The translations under genes were made by a program, and so were the position numbers. A DNA stretch of 64,000 bases, from NCBI GenBank assembly GCA_964620365.1, contig CAZUIH010000002.1, positions 1,598 to 65,597 on the forward strand. Reading direction: 5' to 3'. The notes beneath the pieces were generated by a model. That model had not been told where the DNA came from, made no database searches, and saw only the letters and a list, made by a program, of their open reading frames with translations. The DNA is from an uncultured Desulfobacterales bacterium. Its GTDB lineage: Bacteria; Desulfobacterota; Dissulfuribacteria; Dissulfuribacterales; S140-46. Each line of letters opens with the position of its first letter. Positions within the stretch are counted from its first letter, which is position 1. Below are positions 1 through 64,000 of this stretch, in pieces.

Positions 1-138
1 TTCCAGTCCCCTATCATTGATTTCTTCCTCAAGGTAAGGGATGAGGTCCGCTGAACTGTTACTACCGCAAAAACCCTTTGGCTCTCCTTGTGTCCTCGAG
101 CTGGTACAAACAAAAATGTGATACTTGGGAATTTTCAT
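1..138 (-). CDS. thioredoxin-like [2Fe-2S] ferredoxin family protein, N-terminal part (runs off the window)
   Basis: ATG at 138 is preceded by GAGGAGG. The translation MKIPKYHIFVCTSSRTQGEPKGFCGSNSSADLIPYLEEEINDRGLE matches the HIFVC...G.C pattern of this family as I recall it. It is absent from the ORF track because it has no stop within the window. Confidence 0.55.
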   Translation of the reverse strand, partial: MKIPKYHIFVCTSSRTQGEPKGFCGSNSSADLIPYLEEEINDRGLE

Positions 139-464
139 GTTGTATTCCTCCTCTTTGCTAAAAAATTGTCTTTCAGGGTCATATCTCCCGATAAATTGGA
201 TAAAACTGGTTGTTTGCCCATGATGCAGTTAGAGCGTTGGACAGGCTAAAGACGCAAAAAAAATGCCAGAGGACGGCAGTCAATATTTTAGGTAAGCATT
301 TCAGTTAGTTATAAACTATTTTTTTAAAAAGGAGATTCCGTGAACCTGGATACTGATTTGCAATTATGTGAAGTTTCCTGCAATCTTGTGGGGCAGCAGG
401 ACGTTTTTGTAGATGGATCGAAAATCATTTCCAATCCATAAGGGTGACCGGATTCATCAAGTCC

Positions 465-1262
465 TCAAGGCCGGTTTTTATATATATTTTCGTAATGTAT
501 GCTCCCTTCCTCTGAGATAATCCTTCTTCCTGCAAGATGGGCAGCAGCCATGGAGCCCAGGCCGTTAGCAGCAGCAAGCATGAACATAACGACTATCTGG
601 TAACCCACGGCCTGAAGCGGCGGGACACCTGCCAATATCTGTCCAGTCATTATCCCTGGCAAAGACACGATGCCAACCACGCTCATGTTGTTTATGATGG
701 GTATCATGCCGGTTCTTACCGCCATCTGGACGGGCCTTATCAAGGTCTCCTTCCTGGTTGCCCCGAAGGACAAAAAGAGTTCCAGCTCTGCCCGCCGGGT
801 AACCACGAATTCCATGAAGCGGTCAAGCCCCAGCGATACCCCGTTAAGGGAATTGCCGAAAATCATTCCGAGAAGAGGAATTACATACCTCGCATTGTAC
901 CAAGGTTTGACACCTATGATTCCCTGGGTGACGACTGTACCGATAATCAAGGACGAAAAGGCCATGGTCAGCCACGCGTCAAATTGTATGCCTTTATATT
1001 TCCAGTGGGTCCTGGAGACAGCCTCCTTGCCTGAAAAAAAGACCATGATCGCAAGCCAGGTTAACACCGGGACGGGATTGCTGAAGCTGATCACCTTGTC
1101 AAGGATTATCCCAACCATCCCGAGCTGGAGCACACATCTAAGGGCTGCCCAAAACAGTCTTTTTTCCAGTTTTGCCTTGAGAAAAATGGAGATCAGGGCT
1201 GCCCCCACAACAAGTAGCGCGGCTATGGTGAGGTCAATAAGATCCAGTCTGACGTAGGTCAT
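465..1262 (-). CDS. fetB: iron export ABC transporter permease, FetB/YbbM (UPF0014) family
   Basis: 265 aa polytopic membrane protein. Long stretches resemble E. coli YbbM as recalled (VSLPGIMTGQILAG, GATRKE). It overlaps the upstream ATPase gene by 4 nt. Confidence 0.75.
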   Translation of the reverse strand: MTYVRLDLIDLTIAALLVVGAALISIFLKAKLEKRLFWAALRCVLQLGMVGIILDKVISFSNPVPVLTWLAIMVFFSGKEAVSRTHWKYKGIQFDAWLTMAFSSLIIGTVVTQGIIGVKPWYNARYVIPLLGMIFGNSLNGVSLGLDRFMEFVVTRRAELELFLSFGATRKETLIRPVQMAVRTGMIPIINNMSVVGIVSLPGIMTGQILAGVPPLQAVGYQIVVMFMLAAANGLGSMAAAHLAGRRIISEEGSIHYENIYKNRP

Positions 1263-1921
1263 CTAACTTGCATCTCGAGGTGTCCGTTTACAAGGGTCAT
1301 CCTGATAGGACCTTCAAGGCTGGTGTCATGACTTACACACAGTACGGCCTTGCCCGGTCTTTCAGAAAAAAACTTCAACAATTCATAACATAGCCGGGCA
1401 TTTTCCTGGTCCAGCCCGGAAAATGGTTCATCGGCCAAGATTACATCAGGCTCCCACAAAAGCGCCCTTACCAATGCTAGCCTGTGCCTTTCCCCTCCAG
1501 ACAGTGTTTCAACAGCCCTGTCAAAGTTAAGATGGCCCAGGCCGGTCATCTCCATTAGTTCCCTTGCCCTTTTTCCTGAATAGGTCCTCTCGCCTGTATT
1601 ACTGAAAGAAAAGGGGAACTTTAGATTTTGCTCCACGTTCCCAAGCAGCATCGGGGCCTCCTGCCCCATGAGAAGTACCCTGGAACGCCATCCGCAAAGA
1701 TCCCTGGTGTCAAATCTCCTGCCTTTTAAAATGCGTTTTATCCCTGTTCCAGCCACCAGACCTGTTACCTGGCGCAAAAGGGTAGACTTGCCGCTCCCCG
1801 ACGGACCCACTAGGGTAACAAAGGCATTTTCGCGAAGATCGAGCTCTACATCCTTAAAGAGGATATCTCCGGTATCCCTGCTTGAAGTGAGAGGTCCGCA
1901 GAAAAAAAAGGTCCTGTTCAT
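1259..1921 (-). CDS. fetA: ABC transporter ATP-binding protein, FetA/YbbL-like
   Basis: Walker A GPSGSGKST, ABC signature LSGGERHR, Walker B ILADEP. Translationally coupled to the FetB-like permease. Confidence 0.75.
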   Translation of the reverse strand: MNRTFFFCGPLTSSRDTGDILFKDVELDLRENAFVTLVGPSGSGKSTLLRQVTGLVAGTGIKRILKGRRFDTRDLCGWRSRVLLMGQEAPMLLGNVEQNLKFPFSFSNTGERTYSGKRARELMEMTGLGHLNFDRAVETLSGGERHRLALVRALLWEPDVILADEPFSGLDQENARLCYELLKFFSERPGKAVLCVSHDTSLEGPIRMTLVNGHLEMQVR

Positions 1922-1930
1922 TCACTGCCT

Positions 1931-3064
1931 CTAGCGGCACATCGATTCTTTTCCCTTCTCGGTTTGTTTACCTTTCAACAATTCTATAAAGGCGTTGTCT
2001 GGTACAATGGCCTCTTCATTTTCGTTTTTTGAGAGCCGGCTTGTCTCCCTTTTCTTTTTTGCCCTTTCCACGGCCCTTAAAAATGGATTTGTTTCCACTG
2101 CCTTGGCGCGCATCTTCTGGTCAGCGTGAGAGACCTCATTGTACACCTTCTTTCTCGTCTCGGCGATTTTTTGCAACGCCTCCTGGTCGACTGGTAATGA
2201 AGAATCAAGGAGCACCTGCCTGGTATCAAAAGATACGATTTTGCCGGTGCCATCCAGTGTCAGTTCTGCGACTCCAATGGATTTTCCCTTGGGCAGGGTC
2301 CGAAGAAGGTACACATCACCTATTTTCATGGACTTGTAATAACTGCTGCCAGGCCCCCCGCTTATTATCAAGTCAATTTCCTTTTCCTTGTAGGCCATAC
2401 GCTTGTCCAGATTTTCCCCAAGATTTGACAGGACCACAACGAGGTCGGCCTTTTTTCTCAGCTCAGGAAGGACCCTGTGCAATCCATCCATTGGTTCCGT
2501 TACTTCCAGGCCTTGGGCACGATATGGTCCTGAAGTAAGGGCCGTCAGACCAATGGTCACCCCATCAACGTCTATTGTCACATATTTTTTGAAGGCCTTT
2601 TGTGACCCTGACTTGATGTTTGCAGACAGAAAAACAAGCTTTCTCTTTGCGGCCTCTGCCTCCAAAAAGCCTGGTGACGCAAGGTCCCTCCTCCCGATAC
2701 CGGCCACTGCGTAGCCCATCTCATCGTAGAACTGGAGCATAAGCCTTGCGGTGTCGACCTCCCTGGCAGAATGAATGTTGTAAGATTTGAAGAGGAAATC
2801 CCCTGCCTCTACAAGAAGTGAGCTTCCATCTTTCTTCACGTTGTCTCGGATCCACCTGATCCGCCGGGCAATGCCTCCGATTTCCTTACCCTTTCACGTA
2901 GAACAGGGCCTGAGATAGCCCCACGTGTTACCAGTAAAATAAATCGTAATTTTTTTCTGATCTTTGGTATTGGCTAAGGCTGGAGAAACAATCAAGGCAA
3001 TGGAAAAAACGACAAAAACAAAGACCGCGTATGGCCTGAACGAAACACTTTTTGTCAAAAACAT
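1931..3064 (-). CDS. periplasmic degenerate metallophosphoesterase/5'-nucleotidase-like protein, candidate selenoprotein (UGA codon 57, C-x-x-U)
   Basis: The track ORF 1931..2839 continues upstream in the same frame for 75 codons. That reaches ATG 3064, which has an AAAGAGGT SD and encodes signal peptide MFLTKSVSFRPYAVFVFVVFSIALIVSPALA. The only interruption is TGA at 2896..2894, in the context YLRPCST-U-KGKEIGGIARR. Confidence 0.6.
2847..2863 (-). other. candidate SECIS-like hairpin for the 1931..3064 gene
   Basis: mRNA sense CGGAUC-AGGUG-GAUCCG: a perfect 6 bp stem with a 5 nt GGU-containing loop. The stem starts 30 nt after the UGA. Confidence 0.4.
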
Positions 3065-3173
3065 GCGATACCTCTTTCTGGCAAGGTTATGAATTTAAAA
3101 CAAACAATTGAAGTACAAGAAGTAGGACTACTTCATGCCTCCCGCCTCGCATCTTCGGCGAACTAACCGACTC

Positions 3174-3186
3174 TATAATCCGGTGG
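3174..3186. repeat. solo copy of the family-1 terminal 12-mer (TATAATCCGGTGG)
   Basis: Matches the ATAATCCGGGTT end of the repeat family with 2 mismatches. It lies about 110 nt upstream of ATG 3064. Confidence 0.35.
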
Positions 3187-3223
3187 CAATCTTTGACCAT
3201 CCTGGAGATTCCCTAAAGACGAT

Positions 3224-3844
3224 TTAATCATCGGCGGTTCCCCGAGTCTGATCTTCCTTTTTAATCAATTCCCTCATCCACCACGCAGCCCAGTGTTCAT
3301 CGAGAATGGCATCGGCCAAGGCCTTGGCCTCTTTTGTAACGAGCCTGGCCTTCACATGGGGAATCCACATCTTTGCGTCCGTGCTGCCGGTATCAAGATG
3401 TTCTTTTAAAGACAGCAGCATGTCCAGCTGGTCGCAGTCCCTCGCGATCCTGGCCTCAACAGACTCTCCCGACTCGAATTCCTCCAGCAGATCCACAATC
3501 TCTTCTCCACCGGGCAACCCCTTGGTCATATCAAGGGAAGCCTTTTTCTCATCTCTCGTCACGTATCGTTTGTGAACGGCATTGGCATCGCCTGTCCTCG
3601 CCTCGGGCAGATCATGCACAAGGCAGAGTTTTAGAAGGCGCTCGACATCCACTTCTTCGTCAAATTCTTTGGCTAGCGTCATGGCTATCAGCATCATCCC
3701 AAACGTATGGGCGGCAACAGACTCCCGGCCCTGACCCAAAAAGGCATATCCCGTGCGCCAGACCCTTTTGAGCATGGAACCCTCAAATAAAAAGCTGGCC
3801 ATTCTCTTAAGCTTTCTCTTACTCATTTTCCCAGGCATTCCCAA
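3224..3844 (-). CDS. HD-domain phosphohydrolase (YfbR-like 5'-deoxynucleotidase family)
   Basis: HD motif in CLVHDLPEARTGD, with the upstream H in VAAHTFGM. The length is typical of the family. Confidence 0.75.
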   Translation of the reverse strand: MGMPGKMSKRKLKRMASFLFEGSMLKRVWRTGYAFLGQGRESVAAHTFGMMLIAMTLAKEFDEEVDVERLLKLCLVHDLPEARTGDANAVHKRYVTRDEKKASLDMTKGLPGGEEIVDLLEEFESGESVEARIARDCDQLDMLLSLKEHLDTGSTDAKMWIPHVKARLVTKEAKALADAILDEHWAAWWMRELIKKEDQTRGTADD

Positions 3845-3876
3845 AACACAAAATTTGACAAGTATTATTTACCACG

Positions 3877-5025
3877 TCAATTCCTTATAAGAGCTCTCAT
3901 GATGAGTCTTTCCAAAAGAATCCTGTCAGCAGTTGGACTGCCTTTTAATCCTATATCCACTTCACATATCAAAGCGAGGGAATCGAGGAGTTCATCAATC
4001 TCAAAGGCATGGGCCTTCTGGGCGAGCTTGTAAATTCCGTAGGGCTTCATCTTTTGCAATGTGGAAGGCATGGGCGTCCCCCACGACTCCTTCATCCGAG
4101 GCAGTATCTCCCTTTGAAAGGAAGAAAATGCGCAGGAAAGCTGCCTTTCTCCTGAATAGACCTGAAAAAGGGCCGACTTTATCAGTATCAACCGCCTAAA
4201 AAAATTTGCAAGGGCCTGAAGTATTGCCAACGGATGAATCCCCTGGGATAACAGCAGATCAAGGCTTTCAAGGGACCGTGCCAGATCTCTTGCCCCCATC
4301 GCCTCGGTCAAGGAATACAACGCTTCAGACCGCTTCCTCACCACCAGACTCTGCACATCCTTAACCCTGATAAGTTTGCTCGAGGCAGAAAGGTCCACCA
4401 GCTTCTGCACCTCGGTTTTTAGCCCGTAAAGATCATCACTGCCGACCTGGTCAATGAGCATTTCAAGGGCCTTGGGCTCTATACGCATACCACCCTGCTC
4501 GACCCAGTTCTTGACCATATGCCTGACCGACAGTTCATGATCCCTGTTACCCGCGCCGTGAAAAAACGTCTCCAACACCCTACCAACCCTGGTTATTTCC
4601 TTGAAAAGCCTGCTACGCCTGTCTACGGAGGCCGTTTCTATCACAAGGACGGACCACTCAGGATCAGCCCTGTGACCCAACCAGGAAAGAAAAGGATCTG
4701 ATGATTCATCCTGATTATGAGATTTTTTTTCACCCGACTGGAATGGTTTAAAGGCAGGCCGCTGCAAATAAACTACCCTTCTACCCGGGAAAAAGCTCCT
4801 GGTTTCAAGGGATTCCAGCACCCTCATGGGGTTGACCTCATCTCCCTCCACCTGTTCCAGGTTAAAACTCCTAGCTTGTTCCGGGACAAGTGCCTCGATC
4901 AGCCTATCTATCCCGGATCTCAAATCAGGAGAATGCCCCACAAAAAGATAGACCGGGTAGACCTTACCCTTTTTGACCTCTTTCAGGCACGCTTCCAGGT
5001 CCTTATGAAATTTATCAACGGCCAT
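3877..5025 (-). CDS. holA: DNA polymerase III subunit delta
   Basis: 382 aa. The N-terminus (KVYPVYLFVGHSPDL) and overall helical architecture are typical of HolA. Called from recalled family features only. Confidence 0.7.
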   Translation of the reverse strand: MAVDKFHKDLEACLKEVKKGKVYPVYLFVGHSPDLRSGIDRLIEALVPEQARSFNLEQVEGDEVNPMRVLESLETRSFFPGRRVVYLQRPAFKPFQSGEKKSHNQDESSDPFLSWLGHRADPEWSVLVIETASVDRRSRLFKEITRVGRVLETFFHGAGNRDHELSVRHMVKNWVEQGGMRIEPKALEMLIDQVGSDDLYGLKTEVQKLVDLSASSKLIRVKDVQSLVVRKRSEALYSLTEAMGARDLARSLESLDLLLSQGIHPLAILQALANFFRRLILIKSALFQVYSGERQLSCAFSSFQREILPRMKESWGTPMPSTLQKMKPYGIYKLAQKAHAFEIDELLDSLALICEVDIGLKGSPTADRILLERLIMRALIRN

Positions 5026-5139
5026 GCTGCTTCCTAAAAAGGACAGGAACCATTACAGTCGCGCTGGTGCTGGAACCCGCATCCAAGGCACATCATCTTC
5101 TCTTGCGTGAAGTGGAATCCGGCTCAGTCATGTGGCCAT

Positions 5140-5958
5140 TCAACCTCCTAGTTCCTTTGATCGTTCTGTGGCCAGTCTTACTCCATCCATTATGGCCGCC
5201 CTTAAACCACCCTTTTCCAGGCCGTAAAGGCCTGCTATGGTTGTACCACCGGGGCTTGTGACCATTGAGGTAAGCTCTGCCGGGTGTTTTCCGCTCTCTT
5301 TCAAAAGAATGGCAGAACCAAGCACTGTCTGTACGGCCAACTCCTGGGCGACAGGTCTTGGGAGCCCCTCCCTTACTCCGGCATCTATGAGCCCCTCGAT
5401 AAAGGTGAACACGTAAGCGGGCCCGCTTCCGCTAAGCCCTGTAACCGCATCCATAAGGCCCTCCGGGACCACGACTGCCGTGCCTACAGCCTCCAGTATC
5501 CCCTTTACCAATGCTATATCGTCTTCGCTCGCACATGTGCCTCCGCAGAGGGCAGCGGCGCCTGCCTGGACCAGGGCAGGCGTGTTGGGCATCACTCTAA
5601 CCACCCTTGAGCCTTCAGGAAGACCGTTTTCCAGCACCTTAGTCCCTATCCCCGCGGCTATGGATATGATCAGGTGCTCCTTTTTTATCGCGGGCGAAAT
5701 ATCCTCCAGGACAATGCTCATCACCTGGGGTTTCACCGCAAGGAGTATATAATCGGAATTGGCTATTACCTCCTTGTTACCAGAAAAGGTCTTTATACCG
5801 AAATTCTCCTCCAGGTAATCCCTCCGCTTGCCCGAAGGATCGGAGGCCAGGATCTGGTCCCTTGAAAAGACTCCCTTTGCGATAAGCCCCTTGATCAAGG
5901 CGGCAGCCATTTGGCCGCCTCCAATGAAACCAAGATTTCCCTTTATACTTTTCCCCAT
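5140..5958 (-). CDS. proC: pyrroline-5-carboxylate reductase
   Basis: Rossmann motif GFIGGGQMAAALIKG and C-terminal VTSPGGTT motif; 272 aa. Confidence 0.9.
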   Translation of the reverse strand: MGKSIKGNLGFIGGGQMAAALIKGLIAKGVFSRDQILASDPSGKRRDYLEENFGIKTFSGNKEVIANSDYILLAVKPQVMSIVLEDISPAIKKEHLIISIAAGIGTKVLENGLPEGSRVVRVMPNTPALVQAGAAALCGGTCASEDDIALVKGILEAVGTAVVVPEGLMDAVTGLSGSGPAYVFTFIEGLIDAGVREGLPRPVAQELAVQTVLGSAILLKESGKHPAELTSMVTSPGGTTIAGLYGLEKGGLRAAIMDGVRLATERSKELGG

Positions 5959-5981
5959 ATCTGCTCTCCAGCCTTTCTCAT

Positions 5982-6734
5982 TTAGCTTTCTGGTCGTACC
6001 ATGATTTTCTGGGCTAAACCAAGTCCAACGGCCAGCCTTGAACCCTTCACACTCAAAATCATAGGACCTGATTTATTCAATACCTCCACTTCGTCTCCGA
6101 CCACAAGGCCCATGTCCTGAAGCCTTCCGCGGACACTCTTTCCACCTGAGAAACTGACTATCTTGACCTTTTCACCTACCGCAGCCATGGACAGAGGCAT
6201 TGCTGAAACCTCTTTTTTCCTGCAACTCGAACAAAGTCCCAGCACAGTCAGCTTATGAAGTACAGGTTCAAATCCATGTTGCCTGGCAGCTCGCTTGGTC
6301 AACTCTCCGATATCGGATTCATTGAATTCCACAATCTTTCCACATCCTGTACAAAGCAGGTGATCATGATCACCTCCAAGATGAAGGTGCTCATACCAGG
6401 CCCCTGATCCGTTCAGCTGAGTCCGTTGCGCGATACCGTATCGGCAAAGGACCTCAAGGACGTCCCTGACCGTATCCAGGTCCACGGAATGACCGGCCTC
6501 AGCAAGCTTTTCCTGTATGAACTCAGGGGAAATATGCCCTTCGATGCCCAAAAAACAGTCAAGCACCAAATTACCATTTTCAGGCAAGACCTCGCCCGTC
6601 TGAGCCAACAACCTGTGAAAATCGTCCTTTTCCCGCTGATGAAGAGAATCAACTTCATCTTGGGTGCATGAGATGTCAACTGACTCACTCCCCTTACAAC
6701 AATCGTTCTCTTTTTTTCTCCTTCGGAACCACAT
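5982..6734 (-). CDS. Fur-family regulator fused to a C-terminal FeoA domain
   Basis: Fur-type metal and Zn sites (HLHLGGDHDHLLCTGCGKIVEF, GLCSSCRKK). These are followed by a FeoA-like SH3 segment (VGEKVKIVSFSGGKSVRGRLQDMGLVVGDEVEVLNKSGPMILSVKGSRLAVGLGLAQKIMV). Confidence 0.75.
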   Translation of the reverse strand: MWFRRRKKENDCCKGSESVDISCTQDEVDSLHQREKDDFHRLLAQTGEVLPENGNLVLDCFLGIEGHISPEFIQEKLAEAGHSVDLDTVRDVLEVLCRYGIAQRTQLNGSGAWYEHLHLGGDHDHLLCTGCGKIVEFNESDIGELTKRAARQHGFEPVLHKLTVLGLCSSCRKKEVSAMPLSMAAVGEKVKIVSFSGGKSVRGRLQDMGLVVGDEVEVLNKSGPMILSVKGSRLAVGLGLAQKIMVRPES

Positions 6735-6956
6735 GAGTATAAATCAATCTCCTGTTCACATCTATTTTTGATGGCATTAAAATTTTACTTATTTCTTTTA
6801 CCAGGTCCGCTCCCTTTTGGTTAGGGGCATAATCCTGACACAAAGGGACGAATCTATCGGGATATACTAAACTTATTGAGACAAAATTACAACAATCACC
6901 ACACATCACCATATCTTTTCCCGAATTAATACAATTACCGGAAATCCCGAAAATTC

Positions 6957-7027
6957 AACCGGGATTACGCACTTAACATGCTGCAGAAATTATTTTTTAA
7001 TAAAACAAGCGAGTAAATGATAGAGGA
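6957..7027. repeat. family-1 repeat, copy D (left end plus internal block; right end missing)
   Basis: AACCGGGATTACGCACTTAAC, then TTATTTTTTAATAAAACAAGCGAGTAAATGATAGAG. The latter aligns with the internal block of copy C. Confidence 0.6.
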
Positions 7028-7077
7028 TCTTTAAAAATTAGATTTTTTTGTTCAACAACAAGGCGAAACGAAACGCT

Positions 7078-8097
7078 TCAGGGCAATGTTATAAGTACTT
7101 CCGTACCCCTTTCAGCCATACATTCCACGGATATGGAGCCATTATGCGCGTCTATTATCTTTTTTACTATGGGTAGCCCCAACCCCGTCCCACCCTGTTT
7201 GGATGAAAAATATGGATCGAAACAGTGCTCGTAGGTTTCCTGGTCCATGCCAGGCCCGTTGTCTTTGACGCGGATCAATGCCTTTCCTTCATCCTTGTGC
7301 AGGGACACCTCAATATCCTGATTAGGTTTCGAGGCATCTATGGCATTGGAGACAATATTGACAATAGCCCTTTCCAGAAGAAAGGAGTCAACTTCCTTAT
7401 ATACGTCGTTTATATCAGCTACCACCTTGACTGATGCTTCTTTCGCCTTCTGCCTACACGAAATAATAGCCTGGCACATTACTTCGGAAAGGTTTACCAG
7501 CCTCTTTCTGGGTCTCGCCTGCCTGGCAAAATCCAGGACATCATAGACAATTCTCTCCATTTTATAGGCATCTTTTAACATGACAGGGATATAAATCTCC
7601 GATTTGCCTTTTCCCTGGGCCAATTTTTCTAAAAGTCCTATGGTCGAGTTAAGAGGGTTTTTCAGGTCATGTACGATTCCCGAGGTAATCCTGCCTAGCG
7701 ATATTATAAACTTGTTTCTTTCCAGCTCTTCCCTCATCTTCTTTTCTTTATCAATTATGTAGCCAGAAAATACTGCAAAAATAAAGAGGAACAAAATCTC
7801 TGCGATCATGCGCAGCTCATTTAGGAAGGCTCCCCCCCAATTTTTCAAAATAAAGGGAAAATAAACAATGGTTATAATCCCACATACAATAAGGCTTCCC
7901 CTTAGCCCAAACCTCAAGGCCCCGTAAAAGACAGGGAAAAAATATAACTCCCTGTAAAAATCATGGAGTTCTCTGGGCCACGTTGTAAAATAAAGAGGCA
8001 AAGACACACTGGCGATAAGCCCAGCCAGTAACGCAACATGGACATATTTATTTTTCATATTTTTAGCCTGCCAAGGATCAACAAACAAATGTCCCAA
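7078..8097 (-). CDS. membrane sensor histidine kinase
   Basis: Multi-TM N-terminus, H-box IVHDLKNPLN, N/G boxes NAIDAS, DNGPGM, GTGLGL. No adjacent response regulator. Confidence 0.85.
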   Translation of the reverse strand: MGHLFVDPWQAKNMKNKYVHVALLAGLIASVSLPLYFTTWPRELHDFYRELYFFPVFYGALRFGLRGSLIVCGIITIVYFPFILKNWGGAFLNELRMIAEILFLFIFAVFSGYIIDKEKKMREELERNKFIISLGRITSGIVHDLKNPLNSTIGLLEKLAQGKGKSEIYIPVMLKDAYKMERIVYDVLDFARQARPRKRLVNLSEVMCQAIISCRQKAKEASVKVVADINDVYKEVDSFLLERAIVNIVSNAIDASKPNQDIEVSLHKDEGKALIRVKDNGPGMDQETYEHCFDPYFSSKQGGTGLGLPIVKKIIDAHNGSISVECMAERGTEVLITLP

Positions 8098-8198
8098 TCA
8101 AATACTCAGCCAGCCGGAAGGCCTACTTTGAAGGCATGGCAATAAAAAGGACCTGCTTCAGGAAATATCTAAGAATACAATTCTTCCAAGGGGGTTTT

Positions 8199-8353
8199 AA
8201 CCCGAATTACGCACTTCAACTATCCAAGGAATATTTTTTCTTATTAAAATCATTAAATTAACAGCAGGTTTTCTGTGAAAAATCTTCACCCAAAAGGTGC
8301 AACAAGTTATGTCCGGATTTCCTTGCAAACTTATCAACTGCATAATCCGGGTT
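8199..8353. repeat. family-1 repeat, copy A (155 bp)
   Basis: Left end AACCCGAATTACGCACTTCAAC, right end ATAATCCGGGTT. These form inverted termini. Confidence 0.65.
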
Positions 8354-8623
8354 TTCAATCCACTGCTAATCCAGCTTCGTGTGTAACCGATCCCCAAAAT
8401 TTTATTTGGGCACGATTGCTTGTTTAATTACTCGTGTTATCTCAATAGGTTATCCTATAATAAGCATTTTGTGGTTACACGTCAAAATTTCCACGCAAAT
8501 ATTTTTCTAAGGCATTGCTGAACCAACCAAAACACTAAGCAAACGTATTTTTTTTATTCTCCATTATTTTCATTATAAAGTCAAAAAGATTAAAACCGCC
8601 CGGATCACGCTGGGAGAGCTGAT

Positions 8624-9472
8624 CTATCCGAGCAGGTCCCTCAATACCGCGAGATTTCTGACGTCATCAGCAAGATCTTTTCCTTTCGGGGTCTCCAGGA
8701 TCATGGGATGCCTTTTGAAACGCGGATCGGTTAAAATAAACCTGAAACCATCAAGGCCAATTTCACCGGCTCCGATGTGTTCGTGTCTATCAATCTTTGA
8801 TCCGAGGGCCCTTTTTGAATCATTGAGATGGAAAACCTTCAACTTGTCCAATCCAATAATTTCTTCAAAAAGGCCCATGGTCTCCTGATAACTTTCTTCT
8901 GTGCGAAGGTCATAGCCCGCGGCAAAAACATGACAGGTATCAAAACAGATTCCATACCTGTCCGGAAGCTCCACATGTTCAAGAATGAACTCCAGCTCTT
9001 CAAACCTTGAGCCTACACCCGTACCCTGTCCCGCAGTAGTCTCCAGCAATATCATCACATCGCCAGCTCCATCAGCCAACTCCATGGCCATATCAAGCCC
9101 GGAAACTATCCGCGAAAGACCTTGCTCAACACCACTGCCAAGATGGGAACCCGGATGAATGATCAGATAGGGTATATCCAGTCGATGGACGCGGAGAAGC
9201 TCATCCGCCATTGCCAAAACAGATCTTTTAAAGTTTGAATCATCCCTGGAAGCCAGATTTATAAGGTAGGAACAATGCGCAGCTACAATATATCCCCATT
9301 GTCTAACAGCCCTTTTAAAGGACTCTTCCTCTTCTTTTGACATCTCAGGTGTGTGCCACTGCCTCTGGTTCTTTGTGAATATCTGCAAAGACCTTCCATC
9401 CACATGCCTGATCCTGGAAATGGCGTTGACAAGACCGCCTGCTATGGACATATGCGCGCCTAAAAACGGCAT
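8624..9472 (-). CDS. nfo: endonuclease IV (deoxyribonuclease IV)
   Basis: N-terminus LGAHMSIAGG; motifs LLETTAGQG and CFDTCH typical of AP endonuclease family 2; 282 aa. Confidence 0.9.
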   Translation of the reverse strand: MPFLGAHMSIAGGLVNAISRIRHVDGRSLQIFTKNQRQWHTPEMSKEEEESFKRAVRQWGYIVAAHCSYLINLASRDDSNFKRSVLAMADELLRVHRLDIPYLIIHPGSHLGSGVEQGLSRIVSGLDMAMELADGAGDVMILLETTAGQGTGVGSRFEELEFILEHVELPDRYGICFDTCHVFAAGYDLRTEESYQETMGLFEEIIGLDKLKVFHLNDSKRALGSKIDRHEHIGAGEIGLDGFRFILTDPRFKRHPMILETPKGKDLADDVRNLAVLRDLLG

Positions 9473-9546
9473 GACACCATCTCGTATAATCGGAGTACTC
9501 TTGCACTCAAGACATGAAAAAACAGTGCATGATCCGGGATTATCGC

Positions 9547-10287
9547 TTACCTGTCTTGATACTTATTTTCAAAGTATGGACACAGTTCCATCCTGCAACC
9601 GTGGGGATGACGCTCTATGTGTCTGCAAGACGAAATGTTGGTCGAACCACCCAGATACAACCCAAAATTGGCCGCAAAAAATTTTACAGCCTCGTCAATG
9701 GCACTCCTCACATAAGCCTTACAGCAACTAGGCCCGGTAAGTTCCTTTATCGCCAGAGCCACAGAACATGCCATGTCCATGGCAAGATACTGTTCTTCAT
9801 TACTGCCACACTTAGAAGAAAGGATAACAGCCACACAGGCCCCCATGGCCACCACTATGCCGCAAACTCCCGTAAGGCCGCAATATCCGCTTATTGCCTG
9901 CCTTTGGATGCGGTCAAAAACCTCTTCCATGTGCGAATCACGCACTCTTATTGTACCTTCATTTTTTAGGGCCGCAATTAATGAACCCGCCGCGATATAC
10001 GCATGGTGGCACCCAAGCATTGGCAGAGAAGGAATGTTAATGAGATATTCAGAGATCTCAAACGGGTCAGCAGAATCAGATGCAAGGCAATATTCCCTTA
10101 TTACTCGCAGGGACTCTTTATTGTGACAATTTTCACACAAGAAATGTCCATTGGGACAGACCACATGGCCTGATTCTACCCTGCCACACCTGGTACACCT
10201 GTACTCGTGACCATATTCCAGGTAAGTAAGCGGGCTGCCACAGACCATGCAGTTATCCACTACCGCCATCCTGCCTGGCACTTTCAA
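9547..10287 (-). CDS. Cys-rich conserved hypothetical protein with N-terminal zinc ribbon (possibly DUF5714-like)
   Basis: CMVCGSPL...CTRCG...CPNGHFLCENC ribbon, followed by a Cys-rich helical body. The family name is from memory only. Confidence 0.45.
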   Translation of the reverse strand: MKVPGRMAVVDNCMVCGSPLTYLEYGHEYRCTRCGRVESGHVVCPNGHFLCENCHNKESLRVIREYCLASDSADPFEISEYLINIPSLPMLGCHHAYIAAGSLIAALKNEGTIRVRDSHMEEVFDRIQRQAISGYCGLTGVCGIVVAMGACVAVILSSKCGSNEEQYLAMDMACSVALAIKELTGPSCCKAYVRSAIDEAVKFFAANFGLYLGGSTNISSCRHIERHPHGCRMELCPYFENKYQDR

Positions 10288-10402
10288 GTCGTCTGGCTGG
10301 CCCAGCCTCTTTTTCTCATTGTTTCAGCAACCGGTCCGCCGCCTGTCAGGTTTCAAATTTAGAGACATCCTTTTTTGCATTTTTATAACCCGCACTTTTC
10401 AT

Positions 10403-11590
10403 TCAGAAGCCCGCAGCTACCTGGAAGGTCAAGATCAGGTGATCCTGGACAGGAAAGGGGCTACTTTTCTCTTCTTCCTGGTCCACGTAGGTTAAATCAA
10501 CACTAAGCTTGTTTGCCTGGCCCTTCAGGAAATAATTGACTCCAAGGCCGTAGATGTTAGTTGAATCCTTGTTATCGACACCTATACGTTCATAGTGTAT
10601 GAAAGGCTGTACACGCCCTACCCCAACCTTTCCAGGCAAGATATATCCTGATTTTACAGAAACGATGTCTGCGTCATCCCCTTGTTTTAAATTCGTATAA
10701 TTAAGAGAATTGGGGCCACTGTTGACGTTTATGTATGCCGCTTCCATTGTTATGGCACCGCCACTTGGATCCAAGGGATAATCCCAGTGTACATCAACGG
10801 TCCAAGCGGAATAATCATGTCTCGACCCGTCATAAACAAGGTCATTCTGCATATCGAAGCCCATTCCAAGGGCCAGCACCCGCTTTTTACCTAGATAGGT
10901 GCCTTTATTGAACCAGGAGGTCTCTGGCTCGAAAAAGGACCAGCTCAGGCGCCCGGCGTATCTTGGATTGTCGTCTGGATTCATGGTATCCTTATCTATA
11001 CCCTTGGCCACCATGAAACGGTATTGCAGTCTCTTGCCCAGCACGTTCCCCCAGAGGCAAACGCCATCGTCTCTACCAACCTTGCTGGGATAGAAAATAC
11101 CGCCCCTGATACCGCCCTGGCTCCAGTCAAGGTCAGTTGCCAGAAGACTTTTTGTCGACGTGGTACCGTAATTCCTTGTGATCGGCACATACATCCGTCC
11201 CAGTTGTAGCATAGCTGACTCATCCAAAAGCCTGACGGTAACCCAGCCGTCCCTCAATATGAGATTGGCCCCAAGCCCCAGGCTTGGCCTGTCATGCAGC
11301 TCATCCTGGTCCAACCTGTCCCCCGCGACGTGGAGAAAAAAATCAAGCCATGGAGTCGCAGAGGCCTTGGCGTAAAAATAGGCCCGCCTGATCATGGTAT
11401 CATACAGGGCTGTTTCTTGTTTTCCGTCGCCGTCACGGTCCTTGGCATCTTCGACATATTGGTACCAGGCCTGCCCCCAGAACCCCATTTCCAACGAAAG
11501 ATCGCCGTTTTTATAGATCTTAGTGGCCCATGCGTGGTCCGTACAGACAACAACCATAAATAAGAGTGTGACCCAAAACCGTATTTTCAT
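10403..11590 (-). CDS. outer-membrane beta-barrel porin
   Basis: ATG 11590 follows GGAGTGGAGGGAAG. Signal peptide MKIRFWVTLLFMVVVCTDHAWA, alternating beta-strand pattern, and C-terminal ...FQVAAGF ending in Phe. The track start at 11608 is probably too long. Confidence 0.6.
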   Translation of the reverse strand: MKIRFWVTLLFMVVVCTDHAWATKIYKNGDLSLEMGFWGQAWYQYVEDAKDRDGDGKQETALYDTMIRRAYFYAKASATPWLDFFLHVAGDRLDQDELHDRPSLGLGANLILRDGWVTVRLLDESAMLQLGRMYVPITRNYGTTSTKSLLATDLDWSQGGIRGGIFYPSKVGRDDGVCLWGNVLGKRLQYRFMVAKGIDKDTMNPDDNPRYAGRLSWSFFEPETSWFNKGTYLGKKRVLALGMGFDMQNDLVYDGSRHDYSAWTVDVHWDYPLDPSGGAITMEAAYINVNSGPNSLNYTNLKQGDDADIVSVKSGYILPGKVGVGRVQPFIHYERIGVDNKDSTNIYGLGVNYFLKGQANKLSVDLTYVDQEEEKSSPFPVQDHLILTFQVAAGF

Positions 11591-11633
11591 ATCTTCCCTC
11601 CACTCCATCCCAGAGCGGTTACCTCACCGCATC

Positions 11634-11969
11634 CTAATCAGGAATGGGCTCTGCCCCGTGCCTTATGACCGCCTTTAACATCTCATCTTCTGAGGCAACA
11701 CCATTTCCCGCACCCTTGTCTACGGCTATAATTTCATCGTCCACCTTCACGGCAGGCGAAGCGGGATCCTTCGGGCCCATGAGATCCTGGGGAGTGACAA
11801 TAAGCCTGACGCCGGTTACCTGTTCCAGAACGCTTACAGCGGCCTCAAGGTTTCGGGCTCACCGTCCTCCCATTGGAGACCTCGTATACAGCTTTAGATC
11901 AACAGCCTGGGCGGAGATGGTAATTAACAGAACCATCAAAAAAACAGTGAACGCTAAAAAATTTCTCAT
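11634..11969 (-). CDS. secreted thioredoxin-fold protein (MTH895/TM0996-like), candidate selenoprotein (UGA codon 37)
   Basis: ATG 11969 sits 8 nt after AAGGAGGT. Signal peptide MRNFLAFTVFLMVLLITISAQA. TGA at 11861..11859 in SPMGGR-U-ARNLEAAV. The frame then stays open for 74 more codons, including a cis-Pro-like PASPAVKVDDEII and VASEDEMLKAV as in glutaredoxin-like MTH895 proteins. Not present in the ORF track. Confidence 0.55.
11812..11828 (-). other. candidate SECIS-like hairpin for the 11634..11969 gene
   Basis: mRNA sense CUGG-AACAGGUAA-CCGG (4 bp stem including one G.U). It starts 30 nt after the UGA, the same spacing as the 2863..2847 hairpin. Confidence 0.3.
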
Positions 11970-12017
11970 AATAGATACCTCCTTGTTATTAGATAATTTC
12001 ATTAACCAACTACCTTT

Positions 12018-12141
12018 GACCCGATTTATACACTTCAATCACCGAATCTCATGCGTATTCGGCCAGTTGAAAAACCAAGCCACACGGACATGCCCACGGA
12101 CTCAAATCCTAGGCAGTCCTGGCACAGGCATAATCCGGGTT
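12018..12141. repeat. family-1 repeat, copy B (124 bp, internally replaced)
   Basis: Left end GACCCGATTTATACACTTCAATC, right end ATAATCCGGGTT. Carries an internal CCGAAT/ATTCGG hairpin. Ends 49 nt upstream of ATG 11969. Confidence 0.6.
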
Positions 12142-12296
12142 CACATCTGTATGGTTTTAAAAACCAGGCTGTAAACATGCCGACGACCAAAAGGTGACCT
12201 CCAAAAAGCTAAATCTTAGAGGTCCCAATAAGAGACAACACCCAAAGAGCGTCATCGAAAATCCACCTGTGGTCAGGATCGAAGCAGTAGACATAT

Positions 12297-12737
12297 TCAA
12301 TTGTCTCCGCTTCTTTTGAGTAAAAAATGGACACTCTCTTCAGGCAACTTCAGCTGCCTTGCGATTTCCGTAGTCGAGGCACCTGGATTTTCCTTGATAA
12401 AATGTTCACACTCGGCTCGCACCATATCCAGCCAATCCTGGAACAAGACCACAAGTTCCTCCGAGGTTTCGGACGAAAGCTCATGGAGTATTCCCATTGC
12501 CCCGTAAAGATGATGACACATGTTTTGTGGATCGACACCTTCATCCATGCATTTGGCAATTCAGAGCTGAACCATACTGCCGATCTTGTCTTTTCCTGTT
12601 TGCCCCACCATCTCCACTACAAAGCTTCTTTTTTCTTCTTCAGAAAGAATGGAAAAGATCTCTTTGGCCAGATGGAGTAATAGATCCTTGCCCTCTTCCA
12701 AGGTCAATGACCTGATAATGTCACCCCATTTATCCAT
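12297..12737 (-). CDS. small helical protein with C-terminal HTH-like segment, candidate selenoprotein (UGA codon 59, U-x-x-x-C)
   Basis: ATG 12737 overlaps the arsR stop (TAATG). The frame is identical to track ORF 12297..12548 (189 nt = 63 codons upstream). The single TGA is at 12563..12561, in GSMVQL-U-IAKCMDEG. There is no SD in front of the internal ATG 12548. Confidence 0.5.
12528..12547 (-). other. candidate SECIS-like hairpin for the 12297..12737 gene
   Basis: mRNA sense UGGAU-GA-AGGUG-UCG-AUCCA: 5 bp outer stem plus 2 inner pairs, with an AGGUG apical loop. The stem starts 13 nt after the UGA and GGU lies about 22 nt after it. Confidence 0.4.
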
Positions 12738-13111
12738 TATTCCTCTCCTTTCGTTTGCTCTTGCTCCTGGATTATTCTCTTCACTTCAGCCACGAGAGCT
12801 GATTCGTCCAGGTCTGGATTTATTTCAGCGACCGCCCTTCCAAGAAATTTCAAAAGTCCTTTTGAGGCCAACCGGTAGTAGATAAATGGTCCTCTTCGTT
12901 CACTGACCAAGATATTCGCGTACCTGAATTCCTTTAGATGATGAGACACAAGGGGCTGAGACAATCCAAGACGATTGACTATCTCTGTCACAGAAAGAAA
13001 ACCACATTTCTCCAACGCGATACAAAGGATAATTTTTAATCGATTTTCATCGGATAGCGACTTGAAAAAATGCGCAAGCTCCTTGATAACGATTTTATTT
13101 GACCAGCCCAT
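12737..13111 (-). CDS. ArsR/SmtB-family transcriptional regulator
   Basis: wHTH segment LSVTEIVNRLGLSQPLVSHHLKEFRYANILVSERRGPFIYYRL; 124 aa. Confidence 0.85.
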   Translation of the reverse strand: MGWSNKIVIKELAHFFKSLSDENRLKIILCIALEKCGFLSVTEIVNRLGLSQPLVSHHLKEFRYANILVSERRGPFIYYRLASKGLLKFLGRAVAEINPDLDESALVAEVKRIIQEQEQTKGEE

Positions 13112-13270
13112 AAAATAAATATATCAATGTACATTTATATGTCAATGACGCAGTTGACCCTTCTATACGACAGGTCTTTGGAACAGGACAAGTTGTGCGA
13201 TTCAACTTGACTTGCCACTGACCCACCAGTAGTAACTTATAGTTACGTGAATGTATATTGCTGGAGCTTT

Positions 13271-13527
13271 GAATCCGGAGTATGCACGTAAAATGCCGAA
13301 AAATGATTTTTTATTTATAAAACAAGCGAGTTACTGTTCAATAATAGAGAAAAACATTTCCACAAATGGAGCATCAACGTCACGCTACTTTTTTGGCATT
13401 TAAAGCCGCAGCGGGCTGCCGACTTTATCGGATCTGCCGCGTTGTCAGAGACTTGAAGTAGAAGAGTATGTATGCGTGTCTGCCGTCTTGCAACTTCGAC
13501 AAACTCGGCAGCTACATAATCCGGGTT
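13271..13527. repeat. family-1 repeat, copy C (257 bp, longest)
   Basis: Left end GAATCCGGAGTATGCACG, right end ATAATCCGGGTT. The right approximately 135 nt align with copy E. The internal block GAAAAATGATTTTTTATTTATAAAACAAGCGAGT aligns with copies D and E. Confidence 0.65.
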
Positions 13528-13573
13528 AACTCCTTTTTGTTGAAACACAAAAACAAAGTCGAGGTATCAGGTC

Positions 13574-14029
13574 ATGAACAAGAAATCTGAACTCCAGGTG
13601 TTCCGGGAATACCTGCAAAAACATAAGCTTAGATATACCAGGGAACGTGAACAGATCATAAAGGAAATCTTCTCAACCCATGACCATTTCGATGTTGAGG
13701 CCATATATTTATCCATGAGGCAGAAAGGAATCCAGGTATCAAAGGCCTCTATCTACCGGCTGATTCCCTTGTTGATCGAAACTGGACTCATACAGGAAGT
13801 CTACTATGAAGATGGCCACATGCACTATGAACATGTGTATGGCCATGAACATCATTGTCATCTACGATGTACCAGGTGTAGAAAAATCGAAGAGTTCGTT
13901 GATCGCAGACTCCAAGAGATAGAAAAAGACCTGGCTGAAAAGTTTGGTTATGAAATAATAGATCGAAAGCTTGAAGTAAAAGGTCTATGTCCTGAATGCA
14001 GGGAAAAGGTTAAAAACAAAAACAGCTAG
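13574..14029 (+). CDS. Fur-family metalloregulator (Fur/Zur/PerR type not resolved)
   Basis: HEHHCHLRCTRCRKIEEF and C-terminal CPECREK zinc-site motifs; 151 aa. Confidence 0.85.
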   Translation: MNKKSELQVFREYLQKHKLRYTREREQIIKEIFSTHDHFDVEAIYLSMRQKGIQVSKASIYRLIPLLIETGLIQEVYYEDGHMHYEHVYGHEHHCHLRCTRCRKIEEFVDRRLQEIEKDLAEKFGYEIIDRKLEVKGLCPECREKVKNKNS

Positions 14030-14054
14030 CACCGGATAAGTTTTAATTGATTTT

Positions 14055-14525
14055 ATGACAAATGTTGAACGAGCTGTTATCAATGTAGTCCTGGTGGAAC
14101 CGGAAATACCTCCCAATACAGGAAACATAGCCAGACTCTGCGGTGCCACCAACTCAACGCTCCACCTCGTCCATCCACTTGGTTTCAGTACCGATGACAA
14201 GAGCCTCAAGAGGGCAGGCCTTGACTATTGGCCCCACGTAAAAATAGTTCACCATGAAAACCTGGCTTCATTCCTGCGGGAACACGGTCAGAAGGATCTT
14301 TTTTACTTCTCAAAAAGAGGAAAGCATCTCTATACCCAGGCGCGATATACCAACGGATGTTACCTGGTTTTCGGGAAAGAGACCCAAGGACTGCCCAAGG
14401 ACTTGCTGGATAGAAACCTGGAACGTACTTTATATATCCCAATCTGGGGTAACGTGCGCAGCCTCAATCTATCCACTGCTGCTGGCATAGCAGTCTACGA
14501 GGCCTACAGACAGCTTGGATTCTGA
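14055..14525 (+). CDS. trmL: tRNA (cytidine/uridine-2'-O)-methyltransferase TrmL (SpoU family)
   Basis: 156 aa. Motifs EPEIPPNTGNIARLC and SLNLSTAAGIAVYEA, typical of TrmL. Confidence 0.85.
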   Translation: MTNVERAVINVVLVEPEIPPNTGNIARLCGATNSTLHLVHPLGFSTDDKSLKRAGLDYWPHVKIVHHENLASFLREHGQKDLFYFSKRGKHLYTQARYTNGCYLVFGKETQGLPKDLLDRNLERTLYIPIWGNVRSLNLSTAAGIAVYEAYRQLGF

Positions 14526-14663
14526 CCAATCTCATCCTCTGGCCGTCGAGCAGCATAAAATATTTATGTGCCCGGTTTCATGATTTTGGTAAGATAAACC
14601 TGTTCTGTTTGAACAGCCTCGGAAAACGCATGGAGTTTTTTCCAGCAACTGGACGGTTCGCGA

Positions 14664-16484
14664 TCAGATGGCAAGGTATGTTATAATTGACCACCTCGGG
14701 TCTATAAAATAGTCACACAGGCCTTCCAGGGATTTCCTGAGGGCCATATCCGCTGTCATCAGGAAAACTATTGAATCGCCTTCTCTCAATTTGATCTCTT
14801 CGGCCCTGAGCCTGATGTATATATCCGCTCTTTGGGAACTATGTTTAGCGTCCGTAAATATTACCGAAAGGTTCCCCTTGCGATCAATCACTGCCTGATT
14901 TTCTTTGCCATCGAATACCAGTTCCACCTCTTTCCAGTCCAGGGATTTTCTTTCCCAAAGTGCGCAAAATTCGCTCCTTGTCTTGGAGAAGTCGGCCCTG
15001 TCTCTCTTCGCCCATTGTGGAGATGACTTTATGACATTATAGCCGTCCACCAACAGAATTGATTGCTTGCAAAGATCCGCATTTTTCACCACAAACCCAG
15101 ACAAATTCGCTATCTCCCTGCCTCCATCTTCCGCCCCTGGCCGTGGGGACGCGTCACTTAACATGGAAGACTGTACCAATATCTCCCGTTCCCTCAAAAG
15201 TGACAGCATTTTTTCATGCAAAAAGTCCTGTTCGCTATCGCTAAGCATCCTGGAATAAGGCTCTCTTCTCAGGTTTTCAATCATGCTGTTCAATTCCTGG
15301 AGTCCGCTCTCGGAAATCTGTGTCTCGGCCGCATATTCCAGGATCCGATAGATAAAAGGCGTACTCACCCCATCCAGGTCTGGAAGCATCACCTTGAGTC
15401 GCAGGATTTCATTTTCCAGTTCCTTCCTGATCCTGATCAGTCCGCTTGACGGTGCAAGGCTATCCATTTCGGCCTTTCTTATCTCCCCAAGTTTTGATTC
15501 GAGCTGCTCTATGGCAGATCTTATGGAAGACCTGGTTCCATACCTCACATCCAGTTGGCGTTGAGCGGAAAGAGCCTTTTCGGCCCTGTCCAGTAAGGCG
15601 GTCACGTTCCCCTCCAGGCTATCTGCCCATAAGGTCTCTTCAGGAAGGCCTTCAGGGAAAAACTGGGAGAGAATTCTTTTCACTTTAAGCTCCACTTGCC
15701 TATCGAGTCCATCCTGAAGTTCCTTGATAAGCCGGGACTTTTCCTCACCCTCCATTTTCGCCTTTACAATGGCATCCCTTAACTCATTGACCTGTTCCCT
15801 TGCCCTAGAGAGCTCCAGTTCCAGGTGTTCTGTTTCTCTTTGAAGTCTTTTACGCGCCTTTTCGCTTTTTCTGAGCTCAGCCTTTATTTGAACAACTTCC
15901 CGTTCCGTACGCCCCAGCCCACTGGAGGCAGATGTATCCCCGGCCGCGGACAACAGGGCTAACAGCTCCCTCATGGCAGTGGGCATATCGCCTGCCATAA
16001 ACATGGGATCCACGGTCCAGAGAAAATTTCCCTTTAAAAGTCTTGTCCCTCTTCCAGCGATTCGTTCCCTGTGATCCAGAGCCATGGCTATGCCAAGTGC
16101 CGGGTCCGCAGTTGCCCTTAAGACATTGCGCCAGTTTGACACAAACCACTCCTCATCGAGCACAGATATGGCTTCGGCCCACTTGAACCATCTCGCATCC
16201 GGAAAAGAGGAAAGAAAAACGAGCCCCGGTAGCCGTGAAGAACTCTTAAACAGTGGGAATATACGCTCAATTATCGCCTGACGTACTGTTTTTTTCTCCA
16301 GCGCGGCAAGGGAAATCCTGAAACCTGATAATACATGGGCTCCCTCGAGTTCCTTTATCGCGTGTGCAAGCTTTATGAGTGATTCCGATGGAAGATTCGA
16401 AAGAAGCCACCTTGCCGCGGCTTCCCCCATCTTAGGCGGCTCCCATCCTTCCAGTAAGGAAATTTCAAATCCAGTCTGTTCCAT
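14664..16484 (-). CDS. large coiled-coil protein with C-terminal NYN/YacP-like nuclease domain
   Basis: C-terminal ILLVDGYNVIKSSPQW...VELVFDG...IFTD resembles the YacP (Rae1) NYN domain. Residues around 200-450 are heptad-rich, charged coiled coil. Confidence 0.55.
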   Translation of the reverse strand: MEQTGFEISLLEGWEPPKMGEAAARWLLSNLPSESLIKLAHAIKELEGAHVLSGFRISLAALEKKTVRQAIIERIFPLFKSSSRLPGLVFLSSFPDARWFKWAEAISVLDEEWFVSNWRNVLRATADPALGIAMALDHRERIAGRGTRLLKGNFLWTVDPMFMAGDMPTAMRELLALLSAAGDTSASSGLGRTEREVVQIKAELRKSEKARKRLQRETEHLELELSRAREQVNELRDAIVKAKMEGEEKSRLIKELQDGLDRQVELKVKRILSQFFPEGLPEETLWADSLEGNVTALLDRAEKALSAQRQLDVRYGTRSSIRSAIEQLESKLGEIRKAEMDSLAPSSGLIRIRKELENEILRLKVMLPDLDGVSTPFIYRILEYAAETQISESGLQELNSMIENLRREPYSRMLSDSEQDFLHEKMLSLLREREILVQSSMLSDASPRPGAEDGGREIANLSGFVVKNADLCKQSILLVDGYNVIKSSPQWAKRDRADFSKTRSEFCALWERKSLDWKEVELVFDGKENQAVIDRKGNLSVIFTDAKHSSQRADIYIRLRAEEIKLREGDSIVFLMTADMALRKSLEGLCDYFIDPRWSIITYLAI

Positions 16485-16517
16485 TACTACCCAACAAAGT
16501 CCATGCGTCGCTCCGGA

Positions 16518-16961
16518 TCAGCTCCGACTGTCAAGGAGCAGGGTGACCGGCCCGTCATTTACCAGATTGACCTCCATATGGGCCTGGAACACCCCTGTTT
16601 GGACAGGCACCCCCTTTTCCCTCAAGCGATCTGCTACAAATTCATACAATCTCCTGGCTTCATCAGGCCTTGCGGCATTGGAAAAAGAAGGCCTTCTGCC
16701 CTTTCTGGTCTCACCACAAAGGGTGAATTGGGAAACAAGCAGGACCGAGCCTCCCACGTCCTTCAAGGAATAGTTCATACGGCCCTCCTCGTCTTCAAAG
16801 ACCCTTAACCCTTCGCATTTATCAGCAATATAGGCCCCGTCCTTTTCTGTGTCGCCGGTTTCAACCCCCAGAAGGACAAGTGCTCCTTTGCCTATTTCTC
16901 CAACTGTATTGCCATCAACTACTACACTTGCCTTGCTCACCCTTTGATAAACTGCCTTCAT
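16518..16961 (-). CDS. dtd: D-aminoacyl-tRNA deacylase
   Basis: [18 protein letters not shown]-terminus and SQFTLCG motif; 147 aa. Confidence 0.9.
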
Positions 16962-17022
16962 TCTCCCCTTCTACCTTTGTTATTACATCCAAAATGATTA
17001 TAATCTGTGTGCCTGAAGAAAC

Positions 17023-17826
17023 ATGCATGAAAATGGCAGATCTTCTTCATTCAGCTTTTTTTCATTCGATTTGTTTACACATTACAACCGACTATTGATC
17101 AAATCAAACAACGATTATTCAATAAATAGCATGAAAGGGTTATCGAGCAAAAGAGGAGATGTCACATGTGACCGGCTAGACAAGTGGCATTTGAAGGTGC
17201 TTCAGCCTAAAAATGGATACAGGTTTTCAATAGACGCGCTGTTATTAGCCGATTTCGTAAGGCTAAAAAAGAAAGACGCACTGCTCGAACTCGGCACAGG
17301 GTGCGGCGTTGTTTCGTTGATACTGGCCAGGCGATTCCCTGAAATAGATATAACTGCCATTGAAATACAGCCTGATCTTGCGGCTATTGCCCAGAGGAAT
17401 GTTTCCCTGAACTGTCTATCACAACAAATAGATATCCTGGAAGGGGACATAAACAATATCCAGGGCCTCATCAAGGCGGGTACCTTTGGGCATGTAGCAG
17501 TTAATCCGCCATACCGTTCTCCTTCGAGTGGCAGAATCTGCCTGGAATCACAGGAGGCCCTGGCACGGCATGAAATACTTGTCAACCTGGAAAAAATCCT
17601 GGACGCTGCCAGGTACGGACTCAGGCCGGGCGGTCGCATAAGTCTTATTTATCCTGCTGACAGATTGGCTCACCTCATCAGCTCGATGCGTTCGGCACGC
17701 CTGGAACCCAAACGGCTACAACTGATCCATCCCGGTCCAAATTCACAGGCCCGCTTGGCATTGGTTGAAGGATGCAAAGATGCCGGTGAGGAACTGAGCA
17801 TTCTGCCTCCCCTTTTTCTGAACTGA
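17023..17826 (+). CDS. SAM-dependent N6-adenine methyltransferase, tRNA1(Val) m6A37 TrmN6/YfiC-like
   Basis: SAM motif LELGTGCG and catalytic NPPY (VNPPYR). The true start may be ATG 17131. Confidence 0.7.
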   Translation: MHENGRSSSFSFFSFDLFTHYNRLLIKSNNDYSINSMKGLSSKRGDVTCDRLDKWHLKVLQPKNGYRFSIDALLLADFVRLKKKDALLELGTGCGVVSLILARRFPEIDITAIEIQPDLAAIAQRNVSLNCLSQQIDILEGDINNIQGLIKAGTFGHVAVNPPYRSPSSGRICLESQEALARHEILVNLEKILDAARYGLRPGGRISLIYPADRLAHLISSMRSARLEPKRLQLIHPGPNSQARLALVEGCKDAGEELSILPPLFLN

Positions 17827-17854
17827 GCAACAGGCAAGATTTCTCACTGTCCGT

Positions 17855-18361
17855 CTATTTTTTTTTCCTGGAGCAAGACTTTAAATAAAGCCTCTTGAAA
17901 GACTCTCTGAGTTCCTGGTCCTCCATGGACTTAAACAATTCATCTGCCTTGGCCAGGTCATCCTCTGAGCAGGACGCCAGATGACCTTCTTTTTTGCCTT
18001 TTTCATCCCTCTCTTTCAATATAAAAGAGGCCCTTGTCCTTTCGATGTCACCAAGCCTGAATTTTATGTCTTTTATTTGGGATTCTTCCGGAAGCAGGTC
18101 ATTGAATCTCTTGATCAGTACAGTCTTCTGCATGTACAACTGATGCATCCAGACCGAGTCGGATACCACTATAATAAGGGTATCCCCCTCCATGAACCTG
18201 AGCGGCCACGCATGTACGGACACTGAAGGTCCTGCTATCTCCTCCCATAATGACCATATTTGGACCCTGGAAAACTTTTTTGACCAACCCTTTTTACGGG
18301 CCATCCTGGCAAGGATGTCAGACAGGCTATCTATTCTCCTATAATCGTTATGCCTGGTCAT
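17855..18361 (-). CDS. DUF721 (DciA-like) protein
   Basis: WEEIAGPSVSVHAWPLRFMEGDTLIIVVSDSVWMHQL matches the DUF721 pattern as recalled. Confidence 0.6.
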   Translation of the reverse strand: MTRHNDYRRIDSLSDILARMARKKGWSKKFSRVQIWSLWEEIAGPSVSVHAWPLRFMEGDTLIIVVSDSVWMHQLYMQKTVLIKRFNDLLPEESQIKDIKFRLGDIERTRASFILKERDEKGKKEGHLASCSEDDLAKADELFKSMEDQELRESFKRLYLKSCSRKKK

Positions 18362-18454
18362 TTACCAACCCGGTAAATATAACATTGGCTGGAGCTGAAC
18401 AAACGGCATTTTCCCCTCCACAGGACATAACTTATGTGAGGATACATATAGTTA

Positions 18455-19816
18455 TCAAATCGCAATTTCCTGGGCAAGCTTATAACCGTTAGCCACGCAA
18501 TCGTTAAGACTCACACCACCAACCCAGTTACACCTCACATAAAGAGACCCGAATTTTTTTAAAGAAGCGGCAAGCTCTTTTTCCAACTTCCCGTGCCCTA
18601 TGTTGTATTGAGGTATTGCCTCTTTCCACTTGTAAATCCGGACGAATTCAGGCTCTTTTTTAAGACCGACAAGATCTCTGAGCTCTTTTTGGACTAGATG
18701 GGCAAGAGATTCATCATCCAGCTCTGCTAGCCTGGGGGCCCTAGCCCCCCCTACAAGGGACCTCAAAAGCGCGTAGCCGTTAGGGGCCCTGCCAGAAAAT
18801 ATCGAGGAATCCCAGAGTGTGCCCAGAATCTTTCTCCTTTCACATCCGGGACACAGGAAACCAAAGCCGTTCAGGCTGGACGCCACAGAATCGGTACGGA
18901 CCCCAAAACAGACCACCGATACCGGCGGATAATATATCTTGGAGGCCAGGTGCGAGATTTCAGGGACATTCCCTTCAAGGATTTTGGCCGCTGACGGGGC
19001 CGGACATGAAAGCACTACATGGGTGGCCTCAAAGATATCCCCACTTTCTGTGACTACCTGCCAAATAGATCCTTTTTTCTCTAAATGTTTCACCCGTTGC
19101 CCCAGATGGAGATCCTTTTTAAGAGCTGTGCTAAGGGCCTCTGTCAGCTCGCTCATGCCTTGTGTAAATGAAGTAAGGGTTCCCCCTGGCCCTGCTCCCG
19201 GACCTTTCCCGCCTTTTTTCCTGGCCTCTTGCTGGAGCCGCAGCATGGCCCTTATGAGACTGCCATAGTCCCTTTCAAGTTCATGTATCCGTGGAAAACA
19301 GCTTTTCAATGAAAGTTTTTCAGGATCACCTGCATAGATTCCCGTGGCCATGGGGTCTATCAGCCATTTAAACGCGTCATTTCCAAGCCTTCTTCGGGCA
19401 AAATCAGCAAGAGACTCATCCTTGTCCATGTCTCCCTTCGGAATGAAGGGCTCCATAAGTACCCTCAATCGACCAAAAGGAGACAAAAGAGAGGAGAACA
19501 AAAACGAAGGAGGAGATTCTGGTAACGGCTCCAAGACACCTTTTTTAACCACAAACCTCTTCCGTGCGGCATCGTTACTGCGCAAGGGAGCTAATCCCAG
19601 GGACTTGGCGAGATTTAGCGTGGATGGCTTGTTGTCAAGTACGCCGTTTACCCCTCTTTCGCACAGGAATCCTCCTTCCTTGTCTGTCCATGCCTTTCCT
19701 CCCGCCCTTTTTTCCGCCTCCAAAACCACAACTTCCCAGCCTGGTTTCATCTCCTTTAGAAACTTGGCAAAGGAAAGCCCGGACATACCGCCTCCAATAA
19801 CGACTACACGAGCCAT
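18455..19816 (-). CDS. hemY: FAD-dependent protoporphyrinogen/coproporphyrinogen III oxidase (HemY type)
   Basis: N-terminal VVVIGGGMSGLS dinucleotide fold; 453 aa. Overlaps hemH by 13 nt. Confidence 0.85.
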   Translation of the reverse strand: MARVVVIGGGMSGLSFAKFLKEMKPGWEVVVLEAEKRAGGKAWTDKEGGFLCERGVNGVLDNKPSTLNLAKSLGLAPLRSNDAARKRFVVKKGVLEPLPESPPSFLFSSLLSPFGRLRVLMEPFIPKGDMDKDESLADFARRRLGNDAFKWLIDPMATGIYAGDPEKLSLKSCFPRIHELERDYGSLIRAMLRLQQEARKKGGKGPGAGPGGTLTSFTQGMSELTEALSTALKKDLHLGQRVKHLEKKGSIWQVVTESGDIFEATHVVLSCPAPSAAKILEGNVPEISHLASKIYYPPVSVVCFGVRTDSVASSLNGFGFLCPGCERRKILGTLWDSSIFSGRAPNGYALLRSLVGGARAPRLAELDDESLAHLVQKELRDLVGLKKEPEFVRIYKWKEAIPQYNIGHGKLEKELAASLKKFGSLYVRCNWVGGVSLNDCVANGYKLAQEIAI

Positions 19817-20814
19817 CTTACCTCCTTGAGCTTGGAAGCTGCGAGATCATAAAGGGCGTCCAAAAAAACGGGATCATCGTTCAGGGCTGGAGCCCTGAAA
19901 AGCTGCACCCCTTCATTTCTCATCATCTCACCATAGAGCATGTCAATCTCATAGAGGGTTTCCACATGGTCAGACACAAAACTGATGGGTAAAACTACGA
20001 TTCTTTTTTTCCCTTTACGCGCAAGTTCCATCAAAAGATGATCTGTCGCTGGTTCCAGCCATTCCACCGGTCCGCTTCTGCTCTGAAAACACAAGACTCC
20101 CTTTACTCCAGTCACTGCCTCTAGTCCTTCAATTGTGCGTTCCAGATGCCTGACATAGAGATCACCCTCTTCGATCATCTTTTTGGGAAGGCTGTGGGCG
20201 CTATAAACCAGGGCAAAGTCTGGGGAATGATGACAGGTTTCAGGATCCAATCCGGCCAACTCTATTCCCTTTAACACCGTACCTGCCAGACTTTTTACAT
20301 ATCCCGAATGGTCGGGGAAACTTTCCACGACAGCCGTCTCCAACCCCAATCTCTTTGCACTCACTTGAAAATCATTGATCGACGAGCCACTGGTTGCCCG
20401 GCTGTAATGTGGATAAAGAGATACCGCCAGGACCTTCCTGATCCCTTGGTTACGCAACTCCGCCAGGACATCCGGAGTCCTGGGATGGTAATAACGCATA
20501 CCGACTTTGCAGGGGACGTGGACACCGAGATTATTTTCAAACCTTTGTCTGACCCCGTCTGCCTGGGACAGGGTTATAGGAGTAAGGGGGCTTTTTCCAC
20601 CAATCTTCTTATAACATTCCCTACTTTTTGGGGCCCTTTTTTTGGCTATAAACCACGCTATGGGACGTTGCAAAAAAGCAGGTCCCAACCTGATTATCTC
20701 CCTGTCGGAAAAAAGCTGATAAAGAAAGGGCCGCACTGCTTCGAGCGAGTCCGGCCCTCCCATATTTAAAAACAAAATTCCAAAATCAGGATGACAGTTC
20801 ATGTACCAGATCAA
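19804..20814 (-). CDS. hemH: ferrochelatase
   Basis: 336 aa. Motifs YSAHSLP and SFVSDHVETL. Confidence 0.9.
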   Translation of the reverse strand: MIWYMNCHPDFGILFLNMGGPDSLEAVRPFLYQLFSDREIIRLGPAFLQRPIAWFIAKKRAPKSRECYKKIGGKSPLTPITLSQADGVRQRFENNLGVHVPCKVGMRYYHPRTPDVLAELRNQGIRKVLAVSLYPHYSRATSGSSINDFQVSAKRLGLETAVVESFPDHSGYVKSLAGTVLKGIELAGLDPETCHHSPDFALVYSAHSLPKKMIEEGDLYVRHLERTIEGLEAVTGVKGVLCFQSRSGPVEWLEPATDHLLMELARKGKKRIVVLPISFVSDHVETLYEIDMLYGEMMRNEGVQLFRAPALNDDPVFLDALYDLAASKLKEVRWLV

Positions 20815-21811
20815 CCAAAAGCTTTGCCTTCTCCGGCGGGATTTCAGGTAATATCCCGTGACCCAGGTTAAATATGTGGCCCTTGGCCTTTTTACCCTGA
20901 TCCAGGATGCCAGCCACCTTTTGCCTAAGCTGCTCTTCCGTCATAAACAGGGCACATGGGTCAAGATTTCCCTGAAAGACAACCTGATCTCCCAGGATGG
21001 ACAAAGCAGTATCTATTTCAGTCCGCCAATCCAGGCCTATAACGTCAGGACAAAGGGCACCAACTGATTCTAGAAGGTGGCCCCCATTCAATACAAAATA
21101 TATGCGTGGTATGGACCTTTCCTTTAGACTATCCAAAATCCTGGCCACATAGGGCGCCACGAACTTTTCATAATCAGCGCGGGAAAGTATTCCAGCCCAG
21201 GTATCGAACACCTGTACAGCCTGGACCCCTGCATCTATCTGGGCCGATAGATAAGCTATAGTTACTTCAGTGACAAGGTCCATCAGATCGGAATAAAGAT
21301 CAGGGGATTCATACATCATGCGCTTTGTATTAACAAAGTTTTTTGATGATCCCCCCTCTATCATGTAGGTGGCAAGGGTAAATGGTGCACCTGAAAACCC
21401 TATCAAAGGCACCTTGTCTTTTAACTCTCTTCTCAGTATCCGCACGGTTTCCAATACGAAAGGGACATCAGATTCAGGTTCAATGGAAGACAATCTCTTG
21501 AGTAAAGAACGAGATCTGATGGGCGGGTCCAAGATAGGTCCCTTTCCCTCTGAAAAAGAAAGACGTAACCCCATTGGCTCCAACGGGATCAAAATATCCG
21601 AAAACAATATCGCTGCATCAACACCGAGAACATCGACCGGCTGAATGGTAACCTCAGCCGCCAGCTCTGGCGTTTTACAAAGGGTCAAAAAATCTGTTCT
21701 CCCCCTGACAGCTTGATATGCAGGAAGATATCGTCCCGCCTGGCGCATAAGCCAGACCGGCACCGGATGAACTTTTTCTCCTCTGCAGGCCCTCAAAAAC
21801 GCGTCATTCAT
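20786..21811 (-). CDS. hemE: uroporphyrinogen decarboxylase
   Basis: PVWLMRQAGRYLPAY signature; 341 aa. Confidence 0.9.
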   Translation of the reverse strand: MNDAFLRACRGEKVHPVPVWLMRQAGRYLPAYQAVRGRTDFLTLCKTPELAAEVTIQPVDVLGVDAAILFSDILIPLEPMGLRLSFSEGKGPILDPPIRSRSLLKRLSSIEPESDVPFVLETVRILRRELKDKVPLIGFSGAPFTLATYMIEGGSSKNFVNTKRMMYESPDLYSDLMDLVTEVTIAYLSAQIDAGVQAVQVFDTWAGILSRADYEKFVAPYVARILDSLKERSIPRIYFVLNGGHLLESVGALCPDVIGLDWRTEIDTALSILGDQVVFQGNLDPCALFMTEEQLRQKVAGILDQGKKAKGHIFNLGHGILPEIPPEKAKLLVDLVHELSS

Positions 21812-21833
21812 CCCTAGTGAACCTCCTCCTTCC

Positions 21834-22907
21834 TCAAGAGGAACTCTTTTCCTCTAACCGCCGGGGGATATAGCTGCAAAACGGCTCTTCTGCAAGATAA
21901 TCTCCCCGTACCGCATAAGCTCTAGCCCTACACCCGCCGCAAACTCTTATATATTCACAAGCTCCACACTTTCCCTTGTATCCTGCAAAGTCCCTCAGCT
22001 CCTTGAAAAGAGAACTGTTTTCCCAGATGTACTTCAGGGACTGTTCTTTGATATTACCTGCTGATACAGGGAAATAACTGCATGGAAGAACGTTGCCATC
22101 AACGTCTATCAATACAATCAACTGACCTGCAAGACACCCTTTGGCACCACCTGTTGAAAATTTAAGGGTGCGGTGGGCCACCTTGCCACCTTCCTCCTTG
22201 GCCTTTTGAAGCCTGATGCGATAATAGTGAGGCGCACAGGTGGGCCTTACAAGCAGATCTTCCTCGCCTTTTTCCATCTCATAATGCCAACCCAGGAGCG
22301 ACTCATAATCCTCTGGACTGATCAGCTCCTCAAGGATGTCTTCTCCCCTGCCTGTGGGAACTATCATGAACATGTACCAGGCCGTTGCTCCCAATTCCTT
22401 GGCCAGCCTGTAAACCCTTGGAATCTCCTCCTGATTCCTCTTGGTAAAAGAGGAATTTATCAGGAAATCTATCCCGTGTTCCTTGAACAGCCTGGCTGCC
22501 CGCACGGTTCCTTCGAAGGCCCCTGGCTGCTGCCTGAAATCGTCGTGGACCTTGGAGGTGGATCCGTCGAGACTCAAGGATACCATCTTTATTCCGGCTT
22601 CCTTGATGTTTTTACATACCTCCGGCGTTACAAGGGTACCATTGGTGGCAAGGCACATCCTGAACCCCTTACTGGTACCGTAATTGGCGATATCAAACAC
22701 GTCCTTTCTCAGTAGGGGCTCGCCTCCCGAAAGCACGATCACGGGGCTCGCAAAAGTGCCAATGTCGTCCAGAATCCGGTAGGCTTCTTCTGTAGGAAAA
22801 TCCGGATGGCCCTTAGCTTCCATTTCAGAAGAGGACCTGCAGTGAACACAATGCAGGTTACATCTTCTCGTAATCTCCCATGCTATCCATTTGAGTTCAA
22901 AATCCAT
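21834..22907 (-). CDS. radical SAM/SPASM protein of the AhbD/NirJ type (candidate haem b synthase)
   Basis: CNLHCVHC (CX3CX2C), FMIVPTGRG, and a C-terminal [18 protein letters not shown]...PFCSY auxiliary-cluster region. First gene of the hemE-hemH-hemY operon. Confidence 0.65.
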
Positions 22908-22961
22908 AGAGGCAAACTACCATTTAGTACTATTTGTGGCAATCCCAAAGTAACACAAGGG

Positions 22962-23117
22962 AACCTCTTAAGACCGCCCTTTTGCCCGATGATCGCGTTG
23001 CTCGCAGGCGAAAAATGCTCACTTACCCAAGAGTATGCCGCGCTTTCGGGTTTGTTAACTTGACTCAGCGCACTCCCACTCCCTTGGAGTGCATTCATTA
23101 CAGCGCCTCCTCGCGCC
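22962..23117. repeat. family-2 repeat, copy 1
   Basis: Roughly two-thirds identical by eye to 52966..53076. Shared blocks are CTTA.GA..GCCCTTTT, GCGTTGCTCG, AAAAT.CT.AC, CGCGCTT, AGTGCATT and CCTCGCGC. This copy carries an extra insertion of about 45 nt. Confidence 0.5.
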
Positions 23118-23205
23118 TTACTTCTAGAAAAAAATCTAATTTTTAGAGGGTCTTACCAGTACAACTTGTGATTAAAAATATCCTCCTCCCTGTGACCATT
23201 TTAAG

Positions 23206-24111
23206 TCAGAGGTCGGATGGCAGATCCTTTATAAAAGTCACAAATTCCTGGGCCAGGGGAGAAAGGGTTCTTCTCCTGTTTGTGACCAGATAAAATTTTC
23301 GTGAAAGGTCAACGCCCTCAAGCAAGGAGAAGGATAACAGTCCATGGCTGACATCATCTGCCACGGCCCTCCTGGATATTATGGCCAACCCCACACCCGC
23401 CTTTACGGCCTGCCGGACCGATTCAGTGCTTCCCATTTCCGCTACTACGTGCAAATAGTCAACACCAGGAAATCCGGCCTCTTTAAACGCGTGTTCAGTA
23501 GCCATCCTTGTACCGGAGCCCTTTTCCCTCACTATGAAAGGCTCTGAGGCGATTTCCGAAAGTCTTACCGATGATGAGCCAAAAAACCTGTGTCCTCTAG
23601 GCACCACCAGGACCAGTTCATCATCAAAACAGGGCTCAAAAAACAGTCCAGTTTTTTTAATCACGGCCCCTACCATTCCAAGCTCAACATCCCCATTCTG
23701 GACCTGGTCGGTAATAGATGATGTGTCTCCTATGCGAAGGGTCACGTGGGCATCAGGCCTCCCTTTTTTGAAATCACCAATCAGCCTGGGGAGTAAGTAC
23801 TGACCGGGGATATTGCTCCCCCCGACATCGAGTTCCCCTTTGCCGCCCTCTAAAAAGGCGGCCATCTCCCTTTCCGCCCTGTCTGATATTTTCAGTATTT
23901 CCCTGGCAAAGGGATACAGTCGCTCTCCCGCCTTGGTAGGCACAACTTCCTTGCCGGACCTGTCGAAAAGCTTGGTACCAAGCCCTTCCTCCAGTCCCTT
24001 TATATGTCCACTGACAGTAGGTTGAGTAAGAAAAACCTTTTTTGCCGCTTTGCTGAAACTTCGCGTCTTCCATACTGCCACAAAAACCTGAAGCTGGCGT
24101 ATATCTAACAA
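23206..24111 (-). CDS. LysR-family transcriptional regulator
   Basis: N-terminal HTH FSKAAKKVFLTQPTVSGHIKGLE plus a LysR substrate-binding domain; 301 aa. Confidence 0.9.
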   Translation of the reverse strand: MLDIRQLQVFVAVWKTRSFSKAAKKVFLTQPTVSGHIKGLEEGLGTKLFDRSGKEVVPTKAGERLYPFAREILKISDRAEREMAAFLEGGKGELDVGGSNIPGQYLLPRLIGDFKKGRPDAHVTLRIGDTSSITDQVQNGDVELGMVGAVIKKTGLFFEPCFDDELVLVVPRGHRFFGSSSVRLSEIASEPFIVREKGSGTRMATEHAFKEAGFPGVDYLHVVAEMGSTESVRQAVKAGVGLAIISRRAVADDVSHGLLSFSLLEGVDLSRKFYLVTNRRRTLSPLAQEFVTFIKDLPSDL

Positions 24112-24316
24112 TGGAGCCCCCTAAAAAATAGAGTAGCCATATTTTATCCTACATATAAGCATAAACTTCAATTCAAATTTTTTTATATAGCATATCCAAG
24201 GCCCGAAACTGTGCTATAATACGCTGTTAAAAAAATTATAACACTTATAGCAACCGGGCACTTAACATGATTTTTTTCACAAAAAAGTTTTGCTAAAAAA
24301 TCAATATAGGCTAAAA

Positions 24317-24336
24317 TTTTGCGGCCTTGCGCAAAA
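24317..24336. promoter_or_regulatory. inverted repeat TTTTGCG-N6-CGCAAAA upstream of the cytochrome/MCP genes (possible operator)
   Basis: Perfect 7 bp arms, 31 nt upstream of ATG 24367, in the LysR-divergent intergenic region. Confidence 0.25.
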
Positions 24337-24366
24337 TCACGAAATAACAGGGAGGGGAGATCGTCC

Positions 24367-24879
24367 ATGCCGGATTTTATCAGATCAGAATCGAGAGTAA
24401 CTGCTCCACTTTCGCTGTACTTTGCCATGACAATAGCTATCATTATTGGGCTTGGAACGGGTTGCCGGGACTCGGCGTGGGGAAAGGAACCTAGGTATGT
24501 GGGCACAAAGGTATGCGCAGAATGTCATGAAGGTCCTTATAACAATTTCACACAATTTGCGAAAAAGGCAAATTCCTTCAAGGCAGTTGAGAAGATGAAG
24601 GACGGACTCACTAATGACGAACTTAGGCAATGTTACACATGTCATACCACTGGCTACAATAAGCCAGGGGGGTTTGTCAGCGAAGAAAAAACTCCAGATA
24701 TGAAAAACACGGGATGTGAGGTATGCCACGGTCCCGGATCGATACATGCAGAAAGCGGAGATCCAAATGATATCAAGGGAAAAGGCAAAATGGATCTAAC
24801 TATCTGTAAACAGTGCCATACCGATGAAAAAGTAGCCGCCTTCAACTTCAAGCCTCTTCTTCACGGCGGAGCCCACTAG
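24367..24879 (+). CDS. periplasmic tetrahaem cytochrome c
   Basis: ATG 24367 follows GGGAGGGGAG. There is a signal/anchor segment and four CxxCH motifs (CAECH, CYTCH, CEVCH, CKQCH). Confidence 0.8.
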   Translation: MPDFIRSESRVTAPLSLYFAMTIAIIIGLGTGCRDSAWGKEPRYVGTKVCAECHEGPYNNFTQFAKKANSFKAVEKMKDGLTNDELRQCYTCHTTGYNKPGGFVSEEKTPDMKNTGCEVCHGPGSIHAESGDPNDIKGKGKMDLTICKQCHTDEKVAAFNFKPLLHGGAH

Positions 24880-24888
24880 GAGGTAAAT

Positions 24889-26655
24889 ATGTCTTTTGAT
24901 TGGTTACCAAAACCTAAAGGAATTGGAATCAGGATACTGCTTCCCACCGTCTTCTTCTTTATTGCCGGCACCGTATCTATGCTGGCTTTGCATTACTGGG
25001 CAATGAAAAATTTAGCCGATGCCAACAATGTTGAGCAGGCGGATATGCTTCTTGACTCCGTTCGCGCAGCTATCAACAAGCCCATGACAGAAGGAGATGA
25101 CAAGGCTATCCGCCACATTGTCGAAGATCTCAGGAAGTACGCGGACGTCTTCCTGATTGACAATAAGGGTGTAGTCACCTATGCGCCCTCACCTGAAATG
25201 TCGGGGAAAAACATTTGGTCCCTTGTGGATACCACGCTTAAAGAACAGGGGAACCTGGCCCTCCAGGGCAAAGGTTCCTTTGAAGAACCTATAATAAAGG
25301 TCTTAAAGAATGGGGATGAAGGCCATATTTTAGGTTTTGAGGCAATAAAAAATGAAGCATCATGTCAACACTGCCACGGGAAGAAAAGAAAGATATTGGG
25401 CGCAATCATAGTAAGGCATGACATATCGGACATAGTTCAAATCGAGAAAAAGAGTAACTATCTGTTCATGGGAATCGCAGTGGGGGCATTGGCCATAGTA
25501 ATTCCGACATTAATATTGATCCTCAATATCGTCGCCATCCGCCCAATAAGAGAACTTGCCCTCAGAATGAAAAATCTCTCTACAGGAGAAGCCGATTTAA
25601 CCCAGAAGCTGGATGTCAAAGCCATTGACTGTGCAGGAATAATGAAATGCAATGCACCAGAATGCCCGAGCTATGGCAAAGAGTCACATTGCTGGCAGGA
25701 AGTGGGAAGTTTCTCCCAAGAGACACGCTGCGTTAAGCTCCAAAGCGGCGAACACAAAAGTTGTGAAGATTGTATAGTCTTTGAGGAGGCAATCAAGACA
25801 GAGGTGGACGAGGTATCCACATTTTTCAATGCATTTATCTGCCGAGTTAGAGACCTGATCGCAAAGGTCATGAAAAATGCGGAACAATTAAGTGTTGAAG
25901 CAATTCAGGTAAAAAAAGAGGCAGAACACATGGAAAACCTGGCGGAAGAAGCACGATCTGAATCCAGGGAGGTGACACAGTCGGCTGAAAATACCAATCA
26001 TATGGTTGCTGGTGTCGCTGCCGCCATGGAGGAGATGACTGCCACCATTTCTGAAATCGCGCAAAACACCGACGAGGCGCGACGAGTAGCCCTGGAGGCA
26101 AATCAAGAGGCACAAAACGCACGTGATGTCATAGAAAGTCTGTTAAAATCCGCATCAAAAATAGGGGAAGTAAGCAAACTAATAGGTTCAATCGCAGAAC
26201 AGACCAATCTACTCGCCCTGAACGCCACCATAGAAGCTGCCCGTGCGGGTGAAGCGGGCAAGGGTTTTGCCGTCGTAGCCAACGAAGTGAAAGAATTGGC
26301 ATCACAAACAGGCGAATCAGTCACTGAAATTGATGAAATAGTATCCACACTTCAAAACGAAGCAAAACGCGCCACAGAAGCGGTGCAACACATAGTAGAG
26401 GTTATCCAAAGGGAGGCTGAACTTTCCGATAGCGTGGCGGTAGCCGTGGAGGAGCAGACTGCCACTACAAACGAAATCAGCAGTAATGCCCAAAACGCGA
26501 GCCAGGAAGTATCTCAAATGGCAGAAAAGAGTCAGACCATTTACCAAGCAAGCTCCAATAACCTGGAGGGGGCGCAAAAGGCCAGAGAGGCGGCAGATCG
26601 CCTGGAAAAGCTCTTTCAGGAACTGAAATGCCTTTTACAGGAATTCAAAATATAA
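24889..26655 (+). CDS. methyl-accepting chemotaxis protein with a periplasmic haem c motif and a cytoplasmic Cys-rich module
   Basis: Two TM segments. CQHCH lies in the periplasmic domain. Signalling hairpin [35 protein letters not shown]. Cys-rich insert [23 protein letters not shown]...C...C..C. Confidence 0.9.
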
Positions 26656-26659
26656 CGAC

Positions 26660-26695
26660 AAAAAGGGCGTGCGGATTTCACACGCCCTTTTTTAT
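26660..26695. terminator. bidirectional rho-independent terminator (MCP / rubrerythrin)
   Basis: AAAAAGGGCGTG-CGGATTTCA-CACGCCCTTTTTT, with A/T runs on both sides. Confidence 0.8.
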
Positions 26696-26696
26696 A

Positions 26697-27212
26697 TCAC
26701 TCTATCTCTACAAATTTAGAACCGGGAGTTGAGCATACCCTGCATTTTTCCGGTGCATTCCCTTCAACCGTGTAACCACATACCGGACATACCAAAATAT
26801 CCCCGGCCGGGGCATCCATTCCTTCCTTAACGTACATCAAGGCACGCTCGAAAAGGGCCGCATGCACCTTCTCGGCTTCATTGGCATAAAAGAAAGATGT
26901 GTGGGCATCTTTGTCTCCCTCTTTTCTGGCTACTTCCAACATGTCAGGATACATGGTCTTAAACTCATAGCTCTCACCATGTATGGCTGCCAGGACGTTC
27001 TCCTCCGTAGTTTTAATCCCACCCATGGCCTTTAATTGATTAAGGGCGTGTACTGTTTCCGCCTTGGCGGCCGCCCTAAACATCTTACCGATCTGGCAAA
27101 ATCCATCGTCATCGGCCTTTTCTGCAAAAGCAAGGTATCTCCTGTTGGCCTGAGATTCTCCAGCAAAGGCATCTTCCAACATTTCCTTTGATTTGCTCAT
27201 AGAGCCCTCCAT
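26697..27212 (-). CDS. rubrerythrin
   Basis: Ferritin-like di-iron region (ESQANRRYLAFA, EKVHAALF) plus a C-terminal rubredoxin-like CPVCG...CRVC. Confidence 0.9.
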   Translation of the reverse strand: MEGSMSKSKEMLEDAFAGESQANRRYLAFAEKADDDGFCQIGKMFRAAAKAETVHALNQLKAMGGIKTTEENVLAAIHGESYEFKTMYPDMLEVARKEGDKDAHTSFFYANEAEKVHAALFERALMYVKEGMDAPAGDILVCPVCGYTVEGNAPEKCRVCSTPGSKFVEIE

Positions 27213-27519
27213 GTTTTTTAAAAAAGACTGTTTTTAAAGAACCAATCATTAAAATTGGACACCCTCTTGTATTATATAAAAAAATTAAATTTTTCTTAAG
27301 GAAAAAATAAGTTTCACAATATAATGGCTGAAAATATTCCTTATTTTTTAAAAACCTGGATTAATCTTACCAAAAAGTGGATATTCGAGCATATAGGTGG
27401 GTATGGCCCTTACAATACGAGTTGGCCGAAACAGATGGCATCACGACCAATTTGGTACCAGGCGTGAACCTGACCCATCTTTTCCCGTAACAAATAGGAT
27501 TTTGAAACAAGGGTGTGGT

Positions 27520-28446
27520 TTACATACTCTTCCAGATGGCCTTCAACTCATTAACCATCTTCAAATCATCCCGGACGGATCTCCCCCTTACTGTCAAATA
27601 ACCGCCTATTAGCATGGCGTCCGCCCCTGCCATGAAGGCCAATGTCTGAAAGTCTGCCAAAGCTGTTTCACGGCCACCGGCAATCCTGATCGGTTTGTCC
27701 TGGAGTATTATCCTGAATAGAGATATTGTCCTCAATATCTCCGGGATGGACAGGGGATTTTCTTTTTCAAGGGGTGTCCCTGGAATCGGCACCAATATAT
27801 TGATAGGAACAGAATCCACGTCAAAATATGCCAGGGTCTCTGCCATCAGTACGCGCTCTTCTTCAGACTCGCCTATACCTATGATCCCCCCGGAACAAAC
27901 CTCCAGCCCTGCCCTCTTGGCCGATTCCAGAGTTGCCAGACGTTCTTCATAGGTATGCGTGGTGACTACCTTGGGGAAGAAATCCCTGGAAGTTTCGAGA
28001 TTATGGTGATACCTTGAAAGTCCGGCATCCTTCAATATCTTAAGGGCATCTTCACCTGCAATCCCGAAAGAAGCACATACCTTTATTTGTACTCTGTCTC
28101 TTATTGCCTCTATATATGGGGCAAGCCTTTCCGCGTCTTTCGCCTCTATTCCACGACCGCTTGCCACCATGCTGAACCTGCTTGCCCCGCAGGCCTTCGC
28201 CTCCCTGGCCTTTTCCACCACTTCATCCAACGGTCTCAATGGATAAACCGGGGTGTCGGTCTTGTAACGGACAGATTGCGCACAGAAGCTGCAATCTTCT
28301 GAACATCCTCCTGACCTCACATTCATTATTGAGCAAAGGGAAAAGGCGTCCTTCCTGAATTGCAACTTTATGGACAGGGCCTCGGCCATCAGCTCACCAA
28401 GGCCCAACTTCATATATTTCTTTATTCTATCAGATAACCTTTCCAT
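27520..28446 (-). CDS. bioB: biotin synthase
   Basis: Radical SAM CSEDCSFC motif; 308 aa; last gene of the bio operon. Confidence 0.9.
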   Translation of the reverse strand: MERLSDRIKKYMKLGLGELMAEALSIKLQFRKDAFSLCSIMNVRSGGCSEDCSFCAQSVRYKTDTPVYPLRPLDEVVEKAREAKACGASRFSMVASGRGIEAKDAERLAPYIEAIRDRVQIKVCASFGIAGEDALKILKDAGLSRYHHNLETSRDFFPKVVTTHTYEERLATLESAKRAGLEVCSGGIIGIGESEEERVLMAETLAYFDVDSVPINILVPIPGTPLEKENPLSIPEILRTISLFRIILQDKPIRIAGGRETALADFQTLAFMAGADAMLIGGYLTVRGRSVRDDLKMVNELKAIWKSM

Positions 28447-28454
28447 GCCACCTT

Positions 28455-29819
28455 TTACACTTGCGAATCAAGGAGCGCACTTGAAATGGAGCTGCGGGTA
28501 CGATCGATTATATCTTCAATCTGGTCGACCGTGGTACACAAAGGCAGAAAAAGATATGTGACATTTCCCAAGGGCCTCAAGATCACTCCATTTTTAAGAC
28601 CTTCCAGATAAACCCTCCAGCCAGCACGATACTCAAAGGAATATGGTTCCCTGGTGGATCTATCCCTTACCAGTTCGAATCCAGCTACCATTCCGATGCA
28701 TCTTACATCACCTACACAGGAAAGTTCGCCGATATCCCTGGCACCTTTTTCAAGGGCGGCAACCTTTTCACCAAGTCCTTCCATAACCCTTTCCTTCTCA
28801 AAGACCTCCATTGATCCCAAAGCGGCCGCGCATGCCAGCGGATTTCCCGTGAAGGTGTGCCCATGGAAAAAGGTCCTGCCTTCCGAATAATCTCCATAGA
28901 AGGCATTGAAGATCTCATCTGTGGTGACCGTTGCCGCCATGGGGAGATATCCGCCAGTAAGGCCCTTTGAAAGACAGATAAAATCGGGCACTACTCCGGT
29001 CTGTTCCAGGGCAAACATGGTTCCCGTTCTTCCAAAGCCTGTGGCCACCTCGTCAAAGATCAGGTGTATAGAGTAAGGCCTGATGAGGGCCGCCAGCCTC
29101 TCAAGATATTTCGCGGGGTAGACGATCATACCCCCTGCCCCCTGAAGAAGTGGCTCCACTATTACCGCGGCAATCTTATCGTGCCCGTCTTTCAACAATG
29201 CTTCCAAGGGATCCAGACACTCGACTGAACAACCATCACTCTTTTGATCCATAGGACAGCGGTAACAGTATGGCGAGGGTATCCTGTAAGATTCAAAGGT
29301 CAGGGAATCAAAAGGCCCCTTGAAGTCAGGCACGCCTCCAAGGCTCATGGCCCCTATGGTATCTCCATGATATCCGCGCTCAAGGGAAACTATCTTTTCT
29401 CTCTTCTTCTCTCCAACCAGCTTCCAGTACTGAACAGACATCTTCACTGCCACTTCGCAGGCAGTGGAGCCATTGTCTGAATAAAATACCCGTGACAGCT
29501 TGGTTGGCAAAAGCTTTACAAGTTTTTCCGCCAGGAAGACACCTGGTTCGTGAAGCGTGTTTGCAAAGTGTACCTGTTCAAGATGGTCCAGTTGTTTTTT
29601 TATGGCATTCTTTATTACGGGATGATTGTGTCCATGGAGGATACACCACCAAGAAGAGATGGTATCGTAATAGCGGGTTCCATCCATATCAAACAAGAAA
29701 ACCCCTTCACCACGCTCAACACATAGAGGGTCGCTTTCCTCATAGTCCTTCATCTGCGTGTATGGATGCCACAATATCTGTCTGTCCAGCTGGAGAATTC
29801 TTTCTTTTCTTTCGTTCAT
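28455..29819 (-). CDS. bioA: adenosylmethionine-8-amino-7-oxononanoate aminotransferase
   Basis: Class III aminotransferase with DEVATGFGRTG and the SKGLTGGYLP lysine region; 454 aa. Confidence 0.9.
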   Translation of the reverse strand: MNERKERILQLDRQILWHPYTQMKDYEESDPLCVERGEGVFLFDMDGTRYYDTISSWWCILHGHNHPVIKNAIKKQLDHLEQVHFANTLHEPGVFLAEKLVKLLPTKLSRVFYSDNGSTACEVAVKMSVQYWKLVGEKKREKIVSLERGYHGDTIGAMSLGGVPDFKGPFDSLTFESYRIPSPYCYRCPMDQKSDGCSVECLDPLEALLKDGHDKIAAVIVEPLLQGAGGMIVYPAKYLERLAALIRPYSIHLIFDEVATGFGRTGTMFALEQTGVVPDFICLSKGLTGGYLPMAATVTTDEIFNAFYGDYSEGRTFFHGHTFTGNPLACAAALGSMEVFEKERVMEGLGEKVAALEKGARDIGELSCVGDVRCIGMVAGFELVRDRSTREPYSFEYRAGWRVYLEGLKNGVILRPLGNVTYLFLPLCTTVDQIEDIIDRTRSSISSALLDSQV

Positions 29820-29923
29820 ATCTAATACCTAATAAGTAATAAAGAGACAGCCGTAATAACCGTGCATATATTTCAGCCCATAAAGATACTCGGCTTTACC
29901 TGTTTCTTCCACTTAAGGAAACC

Positions 29924-30619
29924 TTAAGACCGGGAGAACTTTATATGGGAAAGAAGCTCGGATGCGAATGGCTCTACCACGGGACATGCCTCGTGGACTT
30001 CTTTTCTATGCGGGATAATCCCAAAAACCCTTATTCCGGAGACCTCTTCGATGGTTCTCTTGTTGTCGTTAATGATATCCGGATCATCCTGTTGCGTAGT
30101 GTTGAGAATAACCCCCAGGACATCTATATCCCTTCGCAAAAGGGCCTCTATGGTGAGCAGGGTATGATTCAGGGTTCCAAGGCCGCTTCTTGCCACGATC
30201 AGAGTTGGGATATCCAGTTCAGATACAAGGTCTGCCAACAGAACTTCCCTGGAAATTGGAACCAACACCCCGCCTACTCCTTCAACTATAAGGAGTTCGT
30301 GTCTTTTGCGCATGGACAGGAACACCGCCCTTAATCTCTCCATGTCGACTCTTTTGCCCTCTAACTCGGCGGCCAGATGCGGAGAAGCTGGAAATTCAAA
30401 ACAATAGGGACTTTCCATGGAGCCCGGAATGGCTATCCCCTCAATCCCGGCCTTTTCATAGATGAACTGACAATCTTCAGATAATGTGCTGTTACCTGTG
30501 CTCACCCACTTCTGCACCCCGACATCTATCCCCTTGGCCTTCCAAATCCTCGCCAGGCATGCGGTTACAAAAGTCTTTCCTACTCCTGTGTCAGTACCTG
30601 CAATAAAAATAACCATCAC
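29924..30619 (-). CDS. bioD: dethiobiotin synthase
   Basis: P-loop GTDTGVGKT; 231 aa. Confidence 0.85.
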   Translation of the reverse strand: MMVIFIAGTDTGVGKTFVTACLARIWKAKGIDVGVQKWVSTGNSTLSEDCQFIYEKAGIEGIAIPGSMESPYCFEFPASPHLAAELEGKRVDMERLRAVFLSMRKRHELLIVEGVGGVLVPISREVLLADLVSELDIPTLIVARSGLGTLNHTLLTIEALLRRDIDVLGVILNTTQQDDPDIINDNKRTIEEVSGIRVFGIIPHRKEVHEACPVVEPFASELLSHIKFSRS

Positions 30620-31398
30620 TGTTTCCTGCCTAAAATGAAAAACACCTCATAGGTTGCAACAATACCACCATAGGCATTCGTGTATCTTTGTTCAATTTTC
30701 CTGAGGCCTGCCCTGCTTCTAAAAAGAACCCTTTTTTTACCCTTCGGGGCCACCCCTGTCTTTTTAAGGCTTGTTAAAAAACCCTTAAGATCTGGATAAG
30801 TTCTCTTCACAACTCGTTTCTCCAGCCCGATGTCTGGAAAGGAGGCAGAGAATGTCTCAACCAGAGCCTGTTCATCTGGAAACGTATGGGGAGGAAGCAA
30901 TGCGTCCTGTCCTGCCACTTCTTCCAAAACATTTTCCAATTCAAAAAGAGAGTTGGAACCAAAAAGTGCGCATGCTATCACTCCTCCCGGTCTCAGCATC
31001 TGTCTGCACCTGTGCACCATGCCATTCAAGTCCGAAAACCAGTGAAACACCCCGCTACTGGCTATAAGATCTAGGCAAGGCACATCTTCGCAAGTCAGTT
31101 CCTCCGCGTCCGCTTCAAGACATGTCAAGTTGTGGTATCCGGCCATAAGGCTTTTTGTCCTTGATATCATCTCGTGAACCATGTCCACCGCTATTATGCG
31201 GGATGGTTTGAAGATGTCGGCAAGCATCCTTGTAAAGGTTCCTGTGCCACAGCCTATGTCCATGATGATGTCATATCTTTGCCTTGGAATAGACGCCAGA
31301 AGGTGCCTGGCCACTTCAGACTGGACATCGGAATATGAATCGTAAGTATCGGCAGCCCTGGAAAATGACCTTTTTATATTGGCCTTGTTAATCATCAA
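30616..31398 (-). CDS. bioC: malonyl-ACP O-methyltransferase
   Basis: SAM motif DIGCGTG. Position between the bioH-like gene and bioD, with 4 nt and 11 nt overlaps. Confidence 0.8.
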   Translation of the reverse strand: MMINKANIKRSFSRAADTYDSYSDVQSEVARHLLASIPRQRYDIIMDIGCGTGTFTRMLADIFKPSRIIAVDMVHEMISRTKSLMAGYHNLTCLEADAEELTCEDVPCLDLIASSGVFHWFSDLNGMVHRCRQMLRPGGVIACALFGSNSLFELENVLEEVAGQDALLPPHTFPDEQALVETFSASFPDIGLEKRVVKRTYPDLKGFLTSLKKTGVAPKGKKRVLFRSRAGLRKIEQRYTNAYGGIVATYEVFFILGRKQ

Positions 31399-32056
31399 AC
31401 TTCCTTTTGAACTCCGGAGACAGAAAGGGCAGATGCCCTGCGCCTGGGATTATTTCAGGCCTGAGTCCTGGTACCAGCCTGGGCAGATCTTCTTTTGGCG
31501 CAATCATGTCCTTTTCCCCATGAAATATCCTTACTGGAATTTGCTGGCATACAGATAGATCCAATTCCCTTTTTTCCAGGAGTCCCAGGCCTTGTTCGAG
31601 CAACCTTTGACTCCACTTGGAGATAAACGCTGTCTGAAAGCGCATCCGGAAATATTCTAGCCCCTTCCTATTTCCCCAGAAACAGAGCCTGTAAAAATAG
31701 GTAAGGGCTGCTGTCTTGTCCCTTTCAAGCCTTTTCCTTAACTCATCCATTTCACTACCTTGATATCGGGATCGCACAGAAACAAGAAAAAGGCTCCTCG
31801 TCCTGTCAGGATACATCTTAAGGAAATCGAGCACGTAGAAGGCGCCGAGAGACCAGCCCAACAAGAAAACAGACGGCACTCCAAGCGAATCCAGGAAAGA
31901 TGCAAGATCTTTGCATGTGTAACATAAAATGGGGTCTTCAGGGATAATGAAATCATAAGGGATATCCATGTCCAGAAAAATATCCCCGAGAAAACCCCAG
32001 CCAGGAGCCAAAAAAATGGGATTTTTCTTACCCCGATCTATCAGTCTAAAGGACAC
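31388..32056 (-). CDS. alpha/beta hydrolase, candidate pimeloyl-ACP methyl ester esterase (BioH-like role)
   Basis: Nucleophile elbow GWSLG, a late Asp (KDMIAP) and His (GAGHLPF). Embedded between bioF and bioC. Confidence 0.65.
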   Translation of the reverse strand: MSFRLIDRGKKNPIFLAPGWGFLGDIFLDMDIPYDFIIPEDPILCYTCKDLASFLDSLGVPSVFLLGWSLGAFYVLDFLKMYPDRTRSLFLVSVRSRYQGSEMDELRKRLERDKTAALTYFYRLCFWGNRKGLEYFRMRFQTAFISKWSQRLLEQGLGLLEKRELDLSVCQQIPVRIFHGEKDMIAPKEDLPRLVPGLRPEIIPGAGHLPFLSPEFKRKFDD

Positions 32057-33191
32057 TGCAAAATGCCTCTACAAGACGAGATATATCCTCAGCACTATGA
32101 TGAGAAGTCACGGACAACCTGATTCTTGCAGTACCACGGGGAACCGTCGGCGGTCTTATCGCACGGACGTAGAACCCTTTTTCAGACAGCACCTTTGCCA
32201 CTTTTAAAGCCAGGCTGCTATCACCTAAATATACCGGGACAATATAGGAACGTGATGTCATGTCAATATCCAGCCGCTCCATCAACGCCTTTCTCAGGGA
32301 TGAAGCCCTTTGAAAGAGTATCTTCCTGCGATAAGAATCCCGCTGCACCACCTTGATACTCTCTATATTGCCTCCCACAACTGAGGGGGGAAGGGCGGTG
32401 GAAAATATGAACGAGCGGGCCCGGTTGATCAAATAATCCCTGATCTTGCTGGACACTGCGGCAAAGGCTCCGTACCCCCCCAGCGCCTTACCAAAGGTGC
32501 CAACCATGACATCAACACTACGGGCGAGGCTGCGGGTAACAAGCCCTTCTCCCCTTCTCCCGTAACATCCGACTGCATGGGCCTCATCAATCATCAGGAC
32601 AGTTCCGTAACGCTCTTTCAATTGTATAAGGCCCTTTATTGGAGCGATATCTCCATCCATGCTGTAAAGACTTTCTGCCACTATCAACTTTTTTCCCTTT
32701 TTCGCCCTATATTTTTTCAGTAGATCCTCAAGATGATTTAAATCGTTATGGGCAAACCTGAAAAAACGTGCGCCGGAAAGGCGAATCCCGTCAATTATGC
32801 TGGCATGGACATATCGATCCGCAAAAATATAATCTCCTCGTCCACAAATGGCTGATATAATGCCCACATTTGCCAGGTAACCGCTGCCAAAAAGCAACGC
32901 GTTCTTAGTACCCTTGAAGTCAGCAATGTACCTTTCCAGCTCCTGATGTAAGACAAGATCTCCGCTCATGAGCCGGGCTGCTCTGCTACCCACACCCCAA
33001 GCCCTTGCAGCCTCAATTGACGCGGAGATCACGGATTCATGGTCGGAAAGGCCAAGATAATCATTAGATGAAAAATCGACAAGGTTACGGCCTTTAATGA
33101 CAACAGCCATTTTGTCTCTTTTTTCTACCGTGGACAGGGTACGGACAAGGGCATCCCTTTCAATTGTGTATAACTCTTTAGAGGTATCCAT
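32046..33191 (-). CDS. bioF: 8-amino-7-oxononanoate synthase
   Basis: PLP-dependent acyltransferase with the GTFGKALG lysine motif; 381 aa. Confidence 0.9.
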   Translation of the reverse strand: MDTSKELYTIERDALVRTLSTVEKRDKMAVVIKGRNLVDFSSNDYLGLSDHESVISASIEAARAWGVGSRAARLMSGDLVLHQELERYIADFKGTKNALLFGSGYLANVGIISAICGRGDYIFADRYVHASIIDGIRLSGARFFRFAHNDLNHLEDLLKKYRAKKGKKLIVAESLYSMDGDIAPIKGLIQLKERYGTVLMIDEAHAVGCYGRRGEGLVTRSLARSVDVMVGTFGKALGGYGAFAAVSSKIRDYLINRARSFIFSTALPPSVVGGNIESIKVVQRDSYRRKILFQRASSLRKALMERLDIDMTSRSYIVPVYLGDSSLALKVAKVLSEKGFYVRAIRPPTVPRGTARIRLSVTSHHSAEDISRLVEAFCSVL

Positions 33192-33365
33192 AAACTCCTT
33201 CCCTGGAGATAATGTATGTATACTTAATTTATAATAAGATCATAAAAAGCAAAGATAGAATAGAGGGTGGTCCTGATTGTCCACAAATCCGGTTGATCTG
33301 AATAGCAATACCTGGTTCTTGTCACCTTGATCCTTTAGATATGGCCGGACCGTATTAACCACAGG

Positions 33366-33400
33366 CAAAAAAACCCCCTTGCTTTTGGTGCAAGAGGGAA
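33366..33400 (-). terminator. rho-independent terminator after the 33440..33715 gene
   Basis: Minus sense CCCTCTTGC-ACCAAAA-GCAAGGGGG followed by TTTTTTT. Confidence 0.7.
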
Positions 33401-33439
33401 TGGCACAACATTTTTTTAGAGGTGACCCCTTATTTATTT

Positions 33440-33715
33440 TTAAATACCTTTAGTTTGTCTCGTTTCCGGCCTGTCATCTATGTTGTGCACCAACTCTGAC
33501 ACCTGAATACCCAGAGAAACACACTGTTTGCCAAGCATACAGGCATCAGCCTCTTGAGGCTCTAAATAGGTATCAAGTTTTTTGCCATTCCTTTCCAGGT
33601 GTACAATCCACGCCTTTTGGGCCTTGTCATACTCAACATCCACGTCGATTTGACATTCCCCAATGTCTGGATAAATCTCATGAATCTTTTCGCACAGAGC
33701 CTTTTTGTCAATCAT
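33440..33715 (-). CDS. small hypothetical protein (91 aa)
   Basis: AGGAGG-type SD (GGAAGGAGGTCG) before the ATG, and its own terminator. I recognise no family. Confidence 0.5.
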   Translation of the reverse strand: MIDKKALCEKIHEIYPDIGECQIDVDVEYDKAQKAWIVHLERNGKKLDTYLEPQEADACMLGKQCVSLGIQVSELVHNIDDRPETRQTKGI

Positions 33716-33840
33716 GAAACGACCTCCTTCCTTCTGTTAGAAAAATTATAAGAAAGCTGATACTCTAATAAAAGTGACCTTATAAAAGGATATGCTTGTT
33801 CCAAGGAATGGGCAAGAAGATCTTATTGAATGAAATAACA

Positions 33841-33888
33841 AAACTCTACTCGCCATTCCGTGTTCCGGGTAGTAGGCGAGTAGAGTTT
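33841..33888 (-). terminator. long-stem terminator downstream of lpxC
   Basis: Perfect 14 bp inverted repeat AAACTCTACTCGCC / GGCGAGTAGAGTTT, followed on the minus strand by a T-rich run. Confidence 0.65.
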
Positions 33889-33921
33889 AATTCGGTAATT
33901 AAGGGGGGGGTACTATTTCAA

Positions 33922-34968
33922 CTAGGCTGGACAGGCGGGTGCTATTGCCGTCTCGGAAACAGGTGAAAGCCTTGGCACCTCCCATGAGGGACAGGTAGTA
34001 GTATACTTCCAGGCATAAGGACGGCTTATAATCTCCTGGTTAAGGAGATGGTGCAATGTGTGACCGCTTCTAACAGAAGCAACCTTTGCCATCAGCGGAG
34101 CCCCGAGAAGATATAGGTCACCTATCAGATCAAGTACTTTGTGACGCACAAATTCGTCTTCAAATCTGAGCCCCTCTTTGTTTAGTATCTCCTCATCCCC
34201 AATCACAATGGCGTTCTCCAAGGAACCTCCGAGGGCGAAACCATTCTGACGAAGCATCTCAACTTCTTTCAGGAATCCGAAGGTCCTGGCCTTTGCTATG
34301 TGACGCTTAAACAGACTCGAGGATATCTTTGTGCTAAATTGTTGCTCTGCAATCAGGGGATGGGCAAAATCGATCATAAAAGAGATCTCTAGACAATTAC
34401 TGGGCTCAAGACAGATACTGCTCCCGCCAGACGTCACGGTTATAGGCTCCAGGAGCTTTATAAAACGCTTAGACTTTTTCTGGATTTTAAGCCCCGCCCG
34501 CTGGATACCGTAAACAAATGGAGCTGCACTGCCATCCATTGCAGGAACCTCGGGTCCATCTATTAATACCCTGGCATTATCCACTCCCAACCCTGCAAAG
34601 GCTGCCATTAAATGTTCTATAGTCCCAACAGTTACGCCATCCTTGCCTACGGTGGTAGCCAAGCTAGTGTCTGTTACGAATTCGCTCCTACAGGGTATCT
34701 CCACGCTACGACCTACATCCGTTCGTACAAAGCAAATCCCTGAATCAGCTGGAGCTGGCTCAATAACTATGGTCACCTTCTTTCCTGAGTGAAGGCCTAT
34801 GCCAGAAAACCTGGCCGGTTTTTTTAAGGTATATTGAAAGCTTTTCACTTTATATTGTCTCCATGTCTGCCGTCTTTTCGCACGCGCTTGTATAGCAAGC
34901 AAAAAAAATGCCAAACTCCCACCAACTTTTTTTTGATGTAATTTTAGTATATTACCGAGCAGAGACAA
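33922..34968 (-). CDS. lpxC: UDP-3-O-acyl-N-acetylglucosamine deacetylase
   Basis: FSGIGLHSGKKV N-terminal motif and the overall LpxC pattern. The first 40 codons look non-native; GTG 34848 (after GGAGA) is a likelier start. Confidence 0.85.
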   Translation of the reverse strand: MSLLGNILKLHQKKVGGSLAFFLLAIQARAKRRQTWRQYKVKSFQYTLKKPARFSGIGLHSGKKVTIVIEPAPADSGICFVRTDVGRSVEIPCRSEFVTDTSLATTVGKDGVTVGTIEHLMAAFAGLGVDNARVLIDGPEVPAMDGSAAPFVYGIQRAGLKIQKKSKRFIKLLEPITVTSGGSSICLEPSNCLEISFMIDFAHPLIAEQQFSTKISSSLFKRHIAKARTFGFLKEVEMLRQNGFALGGSLENAIVIGDEEILNKEGLRFEDEFVRHKVLDLIGDLYLLGAPLMAKVASVRSGHTLHHLLNQEIISRPYAWKYTTTCPSWEVPRLSPVSETAIAPACPA

Positions 34969-35464
34969 AATCAGTCACAATCATAAAGACTTAAACGTCC
35001 CTTTGATTAAAGGCAGGAAAGACAAAAAAGTCGCTATCAATGCCCCCGAAGGGTGCATGCCTGTCCGCGGCGGAGTAACAAATCCCTTGGGGCATTAATA
35101 CTGCTCATGTATTTCACTCATCACACACCGTATCGCCTGACCTTTAAATACAAACAGTCTATTTCCGTAGATCTCACGCATATTGCTGGCCAAAGGCCCC
35201 CAAACATGAAGATCTGTTGCAGTGGCGGGTATATTAGCGGCTACTTATCCTTGAAACTCGCGGACTAGCAAAAGGCAGGACAAAAATGACAATGATTTTT
35301 TGGCAACAAGGGGGAATCTTCAAAAAACTCACGATCCGGAATTGTCCGTAGAACAGAAAGGGACGAGACAAAAGCCATTTCAAGTAAACCGTGCCCTCCA
35401 GACAGATACTCTGGAAAGGACCAGCCTGGTTCCAGGCTACAGATCCAACGATAGGGCTCTTAAA

Positions 35465-36400
35465 CTATGTACTCAACCCCAGCCTTCTAAGGGCCTTTTC
35501 ATCCTTGGACCAATCCTTGAGCACCTTCACCCACAGTTCCAGATATACCTTCTTGTCCCAAAGATGCTCCAGCTCTTCTCGGGCCATTCGCCCAATTTTC
35601 TTTAAAAAGCTACCACCTTTGCCTATCAATATCCCCTTTTGGGAAGACCTTTCCACAAATATGGTGGCCCGAATCTTTATAAGATCCTTGTCAGGGACTT
35701 CTTTTATTTCTTCCACATCAACAGCAGTAGAATAAGGTATTTCCTGTTTTGCCAACAAAAAAACCTTTTCTCTTATAAGCTCAGCGGCTATTTCCTCCCT
35801 GGACTGATCCGTTATGGTGGTACCATCGTAGTATTGAGGGCCATCGGACAAAAGACGCAGTATCTCATCTAGGACCCTGTCAGCTCCATCTCCATACTTG
35901 GCTGATACAGGGATAATTGCTTCAAAGGGAAAGGCATGTCTAAACTCTTCTATAATGGGCAAAAGGTTCTCTTTAGCGACCTTGTCCACTTTGTTCAGTA
36001 CCAATATTACCGGCCGACCTACCTCTCTCAACAGGTCGATTATGCCCAACTCTTGGCTTCTTTCGCGTCTGGTTACGTCCACTAGCAAAAGGACCACGTC
36101 TACCCCGTAAAGGGCCTGTGTAGCCCATTTGACCAACATCTTGTTAAGGAGACGCTTTGATTCATGAATACCCGGGGTATCCACAAACACTATCTGATAA
36201 TTGTCTCCTGTCAGTATGCCTCTTATCTGACGCCTGGTGGTCTGAGGCTTTGGCGTGGTGATAGCTACTTTTTCTCCCAGTAGCTGATTAAGAAGAGTCG
36301 ATTTGCCTACGTTGGGCGCACCTACGATCGCTACAAAACCAGATTTAAAAGGATAATTTTGTGAAGGGGGATGCGGGTCTGTGTCCATCTCCATGCTCAT
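35465..36400 (-). CDS. era: GTPase Era
   Basis: G1 GAPNVGKST, G3 DTPG, G4 NKVD, C-terminal KH domain. Overlaps rnc by 4 nt. Confidence 0.9.
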   Translation of the reverse strand: MSMEMDTDPHPPSQNYPFKSGFVAIVGAPNVGKSTLLNQLLGEKVAITTPKPQTTRRQIRGILTGDNYQIVFVDTPGIHESKRLLNKMLVKWATQALYGVDVVLLLVDVTRRERSQELGIIDLLREVGRPVILVLNKVDKVAKENLLPIIEEFRHAFPFEAIIPVSAKYGDGADRVLDEILRLLSDGPQYYDGTTITDQSREEIAAELIREKVFLLAKQEIPYSTAVDVEEIKEVPDKDLIKIRATIFVERSSQKGILIGKGGSFLKKIGRMAREELEHLWDKKVYLELWVKVLKDWSKDEKALRRLGLST

Positions 36401-37098
36401 TCTATAAAAGTTTGCAAGGCCTTGCTAGCCGCTTCTCTCTCAGCTTCCTTTTTACTTTTTCCCTCTCCTTTGGCCATCAACTTGCCCCGGAGATACAGGG
36501 CCACCTTAAATTTTCTTTGATGATCAGGGCCCGACACCTGTTCAAGAACATACTCAGGCACTGTATGAAATCTTGCCTGGGTTATCTCTTGCAAGATTGT
36601 CTTGTAATCCTGAACCTGTCCAGTCCCGTAAGCCTCATCTATAATATCTTTAAAATATCTTGTAATCAAAGTAAAGATGGGTTCAATGCCTCCGTCAAGA
36701 TACATCGCCCCCAAAAGCGCTTCAAAGGAATCGGACAAAATGGAAGGTTTTTTCGCTCCTCCACTCCTTCTCTCCCCCCTGCCAAGTCGTATACAATTCC
36801 CTAGACCTATCCTAGAGGCCTGCTTTGCAAGCTGGCTCTCATTTACCAAATAGGCCCTCATCCTGGTCAACTCTCCCTCACTGCACTTTGAAGCAAACCT
36901 TTCATAGAGAAGATGGCTGACTACAAGTTCCAGGACCGCGTCGCCCAAGAACTCAAGCCGTTCGTTGTCCTTGACATTCCCCGAACATTCCACGGCATAG
37001 GATTTGTGGGTCAGGGCCTGCTCGAGCAATTCCTGATTTTTAAAATGGTACCCTATTGTAGACTGGAGGAGATCTAAGTTACTTTTATCTTGTTCCAT
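36397..37098 (-). CDS. rnc: ribonuclease III
   Basis: RNase III signature ERLEFLGDAVL and a C-terminal dsRBD. Confidence 0.9.
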   Translation of the reverse strand: MEQDKSNLDLLQSTIGYHFKNQELLEQALTHKSYAVECSGNVKDNERLEFLGDAVLELVVSHLLYERFASKCSEGELTRMRAYLVNESQLAKQASRIGLGNCIRLGRGERRSGGAKKPSILSDSFEALLGAMYLDGGIEPIFTLITRYFKDIIDEAYGTGQVQDYKTILQEITQARFHTVPEYVLEQVSGPDHQRKFKVALYLRGKLMAKGEGKSKKEAEREAASKALQTFIE

Positions 37099-37804
37099 TT
37101 ATGTCTTTGCAACAACCGGTTAAATAAACTCGTAGTTTACAGCGTCACAGAAAGTCAATCACTTCAATAAATATAGCGGTGCAAGGCTTATTAAATCATC
37201 AAAGAAGGCTGCACCGCAACAGATCGCACCTTTTGTTACCCCGGCAACTGATCAAACTTCTGTTTTTCCTCTTGCCCTAATATGTTAGCTGTAATGCTTT
37301 TTGTACCAAAAATAGAGAGACACAACAAGTCGACCACTCCTTGTTATTGAACAGCATGTGCTTGAACCGCCGTTCAAAAACGTCGTACGCTTCCATGTAT
37401 TGGTCCGATTGCCCAGTTGGCTCTTTTTTTCAATCCCTAATTTAGACAGCCATCGCGTTTGCTGAAGTTGTAAGGCATAAAGACAGGCAGGGACACTCCC
37501 AGTCTTCAACTACTTGACAACACAGGAAAATGGGGAAAACCGGCAGTCCCATGTGACTTCATCCTAAAAAAGCCGGTTGAGTAAAGAATTCTCTTCCATT
37601 ATCACTAAGTAACTCTCTTGTTTCGCAAATAAAAAAATTTCGGCAATTCAAGCGCGTGACACGGGATAATGACAGCAAAACCAGCCCAGTGGTCAAGAAC
37701 CTGATTTTCCAGGGTTGCATGGTGGATTTGGCATATCGTTCTTGATTTAGTGGTCAGGTTTTGGCTATGTTATATGGAATCGTATCAAGAAAGGAAAAGG
37801 AAAA

Positions 37805-39472
37805 ATGCGCAGCGACCAGATGAAAAAAGGTTTAGAAAGGGCTCCCCATAGGTCTCTCTTCAAGGCCATGGGGTATAGCGATGAGGAAATAAAGAGACCG
37901 CTTATAGGTATCGCCAATTCGTTTAACGAGATAATACCTGGACATATCCATTTAAGACAGATAGTAGATGCCGTGAAAGCGGGAATACGCATGGCAGGCG
38001 GTACGCCGGTAGAGTTCGGAGGGATTGGCGTTTGTGACGGAATCGCCATGAACCATCTCGGCATGCGCTACTCGCTTGCCAGCCGTGAACTTATTGCCGA
38101 CTCAGTTGAACTTATGGCGCAGGCACATCCCTTTGATGGTCTTGTCTTGGTACCGAGCTGCGACAAAATAACCCCAGGCATGCTCATGGCCATGCTGAGA
38201 TTGAACATACCCGCTATTGCCATTAGTGGGGGTCCCATGCTGACAGGAAACTGGCATGGCAAAAAAGTGAATCTCATCAGTGTATTTGAAGGAATCGGAC
38301 AGGTAAAGGCAGGCTCTATGAGCGAAGCTGACCTGGGGAGCCTGGAGGATGAAGCCTGTCCCACCTGCGGCTCTTGCGCCGGGATGTTCACGGCCAACTC
38401 CATGAACTGCCTGACAGAGGCCCTTGGATTGGCACTTCCTGGAAACGGGACCATACCGGCTGTCACCGCAGCAAGGATTAGGCTGGCGAAACAAACTGGC
38501 ATGCAGATAATGCAGCTTGTCAACTCAGGAATCAGGCCAAGAGACATAGCCACACCCCAGGCCTTCCGCAACGCCCTTGCCGTGGATATGGCCCTTGGCT
38601 GTTCTACCAACACAGTACTCCACGTACCTGCCATTGCACATGAAGCCCAGGTAGAACTTCCTCTGGACATCTTTAACGAAGTAAGCGTCAAGACTCCTCA
38701 TCTGTGCAATCTCATACCAGCTGGGCCACACAGCCTTGAAGACCTCCACCTGGCCGGAGGAATCCAAGCCATCCTTAAAGAACTTACCAGCCTTGGGGTG
38801 ATAGACACATCATGTATCACCGTTACAAGTGAAAGTGTCGACGCAAACATAAAAGATGCCGGCATCAAAAACCATGATGTCATCCGGCCCGTATCAGATC
38901 CCTATCATAAAGAAGGGGGAATAGCTATTCTCTATGGCAACCTCGCCCCAGAAGGCGCCGTTGTCAAACAGTCTGCCGTGGCTCAAGAAATGCTGATCCA
39001 TAGAGGACCAGCCAGGGTCTTCGAATCGGAGGATGAGGCATATAATGCTATTCTCGACGGAAAGATAAAGCCTAAGGATGTCGTGGTGATACGCTATGAA
39101 GGACCCAGGGGAGGACCAGGCATGCCGGAGATGCTCTCTCCTACTGCCGCAATAGTAGGCATGGGGCTTGGCAAGGAAGTCGCGCTTATAACTGATGGCC
39201 GCTTCAGTGGTGGTACCCAAGGTGCTGCCATTGGACACGTTTCTCCCGAAGCGGCAGACGGAGGGCCAATAGGCCTGGTGGAAGAAGGAGACATGATTGA
39301 AATAGACATCCCTTCTCGCAAACTGAATATCCTTGTTGATGATGAAACTCTGAAACAACGAAAAAGAAACTGGACGCCCAAAGAGCCTAAAATTACCTCT
39401 GGATATCTAGGCAGGTATGCTACCATGGTAAGTAGCGGGGCTACAGGAGCCATTTTGAAGAAAAAATTGTAA
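37805..39472 (+). CDS. ilvD: dihydroxy-acid dehydratase
   Basis: [11 protein letters not shown] and [15 protein letters not shown] motifs; 555 aa. Confidence 0.9.
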
Positions 39473-39511
39473 TCCTAAAGATTGTAACCTTATCGACAAG
39501 GAGGTTTTCCA

Positions 39512-39862
39512 ATGGGCAATACCTGTAAACTTTTAATTCACGTTGCACAAAAGGAACGCTGGGGCGTGGCCATCACCAACGCCATCAATTTTCTCAAGAC
39601 CGCCAAGGAAGGCGAAGACCTTAAGGTCAGAATCGTGGCAAATGCTGATTCAGTGACCATTATTCAAGAATGCAATAGAGAGCTCTTCGATCGTATGAAA
39701 CAGCTTGCTATTGACGGCAATGACATCTTTTTCTGTGAGAATTCCCTTAACGCCTTTGAGATAGAGCGTAACCGGCTGCCAGATTTTTTAAAAACCGTTC
39801 CGGCCGCGATAAGGGCGCTTGCAGACCTCCAGGCGGATGGATGGATATACGTTCGGCCGTAG
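39512..39862 (+). CDS. DsrE/DsrF-like (COG1416-type) small protein
   Basis: 116 aa with the alternating beta-alpha pattern KLLIHV...VRIVANADSV...IFFCENSL. Family assignment is from memory. Confidence 0.5.
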   Translation: MGNTCKLLIHVAQKERWGVAITNAINFLKTAKEGEDLKVRIVANADSVTIIQECNRELFDRMKQLAIDGNDIFFCENSLNAFEIERNRLPDFLKTVPAAIRALADLQADGWIYVRP

Positions 39863-39866
39863 CTGA

Positions 39867-40211
39867 TTAGCAAGTGTTGCCTGGGCCCTGTCTACAGTCT
39901 TTATATGAGCATCCGGTAGGAAACCATGTCAGATGCCAAAACTTGTAACACTCGGAGGCACTGATATTTTCCGGAGGGATACCCATTTTTTCACAGAAAC
40001 GTTCAAGATTCTCTCTTCGGCCCGATATTACGTGATAGGACTGTTTCCTCCTGGAGTTGTAGTTTTCGTGGATGGCAATATTTCCTCGCTCGGCCCAGGC
40101 CACTGCCTGTGGTATTTCCCGTAGCGGGAAAAAACGTACCTGGAAATGTTCCTCCAAGGGTCCAATCAAATGGCTGATGTCAGGCAATGTTTTCTTTTTG
40201 CGAGGTGACAC
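39867..40211 (-). CDS. hypothetical protein (114 aa)
   Basis: Open frame convergent with the DsrE-like gene. I recognise no family. Confidence 0.4.
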   Translation of the reverse strand: MSPRKKKTLPDISHLIGPLEEHFQVRFFPLREIPQAVAWAERGNIAIHENYNSRRKQSYHVISGRRENLERFCEKMGIPPENISASECYKFWHLTWFPTGCSYKDCRQGPGNTC

Positions 40212-40315
40212 GGTCTTTACGAGCCTCTTACAACGTAGTATTTAGGTTCCTAGTCTCTGATCGGACACAAGGAAAATTGTCTTAAAACATTCTCAAAACA
40301 AAAGAAAGGGTCAAG

Positions 40316-40903
40316 ATGACAAGAAGTGCCATCATAAAAAGGGCTACCAAGGAGACCAACATAGAGCTTAGACTGGTTTTGGACGGTTCCGGCAATTCAG
40401 ACATCAATACGGGTATTCCTTTTTTCGACCATATGCTGACGCTGTGGAGCGTGCACGGATTTTTCGATCTTTGTATCAAGGCCACGGGAGACCTGGAGGT
40501 GGATGGGCATCACACAGTAGAAGATGTGGGAATATGTTTAGGACTGGCACTCAAGGAGGCCTTGGAAGATTTTTCAGGCATCAGACGTTATGGCAGCGCC
40601 TCTGTCCCCATGGAAGAAACCCTCGCAAGGGTGGACCTGGACCTTTGCAAAAGACCCTACTTGGTATTCAATGCCCTTTTTCCCTCTTCTAAAGTAGGAA
40701 ACTTTGATACAGAACTTGTAGAAGAATTCCTGAGGGCGGTAGTAATCAATTGTGGAATGACTCTCCATGTCAACGTACCCTATGGCAAAAACTGTCATCA
40801 CATTTCAGAGGCAATCTTCAAGGCCTTTGGGAAGGCGACAGACAGGGCGACACAACATGATCCCAGAATTCATGGCCCCCTGTCAAGCAAAGGGACATTA
40901 TAA
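40316..40903 (+). CDS. hisB: imidazoleglycerol-phosphate dehydratase
   Basis: [11 protein letters not shown] and [12 protein letters not shown] motifs; 195 aa. Confidence 0.9.
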
Positions 40904-40925
40904 ATAATAAAGAAAGTTCAAAATC

Positions 40926-41612
40926 ATGAAAACAACTCGATTCGCCACGATTTTAACCGTTTTGTTTATCTGTGTTTCGATTGCCGGCTGTCTGCCATTT
41001 CATCGAAATAGAGATAAAAAGGTTACCCCTCTTCCACACCTTGCCAACATAGCGGTTCTTCCAATGGACAGGGCCTCCATCCGGCCTGGACAGGAAAGAG
41101 CCACTTGTGCCCTGAGCGACAAGGTTTTCGATGCCCAGGAGATTTCTCCTGACACGGCGGATGCGGTCACCAGGATATTATTCAAAAGCGTGGAAGGAGA
41201 CAGCCGCTTTACTCCTATCCCAGAGGGGAAATGCATGGGGTTTTTGAACTCCCTGCTGGAAACGGATGTCAAGACTTCCCAAATAAGATTGATCCAGGCC
41301 TTTGGCCAGGAACTCCATGCCGACGCGGTATTATACGGCAAACTTTTCAGGTATGAGGATCGCGTAGGCAGTAAATACGCCATTAAAAAACCGGCTTCTG
41401 TTGCCTTTACGCTGCATCTTATCAGGGTCAAGGACGGAGCGGTCCTTTGGCGGTACACGTTCGATGAAACCCAGCAGCCTTTGTCTGAGAATCTTTTCAA
41501 GGCAAAATTATATAAGGACTCAGGTATGCGCTGGCTCACAGCACAGGAACTCGCCGCTTACGGCCTTGAAAACGCGATCAGCGACCTGAAAAAAAGATTG
41601 CCAAAGGACTGA
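40926..41612 (+). CDS. lipoprotein of unknown function
   Basis: Lipobox LFICVSIAGC. The fold family (LpoB/DUF799-like) is only a guess. Confidence 0.55.
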   Translation: MKTTRFATILTVLFICVSIAGCLPFHRNRDKKVTPLPHLANIAVLPMDRASIRPGQERATCALSDKVFDAQEISPDTADAVTRILFKSVEGDSRFTPIPEGKCMGFLNSLLETDVKTSQIRLIQAFGQELHADAVLYGKLFRYEDRVGSKYAIKKPASVAFTLHLIRVKDGAVLWRYTFDETQQPLSENLFKAKLYKDSGMRWLTAQELAAYGLENAISDLKKRLPKD

Positions 41613-41620
41613 TTGTCCCA

Positions 41621-43636
41621 ATGGAAGTAGCGACAGGCCAAGTTGTTGAGTTTATAGAGGGTCAACGCTTTATCTGTGCATTGTGCCTTGGAAGAAAAGG
41701 CAGCCGGTATCATGTGCTGACCCACCTAGGCAGAGAGGCCAACCTCGCCAAAGGACGTTTTTTGCACATATCTCCCCAAAGAGTCAAGTCATCCACCAGG
41801 AGTGATCATCTGTATGAACTTCAGGCAATAAATGCCAGAAGAGATCAACTGAAAAACGAGGTAGACGTAAAGGATCTATGGGAACTATTGAAGGACGAGT
41901 CCGGGAAGTGGCCCATCAGGGAGCTTACAGACCTGGCTTTCGGCAAGGAAGCAGGACCGGATCATGAAGCCGGATTAATCAGGGCGGTCATAGAAGATCA
42001 TACATATTTCAAATTCAGAGACAACATGATAGTTGTACAGGCCCCTGCCGCTGTTGAACAGCTCTTGAACAAAAGGGCGCAGGAAGAAGAAAAGCTGAGG
42101 CGTCTTGCCAAGGGGAGCTCCTGGCTAGAAAGGCTTTGGAGCAGTGATGCAAGATCGTGCGACCAGGAAAGGGATTACACCAGTGATCCAGATATCAAAT
42201 TCTGGATAAACGCGATCAAGGAATATTGCGTCAAATCAGATGACGCTCAATATGGCACCGAGGTAAAAAACCTATTTCGAAATGCTGGTCTAAACAATCC
42301 GTCAGCACCTTTCGAGACCCTCGTAAAGGCTGGCATATGGGATGAAGACGAAAACCTTGAAATTCTAAAATTTGAAATCAGCCCGGAATTTCCCATAGAG
42401 GTTGAAGAGGAAGCCAAGAAACTGTGCTCCTTACCAGTTGAGAGAGAACACAGGGAAGACCTCACGAATCTACCTACCTTTACCATAGACGCCGCGGAAA
42501 GCCTTGACCTGGACGATGCCTTGAGTTTTCGTGAAATCAATTCTGTTTTGGAAGTCGGCATTCACATTACAGACATAGGACTACAGGTAGCGCCATCCAC
42601 GCTCCTTTTTGAAGAGGCCATAAAGAGGGCTACCACTATCTACATGCCTGATCAGAAGATTCCCATGCTGCCAGAAATTCTATCCCAGGGGGCATGGAGT
42701 CTAAAAGCCGGATCTGTTAGAAGGGCTTTATCCTTCTTCGCAAAATTCTCCCCTGATGGTGAACTTCTCGAGACACAGATCAAGAGGACCCTGATAAAAG
42801 TCCATGACAGACTGACCTATGATGAGGTAGACTCAAAGATAAAAGAGGAGGGGAAATTTTCTCGATTTTACCAATTATGCCAGCAACTCGAAAAGAAGAG
42901 AATAAAAAGTGGCGCCCTCCCATTACCCATACCAGAACTCATTATTGAAATCACGCCTGAAAAACGTGTGCGCGTCTATTTGAACCAACCAGGTCCTGCC
43001 CGTTTTCTGGTGGCAGAGTCTATGATACTCGCAAACTTCATAGCTGCCTCTTTTTTAAGGGACCATAACCTTCCAGCCCTGTACAGAAGCCAGCCGGAAC
43101 CGCGAGAACGTATAATTACCGGTGAAGAAAAGGATATACTGGCCAATATCAGGCAAAGACGTCGTATAAGCAGGGGGACTCTCGATTCGGAACCAGGCTT
43201 TCATCACGGTCTTGGACTCGATGCGTACACCACGGTGACCTCTCCCTTGAGAAGGGGACTCGATCTCCTGATGCAGCAGCAACTCACCTCTTTTCTTTTA
43301 AAAGGTGAACCTCTTCATTCAAAGGAAGCGCTAAGCCATTTGGCCATTCATTTGAAAGAAGGGCTTTCTGCTGCCGCTGCAGTGAGACAGGCACGGACCA
43401 GGTACTGGCTGCTAAAGCATTTTGAGCAGAACAAAGGTAGTGAGCTGGAGGGATGGATACTTGAGATAGGTCCGTTCAAGGTGCTTGTCATATTAAAGGA
43501 TTACCTGATCCCAGTTGAACTGCCTAGGGAAAGGGGAGTTGATTACATGCCTGACCAAATAGTAAAGGTTAAAATAAAAAAGGTAAATGCACGGGAAAAC
43601 ATCCTTAAATTCGATTGGGCATCCGTGCAACCTTGA
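41621..43636 (+). CDS. RNase II/RNase R-family exoribonuclease (RNB domain)
   Basis: RNB motifs IDAAESLDLDDALS and TSPLRRGLDLLMQQQL, with a C-terminal S1-like segment. Confidence 0.85.
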   Translation: MEVATGQVVEFIEGQRFICALCLGRKGSRYHVLTHLGREANLAKGRFLHISPQRVKSSTRSDHLYELQAINARRDQLKNEVDVKDLWELLKDESGKWPIRELTDLAFGKEAGPDHEAGLIRAVIEDHTYFKFRDNMIVVQAPAAVEQLLNKRAQEEEKLRRLAKGSSWLERLWSSDARSCDQERDYTSDPDIKFWINAIKEYCVKSDDAQYGTEVKNLFRNAGLNNPSAPFETLVKAGIWDEDENLEILKFEISPEFPIEVEEEAKKLCSLPVEREHREDLTNLPTFTIDAAESLDLDDALSFREINSVLEVGIHITDIGLQVAPSTLLFEEAIKRATTIYMPDQKIPMLPEILSQGAWSLKAGSVRRALSFFAKFSPDGELLETQIKRTLIKVHDRLTYDEVDSKIKEEGKFSRFYQLCQQLEKKRIKSGALPLPIPELIIEITPEKRVRVYLNQPGPARFLVAESMILANFIAASFLRDHNLPALYRSQPEPRERIITGEEKDILANIRQRRRISRGTLDSEPGFHHGLGLDAYTTVTSPLRRGLDLLMQQQLTSFLLKGEPLHSKEALSHLAIHLKEGLSAAAAVRQARTRYWLLKHFEQNKGSELEGWILEIGPFKVLVILKDYLIPVELPRERGVDYMPDQIVKVKIKKVNARENILKFDWASVQP

Positions 43637-43697
43637 CTTCCTAATCCTTTCATTTACCTTATCTGCGAGTCAAAAAATCCTGGGGTGATTAACGGCC

Positions 43698-44438
43698 ATG
43701 AAAAAAAATGAATTCTTAACAAAGCTGACTGTCTCTACATTGCTAGGCTTCGGAACAGTGACGTCTTTATCAGCCCTGGTGATCAGCCAACACCCTGCCC
43801 TTCTAGATGAATGGACAGGACCGGCATTACTGGGGGCACCACCTGTTTTAGGCCTATTGTTCTTCTTTTACCTGAAATCAGTCCTTGGCAAGAGCTGGCC
43901 AGAGTTCCAGCCCTCTAAGGAAGAAATCAGAGAGGAAAAAAGGACCGAAGCACAAGGCGCTTCTCTGGAACCCAGTGAGGCTTTCGAGGCAAAAACGGAT
44001 TTTGATACATCGCCACAACCTGTAGACGCAGAATCCCAGAAAGAGGTTACTGGGACAAACGGTGATGTGGGGGCGATAAAACTATTGAGCATATTACAAC
44101 AGGAAGGGCGTCTAATAGATTTTCTGCAGGAAGAAATAGACAAATATGATGACGCACAAATCGGAGCCGCTGTGAGAGAAGTGCATAAGGGATGCAGGGC
44201 GGCCCTAACGGAAGTATTGGGATTATCCCCTGTCCTTTCGGCCGAGGAAGGTACCCCTATTGAAATCGAGGAAGATTTCGATGCCGAACGGATCAAACTG
44301 ATTGGAAACGTGCAAGGCAAACCTCCGTTCAGAGGCATTCTTAGACATGGCGGATGGCGGTACACGAAGATTAACTTGCCTGAGGCTCCAACGAAAAAAT
44401 CTGATGTGCTTGCTCCTGCTGAGGTAGAAATAACATAA
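43698..44438 (+). CDS. DUF2760-domain membrane protein
   Basis: Two N-terminal TM segments. The C-terminal LLSILQQEGRLIDFLQEEI...AQIGAAVREVHKGCR...GILRHGGWRY matches DUF2760 as recalled. Confidence 0.6.
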   Translation: MKKNEFLTKLTVSTLLGFGTVTSLSALVISQHPALLDEWTGPALLGAPPVLGLLFFFYLKSVLGKSWPEFQPSKEEIREEKRTEAQGASLEPSEAFEAKTDFDTSPQPVDAESQKEVTGTNGDVGAIKLLSILQQEGRLIDFLQEEIDKYDDAQIGAAVREVHKGCRAALTEVLGLSPVLSAEEGTPIEIEEDFDAERIKLIGNVQGKPPFRGILRHGGWRYTKINLPEAPTKKSDVLAPAEVEIT

Positions 44439-44476
44439 CATCTTACCCGGGTATTACGACCTAATGTGTATAAGGC

Positions 44477-45340
44477 ATGAACATTGTTCCCTTTGATCCA
44501 TGTGAGCGAATTCTAAATCAGGCCAAGAAATATATCGCTGATCCAAGAAGCTTCATCACCCAGAAAGAGCATGCCATCCCAATTTTGATAAAGGCACTAA
44601 AATACGGAGATGGATCGCTTAGAAGGGAAATACTGCTTCTGCTCGGCACCTTTGCGAAAGAGGAAGTTTGCACTCCCCTGTATGAAATAATGACTGATCC
44701 AGAAGAGCCTGACGACCTAAAAGATCAGGCAGCAGTTCAGATAAGCGTGCTAGGTCCTTTCCTAGACGATCCCTTGCCGCTAGTAAGGAAACTTGTTTCA
44801 AACCTACAATCAGACGATGAAAACCTGAGAGTCAGGTCAATTATCGCCCTGGGATGGGAAGGTAATACAGGGGCTGCTCTTCCGCTTATTGAGTGTCTCT
44901 ATGACGCTGACGAAGAAATTCAGGAAGTAGCTGTAAGCGCCCTCTGCAATCTCAATGACAGTCGAGTCATTCGTCTTCTGGCAGACCGCCTAAGGATCTG
45001 CTCCTTGGATCAAAAAAGGGCTATCTTGTTTAATCTGTGGCGCTTCAACGATCGCCAGGAAGAAGTGGCTGCCATATACCACAGAGAGCTCCAGTGTGAT
45101 GACTCCTTGTTGAGACAGGACATAGTTACCCTTTTAGGAAATCTGACCTATCACCCTCATCATGAAACCATCTATCGTTCTCTCATGCAAGATCCCGATC
45201 CCAAGATAAGGGCGCTTGTGCTTGAACGACTCGGCAAGGTACGGGCGATAACAATAGAGGATGCTCTCCACTTCCTGGATGACCCTGACATGGAGGTAAA
45301 GCGAGCAGCCATGAAGATACTTCATACGCTAAAAGCATGA
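44477..45340 (+). CDS. HEAT-repeat protein
   Basis: Repeated approximately 30-aa D/E-x-x-VR-x-x-A-x-x-AL-G units (ENLRVRSIIALG, EIQEVAVSALC, PKIRALVLERLG, MEVKRAAMKIL). Confidence 0.7.
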   Translation: MNIVPFDPCERILNQAKKYIADPRSFITQKEHAIPILIKALKYGDGSLRREILLLLGTFAKEEVCTPLYEIMTDPEEPDDLKDQAAVQISVLGPFLDDPLPLVRKLVSNLQSDDENLRVRSIIALGWEGNTGAALPLIECLYDADEEIQEVAVSALCNLNDSRVIRLLADRLRICSLDQKRAILFNLWRFNDRQEEVAAIYHRELQCDDSLLRQDIVTLLGNLTYHPHHETIYRSLMQDPDPKIRALVLERLGKVRAITIEDALHFLDDPDMEVKRAAMKILHTLKA

Positions 45341-45465
45341 CATACTTTCCTTGCTCGTTGGCCGATCAGACGGGACACCAATAAATAGGTACCTGGATGA
45401 AGGGAACCACAGGGGCCAAAAATAACGTGAAAATCTCCAATTTTTTGAAAAAATAGACTGGGAAG

Positions 45466-46950
45466 TTATTTAGCTGTTTCCAGAGGGATGTCAGGCATGT
45501 ATTCTTCGGTTACGGGGAAAAACTTTAGATCCTTTGAAAGCGCGGCATTCAGAAAGGTATTCACCCACCAGAAGATATCCCTTTTTCTTACCACGTCCCT
45601 TAATCGTCTCATACGGGCCCGCCTTTCATCTTTTCCCATGTGAAAGGCCTTGTGTATCGCGTCTGAAACCCCTTCAACGTCATAAGGATTCACCAGTAAA
45701 GCGCCTCTCTGTAACTGGGCTGCCGCGCCAGCAAACTCGCTCAAGATCAGGACCCCGTTTTCTTCGATATTACAGGCACAATATTCCTTGGCGACCAGAT
45801 TCATACCATCCTTCAATGGGGTCACAAGGGCAATTTCCGCCAGTCGATAATAGGCCAACAGCTCCATTCTATTAAGACTCTTGTACAAATAGTGTATGGG
45901 AATCCATCCTGACATAGTAAATTCACCATTTATTTCCCCCACCAACCGTTCTATTTCTGCTTTAAGGGACTTATACTCGTCAACCTCCTCACGGCTTGGT
46001 ACAACCACCTGTACGAGAGAAATCTTTTCGCGAAGTTCAGGAAAACGACTCAAGGCAGCCCTGAAGGCCTCGAGACGCTCCGGGATTCCCTTGGTATAAT
46101 CAAGCCGGTCCACACCAATAATTATCTGACGCTCAGGGAATTTCTCATGCAGGAACCAGGCACAATCAGCCACCTCTCTCGATTCAGTGTCTCTCACAAA
46201 GGCATTATAATCTATGCTGATTGGGAACGTACCTACCCTGACCTTTTTGTCACCTACCTGCACTGTTACCACTGCCCCCCTTCCCGAGATACGAATTTTT
46301 GGCCAAAGTCGCTGAATACACATCAAAAAATGTCTTCTATCCCTAAGTGTCTGAAACCCAATCAATTCGTACTCCAACAAGGCCCTGATAATTTGCGCTC
46401 GCCATGGAAGTTTCATAAAAATATCCATTGGCGGAAAGGGGATATGGAGAAAAAAACCTGTTTTCCTTGCATATCCCATCTCTTTGAGGAAATAGGCTAC
46501 ATGCATCAAGTGATAGTCATGGACCCAAATATAGTCCGATTCCAGGGTATTTTTCCCTATAACCTCGACGAATTTTCTGTTTACATTTAGATATTGGTAC
46601 CAATACTGCGGCCGAAAATTACATCTGGTCTGAAGGTCATGAAAAAGGGGCCATATTATCTCATTGGAAAAACCCTGATAATAATCTTTTATCTCTTCTG
46701 GAGTCAGAACAACTGGAAAAAGATGGTATCCTATCTCGCGCGAGGCATATTCCATCAGGCCGGAAAGGTCAGCATCGGCAGGACAACCCGACCAGCCAAT
46801 CCACACCCCTCCCCTATTTCTCAAGACAGGAGCCAGGGCAGTGACCAGCCCACCGGCTCCTGGTTTTATCTTCCATCCATCACTTGTTTCTACCAATGTA
46901 ACCGGAAGCCTGTTTGATACGGCAACGAGCCTGGAGCCTTCTCTTTTCAT
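45466..46950 (-). CDS. otsA: alpha,alpha-trehalose-phosphate synthase (GT20)
   Basis: [11 protein letters not shown]-terminus and WVHDYHLM motif; 494 aa. Confidence 0.85.
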
Positions 46951-46978
46951 ACCTTACCTCCATCCCTATCGGACCCAA

Positions 46979-47770
46979 TCATGTTCTGGTCATTGTGATC
47001 CATTTTTGTAAAAATTCGAAAAGCTCCTGGGGAGGTCTCAGCCAAATGTCTGCTAACGTGTCTCTCAACTGTTCTCTGACAAGACAGCCGATCCCCCTGC
47101 CTTTTATCGCCCGGAATGCATCTTCATCAGTAAGATCATCACCCAGATAGGCTGTAACAGCCCCTTCACCCGCCTCTTTTAAAATTGTATCAACGGCCAA
47201 CCCCTTGTGGCAAGAAGCTTCCCTGAATTCTATACCCCCGTCAAAGGCGTGAATATCCAATTCACTTGGAGCCACTCTTTCCCCCCAACTATCATTTATC
47301 TCCCTTTTAATCTTCTCGGCCTCATTTTCTTCCAAGCCCCTAAAATGAACAGCAAGGCAACCAGGTTTGTTCTCCACAAGGTCTGAAAGATGGTGATCAT
47401 TCATCCAACCGCTTATATCCTTCAACAGATCCTCGGCATCCCTGGACACAGGAATCCGTTGAAACCTCCCATCGGAAAGGATCCTTTCTCTTCCATGGGC
47501 TCCCCACATCTCAGGCGTTTTCGTTAAATTAAGCAGGGGCAGCAGGTCGTCTATCTGTCTTCCACTAATGATGACCAGCCTAGATTTTGACGAGGAAATA
47601 ATCTCTTCCAGAAGGTCTTTAACCCCGGGATATGGCACAGCTTCATCCCTTTCCACACGAAAAGGGGCCAACGTCCCGTCATAATCCAAAAGCAGAACAC
47701 GATTTTTACTTTTTTTAAGGTTTTCCCAAAAAAGTGAAACATCAAGGTCGCTGTTTAAAACTTTCATCAA
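46979..47770 (-). CDS. otsB: trehalose-phosphatase (HAD)
   Basis: HAD motif LLLDYDGTL and late GDDLTDEDAF. Confidence 0.85.
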   Translation of the reverse strand: MMKVLNSDLDVSLFWENLKKSKNRVLLLDYDGTLAPFRVERDEAVPYPGVKDLLEEIISSSKSRLVIISGRQIDDLLPLLNLTKTPEMWGAHGRERILSDGRFQRIPVSRDAEDLLKDISGWMNDHHLSDLVENKPGCLAVHFRGLEENEAEKIKREINDSWGERVAPSELDIHAFDGGIEFREASCHKGLAVDTILKEAGEGAVTAYLGDDLTDEDAFRAIKGRGIGCLVREQLRDTLADIWLRPPQELFEFLQKWITMTRT

Positions 47771-49008
47771 AGAGTGACATCTATCCTGTCTTCAAGACCA
47801 TGAAGTAAGCCGATCATAAGGGCAAGGTATTCCCTAAGATGGCGGGTAACTAAAAAATTTTCCCTTACCAGTCTCTTTGCTCTTCTTCCCATCTCTTCCA
47901 ATTTATCCCTGTGATGAAGGAGATATCTTATGCGCAGGGCAGCCCCCTCCGGAGTCCTAACCCTGAATCCGGTATAGTGATCCACCACTTGAAGTTTGAT
48001 TCCCCCGGTATCACCACCAATTACTGGCTTACCCTTCCACATTGCCTCGGAAACCGTAAGGCCAAATCCTTCCCTTATGGATTTCTGTAGCACTATGTCA
48101 GCAGCCCGCTGCAACGCGTTGATTATCCTATGGGCATCAGGAGGCAGGAGAAGAATATGGATATCAGGATCCCCGGACGCCGCCATCTCCACTTCCGCAA
48201 GAACCGCCTCACCCTCGGGATCATCACTAGCCCCTCCCCCGGCCAGCACAAGTTGAAGAGGAATCATCTTTCTGACTTCCCGAAAGGCCTCTATTACTCC
48301 AAGAGGATCCTTGAATCTGTCAAACCTCGAGACCTGAAGAATCATGGGCAGTTCACGGTCCAAACCGAAACGATCAAATACGCTCTCTACCTCATCAAAA
48401 GGTAGTTCCATATTCTTTTCACTAAGTGGATCTATGCTTGGAGCGATGATGTATTGAGGATGGGGAAGGGACTGGGCGAACTCAGCCAAAGAGAAGATAC
48501 TTGCATCATACTCCTTTATCAGCGTGCGAAGATATTTCCACACGGGCCGATAAGGTTTACTACAATCGATATGACACCGCCATATCCACTTTCCCTTTCT
48601 GTTGGGACAAAGGTTCAAAAGAGCAGCAGGCTGAGGATCATGTATGAATACAAAATCTGCCTCCTCAAGCACCGACTTCAGCTCTTCGGCATTTTCCTCA
48701 TTAACTTTCTCATAGGCTGAGATCAGATGAGGACCTATACTGACCTGATGGCCCTGGATAGCGTTGTGAAACCCCTTGGTACACTGGAAAAAATCGGGAT
48801 TACCTCGCATCACCTCCCAACTCACATTAAGCCCTAATGATTCCATGAGAGGCACGAGTTTTCTCAAAATCTCTGCAACGCCCCCTCCTTCCCTGGTGGA
48901 ATTCACATGGACAACACGGGCCCCCTTCAATGATTCTGCGAGCTGTCTCAGGTGGTGAATGACGTCATTTCCTGCAACTGCGGCATAACTTTCCAGAAGG
49001 TCGCTCAT
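47767..49008 (-). CDS. GT4 glycosyltransferase, TreT-like trehalose synthase
   Basis: Long collinear similarity to archaeal TreT as I recall it (HVNSTREGGGVAEIL, HDPQPAAL, WRCHID, PSIDPLSEKN, QVSRFD, SIREGFGLTVSEAMWKGKPVIG). Confidence 0.75.
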   Translation of the reverse strand: MSDLLESYAAVAGNDVIHHLRQLAESLKGARVVHVNSTREGGGVAEILRKLVPLMESLGLNVSWEVMRGNPDFFQCTKGFHNAIQGHQVSIGPHLISAYEKVNEENAEELKSVLEEADFVFIHDPQPAALLNLCPNRKGKWIWRCHIDCSKPYRPVWKYLRTLIKEYDASIFSLAEFAQSLPHPQYIIAPSIDPLSEKNMELPFDEVESVFDRFGLDRELPMILQVSRFDRFKDPLGVIEAFREVRKMIPLQLVLAGGGASDDPEGEAVLAEVEMAASGDPDIHILLLPPDAHRIINALQRAADIVLQKSIREGFGLTVSEAMWKGKPVIGGDTGGIKLQVVDHYTGFRVRTPEGAALRIRYLLHHRDKLEEMGRRAKRLVRENFLVTRHLREYLALMIGLLHGLEDRIDVTL

Positions 49009-49709
49009 TTATTGCCTCCTGAAAAATAATTTTCAAGTCTCTCGGTCAACATCCAACGTAGTTCCTTCAATGATGAAAAGTATGGGTCTAGGGCCATTAT
49101 TTCCTGCCTAAGGTCATTATATTTATCGCCCCAGCCGACCAGCCAGGCACTGAAGTCATCACTGCGATCCTCTGTCCTTTTCCTGGCATCTATAAAGTGG
49201 TAAAAGATGCTTCCCAAAGACATTTCCGGCACAATGTTGGGAAGGTCACTGGGATCCTCGAGAAAGATGCCTGTGTCGAAAACCACTATCTGGGAACGTA
49301 CAAAGTGGAACTGTTCATCGGCCCTCGCCCAGGAAATAAACTCATTTTGATCAAGTCTATCCTCTATCCTTTCCACAACTTCCTGCCTAAGGGATTCAAT
49401 ATCATCAAATTCAGTGGGATCAATCACACTCAATCTTTCTGCAAGGTCCTTTTCATGTAAGCCATGATACACCCACGCAGCAAAATCGTTGTTGTATTCC
49501 GGCTCATCAAAATGGGATTCCAGAAAACGTCCCCAGAAATGATGATAGACACTGCCCTCATGAACCCTAAGAAGACAATCCCTGAATTCCCTTAGGTTCT
49601 GGGCCTTGCAACCGGTTGACATCATTACTAGGGCACAATCTCTTACGTGAAAAGGCTGGGTAAGATTGCTCTTTTCTCCGCCTTGTTCAGACATAGACCT
49701 CTCCTCCAA
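49005..49709 (-). CDS. conserved hypothetical protein, first gene of the trehalose operon (possibly DUF5752-like)
   Basis: 234 aa with a 4 nt overlap onto the TreT-like gene. The family name is from memory only. Confidence 0.45.
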   Translation of the reverse strand: MEERSMSEQGGEKSNLTQPFHVRDCALVMMSTGCKAQNLREFRDCLLRVHEGSVYHHFWGRFLESHFDEPEYNNDFAAWVYHGLHEKDLAERLSVIDPTEFDDIESLRQEVVERIEDRLDQNEFISWARADEQFHFVRSQIVVFDTGIFLEDPSDLPNIVPEMSLGSIFYHFIDARKRTEDRSDDFSAWLVGWGDKYNDLRQEIMALDPYFSSLKELRWMLTERLENYFSGGNK

Positions 49710-49916
49710 GCTCGAAAAGACTCGCTAGGATTACTTTAACGAACGCTACTACATATTCTCAAAACATATTACAATAATGAAATATAAACAACACATATCC
49801 AGACCGTATTCAGAGGAAAATCAGTTATGAGATTTTTTTGACCGATATTACTATTGCCTTTTTAAAAAAACTGGTCTATTTAACTCGACTCCCGAAGAAA
49901 TGGAAACCAAAACCTA

Positions 49917-50573
49917 GTGTCATCTGAAGAGCTACATAAATCAGTACTTATTATTTCCTTTTCCCTGAGCGGCCAGACCCGAAAACTGATCAAGGCGGTT
50001 CAAAAGGGGTTGGAAAACGAATCCATAAAGGTGGTTCATGAGCCCTTAACCCCTAGGGAAACCATTCCGTTCCCATTTCCATCCATATCTTACACTGCGG
50101 CAATGATGATAAAGACCCTCTTTAGGAGCCGCATCGAGATACATCCTCTCAGTCCGAACGCCTTCAAAAAATATGACTTGGTAATTATTGCTGGCCCCAC
50201 CTGGTCCTATAATCCAAGTGGGCCTATACTCACCTTTTTCGACCGGTTCGCAGACGCCATCCTGAAGGATACATACGTGCTTCCGCTGATATCATGCCGT
50301 GGATATTGGAGGCTGCACTGGCTGGGGCTGAAAAGACTCATCAGGCATTGTCATGGTATTGCCTTGAAACCATGGGCCTTCAACCATGCTGTTGCCGAAC
50401 CCTGGCGTACCATAGGGGTCTTCCTGACACTGGCTGGTAAACGCCCCAAAAGGATTCCGGTTCTCAGACGATTTTATACCCGTTATGGACATAGCAAAAG
50501 ACAGCTGCAAAAAGCCGAGGAGATGGCCAAAAACCTGGGGAAAAATCTGAGACAAAACACGTTCCCTCACTAA
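49917..50573 (+). CDS. flavodoxin-fold protein of unknown function
   Basis: GTG start. VLIISFSLSGQTRKL...DLVIIAGPTW resembles flavodoxin-like folds. Confidence 0.4.
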   Translation: MSSEELHKSVLIISFSLSGQTRKLIKAVQKGLENESIKVVHEPLTPRETIPFPFPSISYTAAMMIKTLFRSRIEIHPLSPNAFKKYDLVIIAGPTWSYNPSGPILTFFDRFADAILKDTYVLPLISCRGYWRLHWLGLKRLIRHCHGIALKPWAFNHAVAEPWRTIGVFLTLAGKRPKRIPVLRRFYTRYGHSKRQLQKAEEMAKNLGKNLRQNTFPH

Positions 50574-50659
50574 TCTAACCCTCCCCCCTTGACTCCATGA
50601 TAACTGAACTTATTTTTTCTATGGATTCAATGGAAAATCCTTAAAAAAGGAGGTGTTGT

Positions 50660-51106
50660 ATGATGTTTGAGATTGCTCCATGGAGACCATTTCGAGAATT
50701 GGGCAACCTCAGAAGGGAGATGGACAGGCTTTGGGAAGACTTCTTTGGCGGCAAAGACATGTTTCCAGCTGAAACTGCGTGGATGCCGGCTGTAGACATA
50801 TCAGAAGACAAGGAAGCCATCACTGTTAAGGCTGAGATCCCAGGCATGGATCCTAAAGATATAGATATCTCTCTTTCTGGAGACATGCTTGTAATCAAGG
50901 GCGAAAAAAAGCAGGAACGCGATAAAAAAGATGAAAATTATCATCGCATAGAAACGCGGTATGGGGCTTTTTCAAGGGCCCTGAGATTACCAGTGCCTGT
51001 AAACGCAGACAAGATTGAAGCGACCTATGAAAAAGGAATCTTGAAAGTGGTTCTTCCCAAGAAGGAAGAGGTGAAACCAAAACAGATCGAGATTAAAACA
51101 AACTAA
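50660..51106 (+). CDS. Hsp20/alpha-crystallin small heat-shock protein
   Basis: AAGGAGG SD. Alpha-crystallin core including the ATYEKGILKVVLPKK motif. Confidence 0.9.
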   Translation: MMFEIAPWRPFRELGNLRREMDRLWEDFFGGKDMFPAETAWMPAVDISEDKEAITVKAEIPGMDPKDIDISLSGDMLVIKGEKKQERDKKDENYHRIETRYGAFSRALRLPVPVNADKIEATYEKGILKVVLPKKEEVKPKQIEIKTN

Positions 51107-51129
51107 CGTTGATCAACATCATACCAGAA

Positions 51130-51172
51130 AAAAAGGCGGAAATTCGCTTGAAATTTCCGCCTTTTTTATTTT
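51130..51172 (+). terminator. rho-independent terminator after hsp20
   Basis: GGCGGAAATT-CGCTTG-AAATTTCCGCC followed by TTTTTTATTTT. Confidence 0.85.
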
Positions 51173-51351
51173 CCGGTTATTGAAGATACAAAGACGGGAT
51201 CATCCTCAAGCCTAAGTTGCAAGATGGCAGAAAAGTACAGTGGCAAAACGACACGATCGTATGGAGTTGATTGAATGAAACCGAGAACAATAGTATAAAT
51301 CATTTTGCAGAAATACAGTCGATCCTCTAGAATGAGATCTGAAGTAGGTAT

Positions 51352-51912
51352 ATGTTGAAAAATACTCTTGTGCTTGGCGGATCAAGAAGTGGCAAAAGCA
51401 GCTTTGCCTTGAGATCAGGCGAGCGTTTTTTAAAAAACTTTTCAATGAAAGACGCAAAGGGACTCTATATTGCCACGGCCCAGCCTCTTGATCCCGAAAT
51501 GAAAGACAGAATCATAAAACACAAAAGGGAAAGGGGCCCTTTGTGGGAAACTGTAGAGGAGCCTCTGGATGTCCCGGGTATCATAAACCGGAGAGCGGAT
51601 TCCGTCGGTGTCATACTGGTAGATTGCATGACCCTTTGGCTGACAAACATCCTGGGCAGCGCCAAGGAGCAGATGGATAACATGACAAACTCCCTATGTA
51701 GGGTAGTATCGGAATCAAAGACCCCTGTCATACTAGTATCCAATGAATTAGGTCTAGGTTTGGTCCCGCCTACACCTCTGGGAAGGGAATTTCGGGACTA
51801 TGCCGGTCTTTTGAACCAAAGACTGGCCCAGACATGTGACAGGGTGATCATGGTCATAGCTGGGATTCCTATGGCAATTAAAGGAGAGATCGAGTCATGG
51901 GAGATGAATTGA
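51352..51912 (+). CDS. cobU: adenosylcobinamide kinase / adenosylcobinamide-phosphate guanylyltransferase
   Basis: P-loop [11 protein letters not shown]; 186 aa. Overlaps cobT by 16 nt. Confidence 0.85.
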
Positions 51913-52964
51913 ACAGGGTAATTGAACAGATAAAGCCTGTAACATACGAAAAAGAAAAGGATATCCAGGCCCACTTGGATAACCTTACCAAACCCAGGGG
52001 AAGTCTGGGAAGATTGGAAGAGCTTGCCAAAAAGTATGCGCTTATCCATGATACCATCCAGCCCGAACTTCCTGAAAAAAGTGTGTATGTCTTTGCCGGG
52101 GACCACGGGGTAACCGAGGAGGGAATAAGTGCCTTTCCCAAGGAAGTGACCTTCCAGATGGTCCACAATTTCCTCCAGGGAGGCGCTGGCATAAATGTGT
52201 TGGCAAGGCATGTAGGCGCCCAAGTCCATGTCGTGGACATTGGAGTGGATTATGACTTTCCGGATATTCCGAACCTCATAAGCAAAAAGGTGGCCCATGG
52301 GACCAAAAACATGGCAAAAGGTCCAGCTATGACGAGGGAGGAGACCCTTAGGGCCATACTTACAGGGATTGAACTTGCTACAACAGGTATAAGGCAGGGG
52401 AAAACACTTATTGCCACAGGTGAAATGGGAATAGGCAATACCACACCGGCAAGTGCCATTACGGCTGTACTTTGCGGCAAAAGTGTCCAGGAGGTAACCG
52501 GGAGAGGTACAGGAATCGGCGATGATGCCCTCAACCACAAAATAAGGGTGATTGAAAAGGCAATTGATGTGAATCGCCCAGACCCAAATGATCCTCTGGA
52601 CACCCTGTCCAAGGTTGGCGGATTGGAGATAGCGGGCATATGCGGTCTAGTGTTGGGTTGTGCAGCAAACAGGACACCAGTAGTAACTGACGGCTTCATT
52701 TCTACGGCAGGCGCACTCGTGGCATACCAGTTAAATCCCGCAGTGAAAGATTATCTCTTCGCCTCACATCAATCAATGGAACAGGGGCATCGTATACAGC
52801 TGGAACACATGAGATTAAAGCCCGTGCTAGACCTGGATCTCAGGCTTGGTGAGGGAACGGGTGCTGCCTTAGCCATGAATCTAATAGAAGCCGGAATAAA
52901 AATTTATTCTGAAATGGCCACCTTTGAGGCTGCAAGTGTAGCTGAAGGCAATGAAGTACTTTAG
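51897..52964 (+). CDS. cobT: nicotinate-nucleotide--dimethylbenzimidazole phosphoribosyltransferase
   Basis: GEMGIGNTT and LRLGEGTGA motifs; 355 aa. Confidence 0.9.
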
Positions 52965-52965
52965 A

Positions 52966-53076
52966 GGACCCTTAGAATTGCCCTTTTCTCCGGTGCCTGC
53001 GTTGCTCGTCGGCCCAAAATACTAACATGCTAAGTGTGTCGCGCTTCTTTGCCTCCTAGTGCATTGTCCTCGCGCA
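52966..53076. repeat. family-2 repeat, copy 2
   Basis: Aligns with 22962..23117 (see copy 1). Begins 2 nt after the cobT stop. Confidence 0.5.
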
Positions 53077-53330
53077 AATGACCACATGAGCTGATCACCC
53101 CGTTCAAGTCACCGCCCAAAGATTGCACAAAAACACCATCTTAAAAAATTGGTGATAGTCAGTATCGCCCCTCTACCATGCTACGATAATTATACAAGTA
53201 TGACTTGGACGCAGGGACAAATATTTTCCCTTCGACCAGCATTCGCCCAAAAAAATGACGAAACACCGGTTTTCCCTATCTGTCACCCCTGACTACCCAA
53301 TTTAACTTAAACATTCTTACTGATGTCGCG

Positions 53331-53389
53331 AAAAGCCCCCTGGTAAAATTGACGCAAGTCTCAATAAAAATTGCCAGCGGCTTTTTTTT
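53331..53389 (+). terminator. compound hairpin plus T8 (terminator-like) inside a 616 nt ORF-free spacer
   Basis: Outer pairs AAGCC..CTGG / CCAG..GGCTT enclose ATTGAC-GCAA-G(TC)TCAAT (GNRA loop), followed by TTTTTTTT. Confidence 0.45.
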
Positions 53390-53580
53390 AGACACTCCTA
53401 AGAAATAATAGTAATTTTTTTTGGGGATTGACGAATTTTTTAAAATAATTTAATCATAATATAATTTTTTTACAAAACTTTAAAAAAAATAATAAACTTT
53501 GACACTTAATTAGTTTGTTTCGATTAACATCCATTAAACGAAGAACCATTTAAAATCCGAGGAGGAGGAGGAAAAAATCC

Positions 53581-55677
53581 ATGAGAACAAGATCGGTTAC
53601 TCTATTTTGCAATATTGTGATCTTTCTCACAATCCATTTATTCCTTTTCACAGTAAATGCCAACGCGAACACTGCAACAACTAGTGTCTCTCTTGACGCC
53701 TACACAGCCACATACCTTGAACTAATAGTTGAGCCAGATGAAGTTGCAATGACTGTTCAGATTACGCAAGGATCAGGAGATATTGATCTGTATCTAAAAA
53801 AAGGGTCTCCTGCCATGGGCAGCAGCACAAGTGAAATATCGGCGAATGCCGATTTTGCATCCGAGGGAATATCCTGGAATGAAACTATAAATGTCGATCA
53901 GTCGACAAGCCCTGCCTTATCATCTGGTAGCTGGTACGTCACTCTGGTCAATCTCAACGATTATGCTGTCTCTGTAACCGTCCAGGTAACCAGTGAAACC
54001 CAGAGTCCGGATGGACAAACGGGAGGTTCCTCAACCGCCAGCAACCTTCATTTCAAGCCACAAACCGGCCTTTGGTATAACAAGTCACAACCCGGACACG
54101 GAATCGACTTTGAGATGTCAGGGAACAATCTTACTGCCGTATGGTACACATATAATACAGACAGCACCCCCACTTGGTATCTCGCTACGGCACCTCTTAC
54201 CGGCGGTACTTGGACCGCTACCCTGAACAAATATCATTGGGACGGATCCTCAGCAACCCCCACCCCAGTCGGTACAGTAACAGTAAACTTCTCCACCCGT
54301 ACCCAGGCAACCTTCAGCTGGACCCTAAATGGACAAAGCGGCAGCGAACCCATTGAGCGTTTTGTACTAAATGATCAGATCCCCCCATCCAATTACACCG
54401 GCCTTTGGTATAACAGCGCAGAGCCTGGTTACGGATATTCAATAGATACCCAAGGGAATGCAGAGGCGATAGTAGCCTATTTTTATGACAATCAAGGTCA
54501 ACCCAGGTGGGCATTAACCTCTTCAACCAACTCAGACATGACTTCGCCTCAGACCCTACCGGTCAGTGTCTTTTTCGGACCGTGTCCCAATTGTGCCGGT
54601 TCCAATTTCTACTCAACCTCCGGAGGGACCATTTACAGAGAATATTTAGATGCCACTCACGCCACTATAGCGGCCAATATAGTCCTGCCGGATCCAATGA
54701 ACGCTTCGTGGAACAAGCCCTCGGCTCAGAACTCCTTGCTAAGTTCACAGGTCGACAACAAAAGGCTTGAGCTGGAAATGGCGATAGACTCGGTCATAGG
54801 ATACCTGTCGGAAGGAGATGACACACTTGAAGGATTCAGCGATATCTTCAGCTCACTGGACATCGAGTCTTCAACATCCACATGCCCAGTCATAACAACC
54901 AGCAACAGCGGCACCTCCTTGTCTGATCCAATGAGGGTAGACCTGACAGCCGATTTTGGGTCAGGCTGCACGGACCAAAAGGGCAACACCTGGAGCGGAA
55001 AAATTATAGCGACCGTAGATTTAAATCTGGGAAGCGCTATACACGCTGATTTCACTATTAATATAGATAATCTCCATAAAAATGGTGAATTGGTCGCTCA
55101 GGGCTCCGCCTCTGGCAATTTGGACCTCTCACTGTCAGAATCTTCATCACTTGCAAATGGTAGCGGAACGCTGACGCTGAATCTTACCGGTCCGGAAAAC
55201 AAGCCTGTTTCTGGCACCATTACAATTGCCATCAATAACATAGACATAGGTTCGCTTACAGACGAATCCGGCTCCTTTTCCCTGGCTTCGTTGCTCAACG
55301 CTATCGGCACAAACGGAGCCATTACCATCACCTTTAATAACGTAATTTATGGAGAAACAAACATTTCCGGAACCATTACCGGACAGGCAACAGCGATAGG
55401 AAATGGACAAGTTGATTTAAACCTTCAGACGACAGCAGGTCCTATAACCGGCAGTATCACCGTACGACAGGGCAGTACGAATACGGACTATCTCCTCAAT
55501 ACCGTGGGTACGGCTAATATACTGGGCTACAATGTCACTTTTAATAACATTGAATTCAATTCGGACATATGTACCAAATCCCCTGTTGGAGGAGAGCTTA
55601 TCCTTACCAAGGGTTCCAATAGTGGAAAATTCACATTTGACAGTTCATGTTTGGGATATAGCTACGAACCGCTCTAA
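53581..55677 (+). CDS. large secreted protein: PPC-like N-domain, duplicated GLWYN domain, Ser/Thr/Gly/Asn-rich C-terminal half
   Basis: GAGGAGGAGGAGG SD and a signal peptide. GSGDIDLYLKKGSP is typical of pre-peptidase C-terminal domains. There are two copies of a TGLWYN..PG.G domain. Confidence 0.6.
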   Translation: MRTRSVTLFCNIVIFLTIHLFLFTVNANANTATTSVSLDAYTATYLELIVEPDEVAMTVQITQGSGDIDLYLKKGSPAMGSSTSEISANADFASEGISWNETINVDQSTSPALSSGSWYVTLVNLNDYAVSVTVQVTSETQSPDGQTGGSSTASNLHFKPQTGLWYNKSQPGHGIDFEMSGNNLTAVWYTYNTDSTPTWYLATAPLTGGTWTATLNKYHWDGSSATPTPVGTVTVNFSTRTQATFSWTLNGQSGSEPIERFVLNDQIPPSNYTGLWYNSAEPGYGYSIDTQGNAEAIVAYFYDNQGQPRWALTSSTNSDMTSPQTLPVSVFFGPCPNCAGSNFYSTSGGTIYREYLDATHATIAANIVLPDPMNASWNKPSAQNSLLSSQVDNKRLELEMAIDSVIGYLSEGDDTLEGFSDIFSSLDIESSTSTCPVITTSNSGTSLSDPMRVDLTADFGSGCTDQKGNTWSGKIIATVDLNLGSAIHADFTINIDNLHKNGELVAQGSASGNLDLSLSESSSLANGSGTLTLNLTGPENKPVSGTITIAINNIDIGSLTDESGSFSLASLLNAIGTNGAITITFNNVIYGETNISGTITGQATAIGNGQVDLNLQTTAGPITGSITVRQGSTNTDYLLNTVGTANILGYNVTFNNIEFNSDICTKSPVGGELILTKGSNSGKFTFDSSCLGYSYEPL

Positions 55678-55810
55678 TACCGTCTAAGCTAGCCCCTTGC
55701 CTCTCACGGCAATAAACCTGGAGGCAAGGGGGCTAGTGAAAGTATTGTGCATATCATGACAACCATGAACGTAGGTAAAAGAAATTGATCCACTATATCC
55801 ATGGGCGTAT

Positions 55811-57133
55811 GTGAAAAAATACGCTCATACTCTCAAGGATGAACTGGTGACAGGCAATTTTTCCAGTTTTTTTGCGGTAAACTTGGCTCGTTGGTGGATC
55901 ATGATATTGGAACTCACTTCGAAAAACCTTACTAAAAAGCCTATCTCCAGAGCCAAACGGCAACGGATAATTCGTCTAGGAATCATCTTAGCCCTATTGA
56001 TTTGGCCGGAAACCGCCTTTGCAAAAGACGTGGCCTTCTCCTTCAATTCTGCCGACAAGGTGAAGGTTATGACCCTCAATCTCTATTTAGGAACGGACCT
56101 ATTCAAACTTCAAAATATGAACCCGTCAAAGCCATGGGAGATTATGACAGAGATTGGAGACAGGGTCATCGAGATGGTTGCCACCGATTTCCCATCGCGG
56201 GCAAAGAGGCTGGCAGAGGAAATTGGACGCTACGAACCCGACCTGATTGGTCTTCAGGAGGTTAATCTGATCCGCTTACAGTTCCCAGGCGACTTCCTTC
56301 TGGGGAATCCCGAACCGGCCGATTGGGTACTATACGACTACCTGGCTATACTTTTGAAGGCCTTGAAAGAACAGGGAATGGTATACAATGTGGCCGTCTC
56401 ACAAGAAAACATAGACATTGAAGTCCCGGCTGTTGTCTCCAGGGAAGGGATAGGGAACTTTTCCTTCGACGTGCGGCTCACAGACCGGGACGTCATCTTG
56501 GCCCGGTCCGGAGTTACGATTTCAAACACTACGATGCGTCATTACACCAACAACCTTCTGATACGATTCGGCGGTTTTTCTTTGAAGGTGCCCAAGGGAT
56601 TCGAGGCAGTGGACGCTGTCATAGATGGCAGGACCTACCGATTTGTCAACACACATCTAGAGGTCAAAGAAATGGATGAGGGCGTCACCCAGACGCTCCA
56701 GGCCCAGGAACTGGTGGATGAACTGGAACAACAGACCCTACCTGTAATTCTGGTGGGCGATTTCAACAGTGGACCCACAGACCAAGGTATGTCCCCATAT
56801 TTCATACTCAGCGAAGCGGGCTTTATAGATACATGGAAGCTGCGCGGCTGTGGGGCTGCCGATCCTGGCTATACCTGTTGTCAGGCGGCTGATCTTTCCA
56901 ACACAGATTCGGAGCTGTCTGAACGCATCGATATCGTATGGCTCCGTAACAACTTGGGATTCCTCCCATATTCAGTTATTGGTAGGACAGAGGCACAGGT
57001 CGTGGGAAACTTGCCAGAGGATCGTACGCCATCGGGTCTATGGCCCTCGGACCATGCCGGCGTGGTGACCGAGTTGGAGATCCCCATGGTGTCGCCACTG
57101 TCCCATGGCCTGCTTGAATACCAACTGCGGTAA
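55811..57133 (+). CDS. endonuclease/exonuclease/phosphatase (EEP) family protein, membrane-anchored or secreted
   Basis: VMTLNLYLGTD, GLQEV and WPSDHAGV motifs, with the hydrophobic segment LGIILALLIWPETAFA. The start is uncertain (GTG 55811 or ATG 55901). Confidence 0.75.
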   Translation: MKKYAHTLKDELVTGNFSSFFAVNLARWWIMILELTSKNLTKKPISRAKRQRIIRLGIILALLIWPETAFAKDVAFSFNSADKVKVMTLNLYLGTDLFKLQNMNPSKPWEIMTEIGDRVIEMVATDFPSRAKRLAEEIGRYEPDLIGLQEVNLIRLQFPGDFLLGNPEPADWVLYDYLAILLKALKEQGMVYNVAVSQENIDIEVPAVVSREGIGNFSFDVRLTDRDVILARSGVTISNTTMRHYTNNLLIRFGGFSLKVPKGFEAVDAVIDGRTYRFVNTHLEVKEMDEGVTQTLQAQELVDELEQQTLPVILVGDFNSGPTDQGMSPYFILSEAGFIDTWKLRGCGAADPGYTCCQAADLSNTDSELSERIDIVWLRNNLGFLPYSVIGRTEAQVVGNLPEDRTPSGLWPSDHAGVVTELEIPMVSPLSHGLLEYQLR

Positions 57134-57225
57134 CGCAGCACAAAACGACTTCGCATCCAAACCACCCTATGATAAGGCTCCACATCCCTATCCTATACCA
57201 GGATATATTCAAAAAAATTTCGGAT

Positions 57226-58044
57226 CTATATCTTGTTTATCCTGGCGCTTTTCGGAAGCTCTCCCCATGTGGTGCATGCATATGCCGAGTGGTTGTGGAT
57301 AGACTCAAAATTCTCGGCCTCCACGGTGAACCAGGTCACCTGTTCCAATCTCCTGAGTCCCTGGCACACACTTCTTACCAGGTCTTCCACAAACATCGGA
57401 CTGTCATATGCCTTCTCTGTCACGAATTTTTCGTCGGGCCTTTTTAGTACTGAATAGACTTCTGAAGATGCCGCCTGTTCTACCTGGCTTATAACGTCTT
57501 CCAGCCAAAGAAAACCATCGAACCTCACCCAAACCCTGACTTCGCCACGTTGATTGTGTGCACCGTAATCGGATATCTCCTTTGAACAAGGACACACAGT
57601 AGTCACTGGCACGCGTGCCACCAAGACCATGTCCAGCCGGTCAGTCATGGTGCCATAAAGGCCGCATCCATACTCCATAAGCCCTGGCGTGTTGGTAATA
57701 GGGGCCTTTTTCTCAATAAAATAGGAGAAGTCGACCTCCAGATGGGCCTCCTCTGCATCAAGACGATTCTTCATCTCGTTGAGAATTGAGGCAAAGGTCC
57801 TTACGTTTATCTCACGCCGGTATTGGTTGAGTATCTCAACAAACCGGCTCATGTGAGTCCCCTTGAAATGCTGGGGAAGATTTACATACATGTTGATGCT
57901 GGCAACTGTCTGCTGTGTCGTGTTCTCCTTGTCAAGCACCGTAATTGGATAGCGGATATTTTTTATCCCCACCCGGTCAAGGGGTATACGTCTGTTGTCA
58001 GGAAGACTCTGGACATCAGCAAGAAGAGAAAATCTCTCGTTCAT
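57226..58044 (-). CDS. folE2: GTP cyclohydrolase IB (FolE2/MptA family)
   Basis: 272 aa. The N-terminal DVQSLPDNRRIPLDRVGIKNIRYPI and the CPCS region match FolE2 as recalled. Confidence 0.8.
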   Translation of the reverse strand: MNERFSLLADVQSLPDNRRIPLDRVGIKNIRYPITVLDKENTTQQTVASINMYVNLPQHFKGTHMSRFVEILNQYRREINVRTFASILNEMKNRLDAEEAHLEVDFSYFIEKKAPITNTPGLMEYGCGLYGTMTDRLDMVLVARVPVTTVCPCSKEISDYGAHNQRGEVRVWVRFDGFLWLEDVISQVEQAASSEVYSVLKRPDEKFVTEKAYDSPMFVEDLVRSVCQGLRRLEQVTWFTVEAENFESIHNHSAYACTTWGELPKSARINKI

Positions 58045-58793
58045 CCTAACTGCTCCAAGCGATCTAGTAATTTGCGCGCAGCTTCCTTCATAGTGGAATC
58101 AGACTCCTCTATAGAAACAGAATTACGTTCAGCCCTCTTTACACCTGGAGAAAGGGGAAACCATCCCAGGACCTTCTCATCCATAATCTTCTCTATGTAT
58201 TTCAAGTCCTCTTCGTCAGACACATGGTTTGCCACAATTGACAAATTTTTAAGCCCAAGATCCTGTGACAATTTTTTTATTTGCTGGGCTGTCTCCAGGC
58301 TGCCCCTGTAGGGCTGAACCACGACCAGCAGGTGGTCTACACTTGCTATGGTGCCTCTGCCCAAGTGTTCCACCCCGGCCTCCATATCGAGCACTATATC
58401 TTCGTTGGGAGAGAGAATAAGGGTATTGATTAGATTTCTGAGCACCGTATTTTCCGCACAGGCGCATCCTCCGCCACCCTTTTGAATGGCACCTACCACC
58501 ATTAATTTGATATCGCCCTTCCTACGCATGAATCTATTGGGAAGATCATCCACCCTGGGATTCATGTTGTAAAAGGCCCCTTCCCTCTGGGACCTCTCCT
58601 GGATAAGCTCCGTCATATCAGCTATTGGTATTATTTCATTTGCATCAGGGAAACCAAGTACCCTGGCGAGATGCGGACTTGGATCCGAATCTATGGCCAG
58701 TACCTTTCTTCCCCTTTCGACCAGGGCCTGGATCAAAAAAGCGCTTACTGTGGTTTTGCCGACGCCACCTTTACCGCTTATTGCTATCTTCAC
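58041..58793 (-). CDS. CooC-type (MinD/Mrp-class) metal-insertion P-loop ATPase
   Basis: GTG start after GGAGA. Deviant Walker A GKGGVGKTT and a CxC motif (GGGGCACAEN). Has a 4 nt ATGA overlap with folE2. Confidence 0.7.
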   Translation of the reverse strand: MKIAISGKGGVGKTTVSAFLIQALVERGRKVLAIDSDPSPHLARVLGFPDANEIIPIADMTELIQERSQREGAFYNMNPRVDDLPNRFMRRKGDIKLMVVGAIQKGGGGCACAENTVLRNLINTLILSPNEDIVLDMEAGVEHLGRGTIASVDHLLVVVQPYRGSLETAQQIKKLSQDLGLKNLSIVANHVSDEEDLKYIEKIMDEKVLGWFPLSPGVKRAERNSVSIEESDSTMKEAARKLLDRLEQLG

Positions 58794-58817
58794 GCCTTAT
58801 CTCCATTTCTATCTTTT

Positions 58818-59018
58818 AACCCGGATTATCCACTTCAACTGTCGAAAAATGATCTTTTATGCATCAACATCATGCCATGTTTTGGGCATTTTAGCCGCCA
58901 AGGACTGCCTATTTCCCGAATCTGTCTTGTTATCAGGCAGTTGAAGAATAATAATACGTCCACGTCTCTCTGACGCCCTTGCGGCTTCGACAAACGCAGC
59001 AACTTTATAATCCGGGTT
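58818..59018. repeat. family-1 repeat, copy E (201 bp, full length)
   Basis: Left end AACCCGGATTATCCACTTCAAC, right end ATAATCCGGGTT: a perfect 12 bp inverted terminal pair. Starts 25 nt upstream of the cooC-like GTG. Confidence 0.7.
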
Positions 59019-59245
59019 TAAACATTATCCTGAGTTTACTTATTATTAAACTAACAATCCAGGACAATATCTACGGATAAGACAAAAATAATACCAAAAG
59101 GTCATGGTCGTGCAAAATACTTTTCCAGGAAAACCACACGCAAACACCGTGACACGATGCCAGGACCAATGGATCATTTGAAATGACGCGTGGTTTTATG
59201 TTATTAAAAATGACAAATTACCAAAATGGCTGGAGGATTAATCTA

Positions 59246-59782
59246 ATGAAACGTACCATTGACACCATGCTGGTTCTAGGAGTGTTATTTTTTTTGACAT
59301 CTTTTATTTTCCCTGCTAAAGGTCTGGCCTCGACCTATGACACCTTCAATCCCTGTTTCAAAGACATATCCGGATGGCAGGCCGAAAAACCCGAAGGGAT
59401 GAATGTTGAAATGCCAGGCATGAAAATGCTTTCTGCGACAAGAACGTATTCGAAAGGCGACAAAAACTTTACAGTAGCTGTCAGCACCGGCCCAATGGCC
59501 AACATCACTCTTGCCGGTAACTTTCAGGTAGGGACCAAGATAGAGACTCCGGATGGTCTGATGAAGGTGGAAAAGATTAAGGGTTTCATTGCACAGACCG
59601 TTTACGACAAATCTGGAAACAGCGGAAGCGTCACTGTCGTACTCAAGAAAGATGAGGCCCAGGATCAATCAGGGGCCATGCTCATGTTTACAGGAGAAAA
59701 CATGAATCTGGATGAAGTCCTCGAGCTGGCCAAGACCTTCGACTGGCAGTGTTTCCACAAAAAGGCTCAAAGTGCCCGATAG
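59246..59782 (+). CDS. secreted hypothetical protein (178 aa)
   Basis: ATG 59246 follows GGAGGA. Signal peptide MKRTIDTMLVLGVLFFLTSFIFPAKGLA. The track start at 59183 is probably too long. Confidence 0.55.
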   Translation: MKRTIDTMLVLGVLFFLTSFIFPAKGLASTYDTFNPCFKDISGWQAEKPEGMNVEMPGMKMLSATRTYSKGDKNFTVAVSTGPMANITLAGNFQVGTKIETPDGLMKVEKIKGFIAQTVYDKSGNSGSVTVVLKKDEAQDQSGAMLMFTGENMNLDEVLELAKTFDWQCFHKKAQSAR

Positions 59783-61913
59783 GACAGTCAAAAAATCAAC
59801 AAAACAGGAATTGCCAAAGGGGAAGAAATCCTTTTTCAGGGATATTTCAGCCCTTTTCCTCTTTGCCGCTGCCCTATTTTTTGCTGCATCGCTTTTGAGC
59901 TATTCTCCTGAGGACCCATCCCTGACCCATTACACCCTAAATGGTTCGGGCAATTGGATGGGACCCGTAGGTGCCAACCTGGCAGCATTTCTGACGGATG
60001 TCCTAGGACATGCTTCTTGGTGGCTAGTGATATTCCTGGTGTTCGCTGCCTTCTATTCCCTTGGTGCGTTTCATCTCTCAGCCATACCACCATATTTGAT
60101 CTTGTATGGCCTTTGCGCCATGCTCTTCTCCTCCTGTGGGTTGTTATCACTGGTCAACAGGGAATACGGAGGCATTGCAGGCACAGTCAGCATTGCGTTT
60201 TTATCTCACTGGATCGGGACACCCGGCACAATACTGGTCCTGTTTTTGGTCTTGTTTTCAGGCCTGCTGGCAGCAACACCTCTTTCTCTTCACGACATAA
60301 TTTCGGGAATTGCTCGCATGATGTCACACAAGGCAAGACCGAAACAAAATAAAGACAAGGATATTGTCCCTGTCAAAAAGCCAAGCAAGGAACTTCCATC
60401 CTCCAAGGAAGAGGCAACTGTTCCCAAGATTACCGAGGCCAGAAGGGAAGGAGCCAGGGAGGAAAAATCGAAGTTCTCGGAGGATTTCCAGATAACCCCT
60501 GTAGCGGGCAAATTTGTAACTCCTCCTCTTAATTTTCTCGCGGATCCCCCGGAGGAATTCGAGGAAACAGACAAGGATATATATATATCCAACGCAAAGG
60601 CCCTGGAGCGAAAGCTGTTGGACTTCGGTGTTGCAGGTCACGTGGTGGAGATATGCGCAGGCCCAGTGGTGACCATGTATGAGTTTGAACCTGCGCCCGG
60701 GGTAAAAATCAACAAAGTGGCATCCCTGGCAGATGACCTGGCCATGGCATTGAAGACCCACTCCATCAGGATCGTGGCCCCCATACCAGGAAAATCCGTC
60801 ATAGGCATCGAGATGGCAAATACGAAGCGCCAGATTGTTTACCTAAAGGAAATACTTGCGGACGACACTTTCAAGGCACATAAGGGGATTCTTCCCTTGG
60901 CGCTCGGACAGGACATAATGGGGAAACCGGTAGTGACGGACCTTGCCCGCATGCCGCACCTTTTGATAGCAGGCGCGACAGGAACAGGAAAGAGTGTCGG
61001 GCTGAACACCATGATATGCTCACTTCTTTACCGGCATGGTCCTGACAAGCTCAGGCTCCTCATGATAGATCCCAAGAGGATCGAGCTTTCTCTCTATGAC
61101 GGCATACCCCATCTGCTGCATCCTGTCGTCAGCGAACCCAAGGAAGCCACAAGGGCTCTTCGGTGGGCCGTCATGGAGATGGAACGGCGTTACCAACTCC
61201 TGGAAGAGGCCAAGGCCAGAAACATGGAAGGGTACAACAAAAATGCTGAAGAACCTTTGCCTTTCCTGGTAGTTATCATAGATGAACTAGCAGATCTCAT
61301 GATGGTTTCCTCTAAGGAGGTGGAATCCTCAATAGCCCGTCTCGCCCAAATGGCTAGAGCCGCGGGAATTCATCTTCTCGTTGCGACCCAGCGGCCTTCT
61401 GTTGACGTTCTGACCGGACTAATAAAGGCCAACTTTCCCGCGCGCATCTCATTCAAGGTTTCATCTAAGGTGGACTCAAGGACCATCCTGGACATCATGG
61501 GGGCAGAGAGGCTACTGGGCATGGGAGACATGCTCTTTTTGCCGCCCGGTAGCGCAACTGTCCAGAGGATACATGGCGCCTATGTATCCGAGCCTGAGAT
61601 AACCAAGGTAGTTGATTTCCTGAAGGAACAGGGAGAGCCACAATATGATCTTACAGTAACAGAGGCAGTGCCTGGCGATGAAGAGTCAGGAGACGGCATA
61701 GGATCCGCTTCCGAATCCGTGGATGAAAAATATGATGAGGCCATAGAGATAGTTACCCAGTCGGGCCAGGCCTCCATATCAATGCTTCAGAGAAAAATGA
61801 GGATCGGATATAACAGGGCCGCCCGCATGATTGAGCAGATGGAAAAAGATGGTATAGTCAGTCCCACTGATTCTATGGGAAGACGAAAGGTCCTCGTTCG
61901 GGGATATGACTAG
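59712..61913 (+). CDS. ftsK: DNA translocase FtsK
   Basis: N-terminal TM segments, Walker A GATGTGKSV, Walker B VVIIDELADL, and gamma-domain wHTH ASISMLQRKMRIGYNRAARMIEQME. The start is uncertain because it overlaps the previous ORF by 71 nt. Confidence 0.85.
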   Translation: MKSSSWPRPSTGSVSTKRLKVPDRTVKKSTKQELPKGKKSFFRDISALFLFAAALFFAASLLSYSPEDPSLTHYTLNGSGNWMGPVGANLAAFLTDVLGHASWWLVIFLVFAAFYSLGAFHLSAIPPYLILYGLCAMLFSSCGLLSLVNREYGGIAGTVSIAFLSHWIGTPGTILVLFLVLFSGLLAATPLSLHDIISGIARMMSHKARPKQNKDKDIVPVKKPSKELPSSKEEATVPKITEARREGAREEKSKFSEDFQITPVAGKFVTPPLNFLADPPEEFEETDKDIYISNAKALERKLLDFGVAGHVVEICAGPVVTMYEFEPAPGVKINKVASLADDLAMALKTHSIRIVAPIPGKSVIGIEMANTKRQIVYLKEILADDTFKAHKGILPLALGQDIMGKPVVTDLARMPHLLIAGATGTGKSVGLNTMICSLLYRHGPDKLRLLMIDPKRIELSLYDGIPHLLHPVVSEPKEATRALRWAVMEMERRYQLLEEAKARNMEGYNKNAEEPLPFLVVIIDELADLMMVSSKEVESSIARLAQMARAAGIHLLVATQRPSVDVLTGLIKANFPARISFKVSSKVDSRTILDIMGAERLLGMGDMLFLPPGSATVQRIHGAYVSEPEITKVVDFLKEQGEPQYDLTVTEAVPGDEESGDGIGSASESVDEKYDEAIEIVTQSGQASISMLQRKMRIGYNRAARMIEQMEKDGIVSPTDSMGRRKVLVRGYD

Positions 61914-61958
61914 TTTTTTAACTTGAAGCCTCTAACCTTACAGCCTATTCTAACAACT

Positions 61959-63518
61959 ATGTCATCTGAACTCATAATAAATGTTGCTCCATGGGAAACG
62001 AGGGTCGCCCTTCTTGAAAATGGAACCGTCGTGGAATTCCACGTGGAGCGTAAGGCCGAACGTGGTTATGTAGGGAATATTTACAAGGGAAGAGTGGTTA
62101 GGGTGCTTCCTGGAATGCAGGCGGCCTTCGTGGATATCGGCCTTGAGAGGACAGCCTTTCTATATGTGACTGATGTTTACGATCATCTGTCAGAATTCGA
62201 AATGATGTTGGGAAGGGCGGAGTGCGAGGAAAACCATCTTCACCACTGCGGACAGGAATATGAACACCCCATCCACTATACTCCCCCCCCGTTCAGGATA
62301 GAAGACCTCCTCCATGAAGGCCAGGAAATACTCGTTCAGGTTGGCAAGGAACCCCTTGGGAGCAAGGGAGCACGGGTCACCTCCCATATCTCTCTTCCTG
62401 GCCGCCACCTGGTACTCATGCCCACCATGAACCATGTTGGCATCTCCCGCAGGATAACCGACGAGGCAGAAAGGCAGAGGCTCAAAGACCTCATAGAAGA
62501 GATAAGGCCAACCGGACTCGGCTTTATAGCACGTACTGCCAGCGAAGGCCTTTCATCCGACGATCTCAAAGGCGAGATGGAATTTCTCATACATCTCTGG
62601 GAAGACATCCAAAGAAGGGCCTCTACCCTGCCCATTCCAAGCCTTGTATATGAAGATCTGGATATCACCCTTAGGGCGGTAAGAGACCTTTTCTCCGGGG
62701 AAGTTACAAGACTGGTCGTGGATTCGAAGCCGGCCTATGAACGTATAATCGATTTTATAGAGACCTTTGCCCAACACCTTAAACCAAAGGTCGAACTTTA
62801 TAACGAGCCTACCCCCATATTTGATGCTTTCGGTATTGAACTCGAGATGTCCAAGGCCTTGGGCAGGAAGGTCTGGCTCAAGTCCGGGGGATACATCATT
62901 ATCGAGAGCACGGAAGCCCTTACGGCCATCGACGTAAACACAGGAAAATTCGTTGGTAAAAGACATCTGGAGGATACGATACTAAAGACGAACATTGAAG
63001 CGGCCAAGGAAATTGCATACCAGCTGAGGCTTCGAAACATCGGTGGACTAATCATCATAGATTTCATCGACATGGACAATAGCGCTAGCCGCGAAGAGGT
63101 CTTCAATACCTTGAAAGAGAGCATCAAAAGGGACAAGAGCAAGATAAATATCCTCCGTATGTCTGAACTTGGTCTGATTCAGATGACCAGAAAAAGAAAC
63201 AGGGAAAGCCTGAGGAGCATATTGACCGAACCATGTTTTTACTGTGATGGGGCAGGCGAACTGAAATCCACCCGGACTCTTTGTTATGAAATCTTTCGCC
63301 GAATACGACGGGAAGCTGGTAAAAATGATGATACGGCCATCCAGCTCCTTGTTCATCCCAGAATAGGAGAGATGCTGCTTAATGAAGAAGCGCATCATGT
63401 GGAATTTTTAGAAGAGGAAATCGGAAGGGAGATCACAATAGTTTCCCGTCCTAACCTTCACCTGGAACAGTTTGAGATACATTATAATACGCTTCCCAAA
63501 GCTAATGATCATATGTGA
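61959..63518 (+). CDS. rng: Rne/Rng-family ribonuclease (RNase G-like)
   Basis: S1 domain GNIYKGRVVRVLPGMQAAFVDIG and a catalytic-core DVNTGKF region. ATG 61959 is preferred over the TTG at 61923. Confidence 0.85.
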   Translation: MSSELIINVAPWETRVALLENGTVVEFHVERKAERGYVGNIYKGRVVRVLPGMQAAFVDIGLERTAFLYVTDVYDHLSEFEMMLGRAECEENHLHHCGQEYEHPIHYTPPPFRIEDLLHEGQEILVQVGKEPLGSKGARVTSHISLPGRHLVLMPTMNHVGISRRITDEAERQRLKDLIEEIRPTGLGFIARTASEGLSSDDLKGEMEFLIHLWEDIQRRASTLPIPSLVYEDLDITLRAVRDLFSGEVTRLVVDSKPAYERIIDFIETFAQHLKPKVELYNEPTPIFDAFGIELEMSKALGRKVWLKSGGYIIIESTEALTAIDVNTGKFVGKRHLEDTILKTNIEAAKEIAYQLRLRNIGGLIIIDFIDMDNSASREEVFNTLKESIKRDKSKINILRMSELGLIQMTRKRNRESLRSILTEPCFYCDGAGELKSTRTLCYEIFRRIRREAGKNDDTAIQLLVHPRIGEMLLNEEAHHVEFLEEEIGREITIVSRPNLHLEQFEIHYNTLPKANDHM

Positions 63519-63530
63519 GGTAACATTGTT

Positions 63531-64000
63531 ATGTCTTTTGAGCCAAACTCTCTGCCAACATTGATAGGAAGCCTTCCGCTCAAAGAACACACCGAAGCGA
63601 CACGCATGGTCCTTGAATACATGCCTGAGATACCTTTATGGGTCCAACTTCCATGTTATCCCGAGGAGAGGCTTCTGTCCCAGTTTGCGGAAAATCTGCC
63701 TGGAATAAGAGGAGAGGGAGATTCACTATATTTTGACTCCCAGGACCCATCTTTTGAATCCGAGTTATTGTCATTTTTTGAACAGTTTATCAGTGTGACA
63801 GAAGAGGGAAGTGGGCTTAGCGACTCCATCTTTGCCTTTTCCGAAAGGACCGGGAGGGGATTTAACACATTCCTGTCTGAAGTTTCAAAAATGGACAAGA
63901 AACCCGTAGGACTCAAGGGGCAAATCACAGGGCCTTTTACTATGCTTACGGGCCTGAAAGACAAGGCCGGACGCGCTGCCTACTTTGATTCCCAGCTAAG
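63531..64000 (+). CDS. hypothetical protein, N-terminal part (runs off the window); possibly MetE/URO-D-like TIM-barrel family
   Basis: ATG 63531 lies 13 nt after the rng stop, and the frame is open to the window end (MSFEPNSLPTLIGSLPLKEHTEATRMVLEYMPEIPLWVQLP...). The family guess is weak. Confidence 0.4.
   Translation, partial: MSFEPNSLPTLIGSLPLKEHTEATRMVLEYMPEIPLWVQLPCYPEERLLSQFAENLPGIRGEGDSLYFDSQDPSFESELLSFFEQFISVTEEGSGLSDSIFAFSERTGRGFNTFLSEVSKMDKKPVGLKGQITGPFTMLTGLKDKAGRAAYFDSQL

What the first reader, a model, noticed from the sequence alone, without database searches (positions are those of the whole stretch)
12297..12737. ArsR-coupled small protein split by UGA (U-x-x-x-C)
The 83-aa track ORF (12297..12548) has no SD.

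Sixty-three codons upstream, in the same frame, an ATG (12737) overlaps the arsR stop codon (TAATG). This is a classic translational coupling arrangement. The only stop between them is TGA at 12563..12561, in GSMVQL-U-IAKC-MDEG.

A hairpin with an AGGUG loop starts 13 nt after the UGA. That places GGU about 22 nt downstream, close to the E. coli fdhF geometry.

The C-terminus (GASTTEIARQLKLPEESVHFLLKRS) looks like a short wHTH. This may therefore be a Sec-containing sensor or partner of the ArsR regulator. I do not recognise the family.
Basis: partly seen in the sequence, partly recalled or inferred. Interest (0 to 1): 0.7.

Follow-up and report, generated by a model that had tools for sequence, protein, structure and literature searches.

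The report
Divergent TsoA selenoprotein beside ArsR regulator

Summary
ATG 12737 overlaps the arsR stop (TAATG). The only stop before 12297 is TGA 12563..12561, inside GSMVQL-U-IAKC-MDEG.

The fused protein matches NCBIfam NF045695, "LULAXC motif selenoprotein TsoA" (E 6e-36, 124 bits, below the 170-bit cutoff). The regulator matches TsoR. The family was defined by Haft & Tolstoy 2025.

Among 144 distinct homologous sequences, 142 have TGA at this codon, one has TGG and one has AGA. None has a Cys codon.

A 6-bp hairpin with an AGGUG loop starts 14 nt after the UGA. It is paired in 99.9% of cells, and one pair switches between A-U (79) and G-C (62). Synonymous sites in it are almost frozen. 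It is a SECIS-type element.

A TsoR gene lies directly upstream in 155 of 157 loci. The window belongs to a minority LUIAKC branch that lacks the usual tsoB and tsoC. An ExtI-like porin and an MbdU-like gene follow instead.

The model is all-helical. Sec59 and Cys63 lie one turn apart, and the C-terminus is HTH-like. TsoR has no conserved cysteines.

Most likely role: TsoA is the selenol/thiol sensing partner of TsoR. This is inferred, not shown.

Verdict: a real selenoprotein gene, mis-split in public annotation, and a new divergent member of a known family.

The parts
12297..12737 (-). tsoA-like gene: one 146-codon ORF (58 codons + UGA/Sec + 87 codons + stop). Public records call it as two 'hypothetical' ORFs of 58 and 83 aa.
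   Evidence: NF045695 TsoA E=5.8e-36, 124 bits, profile positions 4-139 of 144. Homologues keep the frame across the TGA.
12561..12563 (-). In-frame UGA read as selenocysteine (residue 59), in L-U-I-A-K-C. Cys63 is the codon at 12549..12551.
   Evidence: TGA at 167 of 169 sites, or 142 of 144 distinct sequences. There is one TGG, one AGA and no Cys codon. U59 and C63 are invariant or nearly so.
12529..12546 (-). SECIS-type hairpin GGAUGA-AGGUG-UCG(A)UCC: 6 bp with a bulged A, loop at 12536..12540, starting 14 nt after the UGA.
   Evidence: 99.9% of 864 cells are paired. Pair 32-45 is AU 79, GC 62, GU 3, unpaired 0. Slid controls pair 10-50%, and 0 of 500 shuffles reach the observed values. Third-position entropy is 0.06-0.17 bits at codons +6 to +9, against 0.8-2.0 elsewhere. 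The hairpin energy is -3.2 kcal/mol here, the weakest genotype.
12742..12751 (-). Shine-Dalgarno sequence AAAGGAGAGG for tsoA, lying inside the 3' end of tsoR. The TAATG stop/start overlap is at 12735..12739.
   Evidence: sequence reading. The spacing to the ATG is 4 nt.
12737..13111 (-). tsoR-like ArsR/SmtB-family regulator (124 aa).
   Evidence: Pfam HTH_5 35.2 bits, above the cutoff of 22. NF033788 71.4 bits, above 55; NF045707 TsoR 88 bits, below 115. A TsoR homologue lies directly upstream of tsoA in 155 of 157 loci with enough flank.
13118..13145 (-). Sigma-70-type promoter TTGACA-16-TATATT (11 of 12 matches, TG-extended). It ends 7 nt before the tsoR ATG, so the mRNA may be leaderless. 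The spacer holds a 20-nt palindrome ATATAAATGTACATTGATAT (as read on the minus, gene, strand; 13121..13140), a candidate TsoR operator.
   Evidence: The palindrome is also present in strain L003. The operator role is inferred.
12306..12461 (-). Codons 93-144: a long helix plus a helix-turn-helix-like C-terminal module. The same module occurs in non-Sec, Met-rich relatives.
   Evidence: AF2 pLDDT 87-91 in this part. Foldseek finds local matches to DeoR, Lrp/AsnC, FapR and LexA HTH domains at rmsd 0.6-1.2 A over 36-46 residues, with E values of only 0.2-1. Pfam HTH_24 E=0.0036, below the cutoff.
12196..12224 (-). Terminator-like hairpin 73-100 nt after the tsoA stop, inside a 45-codon hydrophobic ORF (12157..12294). 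It may end a tsoR-tsoA bicistron.
   Evidence: The number of such sites is not above the shuffled expectation, so this is weak evidence.
11634..11969 (-). Next gene: a secreted 111-aa protein with an in-frame UGA (11859..11861) in SPMGGR-U-ARN and its own strong SD. It is faintly TsoC-like.
   Evidence: NF045708 TsoC E=0.011, 15.7 bits, below the cutoff of 45. 37% identity to TsoC over the C-terminal 43 aa only. No homologues were found.
10403..11608 (-). ExtI-like outer-membrane porin (401 aa).
   Evidence: NF040900 'selenite/tellurite reduction operon porin ExtI' E=2.4e-39, 135 bits, below the cutoff of 150.
9547..10380 (-). MbdU-like DUF5714 metal-binding protein. The plain ORF is 9547..10287. 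A possible N-terminal extension runs through an in-frame UGA (10324..10326) in a G-C-U motif.
   Evidence: NF045648 E=3e-100, 336 bits, below the cutoff of 600, matching profile positions 37-269 of 468 only. Pfam DUF5714 E=9e-43.

Best explanation
One gene, tsoA-like, runs from ATG 12737 to the stop at 12297 on the minus strand. Its UGA at 12563..12561 is decoded as selenocysteine with the help of a small SECIS hairpin 14 nt downstream (12546..12529). The product is a 146-residue cytoplasmic, all-helical protein. Sec59 and Cys63 lie one helical turn apart, and the C-terminus is HTH-like.

The gene is transcribed together with the ArsR/SmtB-type regulator tsoR, and its translation is coupled to tsoR's. 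Transcription starts at a promoter whose spacer carries a palindrome.

Proposed mechanism (inferred). TsoR has no conserved cysteine or other ligand set, so TsoA acts as its ligand- or redox-sensing partner. The Sec-x3-Cys pair either forms a reversible selenenylsulfide or binds a soft chalcogen or metalloid species such as Se, S, Te or a thiophilic metal. That change is passed on through the C-terminal module, by contact with TsoR or DNA, and alters repression of the operon.

Shown here: a single ORF, Sec-codon conservation, the SECIS element, pairing with TsoR, and family membership at the homology level.

Inferred: Sec insertion in vivo, the chemistry of the U-x3-C site, and the regulatory partnership.
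For: Identity:
- NF045695 TsoA E=5.8e-36 over profile positions 4-139 of 144.
- Relatives L005 and L006 pass the curated cutoff at 200 and 204 bits, and align end to end with the window protein.

Sec:
- TGA at 167 of 169 sites, and no Cys codon.

SECIS:
- 99.9% of cells paired, an A-U/G-C switch of 79/62 with no mismatches, and low slid controls.
- Synonymous sites frozen at codons +6 to +9.

Coding status of the upstream half:
-.
- A natural strain (L003, 93% nt identity) carries an uninterrupted 146-codon ORF with TGG.

Partnership with TsoR:
- TsoR is directly upstream in 155 of 157 loci, with gaps of 9-25 nt or an overlap.
- No Cys column in TsoR exceeds 43% occupancy. Zero-Cys TsoRs are frequent (27 of the 116 in the two largest classes), and include L001, L005 and L006.
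- Non-Sec relatives share TsoA's C-terminal module but have Met-rich N-termini. They also sit just after an ArsR gene, in 5 of 6 contigs.

Structure:
- All-alpha; U59 and C63 lie in helix 48-65; the C-terminus is HTH-like.

Chalcogen context:
- Canonical loci continue into TsoB (rhodanese/DsbD type) and TsoC.
- Other loci carry DsrE, CGGC, TauE and AIRS-domain genes.
- The window carries an ExtI-like porin.
Against: - The score is below NCBIfam's equivalog cutoff (124 against 170 bits).
- The literal motif differs: LUIAKC rather than LULAxC.
- tsoB and tsoC are absent from the window.
- No Sec machinery (selA/B/C/D) lies in the 64 kb, so the host's Sec competence is inferred from three UGA-interrupted genes and from the family's behaviour.
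- The window's hairpin is the weakest genotype (-3.2 kcal/mol). It is not the minimum-energy fold of the isolated RNA, and folding z-scores are not significant.
- No experiment on any TsoA is known to me, and the defining paper could not be read.
- The HTH assignment rests on sub-threshold sequence hits and on local fold matches with E of 0.2 or more.
- Nothing shows that TsoA touches TsoR or DNA.
- Two natural variants (TGG and AGA) show that Sec can be lost.
Confidence: 0.8

Rival explanations
1. TsoA is a selenium/sulfur carrier rather than a regulator. The Sec-x3-Cys site would hold a chalcogen atom as a selenotrisulfide or perselenide-like adduct. It would pass that atom to, or receive it from, TsoB (rhodanese/DsbD), TsoC, DsrE-like proteins or SelD-like enzymes. 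The HTH-like module would then be only a scaffold.
For: - Neighbours are typical sulfur/selenium-relay proteins. These include the rhodanese domain of TsoB and the thioredoxin-like TsoC, and DsrE, DrsE_2, CGGC, TauE and AIRS/AIRS_C genes.
- An ExtI-like porin lies in the window, and ExtI is linked to selenite/tellurite reduction (PMC5877670).
- No Cys forms exist, which suggests selenium-specific chemistry.
Against: - The one universally conserved neighbour is the regulator TsoR (155 of 157), not any relay enzyme. tsoB and tsoC follow the LUIAKC branch in 0 of 4 loci.
- Met-rich, non-Sec relatives keep the ArsR pairing.
- The best-conserved and most confidently modelled part is HTH-like.
Confidence: 0.3
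2. The UGA itself is the sensor. Full-length TsoA is made only when Sec-tRNA(Sec), and hence selenium, is available; otherwise translation stops after 58 codons. TsoA abundance would then report selenium supply to TsoR, which gates a selenoprotein-rich operon.
For: - No Cys codon at 169 sites. By contrast, a review states that nearly all selenoenzymes have more abundant Cys homologues (PMC13188914).
- The canonical operon encodes further Sec proteins: TsoB with two Sec and TsoC with one.
- tsoA is tightly coupled to a regulator that lacks ligand residues.
Against: - Cys63 (invariant) and Cys74 (at least 90% conserved) around the Sec argue for real active-site chemistry.
- The TGG and AGA variants would abolish such sensing, yet they sit in otherwise intact genes.
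- In this window, tsoA is not followed by tsoB or tsoC.
- There is no direct evidence.
Confidence: 0.12
3. The UGA is an ordinary stop. The locus would encode a 58-aa peptide and a separate 83-aa protein, or a decayed gene, as in the public annotation.
For: - Public gene calls split it.
- No Sec machinery is visible in the window.
- The hairpin is thermodynamically weak.
Against: - The same in-frame TGA is kept in 142 of 144 distinct sequences across some 311 species genomes.
- The downstream part has no SD.
- The hairpin shows covariation and frozen synonymous sites.
- Both halves match one curated HMM contiguously.
- L003 carries an uninterrupted ORF.
Confidence: 0.03

Closest known systems
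TsoA, 'LULAXC motif selenoprotein' (NCBIfam NF045695; Haft & Tolstoy 2025, mSystems 10:e0141724, as listed in review PMC13188914)
   Same: - Homologous over the whole length (E 6e-36).
- Sec at the same position, with Cys four residues later.
- The same MDEGVDPxxMC segment, the same SECIS hairpin and the same upstream ArsR-type partner.
- The relatives found here are almost all from Thermodesulfobacteriota.
   Different: - Scores 124 bits, below the 170-bit equivalog cutoff.
- The motif is L-U-I-A-K-C.
- The C-terminus is shorter and lacks the KLxREGKI tail.
- The start overlaps the tsoR stop.
- It belongs to a minority branch (9 of about 169 sites) that is never followed by tsoB or tsoC.
Tso 'three selenoprotein operon' (tsoR-tsoA-tsoB-tsoC), e.g. 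locus L015
   Same: The tsoR-tsoA pair, in the same order and orientation, and a neighbourhood rich in further UGA-containing genes.
   Different: - There is no tsoB (rhodanese/DsbD, UxxxxU) anywhere in the 64 kb.
- The next Sec gene is secreted and only faintly TsoC-like.
- An ExtI-like porin and an MbdU-like gene follow instead.
E. coli fdhF-type bacterial SECIS (from general knowledge of the SelB-dependent recoding element)
   Same: - A stem-loop inside the coding sequence shortly after the UGA.
- A conserved GGU in the apical loop and a bulged base.
- The loop G lies about 24 nt from the U of UGA, against 23 in fdhF numbering.
   Different: - The stem is much shorter (6 bp).
- The spacer is 14 nt rather than 11 nt.
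- The loop is 5 nt, AGGUG.
- SelB binding was not tested, and no Rfam model exists to score it.
ArsR-ArsD pairs of ars operons (analogy from general knowledge, not tested here)
   Same: A small cysteine-based metalloid-binding protein is encoded next to an ArsR-family repressor and takes part in controlling or servicing the same operon.
   Different: - No sequence or fold relationship was found.
- TsoA uses Sec and has an HTH-like module.
- TsoR, unlike ArsR, lacks conserved sensing cysteines.

Membership tests
TsoA (NCBIfam NF045695, equivalog) | Whole-protein HMM score at or above the curated cutoff (170 bits) | tested here: not met
   124 bits, E=5.8e-36, profile positions 4-139 of 144. Controls L005 and L006 score 199.9 and 203.7; L007 132.9; L001 113.4; L004 86.4.
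TsoA (NCBIfam NF045695, equivalog) | Selenocysteine (in-frame UGA) at the second motif position, with Cys four residues downstream | tested here: met
   UGA at 12563..12561 and Cys63 at 12551..12549. The column is TGA at 167 of 169 sites, and C63 is invariant.
TsoA (NCBIfam NF045695, equivalog) | Literal motif L-U-L-A-x-C | tested here: not met
   The window has L-U-I-A-K-C. The same variant occurs at 9 sites, the window among them. Other motif counts: LULAEC 104, LULATC 33, RUIAEC 15.
TsoA (NCBIfam NF045695, equivalog) | Conserved SECIS-type hairpin after the UGA | tested here: met
   The window carries the U.G wobble variant of the stem.
Tso operon (tsoR-tsoA-tsoB-tsoC) | ArsR/SmtB regulator TsoR immediately upstream of tsoA | tested here: met
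   Adjacent and overlapping by 1 nt. NF045707 TsoR scores 88 bits, below its cutoff of 115, but NF033788 scores 71.4, above 55. The adjacency holds in 155 of 157 loci.
Tso operon (tsoR-tsoA-tsoB-tsoC) | tsoB (rhodanese/DsbD-like, UxxxxU) and tsoC (NEPxGxxU) downstream | tested here: not met
   tblastn with L015 TsoB and TsoC finds nothing in the window (E above 0.7). The secreted U-protein scores only 15.7 bits against TsoC, whose cutoff is 45. The LUIAKC branch has tsoB or tsoC in 0 of 4 loci.
ArsR/SmtB metalloregulators (for the partner gene) | Winged-helix HTH_5 domain above the Pfam/NCBIfam thresholds | tested here: met
   PF01022 35.2 bits, above 22. NF033788 71.4 bits, above 55.
ArsR/SmtB metalloregulators (for the partner gene) | A conserved metal or metalloid ligand set (alpha3 Cys pair or alpha5 His/Asp/Glu site) | tested here: not met
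   In 142 TsoR sequences no Cys column exceeds 43% occupancy, and zero-Cys TsoRs are frequent (27 of the 116 in the two largest classes). Only the recognition-helix SHH is conserved.
Bacterial selenoprotein gene (SelB/SECIS-dependent recoding) | Actual Sec insertion, and Sec machinery (selA, selB, selC, selD) in the genome | not testable with these tools
   The 64-kb window holds no tRNA, and none of the ten large ORFs screened matches SelA, SelB or SelD. The rest of the source genome is not available.

The most novel reading that the evidence does not exclude
ArsR-type TsoR, which has no sensing residues of its own, works as a two-protein switch with TsoA-type partners. These partners share one HTH-like C-terminal module but carry interchangeable soft-ligand N-terminal halves, either Sec-x3-Cys or Met-rich repeats.

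In the Sec version, the obligatory UGA (no Cys form at 169 sites) would also make synthesis of the partner depend on selenium supply. The switch would then read selenium status and a chalcogen or redox signal together. If so, it would be the first selenoprotein to serve as a subunit of a transcriptional regulator.
Probability: 0.15. Interest if true: 0.75.

Novelty: new member of a known kind. Interest (0 to 1): 0.4.

Why it matters
For annotation, this gene and about 570 database relatives are stored as truncated 'hypothetical' fragments or as code-4 'Trp' artefacts. Divergent members like this one also fall below the curated TsoA cutoff, so they stay mis-split.

For biology, TsoA is known only from comparative genomics. 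This locus shows that the tsoR-tsoA pair can exist without tsoB and tsoC. That points to the pair as the functional core, and to a regulatory or sensing role.

Three observations together give a concrete, testable hypothesis for how a selenoprotein could take part in gene regulation:

- The family has no Cys forms at all.
- The partner regulator has no conserved cysteines.
- Met-rich cousins keep the same ArsR pairing.

Tried and rejected
- **Fused protein in the exhaustive HMMER search and in structure prediction.** I worked around this with P0001 (the 83-aa part), P0004 (the natural TGG variant) and database rows.
- **First genome scan.** With a two-sequence alignment it found nothing. A six-sequence alignment then found 311 relatives.
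- **Full-length database proteins with W at the site.** I considered these as possible Trp homologues. Four of the eight (P0030, P0041, P0046, P0047) were checked against their DNA. In each the codon is TGA, so the W comes from a code-4 translation. The other four were not checked. Only L003 has a real TGG.
- **Thermodynamic folding.** Minimum-energy folds and z-scores do not single out the hairpin, so I relied on covariation and synonymous-site conservation instead.
- **Rfam.** No match in the operon.
- **Foldseek against the PDB.** No whole-protein match (best E = 0.2).
- **The defining paper.** Haft & Tolstoy 2025 is not held in the library. What I say about it comes from the review PMC13188914 and from NCBIfam names.
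- **Homologue search for the secreted U-protein.** Nothing found.
- **Sec machinery or tsoB in the window.** Neither was found.

Full report
**Observation.** On the minus strand an ArsR-like ORF (12737..13111) ends in TAA. That stop shares one base with the next ATG (TAATG, ATG at 12737..12735). From this ATG, 58 codons run to TGA 12563..12561. The frame then continues for 87 more codons to the stop at 12297, through the ATG (12548) of the 83-aa ORF that gene callers report. The joined product is 146 aa and reads GSMVQL-U-IAKC-MDEG around the UGA. The internal ATG has no SD. The upstream ATG does: AAAGGAGAGG, 4 nt before it, inside the end of the ArsR gene. The record that holds this sequence annotates the two pieces separately and gives them no names.

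**What it is.** With U written as C, the fused protein matches NCBIfam NF045695, "LULAXC motif selenoprotein TsoA". The match has E=5.8e-36 and 124 bits, and covers profile positions 4-139 of 144. The neighbour matches NF045707, "ArsR/SmtB-type metalloregulator TsoR", at 88 bits. Both scores are below the curated equivalog cutoffs of 170 and 115.

The review PMC13188914 lists TsoA (LULAxC), TsoB (rhodanese/DsbD-like, UxxxxU), TsoC (NEPxGxxU), TsoX and TsoY as families from Haft & Tolstoy 2025, and calls Tso a "three selenoprotein operon". I could not obtain that primary paper.

**Homologues and the Sec codon.** Public protein databases hold almost only C-terminal fragments of 83-91 aa. The DNA behind these fragments shows the same three-part layout each time: ArsR gene, 58-codon ORF, 12-nt gap, then the rest.

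Reading through the gap gives these motifs:
- LULAEC in L005 and L006. Fused, these score 200 and 204 bits and pass the TsoA cutoff.
- RUIAEC in L007.
- HUIQTC in L004.
- LUIAKC in L001.

Scans with a pattern that lies downstream of the Sec codon found 528 metagenomic loci and 311 species-representative genomes. Nearly all the genomes are Thermodesulfobacteriota.

In the 166 loci kept, plus the window, the aligned codon is TGA at 167 sites, TGG at one (L003) and AGA at one (L158). It is never a Cys codon. Counted as distinct 76-nt sequences, that is 142 of 144 with TGA.

Eight full-length database proteins with "W" at the site looked like Trp homologues. I checked four of them (P0030, P0041, P0046, P0047) against their DNA. 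Each has TGA, so the W is a code-4 artefact. The other four were not checked.

L003 is a separate strain: 93.4% nt identity, with 10 synonymous and 3 nonsynonymous changes in tsoA. Its TGG is real, which gives an uninterrupted 146-codon ORF.

The upstream 58 codons evolve as coding sequence. There are no indels. Against L001, differences by codon position are 18/9/27, with 18 synonymous and 19 nonsynonymous changes, the same pattern as the downstream half.

**SECIS.** A hairpin starts 14 nt after the UGA: GGAUGA-AGGUG-UCG(A)UCC (12546..12529).
- On 144 distinct sequences, 99.9% of cells pair.
- Pair 32-45 is A-U in 79 sequences, G-C in 62, G.U in 3, and never mismatched.
- Sliding the 3' partners by 1-3 columns drops pairing to 10-50%.
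- No shuffle out of 500 reaches the observed values.

There is also evidence that does not depend on any structure model. Third-position entropy at codons +6 to +9 is 0.06-0.17 bits, against 0.8-2.0 bits at comparable sites elsewhere in the gene. The third position of codon +10 is the partner that co-varies.

The geometry is close to the E. coli fdhF element as I know it: the loop GGU begins 24 nt from the U of UGA.

The evidence is comparative, not thermodynamic. The window's stem is the weakest genotype (-3.2 kcal/mol), and minimum-energy folds and z-scores do not pick it out. Rfam has no matching model.

**Context.** A TsoR homologue lies directly upstream of tsoA in 155 of 157 loci that have enough flank. 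The usual gap is 9-25 nt with a GGAG-type SD. A true stop/start overlap occurs in the window, L003 and L001, and in a handful of loci from other branches.

The canonical operon continues as tsoB then tsoC, for example in L015. The window belongs to a minority LUIAKC branch (9 sites). In that branch tsoB and tsoC follow in 0 of 4 loci, against 5/5 for RUIAEC and 22/25 for LULATC. No tsoB exists anywhere in the 64 kb.

Other members of the LUIAKC branch are followed by DsrE, CGGC and TauE genes. L005 is followed by DrsE_2, DsrE and an AIRS-domain gene.

In the window, the genes after tsoA are:
- a 45-codon hydrophobic ORF that contains a terminator-like hairpin;
- a secreted 111-aa protein with its own in-frame UGA (SPMGGR-U), only faintly TsoC-like;
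- an ExtI-like porin at 135 bits, below the cutoff of 150. ExtI is implicated in selenite/tellurite reduction in Geobacter (PMC5877670);
- an MbdU-like DUF5714 gene.

Upstream of tsoR there is a strong promoter, TTGACA-16-TATATT. It ends 7 nt before the ATG, and its spacer contains a 20-nt palindrome.

**Structure and mechanism.** The AlphaFold model built with 51 database rows has mean pLDDT 75, and 87-91 in the C-terminal part. It consists of eight helices. Sec59 and Cys63 sit in one helix (48-65), so they lie one turn apart on the same face. Foldseek finds no whole-protein analogue. It repeatedly matches 36-46 C-terminal residues to HTH DNA-binding domains (DeoR, Lrp/AsnC, FapR, LexA) at 0.6-1.2 A, though with E of 0.2 or more.

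TsoR has no conserved cysteine: the highest column occupancy is 43%, and zero-Cys TsoRs are frequent (27 of the 116 in the two largest classes). It has no other ligand set either.

The exhaustive HMMER search also found non-Sec relatives. They share TsoA's C-terminal module, including the "MC" cysteine, but their N-terminal halves are Met-rich repeats. These too lie 20-57 nt downstream of an ArsR gene.

Taken together, I think the most likely reading is this. The tsoR-tsoA pair is the functional core. TsoA supplies a selenol/thiol site, through a reversible Se-S bond or by binding a soft chalcogen or metalloid, to a regulator that cannot sense by itself. I put this at about 40% among functional models.

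The alternatives are a chalcogen-carrier role (about 30%) and a selenium-supply gauge that acts through UGA recoding (about 12%). None of these has been tested by experiment.

**Novelty and verdict.** However, the kind of element is already catalogued (TsoA/TsoR, 2025). The window holds a divergent member that escapes the curated model and is mis-split in public annotation. It lacks the tsoB and tsoC genes that gave the operon its name.

The less ordinary points are:
- The family has no Cys forms at all.
- The partner regulator has no conserved cysteines.
- Met-rich cousins keep the same ArsR pairing.

I cannot say whether Haft & Tolstoy already noted any of these. Interest 0.4; new member of a known kind.

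Noticed in passing
window 11634..11969 (-), UGA at 11859..11861: A secreted 111-aa protein (signal peptide, strong AAGGAGG SD) is interrupted by an in-frame UGA in SPMGGR-U-ARN. Its layout resembles the single-Sec thioredoxin-like TsoC (NEPxGxxU). However, it scores only 15.7 bits against TsoC, and no homologues were found.
   Followed up: partly
window 9547..10380 (-), possible UGA at 10324..10326: An MbdU-like DUF5714 gene matches only profile positions 37-269 of the 468-position 'metal-binding double selenoprotein MbdU' model. An in-frame upstream extension through a UGA would add a G-C-U motif, which resembles the 'CU' motif listed for MbdU in PMC13188914.
   Followed up: partly
window 10403..11608 (-): A 401-aa outer-membrane porin related to ExtI, the Geobacter porin implicated in selenite/tellurite reduction. 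It scores 135 bits, just under the 150-bit cutoff. It sits between two UGA-containing genes.
   Followed up: partly
L003:676-678 and L158:2620-2622: Two natural tsoA alleles replace the Sec codon by a single-base change. One is TGG (Trp), in a 93%-identical strain from a hydrothermal-vent metagenome. The other is AGA (Arg), in a Desulfocapsaceae MAG that still has tsoB and tsoC. No allele has Cys. It is unresolved whether these are functional variants, decaying genes or assembly errors.
   Followed up: partly
L170:4629-5570, L171, L172:4636-5606, L173, L174: Non-Sec proteins with TsoA's C-terminal module but Met-rich (MMxxMM) N-terminal halves (P0014, P0039 and others) also lie directly after an ArsR-family gene. 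The ArsR + TsoA-module pair is therefore wider than the selenoprotein family.
   Followed up: partly
window 13118..13145 (-), palindrome 13121..13140: A near-consensus sigma-70 promoter ends 7 nt before the tsoR ATG, which suggests a leaderless tsoR mRNA. A 20-nt palindrome fills its spacer and is a candidate TsoR operator. It is conserved in L003.
   Followed up: partly
window 12196..12224 (-): A terminator-like hairpin followed by a T-rich tail lies 73-100 nt after the tsoA stop, inside a 45-codon hydrophobic ORF (12157..12294). It raises the possibility that tsoR-tsoA is a separate bicistronic unit.
   Followed up: no
L090 (5160 and 9894), L133 (2484 and 5175), L147 (4314 and 5175): Some genomes carry two tsoA copies within a few kb of each other. 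In L090, the one locus examined for this, each copy has its own upstream tsoR.
   Followed up: no
window 13574..14029 (+) and 5982..6734 (-): Two Fur-family regulator genes flank the cluster. One is divergently oriented about 460 bp from tsoR. The other is 250 aa, with a long N-terminal extension before the Fur domain.
   Followed up: no
database proteins P0030, P0041-P0047, P0048-P0159: Of 575 database relatives, almost all are C-terminal fragments of about 86-91 aa named 'hypothetical' or 'MarR family regulator'. The few full-length entries carry W at the Sec site. Four of the eight were checked against their DNA, and in each the codon is TGA, translated under code 4 on a short contig. This is a systematic annotation artefact for the family.
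   Followed up: yes

What the first reader, a model, noticed from the sequence alone, without database searches (positions are those of the whole stretch)
13271..13527. Family-1 repeat: five copies bounded by inverted 12-mers AACCCGGATTAT / ATAATCCGGGTT
Copies:
- A: 8199..8353
- B: 12018..12141
- C: 13271..13527
- D: 6957..7027 (left part only)
- E: 58818..59018
- A solo end at 3174..3186

C and E are the full-length forms and share about 135 nt of alignable right-hand sequence (…TTCGACAAAC.C.GCAGC…ATAATCCGGGTT). C, D and E share the internal block GAAA(A)AT(G)AT.TTTTA..ATAAAACAAGCGAGT. A and B keep the ends but have different or shorter interiors.

Terminal inverted repeats, variable internal deletions, strictly intergenic locations and no coding capacity together resemble a MITE-like element. 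However, I could not identify target-site duplications, and no transposase is in the window.

ORFs predicted inside the copies (8197..8397 and 13315..13548) are not conserved between copies.
Basis: seen in the sequence. Interest (0 to 1): 0.6.

Follow-up and report, generated by a model that had tools for sequence, protein, structure and literature searches.

The report
Small non-coding transposon family (MITE)
The repeats are decayed copies of a small transposon with no gene of its own; it leaves a 5-base duplication where it lands and has the same ends as IS1380-family insertion sequences, so it is an ordinary kind of element but a family not described before.

Summary
The repeat family is real, and the MITE reading is supported. 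The element is CCCGGATTATGCAC…GTGCATAATCCGGG.

- **Duplication:** in 21 paired-end instances from the window, MAGs and metagenomes, 13 have identical 5-bp flanks, against 0 of 21 in each of three shifted controls. Six 5-mers occur among these perfect flanks or in the L043 mini-copy (TTTAA, ATTAA, ATGAA, TTAAA, ATAAA, ATTAT).
- **Window inventory:** All are intergenic. Copy E has exact ends and TTTAA/TTTAA flanks.
- **Spread:** full-length copies of about 250-265 bp sit next to functionally unrelated genes in several Desulfobacteraceae MAGs.
- **Parent family:** autonomous IS1380-family elements have near-identical ends and 5-bp duplications (L. plantarum CCTGAATTATTCAC, TTTAT/TTTAT; IS1678, GATAG/GATAG). 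I infer mobilisation in trans by an IS1380-family transposase.

Three things were not found: the cognate transposase, an empty site, and any Rfam match or convincing RNA covariation. Copy E is at the same site in a close relative, so it is old. This is a new member of a known kind, of modest interest.

The parts
13274..13525 (+). Copy C. The only full-length copy in the window (252 nt). Left inverted repeat is mutated (TCCGGAGTATGCAC); right end is ...CATAATCCGGG. Flanks TTGAA / TTAAC, a decayed duplication (3 of 5).
   Evidence: nhmmer profile positions 2-255, E=1e-58; alignment A3; flanks
58820..59016 (+). Copy E (197 nt). Both ends are exact (CCCGGATTAT / ATAATCCGGG). The interior lacks profile positions 41-102.
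   Evidence: The orthologous copy in L055 keeps 51 extra nt.
58815..58819 (.). Left copy of the 5-bp target-site duplication of E (TTTAA)
   Evidence: sequence; duplication test
59017..59021 (.). Right copy of the 5-bp target-site duplication of E (TTTAA)
   Evidence: sequence; duplication test
37435..37665 (-). Copy F. Near full-length copy on the minus strand with decayed ends (CCCGTGTCACGCGC ... CTAAATTAGGG). Flanks ATTAT / ATTGA.
   Evidence: inverted-repeat hit I1; sequence; nhmmer profile positions 1-250, E=2e-39
8201..8351 (+). Copy A (151 nt). Left arm and right end are kept; the middle is replaced or deleted. Flanks TTTAA / TTTTC (3 of 5).
   Evidence: (profile 1-101 E=8e-09; profile 216-255 E=0.003)
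12020..12139 (+). Copy B (120 nt). Degenerate left end (CCCGATTTATACAC) joined to the right half.
   Evidence: profile 155-255, E=6e-05
6959..7027 (+). Copy D. Left arm only (CCGGGATTACGCAC...), truncated.
   Evidence: profile 1-58, 6959-7014, E=0.0065
3104..3186 (+). Right-arm fragment of about 80 nt ending in ...TATAATCCGG.
   Evidence: profile 179-254, E=2e-11
9525..9538 (+). Solo right terminal repeat GTGCATGATCCGGG: 13 of 14 against the terminal repeat (read on the opposite strand it is CCCGGATCATGCAC vs CCCGGATTATGCAC). Too short to exclude chance.

Best explanation
These are copies of a non-autonomous DNA transposon (a MITE).

**Anatomy.** The full-length form is about 250-265 bp. It is bounded by terminal inverted repeats, CCCGGATTATGCAC at the left and GTGCATAATCCGGG at the right. 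In the 148-bp variant L044 the inverted repeat is a perfect 27 nt. The element has no coding capacity.

**Mechanism (inferred).** A transposase encoded elsewhere, most likely a DDE enzyme of the IS1380 family, binds the two ends. It cuts an A/T-rich target with a 5-bp stagger (observed sites fit roughly W-T-N-A-A). Repair of the gaps leaves a 5-bp direct duplication on each side.

**State of the window copies.** They are mostly fossils. C and F are nearly full length with mutated ends. A, B, D and the pieces at 3104-3186 and 9525-9538 are truncated or internally deleted. E keeps exact ends but lost part of its interior in place.

**What is shown:**
- terminal inverted repeats
- 5-bp target duplications
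- many non-orthologous insertion sites
- size variants produced by internal deletion
- close similarity of the ends to autonomous IS1380-family elements

**What is inferred:**
- the identity of the mobilising enzyme
- the cutting chemistry
- the position of E inside the 5' untranslated leader of the P-loop NTPase/folE2 operon
For: **Terminal repeats and family alignment:**

**Target duplication:** 13 of 21 element instances have identical 5-bp flanks, against 0 of 21 in each of three shifted controls. Six 5-mers occur among these or in the L043 mini-copy: ATGAA, TTAAA, ATAAA, TTTAA, ATTAA, ATTAT. A related Pirellulaceae element has ATCAG/ATCAG.

**Dispersal:** copies occur in several Desulfobacteraceae/Deltaproteobacteria MAGs and in metagenomes. 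Their neighbours are functionally unrelated: a PocR-LuxR regulator, DUF6178, a chemotaxis receptor, FlaG, an M23 peptidase and PRA isomerase.

**Density:** 8 copies or fragments in 64 kb.

**IS1380 link**
- A 1649-bp IS on an L. plantarum plasmid has ends CCTGAATTATTCAC and flanks TTTAT/TTTAT. IS1678 (1678 bp) has CCTGAATAATTCATA and GATAG/GATAG. Both are annotated as IS1380 family.
- Over the first 14 nt, the L. plantarum IS is identical at 11 positions to this family and at 13 to the Balneolales relatives.
- The ISEcp1 left end shares CC-GATT-T, then ACTTCAAA, then a TTCACCC...GGTGAA hairpin at a similar offset (z about 3 for 2 of the 4 copies tested).
- IS1247 (IS1380 family) makes 5-bp direct repeats (PMC3281130, Table 2).

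**No alternative identity:** no Rfam family matches.
Against: - No transposase flanked by these ends was found in the window or in any of the roughly 55 fetched loci.
- No empty (uninserted) site was found. The one close relative available carries copy E at the same position. Recent mobility in this genome is therefore not shown.
- Window copies A, B and C have only 3 of 5 matching flank bases.
- Many duplications are the same TTTAA. Taken alone, that could be mistaken for part of the element.
- The similarity of the left arm to ISEcp1 is modest: z = 1.1 to 3.2 depending on the copy. The right arm shows none.
Confidence: 0.88

Rival explanations
1. A shared cis-regulatory module (operator plus promoter or leader) of a metal-homeostasis regulon. 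The A/T-rich palindrome AAAAATGATTTTT in the left arm would act as a Fur/Zur-type box, and each near-palindromic end (AAYCCGGRTT) as a binding site for a second dimeric regulator.
For: In the window, D lies upstream of a Fur-FeoA fusion gene, C lies between an ArsR-type and a Fur-family gene, and E lies 27 nt upstream of a P-loop NTPase/FolE2 operon. Most window copies have the left arm nearest a gene start.
Against: - Copies in MAGs flank functionally unrelated genes. Some lie between convergent genes or directly after stop codons.
- Variable 5-bp flank duplications are not expected for an operator.
- The A/T-rich block is not conserved between subfamilies.
- The consensus scan places the promoter-like sites for the ArsR gene and the NTPase operon outside the element.
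Confidence: 0.04
2. An invertible DNA switch family (invertons). The inverted repeats would be sites for a site-specific recombinase that flips a 100-230 bp promoter segment.
For: Short inverted repeats flank an intergenic segment of 100-250 bp upstream of genes. Several loci share the same repeat sequence.
Against: - Target-site duplications point to transposition, not inversion.
- No recombinase was seen among the window or locus genes that I annotated. Most window ORFs were not scanned.
- Copy E has the same orientation in the window and in its close relative.
- No consensus promoter was found inside C or E that reads toward the adjacent genes.
Confidence: 0.03
3. A structured non-coding RNA (leader or small RNA) family. 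The ends would form a closing helix, with CUUCAAAUGCC / GGCAUUUGAAG as an inner helix.
For: Long-range complementarity exists between the two ends, and between the left arm and an internal site. Subfamily differences keep the complementarity: GCCTGA/TCAGGC versus GCCGAAC/GTTCGGC.
Against: - No Rfam match even at permissive thresholds.
- The RNAalifold consensus is weak: -9.8 kcal/mol, covariation term -0.22.
- Orientation relative to neighbouring genes is not consistent across genomes.
- Inverted repeats are expected in a MITE in any case.
Confidence: 0.04
4. Integron-type attC recombination sites separating gene cassettes.
For: Four copies (D, A, B, C) lie within 7 kb, each separated by one to three genes. 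The ends contain AAC...GTT.
Against: - The complementarity stops at the ends and does not extend outward as R''/R' core sites do. The flanks fit RYYYAAC/GTTRRRY poorly (read directly from the sequence).
- The intervening genes that were scanned include a Fur-FeoA regulator, a histidine kinase and an AP endonuclease, not typical cassettes.
- No integrase was seen among the genes annotated.
- The elements are up to 265 bp long and carry 5-bp flank duplications.
Confidence: 0.01

Closest known systems
IS1380-family insertion sequences (ISEcp1, IS1678, IS1247, and an unnamed L. plantarum pKM2-1 element), the bacterial relatives of eukaryotic piggyBac
   Same: - The ends begin with CC.
- The first 14 nt are 11-13 of 14 identical to the L. 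plantarum element.
- They make 5-bp target duplications (PMC3281130 Table 2).
- The ISEcp1 left end shares the ACTTCAAA motif and a TTCACCC...GGTGAA hairpin.
   Different: Those elements are about 1.65 kb and encode their own transposase. The element here is at most 265 bp and has no gene. No IS1380-family element carrying exactly these ends was found.
Bacterial MITEs in general, for example Correia elements (Neisseria) and Chunjie (Geobacter uraniireducens)
   Same: - Small and non-coding.
- Terminal inverted repeats and target duplication.
- Many intergenic copies with internal-deletion variants.
- Some copies lie close to gene starts and may be co-transcribed (review PMC10969869).
   Different: The sequence and the inferred parent family differ. 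Correia duplicates TA (my own recollection, not checked here). No paper in the searchable library describes an IS1380-derived MITE or contains this terminal repeat in a transposon context.
Tn3-derived inverted-repeat miniature elements (TIMEs)
   Same: 5-bp A/T-rich target duplications; non-autonomous.
   Different: From my recollection of the family, Tn3-family ends are about 38 bp and begin with GGGG. These begin with CCCGG and match IS1380-family ends instead.

Membership tests
MITE (non-autonomous DNA transposon) | Terminal inverted repeats | tested here: met
   The repeat is 13-14 nt in most copies (CCCGGATTATGCAC / GTGCATAATCCGGG) and a perfect 27 nt in L044.
MITE (non-autonomous DNA transposon) | Target-site duplication of fixed length whose sequence differs between copies | tested here: met
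   5 bp. 13 of 21 instances are perfect, against 0 of 21 in each of three shifted controls. Six 5-mers occur among these or in the L043 mini-copy.
MITE (non-autonomous DNA transposon) | Small size and no coding capacity | tested here: met
   Copies are 66-265 bp. ORFs within copies differ between copies, and the alignment shows indels and no conserved reading frame.
MITE (non-autonomous DNA transposon) | Multiple copies at non-orthologous sites | tested here: met
   There are 8 copies or fragments in the window and dozens across MAG and metagenome loci, with unrelated neighbouring genes.
MITE (non-autonomous DNA transposon) | Presence/absence polymorphism at a site (filled versus empty) | tested here: inconclusive
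   No flank-joined empty site exists among the held sequences. The only close relative has copy E at the same site.
MITE (non-autonomous DNA transposon) | An autonomous partner element with the same ends that encodes the transposase | tested here: inconclusive
   No transposase was found in the window or the fetched loci. Related autonomous ISs with near-identical ends exist in other phyla.
IS1380-family derivative | Ends beginning with CC and resembling those of family members | tested here: met
   Identity over the first 14 nt, against CCCGGATTATGCAC:
- CCTGAATTATTCAC (L. plantarum IS): 11 of 14
- CCTGAATAATTCATA (IS1678): 9 of 14
- CCTAGATTCTACGT (ISEcp1): 8 of 14

The Balneolales variant matches the L. 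plantarum IS at 13 of 14.
IS1380-family derivative | 4-5 bp target duplication | tested here: met
   5 bp here. Also 5 bp at the L. plantarum IS and at IS1678, and for IS1247 (PMC3281130 Table 2).
IS1380-family derivative | Mobilisation by an IS1380-family DDE transposase | not testable with these tools
   This needs the complete host genomes or an experiment.
Inverton (invertible promoter) | Both orientations observed, and a dedicated recombinase | tested here: not met
   The orientation of E is the same in the window, L055 and L056. No recombinase is among the annotated neighbours. Only one site was comparable across genomes.
Integron attC site | R''/R' core sites (RYYYAAC / GTTRRRY) with outward complementarity, an integrase, and cassette genes | tested here: not met
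   The flanks fit the core consensus poorly (sequence). The scanned genes between copies include regulators, a histidine kinase and an AP endonuclease. No integrase was seen.
Any curated RNA family (Rfam 15) | Match to a covariance model | tested here: not met
   No hit at gathering score across the window. Only chance-level hits appear at permissive E-values on copies.

The most novel reading that the evidence does not exclude
This may be the first recognised superfamily of IS1380-derived MITEs. Its terminal 14 nt are conserved across at least three phyla: Desulfobacterota, Balneolota and Planctomycetota. In addition, the roughly 130-nt right-hand module conserved across subfamilies (GGCATTTGAAGCCGCAAGGGGCT...ACCGAATCTG...CACTTGAAGTACCAAAGTACGTCTGC) may be functional cargo rather than inert filler. 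It could be a structured RNA or DNA, and at sites such as the NTPase/folE2 leader (copy E, kept in two lineages) it may have been co-opted to control the downstream genes.
Probability: 0.12. Interest if true: 0.5.

Novelty: new member of a known kind. Interest (0 to 1): 0.3.

Why it matters
- **Annotation:** it explains a set of intergenic repeats and spurious small ORFs (8197-8397 and 13315-13548) in an uncultured sulfate-reducer-like genome. It also gives exact boundaries for masking them.
- **Transposon biology:** it adds a MITE family that can be tied by its ends and its 5-bp duplication to the IS1380 family, the bacterial relatives of piggyBac. I found no described MITE of this family in the searchable literature.
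- **Host range:** near-identical ends in elements from three or four phyla suggest that one conserved IS1380 clade has spawned miniature derivatives repeatedly.
- **Gene expression:** some copies sit within 25-50 nt of start codons and probably form part of mRNA leaders. They could affect expression, although nothing here shows that they do.

Tried and rejected
**Coding remnant.** The ends read NPDY.., which is the TPR-repeat motif, and several genome-scan hits were real TPR genes (L005, L018, L021, L030). No reading frame is conserved between copies, and the frames at the two ends disagree in E.

**Other readings set aside**
- Sigma-54 promoter in the interior (TGGCAT...GC): the spacing is wrong.
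- Integron attC sites, invertons and a Fur/Zur operator: see the rival explanations.
- Known RNA: three Rfam searches found nothing. RNAalifold on 16 copies gave a weak consensus.

**Hunt for the parent element**
- I annotated ORFs next to solo left ends in L002, L010, L014, L017, L019, L038, L047, L049, L051 and L053. None is a transposase.
- The 87-aa partial ORF in L002 does not resemble the ISEcp1 transposase.
- A viral-contig scan for the left end found nothing.
- A plasmid BLAST with a full-length copy gave only chance hits.
- L043 has two ends 1.4 kb apart. The left one is a solo end and the right one belongs to a separate 66-nt mini-copy with its own ATTAT duplication. The genes between them are an ARMT1-like phosphatase and a small ORF.

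**Empty-site search.** Joined flanks found no match in the held sequences.

**Literature.** Searching for the terminal sequence returned only unrelated primers.

**Deliberately not run.** I ran no further search on IS1380 transposases. The top hits could not be aimed at Desulfobacterota.

Full report
**1. Observation**

They align to each other at both ends. The 12-mer AACCCGGATTAT, with up to two mismatches, occurs 16 times in the window. Dinucleotide-preserving shuffles give 4.9 +/- 2.2, and none of 100 reaches 16.

I built a profile from full-length copies and searched the window with it. It recovers:

| Piece | Coordinates (strand) | Profile positions | E-value |
|---|---|---|---|
| C | 13275-13525 (+) | 2-255 | 1e-58 |
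| E, right part | 58863-59016 (+) | 103-255 | 1e-31 |
| E, left part | 58820-58859 (+) | 1-40 | 1e-05 |
| A | 8201-8301 (+) | 1-101 | 8e-09 |
| B | 12039-12139 (+) | 155-255 | 6e-05 |
| D | 6959-7014 (+) | 1-58 | 0.0065 |
| right-arm fragment | 3104-3183 (+) | 179-254 | 2e-11 |

- A further solo right end, GTGCATGATCCGGG, lies at 9525-9538.
- That makes eight copies or fragments in 64 kb, all intergenic.

**2. Context**

The window is an ordinary chromosomal stretch of about 47% G+C. The ORF map has 60 ORFs, of which I scanned ten against Pfam.

A 5.3-kb contig from JGI metagenome 3300023507 matches window 12695-18009 at 99.9%. The best protein matches beyond one close relative are about 65-69% identical and carry Thermodesulfobacteriota/Desulfobacteraceae names. 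The source genome itself was not hit in the one-genome-per-species collection.

**3. Boundaries and the target-site duplication**

Exact-pattern scans with the left end found 33 genome loci and 20 metagenome loci.

- About half of the genome loci, and most of the metagenome loci, are real family members from Desulfobacteraceae/Deltaproteobacteria MAGs. A right end ...GCATAATCCGGG follows 250-265 nt downstream.
- The four Gastranaerophilales/RUG hits (L005, L018, L021, L030) are TPR genes, where NPNY is encoded by the same bases. They are chance matches.

The second scan did not force TT in front of AACCC, so the flanks could vary. They showed that the two bases outside CCCGG...CCGGG differ between copies but match on the two sides of a copy:

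| Locus | Left / right flank |
|---|---|
| L035 | ATGAA / ATGAA |
| L041 | TTAAA / TTAAA |
| L044 | ATAAA / ATAAA |
| L048 | ATAAA / ATAAA |
| L029 | ATTAA / ATTAA |
| L043 (66-nt mini-copy) | ATTAT / ATTAT |
| L006, L012, L027, L032, L045, L050, window E | TTTAA / TTTAA |

In a uniform test, 13 of 21 paired-end instances have 5 of 5 identical flank bases. None of 21 does in any of three shifted controls. Total matching bases are 85, against 27-31 in the controls. Two short near-palindromic elements (L044, L007) are counted in both orientations in that test, and one L046 pairing is wrong, so about 12 of 18 distinct elements are perfect.

The element is therefore CCCGGATTATGCAC...GTGCATAATCCGGG with a 5-bp target-site duplication.

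Window copies A, B and C have decayed flanks (3 of 5). E has TTTAA at 58815-58819 and at 59017-59021.

**4. Dispersal**

Genes next to the MAG copies have nothing in common: a PocR-LuxR regulator, DUF6178, a chemotaxis receptor, FlaG, DUF5658, an M23 peptidase, PRA isomerase, prephenate dehydrogenase and YqeC.

Some copies sit between convergent genes (L029). Some abut the stop codon of the upstream gene, with the TAA lying inside the duplicated 5-mer (L027, L029). Many loci carry several fragments, and some insertions are nested.

This is the pattern of a mobile repeat, not of a regulon-specific site.

**5. Structure of the family**

Sixteen copies align over 255 consensus positions. They fall into subfamilies. 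The window copies C, D and F share their own interior block...AAAACAAGCGAGTTACT.

The left arm is the terminal repeat followed by CTTCAAATGCC(TGA). An inverted copy of that inner part (TCAGGCATTTGAAG) lies mid-element. In the 148-bp variant L044 this forms a perfect 27-nt terminal inverted repeat. Subfamilies keep the complementarity: GCCTGA/TCAGGC versus GCCGAAC/GTTCGGC.

RNAalifold gives only a weak consensus: -9.8 kcal/mol, with a covariation term of -0.22. Rfam gives nothing at the gathering or at permissive thresholds. I see no need for an RNA function beyond what inverted repeats of a transposon already explain.

**6. Parent family**

No transposase lies in the window or next to any fetched copy. 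I therefore compared the ends with those of autonomous elements.

*ISEcp1 (IS1380 family).* I recalled its left end, and the sequence proved exact in more than 3,600 plasmids. It sits 186 nt upstream of an annotated IS1380-like ISEcp1 transposase. It reads CCTAGATTCTACGTCAGTACTTCAAAAAGC..., with a hairpin TTTCACCCATTGGGTGAAAG about 80 nt in. The MITE left arm reads CCCGGATTATGC--ACTTCAAATGCC..., with CTTCACCCAAAAGGTGAAG at a similar offset. The alignment score has z about 3 for two of four copies tested and is weaker for the other two. The right arms show no similarity.

*More distant IS1380-family elements.* These are much closer at the tips.

| Element | Size | Terminal repeat | Flanks |
|---|---|---|---|
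| L. plantarum pKM2-1 IS | 1649 bp | CCTGAATTATTCAC | TTTAT / TTTAT |
| E. faecium IS1678 | 1678 bp | CCTGAATAATTCATA | GATAG / GATAG |

Over the first 14 nt, the L. plantarum IS is identical at 11 positions to this family's end.

*Related short elements in other phyla.* The genome scan also turned these up.
- **Balneolales** (L001, L003, L026, L033): ends CCCGAATTATTCAC / GTGAATAATCCGGG and different interiors. The left end is 13 of 14 identical to the L. plantarum IS. The right end continues to match it (CCCGGATTATTCACCAAGAAAT against CCTGAATTATTCACCA-GAAAC). Their flanks are less clean (2-3 of 5).
- **Pirellulaceae** (L022): ends CCCGGATTATTCACG, with a perfect ATCAG/ATCAG duplication.

*Literature.* IS1247, another IS1380-family member, is reported with 5-bp direct repeats (PMC3281130, Table 2). 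IS1380 transposases are used as the outgroup for eukaryotic piggyBac (PMC10813416). From my own knowledge, piggyBac also has CCC...GGG ends and a TTAA target.

Ends beginning with CC, a 5-bp duplication and near-identity to the termini of family members together make IS1380 the best-supported parent family. The cognate element is not yet identified.

**7. Age of the window copies**

A contig from a close relative (L055, ENA ERZ23491469) encodes an NTPase that is 97% identical in protein. Its coding DNA is about 92-96% identical to the window. It carries copy E at exactly the same site.

There the interior is complete, with 51 nt that the window lacks, and the right-hand end (the one away from the NTPase gene) and its flank are mutated. 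The insertion therefore predates the split of the two lineages, and the deletion in E happened in place. Divergence inside the element (about 85-93% identity per 100 nt) is close to, or slightly above, that of the coding flanks, as expected for neutral sequence.

No empty site was found. Current activity in this genome is unproven, and most window copies are clearly fossils.

**8. Possible effects on neighbouring genes (inference only)**

- **Copy E.** It ends 27 nt before the GTG start of a P-loop NTPase gene, which is followed by folE2. The only consensus promoter-like site facing that operon is at 59116 to 59088 on the minus strand, beyond the element. E probably lies in the mRNA leader.
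- **Copy C.** The ArsR-type gene next to it has a strong consensus promoter (TTGACA-16-TATATT) outside the element.
- **Outward promoters.** The simple scan predicts none within C or E that read toward the adjacent genes. Each end does carry a CATAAT hexamer facing outward.
- **Metal-regulator genes.** Three copies lie near metal-related genes (Fur-FeoA, Fur, folE2), which looked suggestive. The MAG copies do not reproduce this, so I treat it as coincidence.

**9. Verdict**

The MITE interpretation is supported: terminal inverted repeats, 5-bp target duplications, dispersal to non-orthologous sites, deletion variants and no coding capacity.

The parent is most likely an IS1380-family element. 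I put confidence in the MITE reading at about 0.9 and in the IS1380 assignment at about 0.75.

This is a new family of a well-known kind of element, so interest is modest. The points worth recording are the link to IS1380, for which I found no published MITE, and the conservation of the terminal 14 nt across phyla.

Noticed in passing
window 37435-37665 (-): A near full-length copy of the same element lies on the minus strand between rnc and ilvD. Its ends are decayed.
   Followed up: yes
L001 2905-3119; L003 3265-3499; L026 5759-5950; L033 3807-3961; L022 994-1180: Short elements of 155-235 bp in Balneolales MAGs and in a Pirellulaceae MAG have almost the same terminal 14 nt (CCCGRATTATTCAC) but unrelated interiors. 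The Pirellulaceae one has a perfect ATCAG/ATCAG duplication. The Balneolales flanks are imperfect, and a 4-bp TTAA duplication may fit them better.
   Followed up: partly
window 59040-59440, compared with L055 101-500: The window and a close relative are 98-100% identical over about 400 nt here. The adjacent coding DNA is about 92-96% identical and the MITE about 85-93%. The stretch covers the promoter region and the start of a small secreted-protein gene (59183/59246 +). The reason for the extra conservation is unknown.
   Followed up: no
window 5982-6734 (-): One 250-aa protein combines a Fur-family domain (residues 57-164) with a C-terminal FeoA domain (179-248). This is an unusual fusion of an iron regulator with an iron-transport accessory domain.
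   Followed up: no
window copies D, A, B, C, F, E compared with MAG copies L006, L012, L027, L032, L036, L041: In the window, the left arm is the end nearest a gene start for six of seven copies. In the MAG loci it is usually the right arm. The numbers are small and I did not test this statistically.
   Followed up: no
L014 7726-7770, L019 3453-3496, L037, L040, L052, L054: A solo left end of about 40 nt is embedded in a sequence conserved across several metagenomes. In some loci it is followed by what reads like the start of an IS200-like (Y1/RAYT-type) transposase on the other strand (...PGAIHHVITRG...). I read this by eye and did not check it against Pfam. L014 and L052 also carry TTTCACCCATTGGGTGAAAG, which is identical to the ISEcp1 hairpin.
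   Followed up: no
L019 3630-4952 (-); L038 3133-4302 (-): An AAA_14 + DUF4143 ATPase gene lies next to a copy of the element in two unrelated loci.
   Followed up: no
L035 3039-3292: A full-length copy with an ATGAA duplication interrupts a short reading frame. With the element removed it reads MYEYDREKKRKIYSPEFKAKA..., which resembles the start of an IS3-type OrfA. This may be an insertion into another mobile element. I did not verify it.
   Followed up: no
window 8197-8397 (-) and 13315-13548 (-): The ORFs that overlap copies A and C are artefacts of the repeat. They are not conserved between copies and should not be annotated as genes.
   Followed up: partly

What the first reader, a model, noticed from the sequence alone, without database searches (positions are those of the whole stretch)
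57226..58793. CooC-type metallochaperone ATPase translationally coupled to GTP cyclohydrolase FolE2
The 250-aa P-loop protein has the deviant Walker A (GKGGVGKTT) and the CxC metal-binding motif (GCAC) that characterise CooC, the Ni-insertion ATPase of CO dehydrogenase. No CODH/ACS genes are nearby.

Instead its stop overlaps the folE2 start (ATGA). FolE2/MptA enzymes are the metal-promiscuous, zinc-independent GTP cyclohydrolases. In other bacteria they are linked by regulation or interaction to COG0523 GTPase metallochaperones under zinc limitation.

A CooC-class ATPase in that position would be a different, undescribed solution for metallating FolE2. A full-length family-1 repeat lies 25 nt upstream of the pair, which fits metal-responsive control.
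Basis: inference. Interest (0 to 1): 0.55.

Follow-up and report, generated by a model that had tools for sequence, protein, structure and literature searches.

The report
Conserved cooC–folE2 two-gene operon
A nickel-chaperone-type ATPase (CooC family) and the GTP cyclohydrolase FolE2 form a tightly coupled gene pair conserved across one bacterial phylum. Whether the ATPase serves FolE2, or serves the CO dehydrogenase encoded elsewhere in these genomes, is still open.

Summary
On the minus strand, a 250-aa CooC-family ATPase (58793..58041) ends in an ATGA overlap with a canonical folE2 (58044..57226).

The ATPase matches the Carboxydothermus CooC1 structure at E=1e-42, with the Walker A and CxC motifs aligned. 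FolE2 passes NCBI's equivalog cut-off.

The adjacency is strongly conserved:
- It occurs in 18 distinct loci with several different sets of flanking genes.
- The gap between the two genes is always -29 to +50 nt.
- The hosts span two classes of Thermodesulfobacteriota.
- These ATPases form their own orthogroup, marked by the motif DPSPHL.

I found no paper describing this pairing.

The claim that the ATPase is a FolE2 metallochaperone is not established. Every named host I could check in the literature uses the Wood-Ljungdahl pathway. In three host genomes, the 22 kb read around the CODH/ACS cluster contains no CooC at all. The folE2-linked gene is therefore the only CooC I saw that could insert nickel into CODH/ACS. 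It is 40-51% identical to CooCs that do sit in CODH/ACS clusters.

Best reading (about 0.45): it is the CODH/ACS maturase, fixed in an operon with the first gene of folate synthesis. FolE2 as sole or second client remains possible (about 0.35).

The upstream repeat is a species-specific MITE-like element. I found no evidence that it confers metal-responsive control.

The parts
58041..58793 (-). cooC-family P-loop ATPase gene. It is 250 aa with a GTG start, a deviant Walker A (GKGGVGKTT, residues 7-15), a Switch-I motif DPSPHL (residues 37-42) and a CxC motif (Cys110, Cys112).
   Evidence: ORF. The 3kje CooC1 match is E=1.3e-42 with CxC aligned. Pfam CbiA, AAA_31 and Fer4_NifH hit.
57226..58044 (-). 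folE2, encoding GTP cyclohydrolase IB (272 aa).
   Evidence: PF02649 at 2.4e-97. NF010200 FolE2 equivalog scores 293.6 bits against a cut-off of 215. Solved structures 2r5r (7.5e-88) and 3d2o (2.1e-69) match, with the CPCS, AHNQR and PDEK motifs retained.
58041..58044 (-). ATGA stop/start overlap between cooC and folE2, consistent with translational coupling.
   Evidence: Sequence. The same 4-nt overlap occurs in 5 other distinct loci, and the gap ranges from -29 to +50 nt across the loci measured.
58801..58804 (-). GGAG Shine-Dalgarno-like sequence, 7 nt upstream of the GTG start.
   Evidence: Read directly from the sequence.
58811..59025 (.). Its terminal inverted repeats are at 58811-58829 and 59007-59025. 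It fills most of the intergenic region upstream of cooC.
   Evidence: The inverted-repeat arms are 19 nt and 89% complementary. Other copies were found. Its RNA fold has z=-5.6. It is absent from every other locus fetched; the only other match is L001, the same organism's DNA.
59088..59116 (-). Sigma-70-like promoter match (TTTGCA-17-TATTAT with a TG extension), upstream of the repeat. If it is used, the repeat would lie in the 5' UTR.
   Evidence: This is a consensus scan only. It found 6 sites in the region against 3.6 expected, so the evidence is weak.

Best explanation
The ATPase is a genuine CooC-family, nickel-binding, ATP-driven metal insertase. Its main client is most likely the CODH/ACS encoded elsewhere in the genome. 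Its gene is fixed in a two-gene operon with folE2.

**Proposed mechanism.**
- Inferred from the CooC1 literature and structure: the ATP-bound ATPase dimerises, and the CxC motifs of the two subunits (Cys110, Cys112) hold one Ni(II) at the interface.
- The dimer docks on apo-CODH, and possibly on the ACS A-cluster as AcsF does. ATP hydrolysis releases the metal into the cluster.
- From established knowledge of the enzyme family: FolE2 converts GTP to dihydroneopterin triphosphate, the first step towards tetrahydrofolate. Tetrahydrofolate is the C1 carrier of the methyl branch of the Wood-Ljungdahl pathway.
- Inferred: one transcript with overlapping stop and start codons keeps the two 'support' functions of that pathway co-expressed.

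**Shown here.** Family membership, motifs, conserved coupling, a separate orthogroup, and the absence of CooC from the 22 kb read around three host acs clusters.

**Inferred.** The identity of the client, and the reason for the linkage.
For: - **CooC identity.** The 3kje match is E=1.3e-42 with Walker A and CxC aligned. G7-T15, C110, C112, D136, G140 and E142 are conserved at 90% or more in the FolE2-linked, stand-alone and CODH-linked groups alike.
- **Small distance to true CODH/ACS-linked CooCs.** The ATPase is 40-51% identical to ATPases that sit beside CooS and/or AcsB (L009, L011-L013, L114, L127, L129, L165).
- **Hosts use the Wood-Ljungdahl pathway.** This holds for T. ammonigenes, D. 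thermomarina, T. dismutans, Caldimicrobium and Thermodesulfatator (PMC12827605 text and supplement; PMC7463578; PMC4911364).
- **The host acs clusters lack CooC.** In the same assemblies that carry the pair, 22 kb around acsB holds CODH, AcsB, AcsC, AcsE and an MTHFR-CdhD fusion. No CooC homologue is found there: tblastn gives nothing below E=0.2 with six different CooC queries. So the folE2-linked gene is the only CooC I saw in these genomes.
- **CooC genes elsewhere sit among C1/folate genes.** In L133, FTHFS lies directly downstream on the same strand (the family was identified). A preprint reports that 93% of clade A CODH operons hold one-carbon genes and 62% hold CooC (10.1101/2025.09.14.676152).
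- **The neighbourhood is cofactor supply.** CobU and CobT lie 4-6 kb away in the window and next to the pair in D. thermomarina.
Against: - The pair stays adjacent and tightly coupled in all 18 distinct loci while the flanking genes change. Selection that strong is more typical of proteins that work on each other than of two members of a broad pathway.
- FolE2-linked ATPases are a distinct orthogroup with an invariant His41 in Switch I, where CODH-linked ones have Asn. That could reflect a different client or metal.
- I could not scan whole genomes. A second CooC outside the 22 kb acs windows is not excluded.
- Some CODHs mature without CooC.
Confidence: 0.45

Rival explanations
1. Dedicated FolE2 metallochaperone. 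The CooC-type ATPase dimer binds a thiophilic metal at its CxC site, such as Fe(II), Ni(II), Zn(II) or Co(II). It docks on apo-FolE2 and uses ATP hydrolysis to load the Cys/His/Glu site. CODH/ACS would mature without it.
For: - The adjacency is invariant, with gaps of -29 to +50 nt and frequent ATGA overlap, across two classes and several different flank sets.
- The ATPases form a separate orthogroup (NJ bootstrap 69%, subclades 86% and 95%) with its own invariant Switch-I motif, DPSPHL (26 of 26).
- No CODH-linked CooC locus has a FolE2 neighbour.
- FolE2 is a metalloenzyme, and its gene co-localises with another chaperone class, COG0523, in other phyla (PMC2770081).
Against: - This would leave Wood-Ljungdahl autotrophs with no CooC that I could see for CODH/ACS.
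- This FolE2 is canonical and closely related to Nitrosomonas and Neisseria FolE2. From general knowledge, no CooC partner has been described for those.
- FolE2's recalled metal preference is Mn(II) or Fe(II). This is from memory of Sankaran et al. 2009 and was not checked here. A four-cysteine site suits Mn poorly.
- No CooC-FolE2 fusion appears among the 240 listed homologues, all about 250 aa.
- The sister stand-alone clade shares the His-type Switch I but has no FolE2 neighbour.
Confidence: 0.2
2. Dual-client insertase. One CooC serves both CODH/ACS and FolE2 in these lineages.
For: This reconciles the two strongest observations:
- the acs clusters, as far as read, have no CooC;
- cooC-folE2 coupling is invariant.

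Hosts live in sulfidic, metal-poor hydrothermal settings, where assisted metallation of several enzymes is plausible (habitats described in PMC7463578 and PMC4911364).
Against: - There is no precedent for a CooC with a non-CODH/ACS client.
- The two candidate clients have unrelated folds and unrelated metal sites.
- There is no direct evidence.
Confidence: 0.15
3. The adjacency has no functional meaning. It would be an ancestral accident, kept because overlapping reading frames make the pair hard to separate.
For: - All FolE2-linked loci fall in one phylum, and ATPase and FolE2 divergence rise together. This is compatible with a single origin and vertical inheritance.
- A nested or sister clade has lost the linkage.
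Against: - The flanks have been reshuffled repeatedly while the pair survived, at ATPase identities down to 43-51%.
- In several loci the genes do not overlap (gaps of +6 to +50 nt), yet they remain adjacent.
Confidence: 0.1
4. The upstream repeat is a metal-responsive operator or promoter module that places the pair in a Fur, Zur or ArsR-type regulon.
For: - Other copies in the window lie next to a Fur-family gene (13574-14029), a Fur-FeoA fusion gene (5982-6734) and an ArsR-family gene (12737-13111).
- Each end carries a near-palindrome, AAYCCGGRTT (read from the sequence).
Against: - There are only about 6 copies, and 5 of them cluster within 3-14 kb.
- The architecture is that of a MITE: 19-nt terminal inverted repeats, variable length of 155-256 nt, and a long hairpin with z=-5.6.
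- It is absent upstream of the pair in all other species.
- No recalled NikR, Fur or Zur consensus is found upstream of the pair in 16 loci.
- There is no Rfam match.
Confidence: 0.1

Closest known systems
CooC1 of Carboxydothermus hydrogenoformans (PDB 3kje/3kjg/3kjh/3kji), the ATP-dependent Ni-insertion factor of CO dehydrogenase
   Same: - The alignment is full-length, E=1.3e-42.
- It has the same deviant Walker A, GKGGVGKTT.
- The CxC motif sits at the same aligned position.
- Switch II is DM(E/G)AG(V/I)EHL.
- Both are about 250 aa.
   Different: - Switch I is DPSPHL here and DPDSCL in CooC1.
- The gene is not next to any CODH. It is always next to folE2.
AcsF and the cluster-encoded CooC of acetyl-CoA synthase gene clusters (for example L011, L114, L127, L129 here)
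   Same: - Same family, 40-51% identity.
- The hosts of the window's orthogroup also run the Wood-Ljungdahl pathway.
   Different: - Those genes lie inside acs clusters and carry Asn at Switch-I position 41 (DPASNL, DPDANL).
- The window's type lies outside the acs clusters, and those clusters, as far as read, have no CooC.
COG0523 (YciC/ZagA-type) G3E GTPases co-localised with folE2 in Zur regulons
   Same: A nucleotide-dependent putative metallochaperone gene sits beside folE2 (PMC2770081).
   Different: - It belongs to a different P-loop class (G3E GTPase rather than MinD/SIMIBI ATPase). There is no cobW (PF02492) hit for the window protein.
- yciC is usually regulated independently of folE2, whereas this pair is translationally coupled.
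- From memory, not checked here: B. subtilis ZagA supports the Zn-dependent FolE, not FolE2.
FolE2 / GTP cyclohydrolase IB of Neisseria gonorrhoeae (3d2o) and Nitrosomonas europaea (2r5r)
   Same: - Full-length matches, E=2.1e-69 and 7.5e-88.
- The CPCS, AHNQR, PDEK and ENFESIHNHSAYA motifs are retained.
   Different: - Cys190 (N. gonorrhoeae numbering) is Ser here.
- The gene is preceded by a CooC-type ATPase.

Membership tests
CooC family (CO dehydrogenase Ni-insertion ATPase; MinD/SIMIBI class) | MinD-type P-loop with a deviant Walker A, GKGGxGK[ST], including the signature lysine | tested here: met
   Residues 7-15 are GKGGVGKTT. They align to CooC1 residues 7-15. The motif is invariant in the orthogroup.
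CooC family (CO dehydrogenase Ni-insertion ATPase; MinD/SIMIBI class) | CxC metal-binding motif at the dimer-interface position of CooC1 (Cys112, Cys114) | tested here: met
   GGGGCACAEN aligns with KGGSQCYCREN of 3kje. C110 and C112 are conserved at 90% or more in the FolE2-linked, stand-alone and CODH-linked groups.
CooC family (CO dehydrogenase Ni-insertion ATPase; MinD/SIMIBI class) | Closest characterised relative is a CooC rather than MinD, ParA, NifH or ArsA | tested here: met
   CooC1 matches at E=1.3e-42. MinD is next at 1.6e-13 and ArsA at 2.6e-12. No NCBIfam model reaches its cut-off.
CooC family (CO dehydrogenase Ni-insertion ATPase; MinD/SIMIBI class) | Genetic association with CODH or ACS genes | tested here: not met
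   No CooS or AcsB lies in the 64 kb window or within 4-10 kb of any FolE2-linked relative. The hosts do encode CODH/ACS elsewhere.
CooC family (CO dehydrogenase Ni-insertion ATPase; MinD/SIMIBI class) | ATP-dependent Ni binding and insertion into the CODH C-cluster | not testable with these tools
   This needs biochemistry.
FolE2 / GTP cyclohydrolase IB (PF02649, COG1469) | Full-length match above the curated equivalog threshold | tested here: met
   PF02649 scores 326 bits over profile positions 1-260 of 260. NF010200 scores 293.6 bits against a cut-off of 215. The MptA model scores 143 against 220, so MptA is not the better assignment.
FolE2 / GTP cyclohydrolase IB (PF02649, COG1469) | Active-site metal ligands (Cys147, His159, Glu201 in N. 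gonorrhoeae numbering; the ligand identities are recalled from the literature) | tested here: met
   Aligned residues in the CPCS, AHNQR and RPDEK motifs are identical to those of 3d2o.
FolE2 / GTP cyclohydrolase IB (PF02649, COG1469) | GTP to dihydroneopterin triphosphate activity | not testable with these tools
   This needs an enzyme assay or complementation of a folE mutant.
COG0523 / G3E metallochaperone GTPases | cobW-type G3E GTPase domain with a CxCC motif | tested here: not met
   PF02492 does not appear among the 14 Pfam hits. MeaB gives only a weak P-loop hit at 0.0029. The motif here is CxC in a MinD-type fold.
Miniature inverted-repeat element (for the upstream repeat) | Terminal inverted repeats, several dispersed non-coding copies of variable length, and no intact ORF | tested here: met
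   The terminal inverted repeats are 19 nt and 89% complementary. The core 12-mer has 5 exact and 16 near matches against 5.5 expected. All reading frames are broken. Target-site duplications and a partner transposase were not examined.

The most novel reading that the evidence does not exclude
FolE2 is a client, either sole or second, of a CooC-class ATPase. That would be the first client of the CooC family outside CODH/ACS. It would also be a MinD/SIMIBI-type solution to metallating GTP cyclohydrolase IB, parallel to the COG0523 GTPases that other phyla place beside folE2.
Probability: 0.35. Interest if true: 0.7.

Novelty: new member of a known kind. Interest (0 to 1): 0.42.

Why it matters
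CooC proteins are known only as maturases of CO dehydrogenase and acetyl-CoA synthase. How FolE2 obtains its metal in vivo is also unsettled.

A phylum-wide, translationally coupled cooC-folE2 operon gives a concrete, testable candidate for a new chaperone-client pair.

If the simpler reading holds, the finding still matters in two ways:
- It identifies where Wood-Ljungdahl Thermodesulfobacteriota keep the CooC that their acs clusters lack.
- It shows nickel insertion being co-expressed with folate precursor synthesis.

Either outcome would improve annotation. These proteins are currently labelled 'AAA family ATPase', 'P-loop NTPase', 'adenylyl-sulfate kinase' or 'cobyrinic acid a,c-diamide synthase'.

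Tried and rejected
- **A second 250/272-aa ORF pair at 5140-6734.** It looked like a duplicate but shows no similarity. Those ORFs are a Fur-FeoA fusion and a pyrroline-5-carboxylate reductase.
- **The genome-contig scan.** It was swamped by the generic Walker A pattern and returned no close relatives. It did yield CODH-linked and other CooCs that served as comparators. A truncated alignment without the P-loop fixed this for the metagenome scan.
- **The repeat as a small protein gene.** I rejected this because all frames are interrupted and the copies differ by indels.
- **A riboswitch or known RNA upstream.** There is none in Rfam at E<=1, apart from chance miRNA hits.
- **Recalled NikR, Fur and Zur consensus boxes upstream of the pair in 16 loci.** There is one weak NikR-like hit in one locus and nothing conserved.
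- **Searching genome papers for CooC counts.** The D. thermomarina supplement does not mention CooC, and the Thermosulfurimonas F29 and Dissulfuribacter papers have no supplements held. The Dissulfuribacter proteome lists one CooC, DITHS69_0575, with its genomic context unknown.
- **The P0201 (Thermodesulfatator indicus) look-up.** It was not on record.
- **The stand-alone sister clade.** I looked for a conserved co-directional partner and found none. Only divergent or convergent neighbours recur: Bax1-I, NamZ, T2SSE and FTHFS.
- **Clade-specific residues as a discriminator.** His41 is shared with the stand-alone clade. Only G164, R44, E131 and L179 are specific to the FolE2-linked group, which is not decisive.
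Full report
**1. What is in the sequence**

Two minus-strand ORFs occupy 57226-58793.

The upstream ORF (58793..58041) is 250 aa with a GTG start. A GGAG lies 7 nt upstream of it. The protein begins MKIAISGKGGVGKTT and contains GGGGCACAEN.

The downstream ORF (58044..57226) is 272 aa. Its ATG overlaps the upstream TGA as ATGA (58044..58041).

A second 250/272-aa ORF pair at 5140-6734 is a coincidence of lengths.

**2. Identity of the two proteins**

*The ATPase.*
- By far its best solved relative is CooC1 of Carboxydothermus hydrogenoformans (3kje), at E=1.3e-42 over residues 1-215.
- Walker A, Switch II and the CxC metal motif are in register.
- MinD follows at 1.6e-13 and ArsA at 2.6e-12.
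- Pfam sees only generic MinD/ParA-type domains, and no NCBIfam model reaches its cut-off.

*The second protein.*
- It is a canonical FolE2. PF02649 matches at 2.4e-97 over the whole profile.
- The NCBIfam FolE2 equivalog scores 293.6 bits against a cut-off of 215, while the MptA model stays below its cut-off.
- It matches the Nitrosomonas (2r5r, 7.5e-88) and Neisseria (3d2o, 2.1e-69) enzymes.
- The CPCS, AHNQR and PDEK motifs, which hold the recalled metal ligands, are unchanged.

**3. Is the adjacency conserved?**

Yes, strikingly.

- *Look-ups by exact protein.* The ATPase is followed by a PF02649 gene in Thermosulfuriphilus ammonigenes, Dissulfurirhabdus thermomarina, Thermosulfurimonas dismutans and two metagenome assemblies. 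There are several different sets of flanking genes.
- *The metagenome scan.* I used a P-loop-free alignment and then ran tblastn. Every locus whose ATPase is at least 59% identical to the window's has folE2 directly downstream. So do L094, L096, L137, L140, L143 and L144, at 43-53% identity.
- *The contrast.* None of the loci where the ATPase sits beside CooS or AcsB has a FolE2.
- *The gap.* Where it could be measured, the distance from the ATPase stop to the predicted folE2 start is -29 to +50 nt. The ATGA overlap recurs in five other distinct loci.
- *Fusions.* No fused CooC-FolE2 protein appeared among 240 listed homologues.

**4. Phylogenetic placement**

I built a neighbour-joining tree of 114 CooC-like sequences with 200 bootstraps (first pass).

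- It puts 17 of 18 FolE2-linked ATPases in one clade with 69% support. The clade also holds 8 named relatives whose genomic context was not read.
- That clade has a core subclade (86%). Its named members come from Thermosulfuriphilus, Dissulfurirhabdus and Dissulfurimicrobium, plus MAGs labelled Desulfobacteraceae and Nitrospiraceae.
- A second subclade (95%) comes from class Thermodesulfobacteria: Caldimicrobium, Thermosulfurimonas and Thermodesulfatator (names).

All 26 members carry the Switch-I motif DPSPHL. The other groups differ:

| Group | Motif | FolE2 neighbour |
|---|---|---|
| Stand-alone group, about 50% identical | DPSPHM | none |
| CODH/ACS-linked CooCs | DPASNL, DPDANL and similar | none |
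| CooC1 | DPDSCL | not read here |

The stand-alone group's recurrent neighbours are Bax1-I, NamZ, a T2SSE ATPase and, in seven loci, FTHFS.

The core catalytic and metal-binding residues are shared by all groups.

**5.

All named hosts that I could check in the literature are Wood-Ljungdahl organisms:
- PMC12827605 reports that 11 of 13 clade B species have the complete CODH/ACS gene set, and its supplement lists AcsB for T. ammonigenes, Caldimicrobium and Thermodesulfobacterium.
- D. thermomarina is covered in PMC7463578.
- T. dismutans is covered in PMC4911364.

I retrieved the AcsB of three hosts and read 22 kb around each gene, in the same assemblies that hold the cooC-folE2 pair. The clusters contain:
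- CODH
- a roughly 1020-aa protein
- ferredoxin and FlpD-type proteins
- DUF5981
- an MTHFR-CdhD fusion
- AcsB, AcsC and AcsE

They contain no CooC. tblastn with six CooC queries gives nothing better than E=0.2.

About 60% of CODH operons elsewhere carry a CooC (preprint 10.1101/2025.09.14.676152). So these autotrophs have an obvious unmet need for a CooC/AcsF-type nickel insertase. The folE2-linked gene is 40-51% identical to acs-linked CooCs, and it is the only candidate I saw.

I could not scan whole genomes. A further CooC elsewhere is not excluded.

**6. Weighing the explanations**

*For a direct CooC-FolE2 relationship.*
- The pair persists while its flanks are reshuffled.
- The coupling is tight.
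- The ATPases form a separate orthogroup.

*For the ordinary client.*
- The hosts' biology points to CODH/ACS.
- The acs clusters, as far as read, have no CooC.
- The sequence distance to true CODH/ACS CooCs is small.
- FolE2 enzymes of this type have no described CooC partner in other bacteria (general knowledge).
- CooC genes tend to sit with one-carbon genes (L133; preprint).
- The pair lies in a cofactor-supply neighbourhood: CobU and CobT in the window and in D. thermomarina.

*My estimates.*
- CODH/ACS maturase co-operonic with folE2: 0.45
- Dedicated FolE2 chaperone: 0.20
- Dual client: 0.15
- Meaningless ancestral adjacency: 0.10
- The remainder is unassigned.

**7. The upstream repeat**

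The element spans 58811-59025.
- It has 19-nt terminal inverted repeats, TTTAACCCGGATTAT...ATAATCCGGGTT.
- It folds into a long hairpin, z=-5.6.
- It has a full copy at 13272-13527, a short copy at 8199-8353, and partial copies near 3146, 6957 and 12101.
- It has no intact reading frame.

It is MITE-like.

Several copies lie beside metal-regulator genes: Fur at 13574-14029, a Fur-FeoA fusion at 5982-6734, and ArsR at 12737-13111. This is worth noting, but it rests on about six copies, five of them within 11 kb.

The element is absent from every other locus fetched; the only other match is L001, the same organism's DNA. No recalled NikR, Fur or Zur box is conserved upstream of the pair in 16 loci. 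Rfam finds nothing. 'Metal-responsive control' is therefore unsupported.

**8. Rest of the window**

The window also holds:
- an FtsK gene divergent from the pair, as in three relatives
- RNase G
- an Exo_endo_phos protein
- a 698-aa repeat protein with no Pfam hit
- CobU and CobT
- trehalose synthesis genes
- a biotin operon
- housekeeping genes

There are no CODH/ACS, nickel-transport or other folate genes.

**9. Novelty and verdict**

No paper in the library links CooC to FolE2 or to GTP cyclohydrolase. The only paper that mentions both uses CooC merely as an outgroup.

The proteins are members of known families. What is new is a conserved operon and a definable CooC orthogroup.

Its hypothesis survives its own adjacency test, but it faces a simpler and at least equally likely explanation.

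Noticed in passing
window 58811-59025, 13272-13527, 8199-8353, and partial copies near 3146-3186, 6957-7019 and 12101-12142: A MITE-like repeat family with 19-nt terminal inverted repeats (TTTAACCCGGATTAT...). Copies vary from 155 to 256 nt, and each end carries a near-palindrome, AAYCCGGRTT. Three copies lie beside Fur, Fur-FeoA and ArsR genes. The element is absent from every other locus fetched; the only other match is L001, the same organism's DNA.
   Followed up: partly
window 5982-6734 (-): A 250-aa protein that combines a Fur-family domain (PF01475) with a C-terminal FeoA domain (PF04023). This is an unusual regulator architecture. A partial copy of the repeat lies upstream.
   Followed up: no
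window 53581-55677 (+): A 698-aa predicted secreted protein with an N-terminal hydrophobic segment and no Pfam hit. It has an internal direct repeat (54064-54102 and 54397-54435, 'TGLWYN...PG.G') and is rich in Thr, Ser and Gly.
   Followed up: no
L169:4814-5578, and the equivalent genes in L170 and L171: In the acs clusters of T. ammonigenes, D. thermomarina and T. dismutans, the roughly 254-aa gene after the roughly 1020-aa gene contains an in-frame stop codon in L169. This may be selenocysteine, or a gene-calling quirk. The same clusters encode an MTHFR-CdhD fusion of 813-959 aa.
   Followed up: no
L005:1409-4284 and L006:6001-8883: In two Desulfobacterales MAGs, a CooC-like ATPase (44-46% identical, motif DPDANL) is directly followed by a 706-aa DEAD-box/DSHCT (Ski2-like) helicase. 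This is another CooC context away from CODH.
   Followed up: no
L095-L135 (for example L095:3914-4684): A large stand-alone CooC clade with the motif DPSPHM. It is about 50% identical to the window's protein and is close to the FolE2-linked group. Its recurrent neighbours are a divergent Bax1-I or NamZ gene and, in seven loci, FTHFS about 2.5 kb away. Its client is unknown.
   Followed up: partly
window 51352-52964 (+), and L085:7613-9521: CobU and CobT (cobalamin lower-ligand genes) lie 4-6 kb from the pair in the window and directly beside it in D. thermomarina. An FtsK gene divergent from the pair recurs in the window, L002, L085 and L087.
   Followed up: partly
window 27520-33191 (-): A complete-looking biotin operon: bioB, bioA, bioD, a bioC-type methyltransferase, an alpha/beta hydrolase, and bioF.
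   Followed up: no
protein lists: Public annotations of this orthogroup are inconsistent. They include 'AAA family ATPase', 'P-loop NTPase', 'adenylyl-sulfate kinase', 'cobyrinic acid a,c-diamide synthase', 'carbon monoxide dehydrogenase' and 'CO dehydrogenase maturation factor'.
   Followed up: no
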